A stretch of 41,993 bases of DNA from an uncultured Gammaproteobacteria bacterium (GTDB taxonomy: Bacteria; Patescibacteriota; Patescibacteriia; UBA9934; GWF2-40-263): contig CAYHDY010000004.1 in assembly GCA_964355525.1 (NCBI GenBank), forward strand, positions 1 to 41,993, given 5' to 3'. The position numbers and the translations under genes are program-made. The notes beneath the pieces are model-generated. The model had not been told where the DNA came from, did no database searches, and was given only the letters and a program-made list of their open reading frames with translations. Positions 1-41,993 of the stretch are shown piece after piece (within the stretch, counting starts at the first letter, position 1; every line of letters begins with the position of its first letter).

Positions 1-1178
1 TTTGTCGAACCGCCCGCGAGCAAAATAATGTTTCCGCCGTTTCCAAATCGTTTCAATGCGGCAAGTGTTCCTTCCGGGCTCGTCGCTGTCGTATCGTTCA
101 CATACATAACTCCTTCGACTTCCCCGACAACTTGCTGACGACCGGGGAGTCCTGCGAAGGTTTTCAGTGTCTCTCGAATATCTTCATCACTCGCGCCGAT
201 CAAGTGCGCGGCGAGCGAAGCGGCGAGCACATTCGAAATGTTATGTTCACCAACAAGAGCGACATCCGAAACGTTTGCGAATGTCACGGGTTTTCCATCG
301 ACGCGATAATTCAACGTGTCCCCGTCGCGATATGCCCCGAGTTTATCATTAGAAAGCGGATTGCTCGAAAACCAATGTACGCGTTTCGATGTGGTGCGCG
401 AAACAATTTCTTGCGTGATCTCCTGATCTGCATTTACGATGGCAATTTGTTCCGGCGTTTGAATTTTAAAAATAATTTCCTTCGCGGCGATGTATGCCTC
501 GTACGATGCGTAACGATCCAAGTGATCTTGATACGCGTTCGTCAAAATGGCGATGTCCGGACCTTTGCCGAGATCTTCAATACTCTCAAGAAGCCACGAA
601 GACAACTCAAGAACAATTGGCACAGGAGATTTTTCTTCGAGCAACCAATCAAGATCCTCAAGCGGTGAACGGGTAATGTTCCCGGCGATCACAGTTTTTG
701 GATGCACGCGACGCAAAATCTCACCAAGTAAAGCCGTCGTGGTCGATTTTCCACGCGTGCCGGTAATCGAATAAATCGGAAACGGACAGTAACGAAAGAA
801 CAGCGAAATATCGCTCTCGACGTGAATCCCTTCTTTTTTTGCGAGTTGAACAAACTCGGACTCGCGCGCAACACCCGGATTTTGCATCACAAGATCCACG
901 TTCGTAAAATCATCCTCATGATGTTCTCCGAGAACGAACACAGGCGCGTAGACATCGCGCGTTGGGTGTGAATTTTTATATTCCGTGTACCACTTCATGA
1001 TTTCTTCCACGGATTCTTTCAATTCCGTTTCCGATTTCAAATCTGTAATCACGATTTGTGCACCGTGACGCATAAGCCACTTGGCCGCGCCAACACCGCT
1101 TCCTTGTTTAAATCGTCCAAGACCCATCACGGTTACCATGGCGTCTTGGAAATTTTCGATTTTTGAGAGATCTAACAT
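1..1178 (-). CDS. murD: UDP-N-acetylmuramoylalanine--D-glutamate ligase (MurD); 3' end runs off the window
   Basis: Own translation of the minus strand from ATG (complement of 1176-1178): MLDLSKIENFQDAMVTVMGLGRFKQGSGVGAAKWLMRHGAQIVITD...ITGTRGKSTTTALLGEIL...NDTTATSPEGTLAAL...LLAGGSTK. It has a Rossmann-like N-domain and the Mur-ligase P-loop. It is absent from the ORF track because no stop lies inside the window. Confidence 0.8.
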   Translation of the reverse strand, partial: MLDLSKIENFQDAMVTVMGLGRFKQGSGVGAAKWLMRHGAQIVITDLKSETELKESVEEIMKWYTEYKNSHPTRDVYAPVFVLGEHHEDDFTNVDLVMQNPGVARESEFVQLAKKEGIHVESDISLFFRYCPFPIYSITGTRGKSTTTALLGEILRRVHPKTVIAGNITRSPLEDLDWLLEEKSPVPIVLELSSWLLESIEDLGKGPDIAILTNAYQDHLDRYASYEAYIAAKEIIFKIQTPEQIAIVNADQEITQEIVSRTTSKRVHWFSSNPLSNDKLGAYRDGDTLNYRVDGKPVTFANVSDVALVGEHNISNVLAASLAAHLIGASDEDIRETLKTFAGLPGRQQVVGEVEGVMYVNDTTATSPEGTLAALKRFGNGGNIILLAGGST

Positions 1179-1187
1179 AAAAAATAA

Positions 1188-1835
1188 CTATTTCACAAAT
1201 CGAACGATGAACATCGCGCGAACAATCTGTATAAACATGCGCAGATATTGTACCACAGCTTTTACAATCCCAACCTTTTGATATTTTCTTCGAATCGACA
1301 ATCCGCGAAGATCAACGGTTTTTAATCGGCCGCCGAGCAATCGGCAAGAATGATTCAAGGCAATCTCCACTTGAAATCCATTCATCAATTTTGAAGGGAC
1401 CGCTTCGAAAATCTCGCGTCTCATCGCTCGTTCTCCGCTGATGCGCGGAAATAAATGTGCAATCGCCGTGAAAAATCTTCCCCGATCTCGCATCCCGACA
1501 TTCATTCCGCACTCGCCGCGAAGAACGGGTTCGACAAGTTGTTCGATGTGCTTCGAAGTGAATCCGATTAAATCTGCATCGAGAAATAAAATAATATCTG
1601 CGTCGGTCTTTCCGAAACCGTACAACATCGCCTGACTTTTTCCTCGATTCGGGCGAAGTTCAAAAACCATTGCGCCGGCTTCTCGCGAAACTTCTGCCGT
1701 ACGGTCGATTGAACCGTCCGAGATAACAATGACCTCGCGAATCAACGATGATCCGCAAGCGATTTTCACAACGTTCGCAATCGTTTGTTCTTCATTGTAC
1801 GCGGGAATAATGGCGGTGACAGAAGACATATTCAA
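1188..1835 (-). CDS. family 2 glycosyltransferase
   Basis: 215-aa ORF. The N-terminus AIIPAYNEE...VIVISDGSIDRT...FLDADL is a typical GT-A/GT2 DxD fold signature. Its start overlaps the upstream stop by ATGA. Confidence 0.7.
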   Translation of the reverse strand: MNMSSVTAIIPAYNEEQTIANVVKIACGSSLIREVIVISDGSIDRTAEVSREAGAMVFELRPNRGKSQAMLYGFGKTDADIILFLDADLIGFTSKHIEQLVEPVLRGECGMNVGMRDRGRFFTAIAHLFPRISGERAMRREIFEAVPSKLMNGFQVEIALNHSCRLLGGRLKTVDLRGLSIRRKYQKVGIVKAVVQYLRMFIQIVRAMFIVRFVK

Positions 1836-2521
1836 ATGGATCCGGGAATAAATCCTTGGCGACGCCGCTTCATGCGCGTATATGTTTCTTTTAAAATATG
1901 TTTCATCTGAAAACCGATTTTCACATAGGTCTCAAACAAAGAAGGATCGCATGCGGAAATGATCGACATAGATTCAAGAACACGCTCGAGATATAAAATC
2001 GCAAGTCGACATTCCTTTTCCGCGATTTCATGCGCGAGAGGTTCCTCATTTCCCTCTTCTTCGATCACGACCGACAATTTGATGGGAATCAATTTAACAT
2101 TGAGGTAGATGCGAAACGCCGGTTCCCGAAAGACGCCCTGTTTTTTATAAAGCTCGTCAGCAATCTCAGAAACTTCCGTCGCCCACAGAAACACATGTTC
2201 ATAAAATGGCGGGCGTTTTGTTTCTTGAAAAAGCTCATCTGTTAAAACAATCCCCTCATTGAAATCTTCATTCGTTTCACGCATCGGCGACCGAATCAAT
2301 AAAAGTGGATTCGTATTTTGAGAGAATTCCGCCTCCGCTTGTTCTTCCGTTTCGATCTGTTCTTGAATCAACCCCTGTTCCATCGTGAGAAGGAACGGAT
2401 CAGACGCGTCATCATTACAACCCTCTTGTCCGTACACACGATAAATTTCATCGACATCCTCTTCAAGAAGATCGACTTCGTTTCGATGAAACATCCATGG
2501 ATGATCTGGATCGTGTGGCAC
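1832..2521 (-). CDS. hypothetical acidic protein
   Basis: 229-aa ORF, tightly packed between neighbouring minus-strand genes. No recognisable motif. Confidence 0.5.
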   Translation of the reverse strand: MPHDPDHPWMFHRNEVDLLEEDVDEIYRVYGQEGCNDDASDPFLLTMEQGLIQEQIETEEQAEAEFSQNTNPLLLIRSPMRETNEDFNEGIVLTDELFQETKRPPFYEHVFLWATEVSEIADELYKKQGVFREPAFRIYLNVKLIPIKLSVVIEEEGNEEPLAHEIAEKECRLAILYLERVLESMSIISACDPSLFETYVKIGFQMKHILKETYTRMKRRRQGFIPGSI

Positions 2522-2526
2522 ATGTT

Positions 2527-3141
2527 TTATTTATTGCGCAATGCAAGTTCGTACATCATCTCTTCGAGTGAACGCAGGTTCTTTTTTGCTTGATCAAATT
2601 TTGTACGCAAGTAACCAGTGAGATCGAGATCGAGCATGAACTCGATAATCATCGCGACTATCTCGCGCGCGCGAGCAGCTTCTTTCACATTTCCCGCTGT
2701 CACTTCTTTCATCGCATAGCGAACAACCTCTCCCGTGCAATCTGAAAGTCCGCCGAGATAGATGGCCGGTTCCATGGCGCGATCGGAAATTTTATCAATG
2801 GATTCGTTTTGGGTGTAGAGCAAAAACAATTGCGCTTCCGCATATTCCTCGAGAGCGGCACGAAATGATCCTTCTTCTTTGAGCGATACATTCACCTTGA
2901 ATAATTTTTCGCATTGCAAAAATAATGCATCCGCCTCCTGCATCAATGCGACAGCTGATTTCAAATCATCGCGATGCAAAGCAAAAATCACGCGTTTTGA
3001 TTTACTCAACGCTTCATTTGATTTTGACATCACAGTACGGCGATCCGCTTCCCGAGACTGATACTGTTTCTTGATGCTCGCAAAAATAGTTGGATTTTTC
3101 ATAGATGAACCTATCATAGGCACTTTTTCCTCTTTTCGCAA
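2527..3141 (-). CDS. translin-family protein
   Basis: The C-terminal half IYLGGLSDCTGEVVRYAMKEVTAGN...LRTKFDQAKKNLRSLEEMMYELALR lines up with the translin signature (YLxGxxDxTGExxR...VTAG...LRxxxDxxKxxxxxxEExxYxL). Confidence 0.7.
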   Translation of the reverse strand: MRKEEKVPMIGSSMKNPTIFASIKKQYQSREADRRTVMSKSNEALSKSKRVIFALHRDDLKSAVALMQEADALFLQCEKLFKVNVSLKEEGSFRAALEEYAEAQLFLLYTQNESIDKISDRAMEPAIYLGGLSDCTGEVVRYAMKEVTAGNVKEAARAREIVAMIIEFMLDLDLTGYLRTKFDQAKKNLRSLEEMMYELALRNK

Positions 3142-3164
3142 CGAGATGATAAACTAATAACATT

Positions 3165-4232
3165 ATGAATTCTTTTTTGAAATCTCTTTTTATCCTCACA
3201 GGTATCTTGATCTCTTCGAACCCATCAATCGTGTTTGCGGCAACGGACCCATCTGCCGTGTGGGATCACGGATTATTTCATGTAACAAGATACACCCTCG
3301 ATGCACCGATTCAATCACTCGGAATCGTCGGCGGACATCTTCTCGCAACCACAGCTCCGGATCAACATTTTTGGTACACCGATAATGAATTCATCCCCGT
3401 CCGCGGAACGGATCCAGCAAAGGCTCTCGGATATCCGATACGGACTCCATCAGAAACGCTCTTATCCGTTCCAGAAAAATCTCCGTGCAGTGTATTCAAA
3501 GACGCTGTTTCCGGCGTTTCTGTCACAGACACGCAAACGCTCTGTCTTCGATCAACCCCGGGTGGAGATTTTACGCTGGATCTGTCGCCGGTGATTGCAG
3601 GAACGAAGAAAGCACTATCCGTTGGATTCGGGAAACAACCTGTTTTGGAAAAAACAAAGCTCACATGGATCGGATACGATGGAAATCTATACATGGCGTT
3701 TTTACACCCAAGTTATTTCCAGTCGTCCGTATCCGCAATGAAAACGAAAACGAACCCGGCCGTTTTTCTCTTGCGAAACGGAGTAAAGTTTTCCATTCCA
3801 AACGAACACACATACTATTCCTGGTTTGATTCCTTCAAAACCGTCTCTCTATTCGATGCGAAAAAAGTGGCTTCTTATCCGTTCATGGGGAATGTTTCCT
3901 ATCGAGCAAACACACTTGTAAAATTTAAAGATGATTCAACGGTTTACGTGTATCAACCCGTGAATGATCCGTACGTTACATTTGGAAAAGACGTTAAAAT
4001 CATCGAGGAGAAAAAAGACCGATGGATCGTTCAAACCGTCAAAACCAAAACACCCGTCGAATTTCTAAAACGTCCGGAACTTCTCCGACCGATCGCCGCA
4101 GAATCCGTTGCCGCGGATTTGTACGGACCAGATTGGACAAAGCGAATTATCGAACTGGATTCGAATCAACAATCGCAATTTGCAACCACGGAAAAATCGT
4201 TTAACGTATTAACAGATTTGATCGTCGAATAA
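3165..4232 (+). CDS. secreted hypothetical protein
   Basis: 355-aa ORF with the signal-peptide-like N-terminus MNSFLKSLFILTGILISSNPSIVFA. No known motif. Confidence 0.6.
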   Translation: MNSFLKSLFILTGILISSNPSIVFAATDPSAVWDHGLFHVTRYTLDAPIQSLGIVGGHLLATTAPDQHFWYTDNEFIPVRGTDPAKALGYPIRTPSETLLSVPEKSPCSVFKDAVSGVSVTDTQTLCLRSTPGGDFTLDLSPVIAGTKKALSVGFGKQPVLEKTKLTWIGYDGNLYMAFLHPSYFQSSVSAMKTKTNPAVFLLRNGVKFSIPNEHTYYSWFDSFKTVSLFDAKKVASYPFMGNVSYRANTLVKFKDDSTVYVYQPVNDPYVTFGKDVKIIEEKKDRWIVQTVKTKTPVEFLKRPELLRPIAAESVAADLYGPDWTKRIIELDSNQQSQFATTEKSFNVLTDLIVE

Positions 4233-4269
4233 AAAATCGATACGGTGTGTTTCGATACCGCAGATTCCT

Positions 4270-5238
4270 ATGTCACGCTCGTTTCAAACAACTCCCGTCT
4301 TTGACACCTACTGGCGATTCGCATTTGAACGTCAGGAAATTTTCTTTCGACGGTTGCGGGGCGATGTTGCTCCATGGACGTCAGATTCGATTTTGCGCGA
4401 ACATAAATTTACGAATGTGTATCGCTCCACGGATCGCGTCAGTCAATTTCTGATTCGCGATGTGATTTACGATTCGAAGTATTCGCAAGCGAACGACGAA
4501 GTGATGTTTCGCATTTTGCTTTTCAAATTTTTCAACAAGATTGAAACGTGGAAGTCTATTGTCGACGCAATCGGTGCGCCGACGTGGTGCGATTTCGATT
4601 TCGAAACATATGCGAAGATTCTCGATCGGCTCATGGTTGAGAATCAGCGCATCTACTCCGCCGCATACATCATGCCGCCCGCGTTTCGAAACGAACCGCG
4701 AAAACATCGCACACATTTGCGACTTCTCGAAATGATGATGCGGGATCATCTCACGAACAAACTCGAACAAACACCTTCGATGAAACACGCGTTCGAACTC
4801 CTTCGAAGCTACTCCGGCATCGGTGATTTTTTGGCGTACCAATTCGCGATCGACATCAATTACAGCAACGTGACGAATTTTTCCGAAAATGATTTTACGA
4901 TTGCCGGTCCGGGAGCGCGTGATGGCATTCGAAAATGTTTCACAGATCTCGCCGGACGAAGTGAAACGGACGTGATTCACTTCATGATCGAAACCCAAGA
5001 CGAACAATTCGCCCGACTCAAACTTCCGTTCCAAAATTTATTCAGCCGTCCGTTACACCTCATCGACGCACAAAATATTTTCTGCGAAGTCAGTAAGTAT
5101 TCGCGAGTCGCGCATCCCGACGTCGCGGGAATTTCGAATCGAACAAGAATCAAACAAACGTTTCACTCAAACGGTACGATCGAACCGTTATTTTTTCCAC
5201 CGAAATGGAACATCGAATCAATTGCCACTACGGCATAA
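4270..5238 (+). CDS. putative DNA base hypermodification protein (alpha-glutamyl/putrescinyl thymine pyrophosphorylase clade-1-like)
   Basis: 322-aa ORF. The N-terminal pattern YWRFAFERQEIFFRRLRGDVAPWTSDSILREHKFTNVYRSTDRVSQFLI matches my memory of the aGPT-Pplase1 family. That family is often annotated as nucleotide kinase domain-containing or putative DNA base hypermodification protein. The function call is from recall, not from a search. Confidence 0.45.
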   Translation: MSRSFQTTPVFDTYWRFAFERQEIFFRRLRGDVAPWTSDSILREHKFTNVYRSTDRVSQFLIRDVIYDSKYSQANDEVMFRILLFKFFNKIETWKSIVDAIGAPTWCDFDFETYAKILDRLMVENQRIYSAAYIMPPAFRNEPRKHRTHLRLLEMMMRDHLTNKLEQTPSMKHAFELLRSYSGIGDFLAYQFAIDINYSNVTNFSENDFTIAGPGARDGIRKCFTDLAGRSETDVIHFMIETQDEQFARLKLPFQNLFSRPLHLIDAQNIFCEVSKYSRVAHPDVAGISNRTRIKQTFHSNGTIEPLFFPPKWNIESIATTA

Positions 5239-5293
5239 TTATGACAAACTGATCGCGACTCATCGTTCTTTCTCCACCCCCGCGAGGTTTTCC

Positions 5294-5587
5294 ATGACCC
5301 AGCCGCCATCCGCGTCGACACCCGAACATTCCACGCCATCGCACGCCGACTTCGAAATGGAACAGCGCTTGCAATGTGACTATCTTCTGTCGCTTCTGTC
5401 GATCGATGAAATCCTCTGGCTCACCGACCCGGCCGCAACCGAACTTCTCGCATCCACGCCACCGCTCGACCGCCGTGCGGAAATCAAAGCGATCGTGATC
5501 GCGCTCTACACTATTCAGACCATGCACGGCCCCGGCCGCGTCCGTCTGTTCGAGGAAGCCCGTCTCGAGATCTTCAAGAAGAACTGA
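5294..5587 (+). CDS. hypothetical protein (GC-richer small ORF)
   Basis: Internal ATG of track ORF 5222-5587, preceded by GAGG. It is followed by a hairpin plus T-run. Confidence 0.4.
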   Translation: MTQPPSASTPEHSTPSHADFEMEQRLQCDYLLSLLSIDEILWLTDPAATELLASTPPLDRRAEIKAIVIALYTIQTMHGPGRVRLFEEARLEIFKKN

Positions 5588-5600
5588 TTCCGATCCTCTG

Positions 5601-5628
5601 CCGTTCATCGATCCGATGACGGTTTTTT
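5601..5628 (+). terminator. intrinsic terminator
   Basis: CCGTTCATCG-ATC-CGATGACGG (one bulge) followed by TTTTTT. Confidence 0.5.
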
Positions 5629-5701
5629 CTTTTCGGATGTTCTGTTTTGACACCTCTCTTTCAAGGTGATACACTTGAGATACACTTAATTGATTGTCTT
5701 T

Positions 5702-5923
5702 ATGCCAACAACAAAATATCGCATCAATGTCAGCATGCCAGCGGATGTGGAAAAACATCTGATCTCACTTGCGAAACGCGATGCCGTTCCCTGCGCCACA
5801 AAAGCCCTTGAGCTTATCAAACTCGCAATGGAAATAGAAGGAGATGCTGTTTGGAACAAACTCGCAGCAACACGCGACACAAAAAATGCCAAATTCGTTT
5901 CTCATAAAAATGCATGGAAGTGA
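5702..5923 (+). CDS. type II antitoxin (RHH/RelB-like)
   Basis: Small ORF MPTTKYRINVSMPADVEKHLISLAKRD... whose stop overlaps the start of a RelE-like gene. Confidence 0.6.
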   Translation: MPTTKYRINVSMPADVEKHLISLAKRDAVPCATKALELIKLAMEIEGDAVWNKLAATRDTKNAKFVSHKNAWK

Positions 5924-6195
5924 ATTTTGAAATCCACTATCATGATCACGTTGTCAAAGAAGACATTCCGAAACTGTCTTCTCTTTTAAAACAACAAATA
6001 AAAACCGCGATCGAACAAAAACTTACGAACCACCCGGAACTTTTTGGAAAACCACTTAGACAATCCTTAAACGGATATCGCAAACTCCGTGTCGGCGATT
6101 ATCGGATCATCTTCCGCATCGAAAAGAAAAACGTAAAAATTTTCATGATCGAACACAGATCTGTCGTTTACAAAATTCTCGAAAAACGATTATAG
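5914..6195 (+). CDS. relE: RelE/ParE-family type II toxin
   Basis: 93 aa. The segment LTNHPELFGKPLRQSLNGYRKLRVGDYRIIFRIEKKNVKIFMIEHRSVVY is the classic RelE/StbE pattern. Confidence 0.75.
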   Translation: MEVNFEIHYHDHVVKEDIPKLSSLLKQQIKTAIEQKLTNHPELFGKPLRQSLNGYRKLRVGDYRIIFRIEKKNVKIFMIEHRSVVYKILEKRL

Positions 6196-6253
6196 CGGCG
6201 AGGCTTGCAAGAATTTTCGCAACCTGATATATTTTCGCTCGTTAGACGCATAT

Positions 6254-6288
6254 GCGCTGGTAGCTCAGTGGTAGAGCAGGGGCCTTTT
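6254..6288 (+). pseudogene. orphan 5' half of tRNA-Lys (35 nt identical to 6579-6613)
   Basis: GCGCTGGTAGCTCAGTGGTAGAGCAGGGGCCTTTT is identical to the intact tRNA up to anticodon position 36, then diverges. Confidence 0.8.
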
Positions 6289-6289
6289 T

Positions 6290-6317
6290 CCGCCAGAGGC
6301 GGATCCGCCTCTGGCGG
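6290..6317. repeat. 28-nt perfect palindrome
   Basis: CCGCCAGAGGCGGATCCGCCTCTGGCGG sits immediately after the orphan tRNA half and upstream of the GIY-YIG ORF. Confidence 0.9.
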
Positions 6318-6331
6318 AAAGCGGACTCAAT

Positions 6332-6574
6332 ATGTATTACGTGTATATTCTTTTAAGCGAATCACATCAAACAAGATATATCGGGTCTTGTAAGGATATC
6401 GAAATTCGTTTACAAGAACATAATGCAGGCATGAGTCGTTACACGTCTGGTCGTAAACCATGGAAGATTATTTATACAGAATCGTTTCAAACACGTACGG
6501 AAGCAATAAAACGAGAAAAATTTCTCAAATCTGGACAAGGAAGAAAATGGCTGGATGAAAACAGACATAAATAA
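6332..6574 (+). CDS. GIY-YIG nuclease family protein
   Basis: 80 aa. MYYVYILLSESHQTRYIGSCKDIEIRLQEHNAG...TRTEAIKREKFLK contains the GIY-(x)-YIG, R, E and N hallmarks. Confidence 0.8.
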   Translation: MYYVYILLSESHQTRYIGSCKDIEIRLQEHNAGMSRYTSGRKPWKIIYTESFQTRTEAIKREKFLKSGQGRKWLDENRHK

Positions 6575-6578
6575 ACAT

Positions 6579-6653
6579 GCGCTGGTAGCTCAGTGGTAGA
6601 GCAGGGGCCTTTTAAGCCCAAGGTCGCGGGTCCGATCCCCGCCCGGCGCACCA
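6579..6653 (+). tRNA. tRNA-Lys (anticodon TTT), CCA encoded
   Basis: Hand-folded cloverleaf:
- Acceptor GCGCTGG/CCGGCGC.
- D arm GCTC-AGTGGTA-GAGC.
- Anticodon arm GGGGC-CTTTTAA-GCCCA, with one G:A mismatch at 27:43.
- Variable loop AGGTC.
- T arm GCGGG-TCCGATC-CCCGC.
- Discriminator A plus CCA.
The T-loop reads TCC instead of the canonical TTC. Confidence 0.85.
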
Positions 6654-6659
6654 AAAAAA

Positions 6660-6683
6660 CATCAACTCTGTTGGTGTTTTTTT
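6660..6683 (+). terminator. intrinsic terminator after tRNA-Lys
   Basis: CATCAAC-TCT-GTTGGTG followed by TTTTTTT. Confidence 0.6.
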
Positions 6684-6698
6684 AATTACTATTGTGAA

Positions 6699-6804
6699 GG
6701 GTCCGATGCGTGAGAGAAGAGAGTGGTAAAACCAAAAGGCACTTTGGTTTTACCCGAACGATCGAACGCAATATTGCGAAGCAATATCCCCGCCCGGCGC
6801 ACCA
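6699..6804 (+). pseudogene. tRNA-Lys 3' fragment split by a 78-nt insert in the T-loop
   Basis: GGGTCCGAT (6699-6707) and ATCCCCGCCCGGCGCACCA (6786-6804) both match the tRNA T-arm, acceptor and CCA. The insert carries a perfect 12-bp hairpin (GGTAAAACCAAA-AGGCAC-TTTGGTTTTACC) and the palindrome CGCAATATTGCG. Confidence 0.65.
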
Positions 6805-6810
6805 CAAAAA

Positions 6811-6838
6811 ACATCGAACAAATAGTTCGATGTTTTTT
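6811..6838 (+). terminator. intrinsic terminator after the tRNA 3' fragment
   Basis: ACATCGAAC-AAATA-GTTCGATGT followed by TTTTT. It resembles the terminator at 6660-6683. Confidence 0.6.
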
Positions 6839-6908
6839 GTTGTAAACACTTGCACCATCTGCGATCCTCTGATAAAATTTTTTTACTCATTTTCTAATTT
6901 GATATTTT

Positions 6909-7055
6909 ATGGAAGAGACAGGAATTTGCGGCGTTTGCGGCGCGGACAACGTCGCCATCAACAGCGATGAAAAGTGTGAAGACTGTGCAGATGTGGAAGA
7001 GGACAACGGAGACGACCTCGGCGTTCCGGAAGGAATGATTGATGAAGAGACATAA
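6909..7055 (+). CDS. small acidic Cys-rich (zinc-ribbon-like) protein, 48 aa
   Basis: Own translation: MEETGICGVCGADNVAINSDEKCEDCADVEEDNGDDLGVPEGMIDEET. It has CxxC...CxxC, is below the track length cutoff, and is followed by a hairpin terminator. Confidence 0.4.
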   Translation: MEETGICGVCGADNVAINSDEKCEDCADVEEDNGDDLGVPEGMIDEET

Positions 7056-7088
7056 AAAAACAGCACGCGTCATCGCGTGCTGTTTTTT
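7053..7088. terminator. bidirectional hairpin terminator
   Basis: A-run, ACAGCACGCG-TCAT-CGCGTGCTGT, T-run. It lies between the convergent small ORF and the murG stop. Confidence 0.6.
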
Positions 7089-8143
7089 ATAAGCCGTTTT
7101 AAGAGATCAATAATTTCAGATGCGACATCCGTTTTCAACAGTGTGTGAATCGATTTTCCCATCGTTTCACGTCTTACATCATCGACGAGCAACAATCGAA
7201 TCTCATTCAACACGTCCTCGGACGTGATTTTGTTTTGATCGAGGACGAGGGCAGCGTTCGAAACAGCTCCAGCGTTTGCAATTTGAGTGTGATGCGGAAG
7301 CGGAATGAGAATTGCTGCTTTGTGAAGTGCGGCGAGTTCCGTGATCGTTCCTGTTCCCGCGCGACACACAACAAGATCTGCAAGAGCGAGAGCGTCTTTC
7401 ATTTCATCGGCGAGATATTCCGCGACGTGGTAATGATGCGCGACGGACGATTCGTTCGCGATCCCCTTTCCTTTTCCCGTAACATGAATCACGTTTGCGA
7501 AATTCGAAAGATCTTTCCAAATGTCTTTCATCAAATGATTCAACCATCGCGCACCGCCGCCGCCTCCGAAGACAAGAACCGTCGGTTTCAATTCATCGAT
7601 CGCGAATAATTTCTTCGCACGTTCACGCGAGCCGTTCAACATCGATGAGCGGACAGGGTTTCCGACGAGATGCGTTTTCGATTTCGGAAACGCATCGAGC
7701 GTTTGTTTCCATGCAACCGTGATCATCGAAGCAAACGGCACGAGCAAACGATTCGTCATCACTGGCAATACATCCGATTGATGAATCCATGACGGAATGC
7801 CGAATAATTTTCCAACGAGAACAACCGGCACAGCTGTATATCCTCCTGCCGATGCAATTAACTGCGGTCGCTCGCGTGCAAGAATCACGCATGCTTGAAT
7901 ACACGCGAAGACGAATCGAAATGGAAGCAGGAGCCACTCGATCGAAACGTAACGAGGAAAACGTGCCACAACAATGGAACGAAACGAAATTCCCTCCTTC
8001 TCAACAAAAAATTTCTCCGGACCGTGTTTCGTTCCAACCCAAACGAACTCGATCGAAGAATCTGATTTTCGCCATGCCTCAGCGACAGCGAGAAGCGGAG
8101 TAACGGGACCCAGTGTCCCTCCACCTGTAAAGAGAATTTTCAT
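7070..8143 (-). CDS. murG: undecaprenyldiphospho-muramoylpentapeptide beta-N-acetylglucosaminyltransferase
   Basis: 357 aa. MKILFTGGGTLGPVTPLLAVAEAW..., C-terminal ...CRAGTGTITELAAL, and dcw gene context. Confidence 0.85.
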   Translation of the reverse strand: MKILFTGGGTLGPVTPLLAVAEAWRKSDSSIEFVWVGTKHGPEKFFVEKEGISFRSIVVARFPRYVSIEWLLLPFRFVFACIQACVILARERPQLIASAGGYTAVPVVLVGKLFGIPSWIHQSDVLPVMTNRLLVPFASMITVAWKQTLDAFPKSKTHLVGNPVRSSMLNGSRERAKKLFAIDELKPTVLVFGGGGGARWLNHLMKDIWKDLSNFANVIHVTGKGKGIANESSVAHHYHVAEYLADEMKDALALADLVVCRAGTGTITELAALHKAAILIPLPHHTQIANAGAVSNAALVLDQNKITSEDVLNEIRLLLVDDVRRETMGKSIHTLLKTDVASEIIDLLKRLIKNSTR

Positions 8144-8146
8144 AAT

Positions 8147-9256
8147 CTATTTTTCAAACTTCGACACATTCAACACCACACCAATCGCGCACATGGAGAT
8201 CGCAAGCGCGGTTCCACCGTAGCTGATGAATGGGAGCGGGACGCCGGTGATGGGCATAAGAGCGGCCATTGAGGCGATGTTCTCGAAGGCTTGCGTGACG
8301 AGCCATGCGGCGATTCCGATCACGAGATACTTTGCAAATTTATCCGGCGCGCGTTTTGCAATGCCAACCAATCGCCAAAGAAGAACCATGAACAAGCCGA
8401 TCGTAAACACAGCCATAACGAATCCCATCTCTTCACCGATCACGGCAAAGATGGAATCTCCGGCGACTTCGGGCAAGTATTGAAATTTTTGAAGCGAGCG
8501 TCCATATCCGAATCCAAAGATTCCGCCGGAACCGAGTGCAAGCAACGCTTGGTTAATATGGTAACCGATTCCTTTCGGATCCAACTCCGGATGCAAAAAT
8601 GTTGTAATGCGCGCGGCACGATAAGTCGATGTTGAAATCAACAACCAAAGTCCGCCGATTCCCGTAGCAATCAATCCTCCAAGATAGCCAAGCGGAGCGC
8701 CTGCGACAAAGTAAACGATCAAAGACATTGCAGCGATAATGGACATGCTTCCTGTGTCCGGCTGTAAAATCAAGAGGAGCACAATGACACCGAGCGAAAG
8801 AAGAAACGGGATAAAACCTGAATGAACATCCCGCACACCGTGTTCATCACGCGCACCGAGCCATGCGGCAAGGTAAAACAAAAATGTTAACTTCACAATT
8901 TCAGACGGCTGAACCGAAAAGACTCCACCAATACTAATCCAACTGTGCGATGTTCCGATCCCCGCGGCAAATCCCGGAATAAAAACAAGAACAAGGAGAC
9001 CGATCGAGAGAATCAACAAATTCCATGCATGCGTTCTCCAAAACGTGTATGGAATACGCGAGAACGCAATCAATCCAGCAATCCCCGGAATCAATCCAAA
9101 GATGACCTGATGTTTCAAATAATAATAGCTGTCGCCGAACTGATGATATCCATTTGGCGACGAAGCGGAGAGAAGAACAATCAGACCAAAAAGAATAATC
9201 GCGGAAACGATGCTCAACAAAATATAATCCATTGTACCTTGACCACACGATTGCAT
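8147..9256 (-). CDS. ftsW: FtsW/RodA/SpoVE-family peptidoglycan polymerase
   Basis: 369-aa polytopic membrane protein. It has the ...PDTGSM...LPEVAGDSIFAVIGEEMG...PITGVPLPFISYGGT signature and sits between murG and mraY. The start could be the internal MDYILL. Confidence 0.85.
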   Translation of the reverse strand: MQSCGQGTMDYILLSIVSAIILFGLIVLLSASSPNGYHQFGDSYYYLKHQVIFGLIPGIAGLIAFSRIPYTFWRTHAWNLLILSIGLLVLVFIPGFAAGIGTSHSWISIGGVFSVQPSEIVKLTFLFYLAAWLGARDEHGVRDVHSGFIPFLLSLGVIVLLLILQPDTGSMSIIAAMSLIVYFVAGAPLGYLGGLIATGIGGLWLLISTSTYRAARITTFLHPELDPKGIGYHINQALLALGSGGIFGFGYGRSLQKFQYLPEVAGDSIFAVIGEEMGFVMAVFTIGLFMVLLWRLVGIAKRAPDKFAKYLVIGIAAWLVTQAFENIASMAALMPITGVPLPFISYGGTALAISMCAIGVVLNVSKFEK

Positions 9257-9268
9257 ATTGTCTCGACA

Positions 9269-9293
9269 GTAGGGGCCGGCCTTGTGCCCGCCC
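9269..9293 (-). repeat. REP-like GC-rich hairpin (family GGGCRGGCACAAGRCCKGCCCCTAC)
   Basis: GTAGGGGCCGGCCTTGTGCCCGCCC is the near reverse complement of 40520-40544. It is intergenic between ftsW and mraY. Confidence 0.6.
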
Positions 9294-9323
9294 TGTGATG
9301 TAAAATGAAAAAACTGAACGAAA

Positions 9324-10379
9324 TCAAATCAACGCATCAAGCAACACAACGGCGACACCCAATGCAGCCGCGACCATCGAGATCACCCACAAGCGCATAA
9401 CGATTTGCGGTTCCGGCCAACCGATCGCTTCAAGATGATGATGAAACGGTGAAGAACGAAATAATTTTCGTTTGAAAACTTTTTTCCAAAATAATTGTAC
9501 GATCACGGAAAGCGATTCGAGAACAAACACAAGACCAATGAGAGGAAGGATGAACGCCGTGTTTGTCAGCATCGCAACAATTCCAAGCGTGACACCAAGC
9601 GACATTGCACCGGTATCTCCCATGAAAAATGCCGCAGGATGAATGTTAAACCAGAGAAACGCGAGGAGTGCACCAAGAATAACTCCGCAAAAAACAGCAA
9701 GATCATATCGCCCTTGCGAAAACGCAATGATGGCGTAGGCAGCGAACGATGTCATGAGTGTTCCGCCCGCAAGACCATCGAGTCCATCTGTTTCGTTCAC
9801 CGAAAATGCGGTCGCGACAATCACGAGAAGAAAAAACGGAACGTACCACATGCCGATATGAAAATCACCGAGAAACGGAACGTGTAAAAAATCCCAATCT
9901 AATTTTGTGCGGAACCACCACGCCCCAACAAGAGCAATCGCGGTATACACCATCAATCGATGTCGCATGCGTAATCCTCCCCCCTTGGGACCAATTCCTC
10001 GAACATTGAAATAATCATCCAGTAATCCGACAAGGGCCGAGGCAACAAGGGCACCAAGTGGAAGCAACGTTTCTGAGCGTGAAAGAAAATTAAGATTCGA
10101 CAAAAGAGAATCTATTGAAAAATAGGGTGTAACGATTGAAAAAAGAATTGCGAGAAAAAGAACCGTTCCCCAAATAAGCAAACCGCCCATGGTCGGCGTC
10201 CCTTGTTTTTTTGCATGAAGGGCGGCAAACACTGGAGCATCCTTTGCTGCACGAATCGATTTGCCCATCTTCCATTTCTTCAACGATTGCAAAAGAAGCG
10301 GTGCCCAGGTAAACGCAAATAAAAATGCGATCGCACTTAAAAATAAAACGCGAACGAGTTCGAAGGATTCAAGAGGCAT
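9324..10379 (-). CDS. mraY: phospho-N-acetylmuramoyl-pentapeptide-transferase
   Basis: 351 aa. Motifs KQGTPTMGG, LLDDYFN, NETDGLDGLAGG and HHHLE. Confidence 0.9.
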   Translation of the reverse strand: MPLESFELVRVLFLSAIAFLFAFTWAPLLLQSLKKWKMGKSIRAAKDAPVFAALHAKKQGTPTMGGLLIWGTVLFLAILFSIVTPYFSIDSLLSNLNFLSRSETLLPLGALVASALVGLLDDYFNVRGIGPKGGGLRMRHRLMVYTAIALVGAWWFRTKLDWDFLHVPFLGDFHIGMWYVPFFLLVIVATAFSVNETDGLDGLAGGTLMTSFAAYAIIAFSQGRYDLAVFCGVILGALLAFLWFNIHPAAFFMGDTGAMSLGVTLGIVAMLTNTAFILPLIGLVFVLESLSVIVQLFWKKVFKRKLFRSSPFHHHLEAIGWPEPQIVMRLWVISMVAAALGVAVVLLDALI

Positions 10380-10770
10380 AGGAGATATTTAAAAGAACAA
10401 TGAGAATCATTGCGCCAAGAAAAACACATTCAAGGATCACTGTTGCAACAGCGATTATGAGTGCCAACAGTTTCTCTCGACGAAACGCAACGGTCTGAAC
10501 ACAAAGGTTAAACAAAAATAAACACAATCCAAGAATCGGCAAAACAAAAATTTGATTCCACGGTCCCAACTGATCAACTCCGAGATAGATATTATAATGA
10601 AGTGGAATGAATGGCCGTGCCACGCGAAGCGGAACGATGCGCAAAATCGGCAGTGCAACATCTAATGCACAAAGAATAAACGCCAAAATCGCGCTCCACA
10701 AAAAACGCGGGAGCTTGAGCATTTCGTACATGTCTGAAAAAAAATGTTGTAACCGTTTTTGTAGACGCAT
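10369..10770 (-). CDS. hypothetical membrane protein
   Basis: Track ORF 10369-10830 trimmed to the internal start MRLQKRL..., which abuts the Nfu stop. It has four hydrophobic segments. Confidence 0.5.
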   Translation of the reverse strand: MRLQKRLQHFFSDMYEMLKLPRFLWSAILAFILCALDVALPILRIVPLRVARPFIPLHYNIYLGVDQLGPWNQIFVLPILGLCLFLFNLCVQTVAFRREKLLALIIAVATVILECVFLGAMILIVLLNISYAS

Positions 10771-10771
10771 G

Positions 10772-11011
10772 TTATTCAACCGAGATAACTTCTTTAATTT
10801 CAGGAATTGCATCCTGAAGTGCGGCCTCAACCCCCATCTTCAGAGTGATTTGCGACATGGGACATCCGACGCATGCTCCTTGCAAACGCACATGAGCCGC
10901 TCCCGTCACCGGATCAAATTTAACCAGCATGATTCCCCCGCCGTCCATTCGGAGCGCGGGACGAATCTGCGCCAAAACGGCTTCAATGCGTTCTTCCATT
11001 TTTTGTTCCAT
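10772..11011 (-). CDS. NifU C-terminal domain (Nfu-like) Fe-S assembly protein
   Basis: Internal start MEQKMEERIEAVLAQIRPALRMDGGGIMLVKFD...VRLQGACVGCPMSQITLK carries the Nfu CxxC motif. The upstream part of the track ORF crosses a terminator and is rejected. Confidence 0.75.
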   Translation of the reverse strand: MEQKMEERIEAVLAQIRPALRMDGGGIMLVKFDPVTGAAHVRLQGACVGCPMSQITLKMGVEAALQDAIPEIKEVISVE

Positions 11012-11042
11012 AGCGATCAAAGTATATCGGTTTTTTAGTATT

Positions 11043-11109
11043 CCATCAAACAAAACCACCCTTCGATATATCACGTCGTTCGCGAACGACGTGATGAACT
11101 CAGGGTGGT
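11043..11109 (-). terminator. compound hairpin terminator after rpmA
   Basis: Outer stem ACCACCCT/AGGGTGGT encloses the 26-nt perfect palindrome ATCACGTCGTTCGCGAACGACGTGAT. It is followed on the minus strand by TTTTGTTTG. Confidence 0.55.
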
Positions 11110-11117
11110 ATTGTTTA

Positions 11118-11405
11118 CTATTCAGATTTTGGTGATGCAATGTTTGCAAACTTGCGCGTTCCGAGGACTCCATGAAAATTCTGCACTTTCTTTTGTGTGA
11201 ATTTCACGATGCCGTTGATCGCTGCAAACAAAGTGTCGTCTTTTCCTTTTCGGACGTTCAGTCCTGGGTGGATTTTGGTTCCACGTTGTCGAGCGATGAT
11301 TTGGCCGGCTTTTACAACTTCTCCGTCGTGAATCTTCACGCCAAGACGTTGCGCCTGCGAATCACGCCCAAGTTGGGTAGACCCACCCGCTTTCTTATGT
11401 GCCAT
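11118..11405 (-). CDS. rpmA: 50S ribosomal protein L27
   Basis: [24 protein letters not shown]...[15 protein letters not shown] is the canonical L27 sequence. Confidence 0.95.
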
Positions 11406-11438
11406 AGGAGGTTATTGGTGAGGAATATTACTGACGGA

Positions 11439-11467
11439 AGTGTAGAGGTTTGAAGGGAAAGTGTCAA
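11439..11467 (-). promoter_or_regulatory. sigma70-like promoter TTGACA-N17-TACACT upstream of rpmA
   Basis: The minus strand reads TTGACActttcccttcaaacctcTACACT, directly abutting double-hairpin element copy A. Confidence 0.5.
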
Positions 11468-11476
11468 GATGACTCA

Positions 11477-11612
11477 CGTCCCCACCCATACCCTCCCCTG
11501 TGGTCAGGGGAGGGGTAGCACATTGAATCGATTTATTCACGCTCCCTCCCCCTGAGCACAGGGGGAGTCGGCCTGCCCACCGAAGCCTTGGCGTAGGTGG
11601 GAGGGGGACGCG
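11477..11612 (+). repeat. double-hairpin element (DHE) copy A, with a 29-nt internal insertion
   Basis: Layout, 5' to 3':
- CGTCCCCACCCATA.
- Hairpin 1: CCCTCCCCTG-TGGT-CAGGGGAGGG.
- Spacer core: ATTGAATCG.
- Hairpin 2: CTCCCCCTG-AGCA-CAGGGGGAG.
- Insert: CCTGCCCACCGAAGCCTTGGCGTAGGTGG.
- GAGGGGGACGCG. Confidence 0.85.
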
Positions 11613-11659
11613 AAACAAAAAGACCGCTCCCTGTTCTCATGTGAGATACCAGGAAGCGG
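11613..11659 (-). terminator. intrinsic terminator after the 170-aa membrane gene
   Basis: The minus strand reads CCGCTTCCTG-loop-CAGGGAGCGG (one mismatch) followed by TCTTTTTGTTT. Confidence 0.55.
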
Positions 11660-11676
11660 CAGGTTGAAACGATTCG

Positions 11677-12189
11677 TCACGGGCAGCAGGGACATCCGAG
11701 ATCGTGCTTGGCGTCGTACGTTGCGTCCGACAAGCACGGATCCGAAGTTCCGCGAGCCGCACGCCGAGATGACCGCGACGGCGAAGCTGTACGCGATGCC
11801 GGCGGTGGCGTGTAAGCCGGTGCCACAGGAGCGATTGCCGGCGCCGACGGGAACGTCGAAGCCATCAGCGCTGCAGGTCCCGCCACGAAATGCGGGTAGA
11901 CCCTGATCGCCACGAGCACGATCGCGATGACGACGAATCCTCCGCGAACGTACACATTGTGCACGAAGTGGAAGAGGATCCCTGCCATCACCGCGAGCCC
12001 GAGCGTTCCGAAAATCGTCAACGTCAGGCTGTGGTCGAATCCAGCAGACCAAGGACGCAGGATCAGCACCAGAATCGCAGCCGAAAGCAAGATGAAGGCC
12101 TTGCCGCCCACGTGCATGTGCGCATGGAACGCCATCCACACGATTCCACAGAGAGCAACAAACGTGAGCAGAAAGAAAAGTGTGTCCAT
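11677..12189 (-). CDS. hypothetical membrane protein (GC-rich island 1)
   Basis: 170 aa with an N-terminal ~100 aa of four hydrophobic helices and a Pro/Ala/Ser-rich tail. AAGGAG lies 8 nt upstream of the ATG. Other frames here are judged to be shadow ORFs. Confidence 0.55.
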   Translation of the reverse strand: MDTLFFLLTFVALCGIVWMAFHAHMHVGGKAFILLSAAILVLILRPWSAGFDHSLTLTIFGTLGLAVMAGILFHFVHNVYVRGGFVVIAIVLVAIRVYPHFVAGPAALMASTFPSAPAIAPVAPAYTPPPASRTASPSRSSRRAARGTSDPCLSDATYDAKHDLGCPCCP

Positions 12190-12302
12190 CTGAAATTCTC
12201 CTTGATCGACTTGCGATCAGTGATTCGTCGTTTGTAAAGGCAAGTTACATACCCGCCTTTGTCGATTGATCGAGCACAGAGATTGTTCACTTTGAACGGA
12301 AT

Positions 12303-12331
12303 AATATACCACAAAAATGCGGTTTTGTCAA
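12303..12331 (-). promoter_or_regulatory. promoter TTGACA-N17-TATATT (leftward)
   Basis: The minus strand reads TTGACAaaaccgcatttttgtggTATATT. It is near-identical to the rightward promoter at 12364-12392. Confidence 0.6.
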
Positions 12332-12363
12332 CCGATAGGCGATGAAATTTGTCCGTCGGGACA

Positions 12364-12392
12364 TTGACAAAATCGTATTTTTGTGCTATATT
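12364..12392 (+). promoter_or_regulatory. promoter TTGACA-N17-TATATT (rightward)
   Basis: TTGACAaaatcgtatttttgtgcTATATT. GGGAGG lies 6 nt upstream of the ATG at 12492. Confidence 0.6.
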
Positions 12393-12491
12393 GAAGCGTT
12401 ACCATTTGCAGAGGATATGGTGCAAGTAACATGTTTTTAACGGCAACAAGGCCGTTACGAACATTCATCCTTTTTTTTCGGGAGGACAATC

Positions 12492-13907
12492 ATGGCATTC
12501 GGCAAAATCAAGATCGGAAAATCGTGGCACAATCGGTTGTTCGTCAAGGCGTACATCGAGGATAGCGCCTCGTGGCGGTTGCTGACAGAAGCGGAATGGA
12601 ACGTCTTGCACGACCACGCGCAGAAGTTGTTCGCCGAAGAGAAAGCCGAAGTCGGCCGACTCTACGAGGTCTACCACACGAAGCTGAACGATCTGTCCTG
12701 CAAGCGCGAGGATCACGAAGTGAGCCTGCGCGAATATGAGCAGGCCGACGGCGCACTCATGGAAAAGAAACGTGAATGGTTCGACGCGCAGAAGGTTCTC
12801 GTGCACGAGCGCAATGCGCAGCAGCTGCGCGAGCGGTACGAAGCCGGTCTGGTCTCGTTATGCCCCTACTTCCACAGCGTGTGGTGGGCGCTCCTGTGGT
12901 ACGTGATCCTGATCCCCGCCGGCCGCGCGACCAACCGCAAGATGAGCCAACTCGGGGACATCCTCGGAAGCATCACGGGTTCGTTCGGTGGGTTCATCGT
13001 GAACAAGATCGAGACTGCCATCGAAAAAGGACTCTATTTCGGCGGCAAGATGTCGATGAGGTTCTATCTGCGATTCCAGAACCCCATCGACAACAGCGTC
13101 GCGATCGCAACCAAAGTAGGGACGGCCGTTTCGAAGGTTGTCGTGATGTTGGGTGCAGTGGCGATCATCTTGGCTCTCCTGTTCTCCGCAGGCAAATGGG
13201 CTGTCGACTCCGTCAACGAGTGGCGGGTCGAGAGCGCGCGGGAAGAACGGCAAGCCAAGGAAACCGAGAAATGGAACCTCGAGCAAGAAGCTCGCGTGAT
13301 CCGGCAAGCGGCAGAGTTTCAGCGGCTTGCCAAGGAAGAGGCAGAAAAGTGGCAGGCCGGAGCTGCGGCGCGCGAAGCAAAGCAACTCGAAGATACGAAA
13401 CTTCGTGCGGAGAAGGAACGGTTGGAAGCGCTGGAACGTCAGCAATTCCTGCGTGACAATCCGGACATCGCTGCACAGGAACGCGCCGAGGCTGAGCAAA
13501 AGGTTCAGAAGAAGCGCGAGACGGATGCGAAGTGGGCGGAGATGAACGCACTGGAAGCTCAACGTGAAGAAATTCAGACGCGATTCGAAGTCGTGAACAA
13601 GGAAGTCGACTTTCGACGTACGCTCCTCATGGGCGACCTTGCACTCGGCGGCGCGGCGCTTCTGATCCTCATCGGGTTCTTCACGGTTCGGTTCGTGATC
13701 CCGTTCGGAAAGCGCGTCCATGCCAGAATGGTGAAAACGTCGTTCGTGATTCGCACGAACACGTTCGCCAAGAGCTCGGCACGGCGCGTCAAGACATTCG
13801 GCATGGGCATCAAGGACACAGCGATTCTCGTGGGACAGTTCCTGCGCGCGTCGTATCGTGGCATTTGCCCGTACATCGAGTTCGAAAAAACGGATCAGGA
13901 TCGCTGA
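12492..13907 (+). CDS. hypothetical coiled-coil membrane protein (GC-rich island 1)
   Basis: 471 aa. It has hydrophobic segments near residues 125-150, 215-235 and 395-415. A long E/R/K/A/Q-rich stretch (REERQAKETEKWNLEQEARVIRQAAEFQRLAKEEAEKWQ...) is also present. It has a strong RBS and its own terminator. Confidence 0.65.
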   Translation: MAFGKIKIGKSWHNRLFVKAYIEDSASWRLLTEAEWNVLHDHAQKLFAEEKAEVGRLYEVYHTKLNDLSCKREDHEVSLREYEQADGALMEKKREWFDAQKVLVHERNAQQLRERYEAGLVSLCPYFHSVWWALLWYVILIPAGRATNRKMSQLGDILGSITGSFGGFIVNKIETAIEKGLYFGGKMSMRFYLRFQNPIDNSVAIATKVGTAVSKVVVMLGAVAIILALLFSAGKWAVDSVNEWRVESAREERQAKETEKWNLEQEARVIRQAAEFQRLAKEEAEKWQAGAAAREAKQLEDTKLRAEKERLEALERQQFLRDNPDIAAQERAEAEQKVQKKRETDAKWAEMNALEAQREEIQTRFEVVNKEVDFRRTLLMGDLALGGAALLILIGFFTVRFVIPFGKRVHARMVKTSFVIRTNTFAKSSARRVKTFGMGIKDTAILVGQFLRASYRGICPYIEFEKTDQDR

Positions 13908-13916
13908 ACCGTTCTC

Positions 13917-13948
13917 GCCGGAAGTCGCTTCTCGACTTCCGGCTTTTT
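13917..13948 (+). terminator. intrinsic terminator
   Basis: GCCGGAAGTCG-CTTCT-CGACTTCCGGC followed by TTTTT. Confidence 0.8.
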
Positions 13949-13968
13949 AATTTCAAAGAAAAGCAAAA

Positions 13969-14000
13969 GCGGGGTCTGGGGACCCCGCCCATAGCTGAGG
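13969..14000 (+). repeat. 32-nt GC-rich repeat, copy 1 (intergenic)
   Basis: GCGGGGTCTGGGGACCCCGCCCATAGCTGAGG abuts the pyrG stop codon. It contains the hairpin GGGGTC-TGGG-GACCCC. Confidence 0.8.
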
Positions 14001-14001
14001 A

Positions 14002-15621
14002 TTATCGAGAAGATGCTTTTATGAACGCTTTAAACAACGGATGCGGTCGCAATGGTCTTGATTGAAACTCGGGATGGAATTGGACACCGACGAAGAACGG
14101 ATGATCTTTCAGTTCGACGATTTCAACGAGATCTTTGTCCGGATTCACACCGGAAATCACCAATCCTTTTTTCTCAAGTTCTGCACGATAGTCATTGTTA
14201 AATTCGTATCGATGACGATGACGTTCTTCGATCGTCGCCTCGCCGTATGCTTTTCGCGCAACCGTATTTGCGGCGAGATCACACGCGTACGCACCGAGTC
14301 GGAGCGTGCCACCGTATTTTTTATCTTTCATGAGTTTGTCTTGACCGGCGAGCAGATGAATCACGGGATGTGTTGTCTTCGCGTCGATCTCCGTTGTGTT
14401 CGCATCTTTCCATCCGAGAACGTTGCGAGCGTATTCGATCACTGCGCATTGCATGCCGTAACACAAACCGAGATACGGAATCTTTTTCTCGCGGCAATAA
14501 CGGATCGCGCGAATTTTTCCTTCGATGCCGCGCGAACCGAATCCGCCTGGAATCAACACACCATCGTAAGACGACAATTCTTTGACGGCTCCTTCACTCT
14601 TTTCATACTCTTCCGCGTTCAACCAATGAATCTCGGCTTTCACATCCGAATCCGCGGCCGCATGTTTGATCGCTTCGAGAACCGAAATATATGCGTCCGA
14701 CAAGGTGAAATCTCCCGTGGAAAAATACTTTCCGATCACGGCGATCTTCACGATCTTTTTTGCTTTTTCGATTTTATCTGTGAATGTATGCCATGCGATA
14801 AGATCATTCTTCTTCGCGCGCAGTCCGAATGATTTCAAAATTTTCCCCGCGAAACTTTGTTCCTCGAACATATCCGGAATCAAGTACACCGATTTTGCAT
14901 CCGGTGCGCTGATGATGTGATCCCACGGCACGGAACAAAATTGCGCGATCTTTTCTTTCCGCGGACGATCCATGCTCATTTCCGATCGCCCGACAACAAA
15001 GTCCGCTTGAATTCCGGCGGAGTTCAATGTGCGAACCGCGTACTGCGTCGGTTTGGTTTTCATTTCCCCGATCGACGGAGGAACCGGCAAATAACTGACC
15101 AACACGAATTTCACCCGATCCGGATGTGCAGCCTTCATCATGCGTGCCGCTTCAAGAAACAAAATGTTTTGATACTCTCCGACTGTCCCGCCAATTTCGA
15201 CGAGAGCAATATCCGCCTTCGCATCCTTCGCCGCTTTTTCGATACGTGAAATAATTTCGAGTGGAACGTGCGGCACAACCTCGACACACTTGCCGCCGTA
15301 TTCCAAATTGCGTTCACGTTCGATGACGGATTGATACACACGACCCGTGGTCATGTAATTTTTACTGGTGATATTAATGTCGAGATAACGCTCGTACGTT
15401 CCGATGTCTTGATCGCATTCGTCACCATCCACGGTCACAAACACTTCACCGTGTTCAACCGGATTCATCGTACCTGCGTCTACGTTCACATACGGATCGA
15501 TCTTGATCGCCGTGACTTTATATCCTTTCGCGCCAAGCGTAAGTCCAAGCGCCGCAGCCGATGTTCCCTTTCCGACTCCAGACATCACTCCTCCCACGAC
15601 GAATATGTATCGATGAATCAT
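14002..15621 (-). CDS. pyrG: CTP synthase
   Basis: 539 aa. IFVVGGVMSGVGKGTSAAALG, and a C-terminal glutamine amidotransferase domain with GLCYGMQ and HRHRYEFN. Confidence 0.95.
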   Translation of the reverse strand: MIHRYIFVVGGVMSGVGKGTSAAALGLTLGAKGYKVTAIKIDPYVNVDAGTMNPVEHGEVFVTVDGDECDQDIGTYERYLDINITSKNYMTTGRVYQSVIERERNLEYGGKCVEVVPHVPLEIISRIEKAAKDAKADIALVEIGGTVGEYQNILFLEAARMMKAAHPDRVKFVLVSYLPVPPSIGEMKTKPTQYAVRTLNSAGIQADFVVGRSEMSMDRPRKEKIAQFCSVPWDHIISAPDAKSVYLIPDMFEEQSFAGKILKSFGLRAKKNDLIAWHTFTDKIEKAKKIVKIAVIGKYFSTGDFTLSDAYISVLEAIKHAAADSDVKAEIHWLNAEEYEKSEGAVKELSSYDGVLIPGGFGSRGIEGKIRAIRYCREKKIPYLGLCYGMQCAVIEYARNVLGWKDANTTEIDAKTTHPVIHLLAGQDKLMKDKKYGGTLRLGAYACDLAANTVARKAYGEATIEERHRHRYEFNNDYRAELEKKGLVISGVNPDKDLVEIVELKDHPFFVGVQFHPEFQSRPLRPHPLFKAFIKASSR

Positions 15622-15633
15622 ACGAACGAAAAA

Positions 15634-16077
15634 TTATGTTCCTTCAACGGTTAAACGAATTTCTGCGTCGAAATTGTAAGGGAGATCCACACGAATCGTT
15701 TTTTCGCACGGAGACTTAATGGGTTCCGGAAGATCAATCATTTCATCGTCGATGGAGAATCCGGCTTTTTTCAATGCTTTGACGATCATCTTCTTTGTCA
15801 CAGCCGCATACAAAACCCCATCATCATTCATCTTTTCCTCAATCGTCAATTCATATCCATCGAGCTTCTCTGCGATCTTCCCTGTGTCTGCGATCGCTTT
15901 TTTAGATTCCTTCTTTGCGATCTGATCTTTCTCTTTCAATTTCTGAATCGCTTCCTCCGTCGCAGCAATCGCGATGTTTTGCGGAAACAAAAAATTCCGT
16001 GCGTGTCCGTCCGACACTTCCACAACGGTTCCTTCTTTCCCAAGCGTCTTCACATCTTCAAGCAAAATAACTTTCAT
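15634..16077 (-). CDS. rplI: 50S ribosomal protein L9
   Basis: [36 protein letters not shown] is the canonical L9 N-terminus. Confidence 0.9.
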
Positions 16078-16088
16078 ACATCGATCAA

Positions 16089-16526
16089 TTAAGACATCAG
16101 CGTTTTCAAATCCTTCAGAACTTCCTCTGCGTGTTTTTCTGGTTTCACGTCTTCATAAATCTTTACGATCTTTCCTTTTGGATCAATGAGAAACGACGAA
16201 CGATTTGTTCCCATGTATTCTCTTCCCATGAATTTTTTCTTTCCCCAAACACCATAGGCGCGAACGAGTTCTTTATTTTCATCCGGAATGAGCGTAAACG
16301 GCAAATCAAATTTCTTGATGAACTTGTCGTGACTCACACTCGAATCTGTACTCACTCCAAAAACACGCACCCCAAGTTTTTTGAATTTCGGATAGGCATC
16401 GCGAAGCGTACATGCTTCTTTTGTGCATCCGGGTGTATCGTCCTTCGGATAAAAATACAAAAGCGACCAGACACCTTTTGCGTCCGGAGAAAATGCGGGG
16501 GCTTTATCGCCAATCTTGATTTTCAT
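16089..16526 (-). CDS. bcp: thioredoxin-dependent peroxiredoxin (Bcp type)
   Basis: [16 protein letters not shown] peroxidatic Cys motif. The start is set at the internal [10 protein letters not shown]; the track start at 16547 is also possible. Confidence 0.8.
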
Positions 16527-16586
16527 ATTGCGAACATAATAACACAAAACAAAAGCGAGGTCAGAAGACCTCGCTTAAGGATCACA

Positions 16587-16805
16587 TTACATTTTGCACT
16601 TCTTGCAACTCTTTGCGAGCATCGCGAGAGCGGACAATCCGACGAGGACGTAAATGACGCGAACGAGCATTGGCCAAGCTCCGAAGAGGACTTCAACAAG
16701 ATTCCATTGGAACAATCCAACGAGACCCCAGTTTAACGCACCGACCAAAACGAGAACCCACGCGACGCAATGAACATTGCACTTTCCATCTTTGAACATA
16801 GACAA
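16587..16805 (-). CDS. DUF378-family small membrane protein
   Basis: 72 aa. The pattern VGALNWGLVGLFQWNLVEVLFG is typical of DUF378. Confidence 0.7.
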   Translation of the reverse strand: MSMFKDGKCNVHCVAWVLVLVGALNWGLVGLFQWNLVEVLFGAWPMLVRVIYVLVGLSALAMLAKSCKKCKM

Positions 16806-16880
16806 AAGATTAGGAATAATTAAAGAAATGATAGCACATTTTCAAAGAAAGAAGAATCGATAAAAGCGTTCAATTGTTGT

Positions 16881-18221
16881 ATGATGAAAAAAATATCTTT
16901 TCCTATGAATTTCACTTTCGAAAAAACAGCAGGAGTCTCTTCGACAGAATTAAAAAAACAAATAAGCACTCTAAAACCGTTTCGCGAAATGTTGAAGCGT
17001 GTTGTGGATAAACATGACCAGCTCGCGCCAGAATCTTCGATTCTCCTGCCATTTCTCACAGAATCCCACAAAACGATTCTGGCGATGGTCAAAAAATACG
17101 CAACAAAAAAACTGCGATGCGTGGTTGTGATCGGAATCGGCGGATCCAACCTTGGAACAAAGGCTGTGTATGATGCACTGCGTCCGTTCCCCTCTTCGAA
17201 GCATGTATGCGAACTCATCTTCCTCGAAACCGTTTCGACTGTGGCATTGTTATCCACAGTCGATCGTCTTAAATCGTTCAAAGATCCTTCCGCATTTTTA
17301 ATCGTAGCAATCAGCAAGTCCGGAGGAACGACGGAGACGATGGCGAATCTGGAAGCATTGTTGCCAATGTTGGGTCTTGTTTCGAAAATCCAAAAGCGTT
17401 GTGTGGTCATTTCTGATGAAGGTTCGAGATTTTGGATGGCGGCAAAAGAAAAGAAGATTGACTGTCTCGCCATTCCGAAAATGGTCGGAGGTCGTTACAG
17501 CGTGTTCTCGGCCGTGGGATTATTTCCTCTCGCTCTCGTTGGCATCGATATTAAAAAATTACTCGATGGCGCACGGGTGGCCGTCGAAGATGCGCTTTCG
17601 AATGATGTCGTGCGCAATCACTCGATTATGTCGGCATGTGCGACTTATATTCAATCGAAAAATCAGCGAACGATTCATAATTCGTTTTTTTTTGCGCCAG
17701 AATTGGAATCACTCGGAAAGTGGTATCGACAGTTGATGGGCGAATCGATCGGGAAAGAAAAAGATCTCGAAGGCAAGATTGTTCATGCTGGTATTACTCC
17801 GATCGTTTCGATTGGATCAACGGATTTGCATTCAATGGCGCAATTGTATTTCGGCGGGCCGGATGATAAATTCACGAATATTATTAGCGCCCCCTCCCTA
17901 CCTCCCCCTGTTAAGGGGAGGAGAGCGATTGCAGTTCCGAGTCGACTCGCGTTTCCAAATTTGGTCGAACATCTCGAATCAAAAACGTTCGATGAGTTGA
18001 TGCACGCGATTGTTGGCGGGGTGACCGCGACGTATAAAAAATTGAACCGACCGTTCATCTCGATAGAACTTGAACGTATCGATGAGAAAGAACTCGGTGC
18101 GTATTTGCAATTCCGCATGATCGAGATCATGTATCTTGCGCGTCTTTTGAATATCAACGCATTTGATCAACCGAACGTGGAGGATTATAAACGAGAGACG
18201 AAGAAATTGCTGAATGTATGA
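16881..18221 (+). CDS. pgi: glucose-6-phosphate isomerase
   Basis: 446 aa. Motifs GIGGSNLG, ISKSGGTTET, GGRYSV and QPNVE. Confidence 0.85.
   Translation: MMKKISFPMNFTFEKTAGVSSTELKKQISTLKPFREMLKRVVDKHDQLAPESSILLPFLTESHKTILAMVKKYATKKLRCVVVIGIGGSNLGTKAVYDALRPFPSSKHVCELIFLETVSTVALLSTVDRLKSFKDPSAFLIVAISKSGGTTETMANLEALLPMLGLVSKIQKRCVVISDEGSRFWMAAKEKKIDCLAIPKMVGGRYSVFSAVGLFPLALVGIDIKKLLDGARVAVEDALSNDVVRNHSIMSACATYIQSKNQRTIHNSFFFAPELESLGKWYRQLMGESIGKEKDLEGKIVHAGITPIVSIGSTDLHSMAQLYFGGPDDKFTNIISAPSLPPPVKGRRAIAVPSRLAFPNLVEHLESKTFDELMHAIVGGVTATYKKLNRPFISIELERIDEKELGAYLQFRMIEIMYLARLLNINAFDQPNVEDYKRETKKLLNV
17888..17927 (+). repeat. GC-rich hairpin embedded in-frame in pgi
   Basis: GCGCCCCCTCCCTACCTCCCCCTGTTAAGGGGAGGAGAGCG has the stem CCTCCCC/GGGGAGG. 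It resembles DHE hairpin 2 and encodes SAPSLPPPVKGRRA. Confidence 0.6.
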
Positions 18222-20422
18222 AACACAATTCTGTCTTTCGAATCTTCGCAATTCTCGTCAGTGCCTGCTTGTTCATTCCGCTTTTTTTCTACACAGGATT
18301 TCGACAACCATTTCAAGCGACACAAGTCTTGGCATTCTATCTCCTGATCGAAAGCACCTTGCCATTTTATCTTTCACTCATGGTTTCGCGAAACGATCTT
18401 CGACCCAATTGGAAAGATCCAATTCTCCTCTCGTTTTTCGCATACATTGTCGCAATGACCATCTCGGCGATATTCGGCGCAGATCCATGGAACAGTTTTT
18501 TTGGAAATGGAAATCGCATCGACGGAGTGATCTTATGGATACATCTATTTTTATTTTTTCTGTATCTTGTCACACTATTGCGATCGAATGAACAAACACG
18601 ACAAAAAACCATTCGTTTTTTCCTTTCCGTCGCCGGTGTTTGCGGATTGATTGGTTTATTACAGTTCATCCATCTTCTTCCAAACACCGCGCCAGAATTT
18701 GGATCGCGTGCAAGTTCTACCATCGGCAATCCGATTTTCTTCGCAGCAACACTCATCATTCCTTTTTTTCTTTCGATCGGAATGGCAATGCGAGAGAAAA
18801 ATCTGAAATGGAAACGAATCTTTTTTACCATTGCAGCAACAACAGGACTTGGAATCATCGTATCCGGAACGCGCGGTGCGCTTGTTGGCGTCTTTGCCGG
18901 ATGTGTTGTGTGGACGATTGGCTGGTTCGCATCGCGACAAACTGTTTTACATACACGCAAAATCACGGCAATTATTTGCGTGATCATTACCATTCTCATC
19001 GGCGTATTTTTGATTGCGCGTTCTTCGAGTCCTATTGATTCGACGATGTATCACCTCACGCATTTTTCGGACACAAACGTTTCCAATCGACTCGCCTATT
19101 GGAATCTTGCGATCAAAGGCTGGAAGGAAATGCCTTGGCTTGGCGTCGGATATCAAAACTTTTTTGTTGTCGCGGATAAATACTACACAACGGATCTGTA
19201 TGCAGGTGGCGGAACGTGGCCGGATAAACCGCACAATCAACTGCTCGAAGTTCTTGTCACAGGCGGAATACTGACATTTTTCGTCTATCTGGTTTTTTTA
19301 TTTTTTATTCTAAAAAAAATCATTGAACACCCAGAAACAAAAAACGAAATTCCACGCTTATCGTTGATTGCGGCGCTCATTGCCTATCTTGCACAAAATT
19401 TTTTCAGCTTCGACACGATTGTACCGATGATTGTGTTCATCGTTTTTGTTGCGATCATTTGTTCACAAGGAACGGTCGCGATCGTCCCCTACGTGCAAAA
19501 TTCAACAAACCGATTTCGAACTTTTCTTTGGATCACAGCCATTATTCCTGTCACGATATTCTTTGCATTCATCGCTCCGACCGTCCGTCAATTTTATTTC
19601 ACTTCTGCCGCCGAATATGCACCAAATCGTGAACAAGCATTTACGGCACTTGAGGCGATAAGACATCAATCATTTATCTTTGATGTCCGGATGCTGACAC
19701 TTTCTTACAGTTCTCTTTTGAATCATGAACTCGGGAATGCTCAACAGGAAACAGATCTATCACGTCGTATCAGTACTTCCGCCATCGACGTTGCAAAACA
19801 AACGATTGCCCTTCACCCACTGCGCGCAAACGATTGGTATACGTACTCACTGATTCTTTTTCTTGAAGCGAATGCGCAAATAGGATCTGAAAATATCACT
19901 CAGCGTACGAATGACATGATTGAAATTGCAAATCATGCGATCGAACTCGCTCCCGCACGCATCGAGGCACTCGTATCGCTCGCAAACATGTACGAGCTGA
20001 ACGGCGATTCAAAAAAAGCCATCGAACTTTCGGAAAAAGCCGTTGCGGTTGCTCCAAACAATGCGGACGCTCTTTGGACGCTCTCGCTCCTTTATGCGAA
20101 ATCAAACAGATTCGACGAAGCTGCGCCACTTGCAATGAAAAGCATCGAGTACGGCGTAAGTTTAAACAACAGCCAAGCGATCAACTGGCTCATCAATTAT
20201 GAAATTGAACAAAAAAACACGAACGCTGTCGTGTTCCTTTATGAAAAATCCGTGTCTATCGAACCAACGAATTTCGAATTGCTTCCAAAGCTCGCGGCCG
20301 CTTACGCAATGAACCGCGAGTACGATCAAGCGATCACCACCGCGGAAAAATATAAAACAGTGCATCCGGCCGCGGCAGATGGTGTGAATGCGTTTATTCA
20401 GCAGGTTCAACAGTCGAGATAG
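18218..20422 (+). CDS. O-antigen ligase-like (Wzy_C-type) polytopic membrane protein with C-terminal TPR repeats
   Basis: 734 aa with about 12 hydrophobic helices, including the GTRGALVG region. The C-terminal ~250 aa has TPR-like A/L/Y periodicity. Its ATG overlaps the pgi stop by ATGA. Confidence 0.6.
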   Translation: MKHNSVFRIFAILVSACLFIPLFFYTGFRQPFQATQVLAFYLLIESTLPFYLSLMVSRNDLRPNWKDPILLSFFAYIVAMTISAIFGADPWNSFFGNGNRIDGVILWIHLFLFFLYLVTLLRSNEQTRQKTIRFFLSVAGVCGLIGLLQFIHLLPNTAPEFGSRASSTIGNPIFFAATLIIPFFLSIGMAMREKNLKWKRIFFTIAATTGLGIIVSGTRGALVGVFAGCVVWTIGWFASRQTVLHTRKITAIICVIITILIGVFLIARSSSPIDSTMYHLTHFSDTNVSNRLAYWNLAIKGWKEMPWLGVGYQNFFVVADKYYTTDLYAGGGTWPDKPHNQLLEVLVTGGILTFFVYLVFLFFILKKIIEHPETKNEIPRLSLIAALIAYLAQNFFSFDTIVPMIVFIVFVAIICSQGTVAIVPYVQNSTNRFRTFLWITAIIPVTIFFAFIAPTVRQFYFTSAAEYAPNREQAFTALEAIRHQSFIFDVRMLTLSYSSLLNHELGNAQQETDLSRRISTSAIDVAKQTIALHPLRANDWYTYSLILFLEANAQIGSENITQRTNDMIEIANHAIELAPARIEALVSLANMYELNGDSKKAIELSEKAVAVAPNNADALWTLSLLYAKSNRFDEAAPLAMKSIEYGVSLNNSQAINWLINYEIEQKNTNAVVFLYEKSVSIEPTNFELLPKLAAAYAMNREYDQAITTAEKYKTVHPAAADGVNAFIQQVQQSR

Positions 20423-21548
20423 TATTTTGATAAACTTCGACTGTTTGTTTACACATGCGCTCACGAGAAAAATCCGATAGGACTCGATCATACGCCGCGT
20501 CCGCATACATACGAGATGTTTCTGGTTGTGCCTCGAGTTCATCCATCTCTTGCGTTAATCGAACGAGATCACCGGCTTCTATAAGAAGGCCGGTTTTTTT
20601 GTGTATGATCAATTCGGAAACACCACCGACGTCTGTCGCAATGACCGGCACACGAGCAAGTGCGGCTTCGAGAAGAACATACGGGAACCCTTCGAAGAGC
20701 GACGGCAAAACGAACAAATCAAACGCAGGCAACAATGTTGCATCACCGTGCGCAAAGATGACGCGATCACGAATATCGAGATCATTCGCTCGCGCGATCA
20801 ACCGATCATGATCCGGACCTTCGCCAAGAAGACACAACACAGCATTCACGTTTCGACATTTTGAAAATGCTTCGAGCAACATCGCTTGATTCTTCGGATA
20901 AGCGAATCGCCCGAGCGTTCCAATAACGAATGCGTCGAGCGATAACTTGAGTCGCGCGCGTGCGTCTACTCGAGAAAGAAATGCGGGCGATTCGATTCCG
21001 TTATGAATTGTTTGCAGCAACACGAACGGAAATAATTTTTTGACGATTTGAACATCTGCATCGGAAACGCAAATCACAGAATCGGCGGCGCGGAGAGAAA
21101 TGGAAAGATATATTTTATAAATGAATTTCGCAAGAGAATGGAAGCGTGGTCTGGGGACCATATTTATAGCTGAGGGTGAGGAGTCTGCAAGCAGACTAAG
21201 TCCATGGAGGGTGATGACAGATTTGGCTGGGTGAAAAAAAAGTCTGACGATCCATGCACCGAGAAGTGTGTGCGAGCTGTGTAAGTGAACAATGTCGGGT
21301 TGTACGTGCCAGATCAATTGCGAAAGCTGAATTGCAAATCCGAAGAATGCAAACGGATTCCATCCACGTTTCAGAGGAACAAATGTTGTCGCGATTCCCT
21401 CGCGGCGAAGTTCTTCAAAGAGCCATCCAGACGATTCGCCGATCCCGACATGAACGTGATGATTCGATTTTAAACAAACCGCAAGATCGCGCACGTGTTG
21501 TTGCGCTCCGCCGCGTTCTGCTTTTGTGATGACGTAAAGAATGTTCAT
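20394..21548 (-). CDS. GT4-family glycosyltransferase
   Basis: Internal start MNILYVITKAERGGAQQHV overlaps the upstream stop by ATGA. The C-terminal FVLPSLFEGFPYVLLEAALARVPVIATDVGG is the GT4 EX7E region. Confidence 0.8.
   Translation of the reverse strand: MNILYVITKAERGGAQQHVRDLAVCLKSNHHVHVGIGESSGWLFEELRREGIATTFVPLKRGWNPFAFFGFAIQLSQLIWHVQPDIVHLHSSHTLLGAWIVRLFFHPAKSVITLHGLSLLADSSPSAINMVPRPRFHSLAKFIYKIYLSISLRAADSVICVSDADVQIVKKLFPFVLLQTIHNGIESPAFLSRVDARARLKLSLDAFVIGTLGRFAYPKNQAMLLEAFSKCRNVNAVLCLLGEGPDHDRLIARANDLDIRDRVIFAHGDATLLPAFDLFVLPSLFEGFPYVLLEAALARVPVIATDVGGVSELIIHKKTGLLIEAGDLVRLTQEMDELEAQPETSRMYADAAYDRVLSDFSRERMCKQTVEVYQNTISTVEPAE
21144..21175 (+). repeat. 32-nt GC-rich repeat, copy 3 (degenerate, inside the GT4 CDS)
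   Basis: GCGTGGTCTGGGGACCATATTTATAGCTGAGG is read antisense as SAINMVPRPR. The adjacent palindrome AGTCTGCAAGCAGACT lies at 21183-21198. Confidence 0.6.
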
Positions 21549-22444
21549 GTTGTTCGTTTTATAAAACCGACCATCATGCCGAAAGCCGTTTCGAAATGAC
21601 CCACGATAATTTTTCGAAGTATCCAACCGATCGACGACCAAAAAAACCAAACAGCATTCATTGGCGTTTTTATACAAAGAGTCTGAAAAATCATTTTTCG
21701 ATTTTGTTCTTCCTTAAATCCCGACACAAAATCCGATTCTCGACCGGATACACTATGAAAATGATCCGCTTTTGCACTCGGTACAACGAGAAAAAAATAT
21801 CCGTGTTGTTTTGCCCTCAAACAAAAATCAACATCTTCGAGTGCTGTGCGTCCGCCGCTGAATAAGGAAAATCCATTCAATGTTGTTACAAGAGATTTTT
21901 TGTACGAACACACGCCGCCGTGAATATAAAATCCTTTTGTTGTTTGCGTAACAGCATCGTTCCAAACCTGATACCCGACATTCGTCACATCCCATTCTAA
22001 TTTTGATCGCAAACAGAATAACGTATTAAAAACATATTCGAGAAAATTTTTTTGTCTATTGTTTGAAATGACCGCCCCGACTCCGATCAGTTTCGAATCC
22101 TGATTTATCTCCCAAGCACGCATGATGTTTTCAAAAAACAACGGATCAAGAATCAAATCATCATCCAAAATAAAAACGATTTCATTGGATGCGCAATTCA
22201 TTCCTATATTTCGTGAGGATGCGGATCCGCGAAGATCCCTTTTATGATCTTTTTTAAAATACACGAACTGACAATGACGTTCGATCAATGTTTCGCGTAG
22301 ATTTGCTAAAACAGTCTCTGACAAGGCGTCATCATCAACAAGAATTATTTCTTGAGGCATTCGCGACTGTGCAAAAATAGAGTTGACGAGCAATCGCAAA
22401 TCTTTTTCACGTTTATATGTTGGAATGACGACACTGACGTTCAT
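21545..22444 (-). CDS. GT2-family glycosyltransferase
   Basis: MNVSVVIPTYKREKDL...IILVDDDA...ILDDDL motifs. Confidence 0.8.
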   Translation of the reverse strand: MNVSVVIPTYKREKDLRLLVNSIFAQSRMPQEIILVDDDALSETVLANLRETLIERHCQFVYFKKDHKRDLRGSASSRNIGMNCASNEIVFILDDDLILDPLFFENIMRAWEINQDSKLIGVGAVISNNRQKNFLEYVFNTLFCLRSKLEWDVTNVGYQVWNDAVTQTTKGFYIHGGVCSYKKSLVTTLNGFSLFSGGRTALEDVDFCLRAKQHGYFFLVVPSAKADHFHSVSGRESDFVSGFKEEQNRKMIFQTLCIKTPMNAVWFFWSSIGWILRKIIVGHFETAFGMMVGFIKRTT

Positions 22445-23106
22445 ACGGTTCGTTCTTTTTCAAAATCTTTGTTGATGAATAAATAATTCGTAACCTCAAG
22501 CGGTGGTTCATATTCTTTTTTCCAAATACAAATCCACGAAGACGGTAAGATCTGACTCCAGTCATGTGCAAACGCATTTTCCACAGGAACCGTATCGATG
22601 AAAAGAAATCGAACAGGATGTTTTGAAAAAAAATCCTGTAATAACCGTTTCACTTCTTCTGTCGGGATTAAATGTAAAAATTGCAAACAGAGCAAAAAAT
22701 CCATATCGCGAATCCCGCGCTTTTCGACATCAGCAAATGTTCCTTCGGCGAGAGACAAGTTTTGCGACCGATGTAAATATCGACCGGCATCTAAAATATG
22801 TTTGTTCAGATCGAATCCAAACCGATGCCGTGCAGGCGCACAGGCAAGGATTTCCCCGAGTCCGCACCCGATTTCGACAACAAGATCTTCCGGTTTCACC
22901 AACGCCATCAGTATTTTCACAATATCCATGCTGTATGGCTTCGCTTCCTTCGGTAAATAATGCCAGCGCAAACCGTTCGCGTCCGAACAACGATAATGCG
23001 AAAGCAAGATCGGATAAAAAATATACCGTTTGAAAAGAATCACGGGCAACAAATACACACAGTGATTTTCACGAATTCTTTTTAAAATATCCCATTTTCC
23101 ATTCAT
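22441..23106 (-). CDS. class I SAM-dependent methyltransferase
   Basis: Motif I VVEIGCGLGEIL. The start is set at the internal MNGKWDIL, which makes an ATGA overlap with the upstream stop. Confidence 0.65.
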   Translation of the reverse strand: MNGKWDILKRIRENHCVYLLPVILFKRYIFYPILLSHYRCSDANGLRWHYLPKEAKPYSMDIVKILMALVKPEDLVVEIGCGLGEILACAPARHRFGFDLNKHILDAGRYLHRSQNLSLAEGTFADVEKRGIRDMDFLLCLQFLHLIPTEEVKRLLQDFFSKHPVRFLFIDTVPVENAFAHDWSQILPSSWICIWKKEYEPPLEVTNYLFINKDFEKERTV

Positions 23107-24224
23107 ACGAAATCGTTCGTGTGACGACACGATGCAGATAAGATTTTTTGATATTGATTTGCTTGATCTTGCCCGATGTTCCATGCCCGTTTTACCAACT
23201 GTTCTCGATCAAGCGGTTTATCCAATGTTTCGATGATCGCGCGAGCGAGTACATCGGCATCCCCGACCGAAACAAGCGTTCCATACGTTCCGCATTCGAG
23301 AATTTCTGACGGGCCGGTCGGACAATCCGTACTAACAATCTTCATACCGAGTGCAAGAGCTTCCAAGAGAACGGTCGGCAGTCCTTCATGGGAGGAAGAT
23401 AACACAAGGACATTGCTTTGCACCATAAACGGAAACGGATTTGATTTCCAACCGAGAAAAAAAACGTTTCGCGATATATCCAATGTTCGAACCAATCGTT
23501 CACATGCGACTCGTTCATCTCCGTCGCCCACAAGGAGAAGCTGAAGATCTTGGTGATAGGTGTGCACAATGAGCGAAACGGCGCGAAGGAGGATATCAAG
23601 CGATTTTGCTTCTTCGAATCTGCCAACAAAAATGATCGTCTTCTTTGTCGTGTCCCAAATAATTTCTCTTTCATCGATCGGTTCTTTCGCGCGCCGTTGT
23701 ATTTCAGCAACATCAACACCATTCAAAATGACTTCGATTTTTTTCGCTGGCAGACGCAGTCGATTCACCATGAATTGCTTTATGCCAGCCGAAACAACAA
23801 TCGTTTTTTTTGAAAATACACAAACAAAGAACACCTGAACAATCGAAAGAATACTTCGGACATGCATCCCATGATTGACCGAAATGATCGGGACACGCTT
23901 CATGGAAAAATAATTCGCCAAGATCGAAAGCAAACACACATGCACAACGTTTGCCAAAATAAGATCCGGATGAATTTGTCGAAACTGTTTAATGAGTGGG
24001 AAAAAAGTTTCACGCGCATGCGTACCGACAAGCGAATGAAATCGTATTTCATTTGAGAGAATCGACGGTTTTATCGAAATCTCTTTTGTTGAGATGGCAA
24101 TGACATGAATCTCATAGAAATCGACGAGTGCATTTAAAACATGTGTCATCACTGTTTCCGCACCACCAGCTCCGTCCGCGTTCCATGGAATCGTTACAGC
24201 AAGAATGGGTTTGGATACATTCAT
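23103..24224 (-). CDS. GT4-family glycosyltransferase
   Basis: VLSSSHEGLPTVLLEALALGMKIVSTDCPTGPSE is the EX7E region. The start is set at MNVSKPILAV, which makes an ATGA overlap. Confidence 0.8.
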   Translation of the reverse strand: MNVSKPILAVTIPWNADGAGGAETVMTHVLNALVDFYEIHVIAISTKEISIKPSILSNEIRFHSLVGTHARETFFPLIKQFRQIHPDLILANVVHVCLLSILANYFSMKRVPIISVNHGMHVRSILSIVQVFFVCVFSKKTIVVSAGIKQFMVNRLRLPAKKIEVILNGVDVAEIQRRAKEPIDEREIIWDTTKKTIIFVGRFEEAKSLDILLRAVSLIVHTYHQDLQLLLVGDGDERVACERLVRTLDISRNVFFLGWKSNPFPFMVQSNVLVLSSSHEGLPTVLLEALALGMKIVSTDCPTGPSEILECGTYGTLVSVGDADVLARAIIETLDKPLDREQLVKRAWNIGQDQANQYQKILSASCRHTNDFV

Positions 24225-25114
24225 ACGGATTGTTTGATTCGTTTTGAACAATCATTCCACAATCCATGCAACACACTCAATCGCGCACGAAAACTTAAAA
24301 AATCAAAACCCGCAACAACACGTTTTATTTCATACGGATCTGTTTTTGTGTCATTCATCCCATACACAACAGTTGTGGCAGATTCAAATTTCATTCCCTT
24401 CACACGATCCACGATTTCATTCGAATAATCCATTCTCGTTCCAAACGGATATGCGAATATCGCAATCGTCTTCCCAAGTTTTTCTTCAAGAATGCTTTTC
24501 GAAATTCGAATCTCTTCCATCGCATCTTCGACTGAAATATCCGTGAGTCGCGGATGTGAAACGGTATGCGCGCCAATCTCGACGAGCGGATGATTCGCCA
24601 TCTCTTGAAGTTCTCGCCACGACAAAAATTCATGACGTCCCATGTCCGAATATGCCGTCGATTGCATCTGCGGATTTTCAATGAACCCTGTACTGATATA
24701 AAATGTCGCCGGCGTCTCGTATTTTTTCAACAAAGGAAATGCGTTTGTAAAATTATCTTTGAATCCGTCGTCAAACGTGATCACAACAAATCGTCGACCG
24801 TGTTTTTTCGGCAAACGATCGAATCCGTTTTTCAATGCGTCAACGAATGTTGCAAGCGAAATGACATGATAATATCTTTTAAGATATACAAGTTGTTTTT
24901 CGAACTCAATCGGTGGAACCGCCGGCAACTCCCACGACTCTTTCACGATAGCGACACGATGATACAGCAACACAATCACTTTCTCATGACCGCCTTCAAA
25001 AAAAACACGACTTGTCCAGTCGACAAGCTCGGGAAGACGAAAAAAAAGGAGAATAGAAACCAAAAATCGTTTGACCATATCGAAGACGATCCTATCATAC
25101 CCAATTTTTTCCAT
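24221..25114 (-). CDS. polysaccharide deacetylase (NodB homology domain)
   Basis: VVITFDDGFKDNF...GAHTVSHPRL motifs. The start is uncertain (25114 or 25078), because the track start would overlap the divergent gene. Confidence 0.75.
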   Translation of the reverse strand: MEKIGYDRIVFDMVKRFLVSILLFFRLPELVDWTSRVFFEGGHEKVIVLLYHRVAIVKESWELPAVPPIEFEKQLVYLKRYYHVISLATFVDALKNGFDRLPKKHGRRFVVITFDDGFKDNFTNAFPLLKKYETPATFYISTGFIENPQMQSTAYSDMGRHEFLSWRELQEMANHPLVEIGAHTVSHPRLTDISVEDAMEEIRISKSILEEKLGKTIAIFAYPFGTRMDYSNEIVDRVKGMKFESATTVVYGMNDTKTDPYEIKRVVAGFDFLSFRARLSVLHGLWNDCSKRIKQSV

Positions 25115-25138
25115 GTATGATAGAACAAAGTCCAATCT

Positions 25139-26464
25139 ATGAACATCCGACAAAAACAATTCAATCTCAATCTTTTCGCCCTGATTCTGCCAACTCTCGG
25201 AATCTTTGCATTGAGTTTATGGCTCACCCTCCTCTGGCGCTACCCCGTCGGACTCGATTCTGTCTCGCAATCGTTGCACTTCCGACTATTCACCTTGATC
25301 GCGATCGTCTGGCTCGCCGTCGATTATGGTTTCGGCCTGCTTGATCTGTGGTCACACAAAACGCTCGCGCGAACAACCGCCGCTCTTGTCGGTGCGAGCG
25401 CGACGAATCTTTTTTTCGCGGCGATCATTTTTTATCTCCAGCCGAATCTCATTCTCACACCGCGTCGCGTCTTGTTTGTCGATGTTGCGATCGTTTTTGT
25501 TTTATCGTTCGTGTGGCAATGGATGGTTCGCATGATTGCGCGAAAGACCGTTCGATCGCGCGTGTATTTTCTGGATCTTGAAAAAGAATTTGCAGAGATT
25601 AAAAATGAATTGGATCGTGACGGTCGAGGAAATGAAATGGAAATGATTTCGATTACGACGGGGCAATTGCTTGCGCGGGGTCTGGGGACCCCACCCATAG
25701 CTGAGGTATGTGTGTTGCCTTCGAATGAAACATTTTCTGCACCGATTCTCGAGACGCTTGCTTCCTTGCATGCGCAAGGAATCTCGTTTATCAAATTTGA
25801 TGCATTCTATGAAGATCTTTTTCGGCGCGTCTACACGCCGAACGTGACCGAATGGTGGTTTCTTGAAAACACAAATCGAAACAAGAATGGATTGTATCCC
25901 GCGTTCAAACGCATCGGCGACATCCTCGTCGGTATCGTGATCTTCGTTCTCTTCGCAATCACCTTCCCTTTCGTTGCACTCGCAATCAAACTGACAAGTC
26001 GCGGATCCATCTTTTTCAAACAGACACGAAGATCCACGAATGGTCGCACGTTTGTGATTTATAAATATCGCACGATGCGATCCGGTACGGCGACGAACAC
26101 ATGGACGACTTCGAACGACCCGCGCATCACACCGGTTGGAAACGTGTTGCGAAAACTCCGCATCGACGAATTGCCGCAATGTTTCAACCTTATCCGAGGC
26201 GACATGAGTTTCGTGGGTCCACGACCGGAACAAGAAGCCATCGCCGAACAATTACGAACCGAGATTCCCTTCTTCGATTCGCGCCACACCGTCCGCCCCG
26301 GCCTCACGGGCTGGGCGCAACTGCACGTATACGCGGGTACGACCGAAGAATCCAAACGCAAACTTCAATACGATTTGTATTATCTGAAGCACCGCTCGTT
26401 CCTTTTTGATCTTGAAATTATTTTGAAAACCATTTCGCATATTTTCTTTTTGAGCGGGACATAA
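25139..26464 (+). CDS. polyprenyl-phosphate sugar (glycosylphospho)transferase, WbaP/EpsB-like
   Basis: C-terminal KRIGDILVGIVIFVLF...IFFKQTRRSTNGRTFVIYKYRTM...DPRITPVGNVLRKLRIDELPQCFNLIRGDMSFVGPRPE is the bacterial sugar transferase domain. Confidence 0.85.
   Translation: MNIRQKQFNLNLFALILPTLGIFALSLWLTLLWRYPVGLDSVSQSLHFRLFTLIAIVWLAVDYGFGLLDLWSHKTLARTTAALVGASATNLFFAAIIFYLQPNLILTPRRVLFVDVAIVFVLSFVWQWMVRMIARKTVRSRVYFLDLEKEFAEIKNELDRDGRGNEMEMISITTGQLLARGLGTPPIAEVCVLPSNETFSAPILETLASLHAQGISFIKFDAFYEDLFRRVYTPNVTEWWFLENTNRNKNGLYPAFKRIGDILVGIVIFVLFAITFPFVALAIKLTSRGSIFFKQTRRSTNGRTFVIYKYRTMRSGTATNTWTTSNDPRITPVGNVLRKLRIDELPQCFNLIRGDMSFVGPRPEQEAIAEQLRTEIPFFDSRHTVRPGLTGWAQLHVYAGTTEESKRKLQYDLYYLKHRSFLFDLEIILKTISHIFFLSGT
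25675..25706 (+). repeat. 32-nt GC-rich repeat, copy 2 (inside the sugar transferase CDS)
   Basis: GCGGGGTCTGGGGACCCCACCCATAGCTGAGG is read in-frame as RGLGTPPIAE. It shares CCCCACCCATA with the DHE terminus. Confidence 0.75.
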
Positions 26465-26575
26465 GAAAAGATAAAGTCAAAAAGAGCAGGTGTGTCTTTT
26501 TATTTTTTTCAAACAACAAACAAAACCTCCATCACTCTTTGACTCTACGACTCTGCGACTCTCTAACTTCTTCAT

Positions 26576-26601
26576 AAAAAAATCGTCACGCGGGTGACGA
26601 T
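26576..26601 (-). terminator. intrinsic terminator after thymidine kinase
   Basis: The minus strand reads ATCGTCAC-CCGC-GTGACGAT followed by TTTTTTT. Confidence 0.7.
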
Positions 26602-27227
26602 CAGGACGAGCAGTGATTTGAAGAAGGTGCGACCGAGTGGTGTTCGACGCCGTTTGCCCGTTCGAAGTGCACGAGACAGCGTGCGTCGTATTTGTCTTTG
26701 CCACCGACTTGAATGCGTTCTGTGCTTTGTGTCGTACGTTGCGATCGCGACCCATTGAAACTTCCGCACACTCCGCAGACGGATTGCATTTTCATGACAA
26801 CCTGCGCGTGTGGCATCAGAAGTTTGATGAGTTCGAACGGAACGGCGAGAAAATCGAGATCGAGTCCGGCGATGATGACACGACGACCGGATGCGACAAG
26901 CGCGAGAATGACTTCGAGCGCTTCTGCAACATCTTCAAACAGTTGTACTTCGTCGATGGCGACCCAGACGTGATCATCGGGACCGAGCGCTTTCGACACG
27001 TAATCCAAAATTTCCCGTGCCCGCGTAATGACCGTCACTTCGAACGTGCCGCCATCGTGTGTATCGATCACCGCTTGCCCGACGCGATTGTCACGGGCCG
27101 GTTTGAACGTGATGACCTTGAGACGCGCGTGTTTTGCGAGCCGCATCTGACGAATGAGCTCTGACGACTTTCCGGAAAACATTCCTCCGGTGATGACGAC
27201 GAGTTCCGGCATGTGTGGTTTCTGCAT
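26601..27227 (-). CDS. tdk: thymidine kinase (TK1 type)
   Basis: VITGGMFSGKSSELIR P-loop, AIDEVQLF, IIAGLDLDF, and the zinc ribbon CGVCG...ARC. The start is set at the internal MQKPHMPEL, preceded by GGGGAGAG. Confidence 0.85.
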   Translation of the reverse strand: MQKPHMPELVVITGGMFSGKSSELIRQMRLAKHARLKVITFKPARDNRVGQAVIDTHDGGTFEVTVITRAREILDYVSKALGPDDHVWVAIDEVQLFEDVAEALEVILALVASGRRVIIAGLDLDFLAVPFELIKLLMPHAQVVMKMQSVCGVCGSFNGSRSQRTTQSTERIQVGGKDKYDARCLVHFERANGVEHHSVAPSSNHCSS

Positions 27228-27313
27228 GTGACTCTCCCCGAAGGTTCTGAGCTTGTCGAAGAAGAACGAACCGCGATCATTATACACGATCGAAAATCAA
27301 ACGCTGTGGATAG

Positions 27314-27351
27314 AAAAAACCACCCTTCGCCTGAAAAAGGCTATGGGTGGT
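27314..27351 (-). terminator. intrinsic terminator after the 921-aa gene
   Basis: The minus strand reads ACCACCC-19 nt-GGGTGGT followed by TTTTTT. Confidence 0.55.
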
Positions 27352-30116
27352 CAGAGAGCCGCGGGAGTTTCTGCTTCCACGGTTTTGTTTTCCTCGACAG
27401 GCTGAGTTCCTGGCACAAATTCGAACCGATTACAGTGATGCACGGAGCAAATCGTTATGCGCTTACGGACGTTTGCATCAAGCACCCATTCAGGCAACCC
27501 GCGATAGCCCGGAAAACTGGATGTGAATCCGACATCCGCGTCTTCCTCATGCAGAAGCCAAATGTACCCTTCTCCGTATTGTGTGACACTTTTGTGAATC
27601 ACGAGCCCGTGTTTATCAACCACGTTCGTTGGATTTGCGGTGCTGTGGTAGTAATAGACATCATTTCCAAACGTCATCGGCTGCACGAAATCTCCGATCG
27701 AGATCATGCGACCGGAACAATCCTTCTGAAACTCTTTTCCCAGATTCGGCACGGTGAGCCGACGTGCAAGAAGATCTTTCGGAACCGGAATCATGACACC
27801 GTCTTTCCCGATAAGAACCGCCTCACCGACGGGAATGACATGGAATGCACGTGTGACACCCGTATAAAATGACAAGTACGTTCCGTAAATCACTTGGTGC
27901 GCTTGCCCCGTTGAGTTACCGACAGGCAATGCCTTGTCGAACCGAATTTCCCAGTAATCCCGGACGCTACCCGATCGTATGATCGTTCCGGGAGTGCCAA
28001 GGGACTCGGTATTGTCGAAACCACGATTGACTTTCGGATCTCCGCCAAGATACATCACACGATCACCGATTTTGAACGGTCTGTTCACTGCGAGATCTTT
28101 TGCTGCACCGCTTGCAACGACTGTAATCTGCTCGTTACCTTCCGTGACCGACAGTTTCTTTTCAACGAAAGCCTGAAGCGGAATCATGAGTCCGTTTGTG
28201 AAGACAAGATCATCCAAGGATCCTTTGGCTTTACCCGGAACAAGACACTGAAGCTCGAGGACGTCACCCTTTTTCAGAGGCGAGAGATCGTCCGTTTGGA
28301 CAACCATCTTCGTCCCCTGTTTCAGTCCAGTGTCCGAATCTACTGCGACGAGTTGGAACCAGTCGGGCGTTTCGGGAAACACCCACACGCTTTCTTTGAT
28401 GATCGGAATGATGATCCCGTTTTCGAACAGGATTCCCACATCGTTCGGATGTTTCATCAGCTGCAGCGGTGCAAATCCGAGAATCTGTTGCACGGTTCCG
28501 TACGGAAGCAATGCTTGAAAACGCGTCACGAGAATGTGATCAAATTCCTCAAGATCTAAACGCTTATCATGAAGAGCTACCTTCGTATCCGTTCGTTCGA
28601 AGTGAATCGGTTTCCAAGCGAATCGAAACTCACCAGCTCCGAACAAAACCGTTGTCTCTTCGGGTGTCTCTTTGAAACGCAGAAGATATCCGTCCGGGTT
28701 TTCCGGATCCTTGAAAATCTCCCCTACGGTCAAGATCGGTGGATTATAAACGCCCGTTTCCCGAATCGCATTACCGACCGAGAGTCTGATGTCGGCAAAC
28801 GTGAAGACGCCGTCTTTCAATTCCGGCACCCACCAAGCAATGCACGAGAGAAGCGTTCCCCCGTTCGATGTCAGATAGATCCATTCGTCGCGCACAGCCA
28901 TCGGATCCGAATGCGCGAATTGCGCAAGCACGTCTCCGTCATCGTCCACACGCAGTTTCGTGATCCGTTCCGGTTTTTTTATGCAAGTGAGCGATCGAGG
29001 ATCCGAACTGACAAGCGACATGCCCGCACGGATCTCGAATCCGTCCGCAAGCGTGACCAGAGAGCACGTTTGCCATTTCTCTTTCACACGGACAAGCTCG
29101 AAATAATCGAGAAATCTTACATGGAACAGAACCGGTTCCGCGATACCTTCAAGACGCATGTGTAGACCGGTGCTTCGTGCGGGTTGGCAAAATCCTGCCA
29201 CTTCATACATTTCGCCTTTCTTGATCTCTTGAGGCATATCCTCACGAGCCAGCAATACATCTCCGACACGCACCACTTTTCCATTGAGGTGGAACGATCC
29301 GGATGGAAGGTCTTTCCATTTTGATGCGTCAGGCAATCGCGTTGCGCTTACGAGAGCGGCATGCATGCGATCAAACGTCGTATCGCCGACAGCTTCATCT
29401 CCTGCGAGGGAAAGTGCCTGCGATTTCACGAGACGTGCAAGATGCTCGGGTCGAGCCGACCAGCTGGCCGTCAGAACCCACAGCGAATTGCGCAGACTCG
29501 CGCACTCCCAATCCCAAACGGTTTTGAACTGAGAAACTTTCGGATGCGCATCACGCACAGAATTGACGAGCGTCATGAACGATTGATCGAAGAACGAATC
29601 CACGACCGCGTTCACGGCGAACGCCGGATTCCATCCGTACGTCCTGAGCGAACCAGTTTCGATGTCGAACGTGTCGTCTTGCATGAGACCGCACTTGTAC
29701 AGATACTCGTTTTCACTCAGCACCGCACCTTTGCGAAATGCGAGTGTCACGCGTTTGACCTCGCCGTTATCGACACGAACAATGAACAGGACGAACGGAA
29801 ACGCGAGTTGGAATTCGGTGCGCGTTGCATCCGATTCCGTCAATCCGAATTTCTTCAAACCATCACGTTCGATGACCGATGCCCATTCACTCGGGTCCGG
29901 ATGCCATCGCGCCGATCGGACACACGGAAGTTGCTCGATCACGTACACGGTTGTCGCGCCGATCGAGTACACCATCCGCGTCCCTTTCGGGAGATACTCG
30001 GATGTGTCCGCTTGTCCAAAGACACGAAGCGAAACGGGAGCCGACATCGTGCCGTCTTCACGGATCAACGATGCGGTTCCATTCTCATCGATCTGAATCT
30101 TTAGAACGTTCGTCAT
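27351..30116 (-). CDS. giant hypothetical protein, paralog 2 (921 aa)
   Basis: Full-length colinear similarity to the 1055-aa neighbour. Shared motifs are VYVIEQxPCVR, KFGL, LAFP[FY]V[LV]FIV, WxW..SLRNxLxVLxAxW, KKGExYxV, R[VI]DxDGD, [LV]KDGxFxF, ISIGDxV and GYxxLPEWV. AAGGAGG lies 5 nt upstream of the ATG. Confidence 0.8.
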   Translation of the reverse strand: MTNVLKIQIDENGTASLIREDGTMSAPVSLRVFGQADTSEYLPKGTRMVYSIGATTVYVIEQLPCVRSARWHPDPSEWASVIERDGLKKFGLTESDATRTEFQLAFPFVLFIVRVDNGEVKRVTLAFRKGAVLSENEYLYKCGLMQDDTFDIETGSLRTYGWNPAFAVNAVVDSFFDQSFMTLVNSVRDAHPKVSQFKTVWDWECASLRNSLWVLTASWSARPEHLARLVKSQALSLAGDEAVGDTTFDRMHAALVSATRLPDASKWKDLPSGSFHLNGKVVRVGDVLLAREDMPQEIKKGEMYEVAGFCQPARSTGLHMRLEGIAEPVLFHVRFLDYFELVRVKEKWQTCSLVTLADGFEIRAGMSLVSSDPRSLTCIKKPERITKLRVDDDGDVLAQFAHSDPMAVRDEWIYLTSNGGTLLSCIAWWVPELKDGVFTFADIRLSVGNAIRETGVYNPPILTVGEIFKDPENPDGYLLRFKETPEETTVLFGAGEFRFAWKPIHFERTDTKVALHDKRLDLEEFDHILVTRFQALLPYGTVQQILGFAPLQLMKHPNDVGILFENGIIIPIIKESVWVFPETPDWFQLVAVDSDTGLKQGTKMVVQTDDLSPLKKGDVLELQCLVPGKAKGSLDDLVFTNGLMIPLQAFVEKKLSVTEGNEQITVVASGAAKDLAVNRPFKIGDRVMYLGGDPKVNRGFDNTESLGTPGTIIRSGSVRDYWEIRFDKALPVGNSTGQAHQVIYGTYLSFYTGVTRAFHVIPVGEAVLIGKDGVMIPVPKDLLARRLTVPNLGKEFQKDCSGRMISIGDFVQPMTFGNDVYYYHSTANPTNVVDKHGLVIHKSVTQYGEGYIWLLHEEDADVGFTSSFPGYRGLPEWVLDANVRKRITICSVHHCNRFEFVPGTQPVEENKTVEAETPAAL

Positions 30117-30172
30117 GATTGCCTCCTTATCTTCGATTGGAATGGTCGTTCCTGCACGGTTGCAGGCCGAGT

Positions 30173-30201
30173 TTTTTACCTGATTTTCATAAAATGGTCA
30201 A
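30173..30201 (-). promoter_or_regulatory. promoter TTGACC-N17-TAAAAA for the 921-aa gene
   Basis: The minus strand reads TTGACCattttatgaaaatcaggTAAAAA. It is part of a 58-nt block (30160-30217) identical to 33576-33633. Confidence 0.55.
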
Positions 30202-30208
30202 GGTCATT

Positions 30209-30311
30209 CGCGTCCCCCTCCGACTCCCCCTGTGCTCAGGGGGAGGGGAACGACACGATTCAATGCGCTACCCCGCCCCTGAGCACAGGGGAGGGTATGG
30301 GTGGGGACGCG
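30209..30311 (-). repeat. double-hairpin element (DHE) copy B, inverted relative to A, C and D
   Basis: The plus strand reads CGCGTCCCCCTCCGAC-TCCCCCTG-TGCT-CAGGGGGA...CGATTCAAT...CCCCGCCCCTG-AGCA-CAGGGGAGGG-TATGGGTGGGGACGCG. This is the reverse complement of the A/C/D arrangement. Confidence 0.85.
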
Positions 30312-30342
30312 AATTAAAAATCCGCCCATTTGCATGGGCGGA
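30312..30342 (-). terminator. intrinsic terminator after the 1055-aa gene
   Basis: The minus strand reads TCCGCCCAT-GCAA-ATGGGCGGA followed by TTTTTAATT. Confidence 0.7.
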
Positions 30343-30360
30343 CAAGATTCTCCTGAGTCT

Positions 30361-33300
30361 TCAGGGTACATACTCGATCTCGTCGATCGAGGCGTACCAG
30401 CCTGGTTGTTCCGGAAAATCGATACGGAACATGTTGGCATGGTCTTCACACACGATACCGATTTGCTGTCCTTGAGTGAACGTTCCGAGGAAGATCGGGG
30501 TTTTGACACCCTCCTTCATCCGAACTTTATCACCGACTTGCAAATCAATCTCGATCTCCGTCTCCTTCCCCATCCACTCCGGATCATTCGGGAAACACAC
30601 AATCACTTCCCCGTTCGCACACTCGACGATGAATCCGCGTTCGTCCGCAAGCACGTTACCGCGTCCGTGAACAGGTTCCACATCCGTCTTGATCCGAACC
30701 GGTTTCTCAATAATCTCTTTCTTCTCGACCGGCCGAACCAGCTCGGGAACCATGGTCAGTGCAAGACAATGATCCACTCGATTAGCCCCGATTTCCCCCA
30801 GTTCGGTAAAGGCCTTTCGTACCCATTCGGGCAATTTTTCATATCCGATGATGTCACGACTGCGGTACGTACACACTTTTTTTTCAAACCACAGAAACAG
30901 AAACGGTATCCTCCCGTCGCCTGCCATTTCTGAGTGAACGACGAGCGCCGGGAGAAATGTATCAGATGCTTCCTTGCTGATTCCCCCGTTGGACTCGTAT
31001 CCCCATGACCTCGTGGTCACAGTCACGACATCACCGATCGAAATCGGTTTTCCGTCGACACCCTCTCCAACGAGCTTTCGTGTCTTCAGTTCCAACTGTC
31101 TCTCGAGCATCTTCTCCGAAATCTGAAACGTTTTCTTTCCGTCCGTGTAGTTCCCCGTCTGAACCGTCGACGGCCATTTCGGCAGCAGGCGCAACGTCTG
31201 GATCTTCTGAATTTCTCCAAGTCCAACCTCGCCGAATCTACGTCCATCTTTCAACTCAAGGTTGATATGAAAGTGGTTACCGCAGGGACGAAATTCTTTT
31301 ACAATCATCACCTGATTTCGAAAACCAGAATCATTTCCAACGTACAAACACTCTTCTCCGCTTACGAACATTCCTCCAGTCTCAGTTGTCTTTCCTCGTG
31401 TGAAAGACAGAGCGCTCGCATCCGCTTTCGGAAACTTTTTGAATGAACCGTCCGTTTGCTTCACCGAGACACGAAAGAGAAACTCCTCCGAGAACAGAAT
31501 GAAACGACCGTCGGAAAAAAAGATTTCTTTTTTTGTAGGATCGAAGCACACCACTTGCAGGAGTGAACCGATCTCCGCGCCGTCGATCGCTTCATCAACA
31601 CGCAGTACAGAACCCGTCTTCAAGAACGTTGTGTCATTTCCCACACGTGTTTGAACGAACGTGTAATCATCGTTCCACACCCACTTCCCGTCTTTCACAA
31701 CCGGAATAGGTGCATTACCAAACGCGACTTCGAGATCGATCTGTTCGAACCGGTCTGTCTCCGTCGTCCGATTCACGAATCGCACCGGAGTGTACAGATG
31801 TACGTGCCCATCAATGCGGCGCTCTTCTTTCGCAAGCAAATCGAAGCTATTCAGCAACTTAAGATGATCCTCTCCGAACCGAACTTCTTTTTCTTTGCAA
31901 ACCACTTGAACCGTTTTCCAATCCGCAAAGAACGTTCCGTTGCAGAAGAACGGGATATCCCGATCCATTCCGCGGAAACGCACATAGATCGTCGTTCCGA
32001 ACGGCTTTTCAACCGCGAAGACTTTCGCGACGAACAAAGTCGTTTCCACCAAATGATCTCTCCCCGCTTGAGCTTCACCTGTGTCGAAAAACACGTCGTG
32101 CACTCGATCGATGCGGTAGTTTACGTAAACGGATTCTCCTTCACAAATCCGTTTGTTGTCGAAAGAAAATGCGCCGTCTTTGACTTCGAACGTCTTCACA
32201 GAATACCCGGTTCGCAGTGTTTTTCCCTGATCCACAGTGATGTAAAACCAGTTGTTTCGAAAACACACTTCAAGATCTCCGTCCATGTCGATACGCACGT
32301 CTTCGATCGGAACAGTCCCGCTTCGAAAACCTAAGTTCGGAGGAAATTCTGCGGCGGAGGTAAATTCGATGTAGTTGCCGACGCGCGCTTCGATCCCGTT
32401 GAACATGAATTTCTTTTCTGCGTTCTCATCGATGGCCTTATTTGTGAAGGCGAGCAACAGATCCAGTCGGATCGGTTCCGCCATCTCGACGAGTTGAACC
32501 ATACGCGTTTGCGGATCTTTTTTCGGTTCGAAGAAATGTTTGACTTGATACGTCTCCCCTTTCTTGAACGGAGCGGCATCCCCGCTCGCGACGAACGTAT
32601 CAAGAACTGAGATCAGCACCCCTTGAAAGAAAATGTCCGGCGATGGACTGACGATCAGTTGTTGATCATCCATTCCTGCGATGTAACGCGGCGCCCGTTG
32701 TGCCGCGTTTACGAGAACTTCGAAAAGATCTTCGCCTCTATGCCTTTGCAGATTCTGAATGAAGGACTTTGGCGTCCTTCCCGGCGCGATCCAATCTGCA
32801 TCGAGAACGAAGAGCGGATTGCGCAGACTGTAATACTGCCAATGCCACGGTGTGCTCAGTTCCGGAATGAGGCCGGCGTAACGATCATAGGTTTCGAGCC
32901 AGTGATCATTGAACGGCGTGTTCCAAAACGCATGCACCATCTCATCGATCTGACGAGCAAGCGTTCCACCTTCTTGACCGAACGAATGTGATCCCGATCC
33001 CCAACAAATGTTGTGATTGATACTGTTGAAGTTCGGCACGCTCGGCAAATACAGATCGTCATTCCACGAACGCAACGGTTCCGTGCGGAAGTAAAAGTGA
33101 ACGGCTGTACTTTCGATCTGGTCACCGGCCGTGTTCACAATGAACACCACATACGGAAATGCCAATCGGAAGATCTTGTCGTTGTGGAACTTGTCCGGAT
33201 TCAATCCGAATTTGCCGACGCACCCGCGCCGTCTCAATCGATTGATCACCTCCGGTTGGATTTTGTTCCAAACGACGGGACGGACGCACGGCGGTTGCTC

Positions 33301-33528
33301 GATGACATAAACTCTTCGATCACTCATCCCTTCGTGCACGAACACACATCCGGACGGCAACACCGCCAAATGATCCTGTCCCGCGGACAAAACCGAGGAG
33401 TTGAATGTGTGTCGAGCAAGCTTCATCCGCTTGGGCTCGGCACCCATCACTTCCTTCACACGATCCACTTGCAATTCCGCAACACCGTTCGGATTCACAA
33501 TGATCCGCTTTTCATCACGTATAGCCAT
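30361..33528 (-). CDS. giant hypothetical protein, paralog 1 (1055 aa)
   Basis: It shares the motif set of the 921-aa paralog and has an extra ~100-aa C-terminal extension. AAGGAG lies 6 nt upstream of the ATG. Confidence 0.8.
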   Translation of the reverse strand: MAIRDEKRIIVNPNGVAELQVDRVKEVMGAEPKRMKLARHTFNSSVLSAGQDHLAVLPSGCVFVHEGMSDRRVYVIEQPPCVRPVVWNKIQPEVINRLRRRGCVGKFGLNPDKFHNDKIFRLAFPYVVFIVNTAGDQIESTAVHFYFRTEPLRSWNDDLYLPSVPNFNSINHNICWGSGSHSFGQEGGTLARQIDEMVHAFWNTPFNDHWLETYDRYAGLIPELSTPWHWQYYSLRNPLFVLDADWIAPGRTPKSFIQNLQRHRGEDLFEVLVNAAQRAPRYIAGMDDQQLIVSPSPDIFFQGVLISVLDTFVASGDAAPFKKGETYQVKHFFEPKKDPQTRMVQLVEMAEPIRLDLLLAFTNKAIDENAEKKFMFNGIEARVGNYIEFTSAAEFPPNLGFRSGTVPIEDVRIDMDGDLEVCFRNNWFYITVDQGKTLRTGYSVKTFEVKDGAFSFDNKRICEGESVYVNYRIDRVHDVFFDTGEAQAGRDHLVETTLFVAKVFAVEKPFGTTIYVRFRGMDRDIPFFCNGTFFADWKTVQVVCKEKEVRFGEDHLKLLNSFDLLAKEERRIDGHVHLYTPVRFVNRTTETDRFEQIDLEVAFGNAPIPVVKDGKWVWNDDYTFVQTRVGNDTTFLKTGSVLRVDEAIDGAEIGSLLQVVCFDPTKKEIFFSDGRFILFSEEFLFRVSVKQTDGSFKKFPKADASALSFTRGKTTETGGMFVSGEECLYVGNDSGFRNQVMIVKEFRPCGNHFHINLELKDGRRFGEVGLGEIQKIQTLRLLPKWPSTVQTGNYTDGKKTFQISEKMLERQLELKTRKLVGEGVDGKPISIGDVVTVTTRSWGYESNGGISKEASDTFLPALVVHSEMAGDGRIPFLFLWFEKKVCTYRSRDIIGYEKLPEWVRKAFTELGEIGANRVDHCLALTMVPELVRPVEKKEIIEKPVRIKTDVEPVHGRGNVLADERGFIVECANGEVIVCFPNDPEWMGKETEIEIDLQVGDKVRMKEGVKTPIFLGTFTQGQQIGIVCEDHANMFRIDFPEQPGWYASIDEIEYVP

Positions 33529-33588
33529 GGATGACTCCTTGTTGTTTTCAATTGGAGAGGACGGACCCGCATCGTTTGCAGGCCGAGT

Positions 33589-33617
33589 TTTTTACCTGAT
33601 TTTCATAAAATGGTCAA
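33589..33617 (-). promoter_or_regulatory. promoter TTGACC-N17-TAAAAA for the 1055-aa gene
   Basis: The sequence is identical to the promoter at 30173-30201. Confidence 0.55.
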
Positions 33618-33624
33618 GGTCATT

Positions 33625-33732
33625 CGCGTCCCCACCCATACCCTCCCCTGTGGTCAGGGGAGGGGTAGCGAATTGAATCGATTTATTCGCGCTCCCTCCC
33701 CCTGAGCACAGGGGGAGTCGGAGGGGGACGCG
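33625..33732 (+). repeat. double-hairpin element (DHE) copy C
   Basis: Layout, 5' to 3':
- CGCGTCCCC-ACCCATA.
- Hairpin 1: CCCTCCCCTG-TGGT-CAGGGGAGGG.
- GTA, then GCGAAT-TGAATCGATTT-ATTCGC, then G.
- Hairpin 2: CTCCCTCCCCCTG-AGCA-CAGGGGGAG.
- TCGGA-GGGGGACGCG.
The 9-bp termini are perfectly complementary. Confidence 0.9.
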
Positions 33733-40447: not shown

Positions 40448-40452
40448 AGCAA

Positions 40453-40489
40453 AAAGCGATCGTAAAACATTGACACGATCGCTTTTTTT
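40453..40489 (+). terminator. intrinsic terminator
   Basis: AAGCGATCG-13 nt-CGATCGCTT followed by TTTTT. Confidence 0.7.
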
Positions 40490-40519
40490 CTCTATCCTTT
40501 CGCCATTATCAACGCTCTC

Positions 40520-40544
40520 GGGCAGGCACAAGACCTGCCCCTAC
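40520..40544 (+). repeat. REP-like GC-rich hairpin (same family as 9269-9293)
   Basis: GGGCAGGCACAAGACCTGCCCCTAC has the stem GGGCAGG/CCTGCCC. It is intergenic, upstream of typA. Confidence 0.6.
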
Positions 40545-40561
40545 AGACGAAACATTCACCT

Positions 40562-41993
40562 ATGGATTTCCGAAACATTGCCATTATTGCTCACGTTGAC
40601 CACGGTAAGACCACGCTCGTGGACGCCATGCTCAAACAATCCGGCACGTTCAATGAACGCGACGTGATTGAGGTTTGTGTCATGGACTCAAACGAACTTG
40701 AAAAAGAACGCGGAATCACGATCTACGCGAAGAACACTTCTATCTTTCTTGGAGAAACAAAGGTGAACATCGTAGATACACCAGGACACGCAGACTTCGG
40801 TTCCGAAGTTGAACGCGTGTTGCGTATGGTTGATTCTGTGTTGCTTCTCGTCGACGCCTACGAAGGTCCGATGCCGCAAACAAAATTCGTTTTGCGAAAA
40901 TCTCTTGCACTCGGATTGAAACCAATTGTTGTCATCAACAAAATTGATAAACCATCCGCACGACCAGATGTTGTGCTCAACATGATTTTTGATCTATTCG
41001 TCGAACTCGGTGCAACAGACGCACAACTTGATTTCAAACATATTTACGCCATCGCCCGCGAAGGAATCGCGAAGCGCGAGCTTACGGATGAGTCGAAAGA
41101 TTTACAACCGTTGTTCGACATGATTCTCGAGACCGTTCCACCAGCGCCAAACAACACAGCCGTTCCAATGCGCATGCAACCTGCGAACCTCGCCTACGAT
41201 TCTTACATCGGACGTCTCGCAGTTGGACGTATTTACGAAGGAACGGTTCGCGCAGGAATGACCGTCACTGTGATCACACCGGACGGTTCACGCAAGACAA
41301 ATAAAATTACAAAACTTTTGACACACCGCGGATTGAAAAAATGCGAAGTGGAAGAAGCACAAGCGGGAGACATCGTTCAGATCGCGGGAATCCCGGATAT
41401 CTACGTTGGAGACACCATCTCGGAAGATCCAAAGGCGGAACCGTTGCCAACGATCGCGATCGACGCTCCGACATTGAAAATGGATTTCATGGTGAACAAC
41501 TCCCCATTCGCTGGACGCGAAGGAAAATTGGTTACCTCTCGTCAGATTCGCGAACGCTTGCTCAAAGAACTGGAAGTCAACGTCGGAATGAAAATTGAAT
41601 TCTCGGACGTGGGCGATGTGTTCACGGTAAGTGGACGCGGAGAAATGCACTTGTCGATTTTGATCGAACAAATGCGTCGTGAAGGATTCGAACTTTGCGT
41701 TTCTAAACCACAGGTTATTTTCAAAGAAAAAGATGGCACAAAGCTTGAGCCATACGAAATCGCAACGATTGACGTTGAAGATACATTTGTCGGCGTAGTT
41801 ACCGAAAAAATGGGGATGCGAAAAGGTGTAATGACCAATATGTCCTCTAAAGGTACAGGACGAACTCGTCTTGAATTCAGAATTCCATCACGTGGTCTTA
41901 TTGGATATCGATCAGAATTCTTAACAGATACACGTGGTACTGGACTTTTGAACACTCAATTTGATGGCTACGATGAATATCGTGGTGACATTA
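40562..41993 (+). CDS. typA: translational GTPase TypA/BipA; 3' end runs off the window
   Basis: Own translation: [30 protein letters not shown]...[13 protein letters not shown]...[16 protein letters not shown]...NKIDK. It continues open to the window end. Confidence 0.9.

Follow-up and report, generated by a model that had tools for sequence, protein, structure and literature searches.

Two giant open reading frames, G1 and G2, in a 41,993-nt stretch of DNA (the window) probably serve as the E2 tier in a cassette of seven genes for ubiquitin-like conjugation. We regard this cassette as a variant of prokaryotic ubiquitin-like conjugation in which the giant E2 bears its own recognition array. 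The host is an ultra-small (CPR-type) bacterium, and the window is chromosomal, encoding MurG, MraY, PyrG, PGI and a tRNA. The cassette runs on the minus strand in the order P358, RuvB-like ATPase, JAMM peptidase, ThiF E1, HeH-Ubl, G1 and G2 (Table 1).

Table 1. Positions of the cassette genes and associated elements in the window.
Feature	Positions	Strand	Description or basis
G2, 921 aa	27351..30116	-	G1 paralog; same N-domain fold family and barrel array, without Asn/Cys site
G2 degenerate "active-site" stretch, Q146-DDTFD-I152	29661..29681	-	hmmalign to family profile
61-nt block upstream of G2	30157..30217	-	proposed TTGACC-17-TAAAAA promoter and 5' UTR start
Palindromic GC-rich element, terminal inverted repeat TTCGCGTCCCC	30207..30314	.	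between G1 terminator and G2 promoter block
Intrinsic-terminator-like hairpin and T-run after G1	30320..30343	-	10-bp stem
G1, 1055 aa	30361..33528	-	E2-like N-domain and about ten SH3-fold beta-barrels; ORF and translation
G1 last two barrels (about residues 940-1055)	30364..30711	-	Mind bomb SH3 repeat-like; absent from G2
G1 N-domain, residues 1-281	32686..33528	-	Prok-E2_D/PRTRC_B-like; AF2 pLDDT 87.3, pTM 0.74
G1 predicted active-site stretch, N166-FNSINHNI-C175	33004..33033	-	conserved Asn and Cys columns
G1 Cys81 codon (PCVR cysteine)	33286..33288	-	column poorly conserved
61-nt block, second copy, upstream of G1	33573..33633	-	one mismatch relative to G2 copy
Palindromic element, further copy	33622..33734	.	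between Ubl terminator and G1 promoter block
Intrinsic-terminator-like hairpin and T-run after Ubl gene	33743..33765	-	10-bp stem
Ubl precursor, 141 aa	33807..34232	-	HeH/Rho_N-like N-terminus, acidic linker, beta-grasp ending LEFVKKSG136-DKQSS
E1, ThiF-type adenylating enzyme, 237 aa	34235..34948	-	Pfam ThiF 2.5e-12
JAMM/JAB metallopeptidase, 402 aa	34958..36166	-	E92, H139-x-H141, S149, D152 invariant
RuvB-like AAA+ ATPase, 394 aa	36153..37337	-	Pfam RuvB_N 1.2e-35
P358, first cassette gene	37595..38671	-	CPxH...CxxC motif

Both giant reading frames are intact, each with an ATG start and zero internal stops, and both are kept by all CPR-type relatives. The first-pass annotation had described the two proteins as aligning end to end. 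BLASTP bears this out (24% identity, E 1e-33), and every N-domain and downstream motif listed at that time is found in the alignment: VYVIEQ[LP]PCVR, KFGL, LAFP[FY]V[LV]FIV, SLRN..VL.A.W, KKGE.Y.V, R[VI]D.DGD, KDG.F.F, ISIGD.V and GY..LPEWV. The recent duplication suggested in the same annotation holds for the upstream block only and not for the genes themselves, since G1 and G2 fall into separate clades and cross-genome orthologs outscore the in-genome paralog; the clade mates of G2 are the second giants of loci L001, L003, L005 and L009. Judged from their sequences, the two genes are ancient paralogs. The repeated block ahead of them is real and, at 61 nt with one mismatch, slightly longer than the 58 nt first reported. 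An exact 38-mer within it occurs only twice, at the two upstream sites, where shuffles expect 0. The -35/-10 assignment is putative, and the proposed promoter was missed by a consensus scan because its proposed -10 is TAAAAA. What had been called an adjacent repeat terminus is the 11-nt TTCGCGTCCCC of a palindromic element of ~108 nt, which is oppositely oriented at the two sites; of its four copies, the one at 30207..30314 runs against the rest.

The N-domain belongs to a large, uncharacterised family. An exhaustive HMMER search returned 1973 cluster representatives at E<=1e-3, some of them covering the barrel repeats only and not the N-domain, and 221 at E<=1e-30; the domain is carried by 137 of 151 family sequences (150 among the matches listed, plus P0006). 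Pfam Prok-E2_D (PF14460) matches 17 of 64 family members (best 6.2e-8), with no rival family, and NCBIfam PRTRC_B (TIGR03737) matches 7 of the 64 (best 1.1e-6). P0006, a 219-aa PF14460 protein, matches at 4.6e-38 a profile of 11 family N-domain sequences that has G1 as its first row, and standalone versions of the domain, 200-250 aa long, occur beside JAB and ThiF. G1 and G2 themselves matched no Pfam, NCBIfam, PHROG or PADLOC model, and an HMM search with the N-domain found no relative with a solved structure. The earlier suggestion of an E2 stands in part: members of the family match E2 families and neighbour JAB, ThiF and Ubl genes, but, as the chief weak point of this reading, a Foldseek search of the PDB with the confident AF2 model of the G1 N-domain found no UBC/E2 and nothing significant (best E 0.046, TM 0.12). 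The profile matches support an E2-like N-domain at the family level and, because its neighbours are a JAB peptidase, a ThiF E1 and a Ubl, the domain plausibly supplies the "missing E2" of the cassette.

The predicted conserved nucleophile is Cys175 of G1, preceded by Asn166, and not the cysteine of the PCVR motif, which had been taken as invariant. That invariance does not survive comparison: the PCVR cysteine (C81 in G1, C65 in G2) is common to both window paralogs and present in 3 of 6 close homologues, but its column across 148 aligned N-domains holds Gln in 47, Ala in 27, Cys in only 20 and Arg in 16. In the same alignment the Asn166 column is Asn in 128 sequences and the Cys175 column is Cys in 131, with both residues in 128, and the 17 Cys-less sequences all lack the Asn too. 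The Asn166...Cys175 stretch resembles the HPN...Cys motif of E2s: when aligned by hhalign with six human E2s it pairs with human HPNINSNGSIC, the sole stretch aligned (P 0.0033). Profile-profile matches to canonical E2s are short and weak (P 0.0033 and 0.011, probability 4-10%). In the AF2 model a beta-meander is followed by a long loop with Cys175 at its end; a short helix comes directly after, then a long one.

G1 and G2 are not equivalent, because the Asn/Cys site is present in G1 only. G2 holds Gln146 in the Asn column and Ile152 in the Cys column; its site reads DDTFDIETGS, and that of its L001 counterpart reads GFPEIDARSLLAGRD. Here the 17 Cys-less sequences share no conserved Ser, Thr or Cys. 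All G2 orthologs lack both site residues and, since they form with G2 a separate old clade, these proteins look like a Cys-less, UEV-like partner.

The C-terminal ~770 residues of G1 fold as about ten SH3-fold barrels in the full-length AF2 model (pLDDT 82.4). Together with the Foldseek matches, this confirms the strings of SH3/Tudor-like barrels proposed from the sequence. The array matches SPT5 KOW arrays (5.5e-8), Mind bomb MZM-REP (1.3e-5) and HERC2 (4.2e-5), and the matches to Mind bomb 1 MZM/REP, HERC2, SPT5/NusG KOW and Tudor/Agenet tandems are all significant (E 5.5e-8 to 9e-4), although sequence identity reaches only 10-21% and the barrels, having no fixed orientation to one another, give a poor overall TM. 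The last barrels of G1 match 4xi6 and 9l8y. FP..P.W motif pairs are seen in the last-two-barrel region in the family alignment, and the matching region of L001_G2 hits SH3_15 at 5.6e-5. This Pfam family is matched by 5 of 64 family members, a likeness to Mind bomb 1 among relatives of the giants.

Orthologs of the cassette Ubl match Rho_N (4.4e-3, 2.8e-3), ThiS (0.14) and TGS (9.4e-4), and a comparison of the C-termini of 34 homologues shows a conserved (A/S)G.K tail in the Ubl. CPR-type Ubls end in DKA, DKQSS or VKQT and not in Gly, so the activated residue is uncertain. The E1 has PRTRC_ThiF as its best NCBIfam model (3.1e-12, 46 bits against a cutoff of 144.75); its Cys171, like the JAMM motif residues of the peptidase, is conserved in at least 90% of 34 sequences. 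The peptidase matches PRTRC_A (8.8e-4, 18.9 bits against a cutoff of 101.8), and its homologues match Prok-JAB. The RuvB-like ATPase scores 238 bits with NF000868 (cutoff 282), has a conserved N-terminal extension of ~85 aa, is syntenic in L001, L003 and L005 at 52-53% identity, and is found in the CPR-type cassette only. P358 probably starts at M60, giving ~299 aa; it has orthologs in L001 and L005 (43-47% identity; BLASTP, MAFFT) and no Pfam or PADLOC match.

In 5 CPR-type contigs, and in 28 of 30 viral ones, the neighbours of the giant family are a JAMM peptidase, an E1 of the ThiF type and a Ubl that joins HeH and beta-grasp domains. The order RuvB-like, JAB, ThiF, Ubl, G1, G2 is kept in the window, L001/L002, L003 and L005, and L009 has the G1 and G2 pair. 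On IMG/VR contigs the order is E2-giant, JAB, ThiF, Ubl in 28 of 30, and L007 and L008 carry those four genes too. Other arrangements are an E2-like gene then Ubl (L006), JAB, ThiF, Ubl, E2 (L013), and E2-like, a 420-aa hypothetical protein, ThiF (a Paenibacillus plasmid); within 4 kb of the giant homologue L010 there is neither E1 nor JAB. The flanks of relatives on IMG/VR contigs encode phage SbcCD, helicase and RNA-polymerase subunits, and BFVD matches are Caudovirales proteins.

With PRTRC the cassette has the E2-like/JAB/E1 triad in common. PRTRC system protein B/Prok-E2_D is the sole family that any member of the giant family matches, and PRTRC_ThiF and PRTRC_A are the best NCBIfam models for the window E1 and JAB. 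However, the window scores far under curated cutoffs and the giants themselves are unmatched, its E2 domain is fused to 600-800 aa of beta-barrels, its Ubl bears a HeH domain, and systems of this type lie on CPR chromosomes and in large phages, whereas PRTRC lies on plasmids or ICEs. None of the PRTRC protein C-F or PRTRC_parB models was matched by the cassette proteins scanned (P358 lay outside the NCBIfam scan). To our knowledge, PRTRC itself has had no experimental characterisation.

Eukaryotic Ubc13-Mms2/Uev1a is a pair of an active E2 and a Cys-less UEV, and here an E2-like giant and a paralog lacking the catalytic Cys are retained as a pair in five lineages. The analogy is architectural only, with sequence likeness limited to the E2-like motif, and both giants are about 1000 aa long. 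UBE2O and BIRC6 are large E2/E3 hybrid enzymes that carry a conjugating domain and substrate-recognition modules on a single giant polypeptide. G1 may likewise join such parts, and we claim no homology; its E2 domain is N-terminal, and what it has for recognition is a uniform row of SH3-fold barrels. Characterised bacterial ubiquitination-like pathways comprise Type II CBASS (Cap2/Cap3), Bil and Bub (PMC11601596; PMC10557695), which, like the cassette, are built from E1, E2, JAB-type peptidase and Ubl. Bacterial Ubls with additional N-terminal domains have been described, and the cassette Ubls too have such domains (PMC11601603). The cassette matched none of the PADLOC models. Unlike in Cap2, the window E2 is not fused to E1, and unlike in Bub, window-type E1 and E2 (G1) both retain Cys; a giant barrel-array E2, a Cys-less E2 paralog, a RuvB-like ATPase and occurrence in phage genomes are foreign to those characterised pathways.

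We suggest that the JAMM peptidase would cut the tail off the Ubl, that the ThiF E1 would adenylate the Ubl C-terminus and probably hold the Ubl on Cys171, and that the Ubl would move to Cys175 of the G1 N-domain, with Asn166 acting as the E2 "HPN" asparagine. A target or scaffold would be recognised by the KOW-, Tudor- and Mind-bomb-REP-like barrels of G1 itself, which would thus resemble an E2 that carries E3-type recognition within itself. G2 would be a non-catalytic partner, a UEV analog with a possible role in binding Ubl or substrate or in pairing with G1. Thioester chemistry, the part played by G2, the choice of targets and a connection with DNA are all inferences only; for DNA, the hints are a HeH domain on the Ubl, a RuvB-like ATPase and neighbouring DNA-metabolism genes.

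It is unlikely that the giants are non-enzymes, namely targets, scaffolds or effectors of the E1, JAB and Ubl, with the N-domain as a binding module and its conserved Cys structural. The N-domain model that matches no PDB E2, the want of a direct family match for G1 and G2, the binding-module look of the barrel arrays and the persistence of the domain without Cys in the G2 clade would all fit such a role. However, the joint presence and joint loss of Asn and Cys is the pattern of a catalytic pair, a cassette without the N-domain has no E2 and yet conserves its E1 Cys, and standalone forms lie beside JAB and ThiF. That G2 is catalytic too, through a non-cysteine nucleophile and an oxyester intermediate, seems decidedly unlikely. 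There is precedent in the Bub E2s, which lack Cys, were formerly predicted inactive, and use a Ser oxyester (PMC11601596), and DDT and DQT motifs are retained at the site in many G2-type sequences; but the 17 Cys-less sequences show no conserved Ser, Thr or Tyr column there or nearby, and the E1 of the cassette, in contrast to that of Bub, still has its Cys.

A conserved Cys in a novel-looking fold without a PDB match might also mark some other thiol enzyme, such as a papain-like peptidase or deconjugase or a transglutaminase-like protein. We consider this very improbable: family matches are limited to E2 families, the JAMM peptidase already supplies deconjugating activity, and a Cys-His dyad is unlikely because none of the His columns passes 50% conservation among the 148 N-domains. 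Hardly credible is a prophage remnant encoding phage structural or host-recognition proteins, linked to the Ubl genes incidentally, even though relatives are common on IMG/VR contigs with phage flanks and the BFVD matches are to Caudovirales. The window is chromosomal, PHROG matches are nil, adjacency to JAB, ThiF and Ubl is fixed in about 40 loci and cannot be incidental, and in phages the module stands among DNA-metabolism genes, not virion genes. In this ultra-small bacterium the giants apparently round off an unstudied ubiquitin-like tagging system, one that is frequent in large phages too.

Two tandem giant ORFs, G1 and its paralog G2, were found exactly at the coordinates and with the lengths that the first-pass annotation had given; BLASTP aligned them end to end (24% identity, E 1e-33), as that annotation had claimed, and all the motifs it listed are present in the alignment. 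It had also suggested that their N-domain could be E2-like, and here the relatives support it. Prok-E2_D (PF14460) was matched by 17 of 64 family members, that is, N-domain homologues of G1 and G2 (best 6.2e-8), and PRTRC_B (TIGR03737) by seven of the same 64 (best 1.1e-6), with no rival family matched among them. The suggestion fares less well with the giants themselves: G1 and G2 matched neither PF14460 nor TIGR03737 even at E<=10, which places them outside curated-cutoff membership, they matched no model in Pfam, NCBIfam, PHROG or PADLOC, and Foldseek found no E2 in the PDB. P0006, a 219-aa standalone protein whose PF14460 assignment was precomputed, is matched by the N-domain profile (4.6e-38), and the best NCBIfam models for the cassette E1 and JAB were PRTRC_ThiF (46 bits, cutoff 144.75) and PRTRC_A (18.9, cutoff 101.8), both sub-threshold. 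Because the relatives match PF14460 and PRTRC_B, P0006 matches the profile, and the E1 and JAB lie nearest to PRTRC models, the profile evidence indicates that the giants are a remote sister group of PRTRC-B/prokaryotic E2 family D, rather than members by the curated criterion. A complete PRTRC system comprises a ParB-like protein, ThiF and proteins A-F, and the cassette does not hold this set; none of its proteins scanned against NCBIfam, which did not include the first cassette protein, P358, matched PRTRC_C-F or PRTRC_parB. From its context, beside a ThiF E1 with a conserved Cys171 and a Ubl, the N-domain would be the E2 tier and a predicted thioester acceptor.

The AF2 model of the N-domain (residues 1-300, 64-sequence alignment; pLDDT 87.3, pTM 0.74) runs from a three-stranded N-terminal sheet through a six-stranded meander, broken by a helical hairpin, to a long loop with N166 and C175, and then to helices, one short, one long and several more. 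An elaborated UBC fold could have this order of elements, as modelled. What weakens the E2 reading most is that a Foldseek search of the model against the PDB, besides returning no E2, gave no other significant match. The N-domain HMM gave only noise against PDB sequences, with no solved relative, and structural matches in BFVD were uncharacterised Caudovirales proteins only, one of them from Acinetobacter phage ME3. The strings of SH3/Tudor-like barrels proposed for the rest of the giants were borne out by both modelling and structure search. In the full-length G1 model (pLDDT 82.4), residues ~291-1055 are folded into about ten small all-beta modules with low-confidence linkers between them, and the 21 Foldseek matches of this array in the PDB at E<=1e-3 were all SPT5-containing complexes (KOW), Mind bomb 1 MZM-REP, HERC2 or Agenet/Tudor tandems. 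The array therefore has the tandem five-stranded barrels, found by structure search, of an SH3-fold repeat array; relatives match Pfam SH3_15, and the last two Mind-bomb-like repeats of G1 are absent from G2.

Which residue could accept the Ubl was decided by conservation across 148 aligned N-domains. The Cys of the PCVR motif (G1 C81), the candidate nucleophile of the first-pass annotation, is rejected, since its column holds Cys in only 20 of 148, with Gln in 47 and Ala in 27. The column of G1 Cys175, by comparison, is Cys in 131, preceded by Asn166 in 128; both residues occur together in 128 sequences and neither in 17. An E2/UBC active site has its catalytic Cys about 8-10 residues after the conserved Asn of HPN, in a loop that leads into a short helix. 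This is found in G1 (N166, C175) and not in G2 (Q146, I152), and the His of HPN is missing. The family motif, [LF][PT]N[IV]-x(4-8)-[IVLM]C[LMF] (for example LPNICKDGEVCLDVL in L006, a Patescibacteria MAG contig), reads like the E2 site HPN[IV]...G.[IV]C[L]. When hhalign was run, and repeated, against six human E2s, just this short stretch aligned, weakly (P 0.0033), and N166/C175 were placed on N77/C85 of UBE2D2, in the stretch HPNINSNGSIC. A Cys-His peptidase is rejected, since none of the His columns in the 148 N-domains is conserved. We therefore predict, from sequence conservation, that the catalytic residue is G1 Cys175 and not the PCVR Cys.

The N-domain of G2 aligns with that of G1 over its whole length, and all five second giants (G2 and those of loci L001, L003, L005 and L009) have other residues in the Asn and Cys columns. 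All 17 Cys-less sequences have a different local pattern in common, GL..DDTF..., and no alternative nucleophile conserved in all 17 was found. The first-pass annotation had read the repeated upstream block as a sign of recent duplication or concerted evolution of regulation, and recent duplication stands for this 61-nt block alone. For the genes it is rejected, since first giants and second giants form two separate clades in a neighbour-joining tree; because cross-genome orthologs also outscore the in-genome paralog in BLASTP, the comparisons indicate that the duplication is ancient and that the pair has been maintained. G2 thus keeps the domain, has lost the catalytic Cys and is maintained beside an active-type E2, the features of a UEV-like pseudo-E2, and our reading is that it would be a non-catalytic, UEV-like partner. 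By analogy, a caveat is offered by the Bub E2s, for which inactivity was once predicted and a Ser oxyester was later found (PMC11601596).

The duplicated block upstream of the giants is real, and with 61 nt and one mismatch it somewhat exceeds the 58 nt first described. Its 38-nt core was found at these two sites only, with 0 expected, and the block ends with an 11-nt terminal inverted repeat belonging to a GC-rich palindromic element of ~108 nt, which is present at both giants' upstream sites in opposite orientations. Read on the gene strand, both intergenic regions have a terminator hairpin with a T-run, the palindromic element, TTGACC-17 nt-TAAAAA and a 5' UTR containing an AAGGAG ribosome-binding site. 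The hairpins before both elements were the top hits of the terminator scan. TTGACC-17 nt-TAAAAA is a proposed promoter, an inference common to our analysis and the first-pass annotation; a consensus promoter scan did not call it. Four copies of the palindromic element were seen, one inverted and another with a 30-nt nested insertion, each with an intrinsic-terminator hairpin on one side and, on the other, the -35-like CTTGAC that belongs to the next minus-strand gene. In its looks the element is an intergenic repeat of the REP/MITE type, here in a CPR genome. The giants of relatives also each have their own terminator, TTGAC promoter-like site and 5' hairpin (L001 9878-10000 and 13016-13101; L003 3640-3784 and 6485-6602; L005 9873-10000), and in L003 the similarity between the upstream regions of the two giants is ~70% over 85 nt. 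Since relatives are likewise equipped, matched regulation of both giants may be a conserved trait, beyond a recent event in this genome.

Features of the giant-gene cassette and its intergenic repeats
Feature	Coordinates	Strand	Remarks
P358	37595-38671	-	conserved ~300-aa protein
RuvB-like AAA+ ATPase	36153-37337	-	~85-aa N-terminal extension
JAMM peptidase			cassette gene; E92, H139xH141, S149, D152 invariant
ThiF-type E1			237 aa; Cys171 conserved in at least 90% of 34 loci
Ubl	33807-34232	-	141 aa; HeH/Rho_N-like N-terminus, acidic linker, beta-grasp ending LEFVKKSG-DKQSS
G1	30361-33528	-	1055-aa ORF
G2	27351-30116	-	921-aa ORF
Upstream block, two copies	30157-30217 and 33573-33633		61 nt; one mismatch between copies
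Palindromic element, four copies	11475-11614, 30207-30314, 33622-33734, 37427-37537		~108 nt; terminal inverted repeat TTCGCGTCCCC

Among the genes of the window, a chromosomal fragment, are MurG, MraY, CTP synthase, PGI, glycosyltransferases and tRNA-Lys. With 71% identity between its PyrG and the one in a Candidatus Uhrbacteria MAG, and with several neighbours common to both, the source most likely belongs to the CPR/Patescibacteria. Five same-strand genes lie upstream of the giants, encoding P358, the RuvB-like ATPase, the JAMM peptidase, the ThiF E1 and the Ubl. The peptidase has the JAMM/MPN+ E...HxH...S..D metal-binding motif, with these residues conserved in at least 90% of 34 loci. An ORF at 37341-38315 was considered as the gene upstream of the RuvB-like ATPase and rejected when BLAST to relatives identified P358 as the conserved ORF. 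P358 had no Pfam or PADLOC match; its true start probably lies 59 codons after the annotated one, and it bears C258-P-x-H261...C272-x-x-C275, which may be a zinc ribbon. The motif G(A/G)xVxxxAAxMxxEDLxxxGLPxAVxRAxA, HhH-like in look, is common to P358 and the N-terminal extension of the ATPase. Ubl C-termini, compared between the present gene and those of L011-L044, vary by lineage: the tails of phage and short-form Ubls are ...(A/S)GxKG, or KG and then a single Cys (GxKGC), and those of CPR Ubls are SGDKA, SGDKQSS or SGVKQT. Since GC content is 50-58% in the cassette region (25000-39000) and 42-46% in the adjacent glycosyltransferase/O-antigen-type cluster (15000-25000), one of these two blocks may have been acquired horizontally.

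Word-indexed homology searches returned just 2, 0 and 2 non-self matches, and an exhaustive HMMER search of 50%-identity cluster representatives was needed; it gave 1973 proteins at E<=1e-3, of which 221 reached E<=1e-30. Among the 150 matches listed plus P0006, the N-domain is carried by 137 of 151 sequences, the others matching the C-terminal barrel repeats only. A tblastn search of INPHARED phages with a phage-type giant found no match, and a repeat scan of genome contigs returned the same five genomes again. The order RuvB-like, JAB, ThiF, Ubl, giant 1, giant 2 also occurs in L001/L002 (groundwater MAG), L003 (Logan contig) and L005 (Uhrbacteria MAG), and the giant pair is present on the L009 contig. 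Saccharibacteria and Falkowbacteria MAGs have shorter single-E2 versions with JAB, ThiF and a 70-aa Ubl; L006 has just the E2-like gene and then a Ubl; and on a Paenibacillus plasmid the E2-like gene, itself annotated as hypothetical, is followed by another hypothetical gene and then by one annotated as a ThiF family adenylyltransferase. In L005 the last SH3_15-like repeat of the first giant (12700-12880) falls past the called stop and in another reading frame, either a frameshift or a MAG assembly error. At L010 (3902-7774) polysaccharide-synthesis genes surround a homologue of 1290 aa whose Asn/Cys site is intact, and since no E1 or JAB was found within 4 kb of it, some giants may work in trans or play another role.

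The N-domain is also found on 30 IMG/VR viral contigs of up to 527 kb, 28 of which have the order E2-giant (800-890 aa), JAB, ThiF, HeH-Ubl, flanked by phage SbcD/SbcC, helicase, radical-SAM proteins and RNA-polymerase subunits. Two viral contigs, L021 (6694-8999; 527 kb) and L044 (6787-8813; 134 kb), carry a tandem pair of short E2-like genes (346-406 aa) before JAB, ThiF and Ubl, and unlike the CPR pair both copies keep the Asn and Cys. A second, longer ThiF-family gene (286-290 aa) lies ~1 kb downstream of the module in the two phage loci examined (L011 13977-14849, L033 13825-14685), and L011 and L012 have a small WYL_2-domain gene just upstream of the E2 giant.

Only three families of bacterial ubiquitination-like pathways have been characterised, Type II CBASS, Bil and Bub, all of them in host defence (PMC11601596). 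The present module has the same E1/E2/JAB/Ubl parts list, and in sequence it is nearest to the uncharacterised PRTRC triad. It differs in its giant E2 with a barrel array, its retained Cys-less paralog, its HeH-Ubl, its RuvB-like and P358 accessory genes, and its location in CPR chromosomes and large phages. A known anti-phage defence system is rejected: against the PADLOC 2.0 models, G1, G2, the Ubl, E1, JAB and P358 had no match and the RuvB-like protein had generic AAA matches only. We found no account of this module in our searches of the literature.

We infer a mechanism in which JAB would trim the Ubl tail, the E1 would adenylate the Ubl, and the Ubl would be transferred to G1 Cys175, with the target chosen by the barrel array and G2 helping without catalysis. 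A DNA-linked role is hinted at by the RuvB-like ATPase, by the HhH-like motif that its N-terminus has in common with P358, and by the HeH domain of the Ubl, and neighbouring genes, PolA and holA at L001 and SbcCD and helicase in phages, point the same way. We tentatively propose, at rather less than an even chance, that this is a fourth prokaryotic Ubl-conjugation lineage, remotely related to PRTRC and common to CPR/Patescibacteria chromosomes and large phages. Its giant E2 would carry its own E3-like array, paired in CPR with an ancient Cys-less UEV-like twin, and a HeH-Ubl, nucleic-acid-binding, would be conjugated alongside a RuvB-like translocase, so that proteins would be tagged on DNA, for example on replication/recombination intermediates or invading genomes.

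The module is abundant and without annotation anywhere, and its hosts include both large phages and reduced CPR genomes. It would add an E2 family without a solved structure, a natural fusion of an E2 with a recognition array, a prokaryotic pair of active E2 and pseudo-E2, and a Ubl fused to a HeH domain. The prediction of Cys175, rather than the PCVR Cys, shows which residue to mutate in an experiment, and the module would offer a direct, testable entry point to the role of ubiquitin-like tagging in phages and ultra-small symbiotic bacteria.
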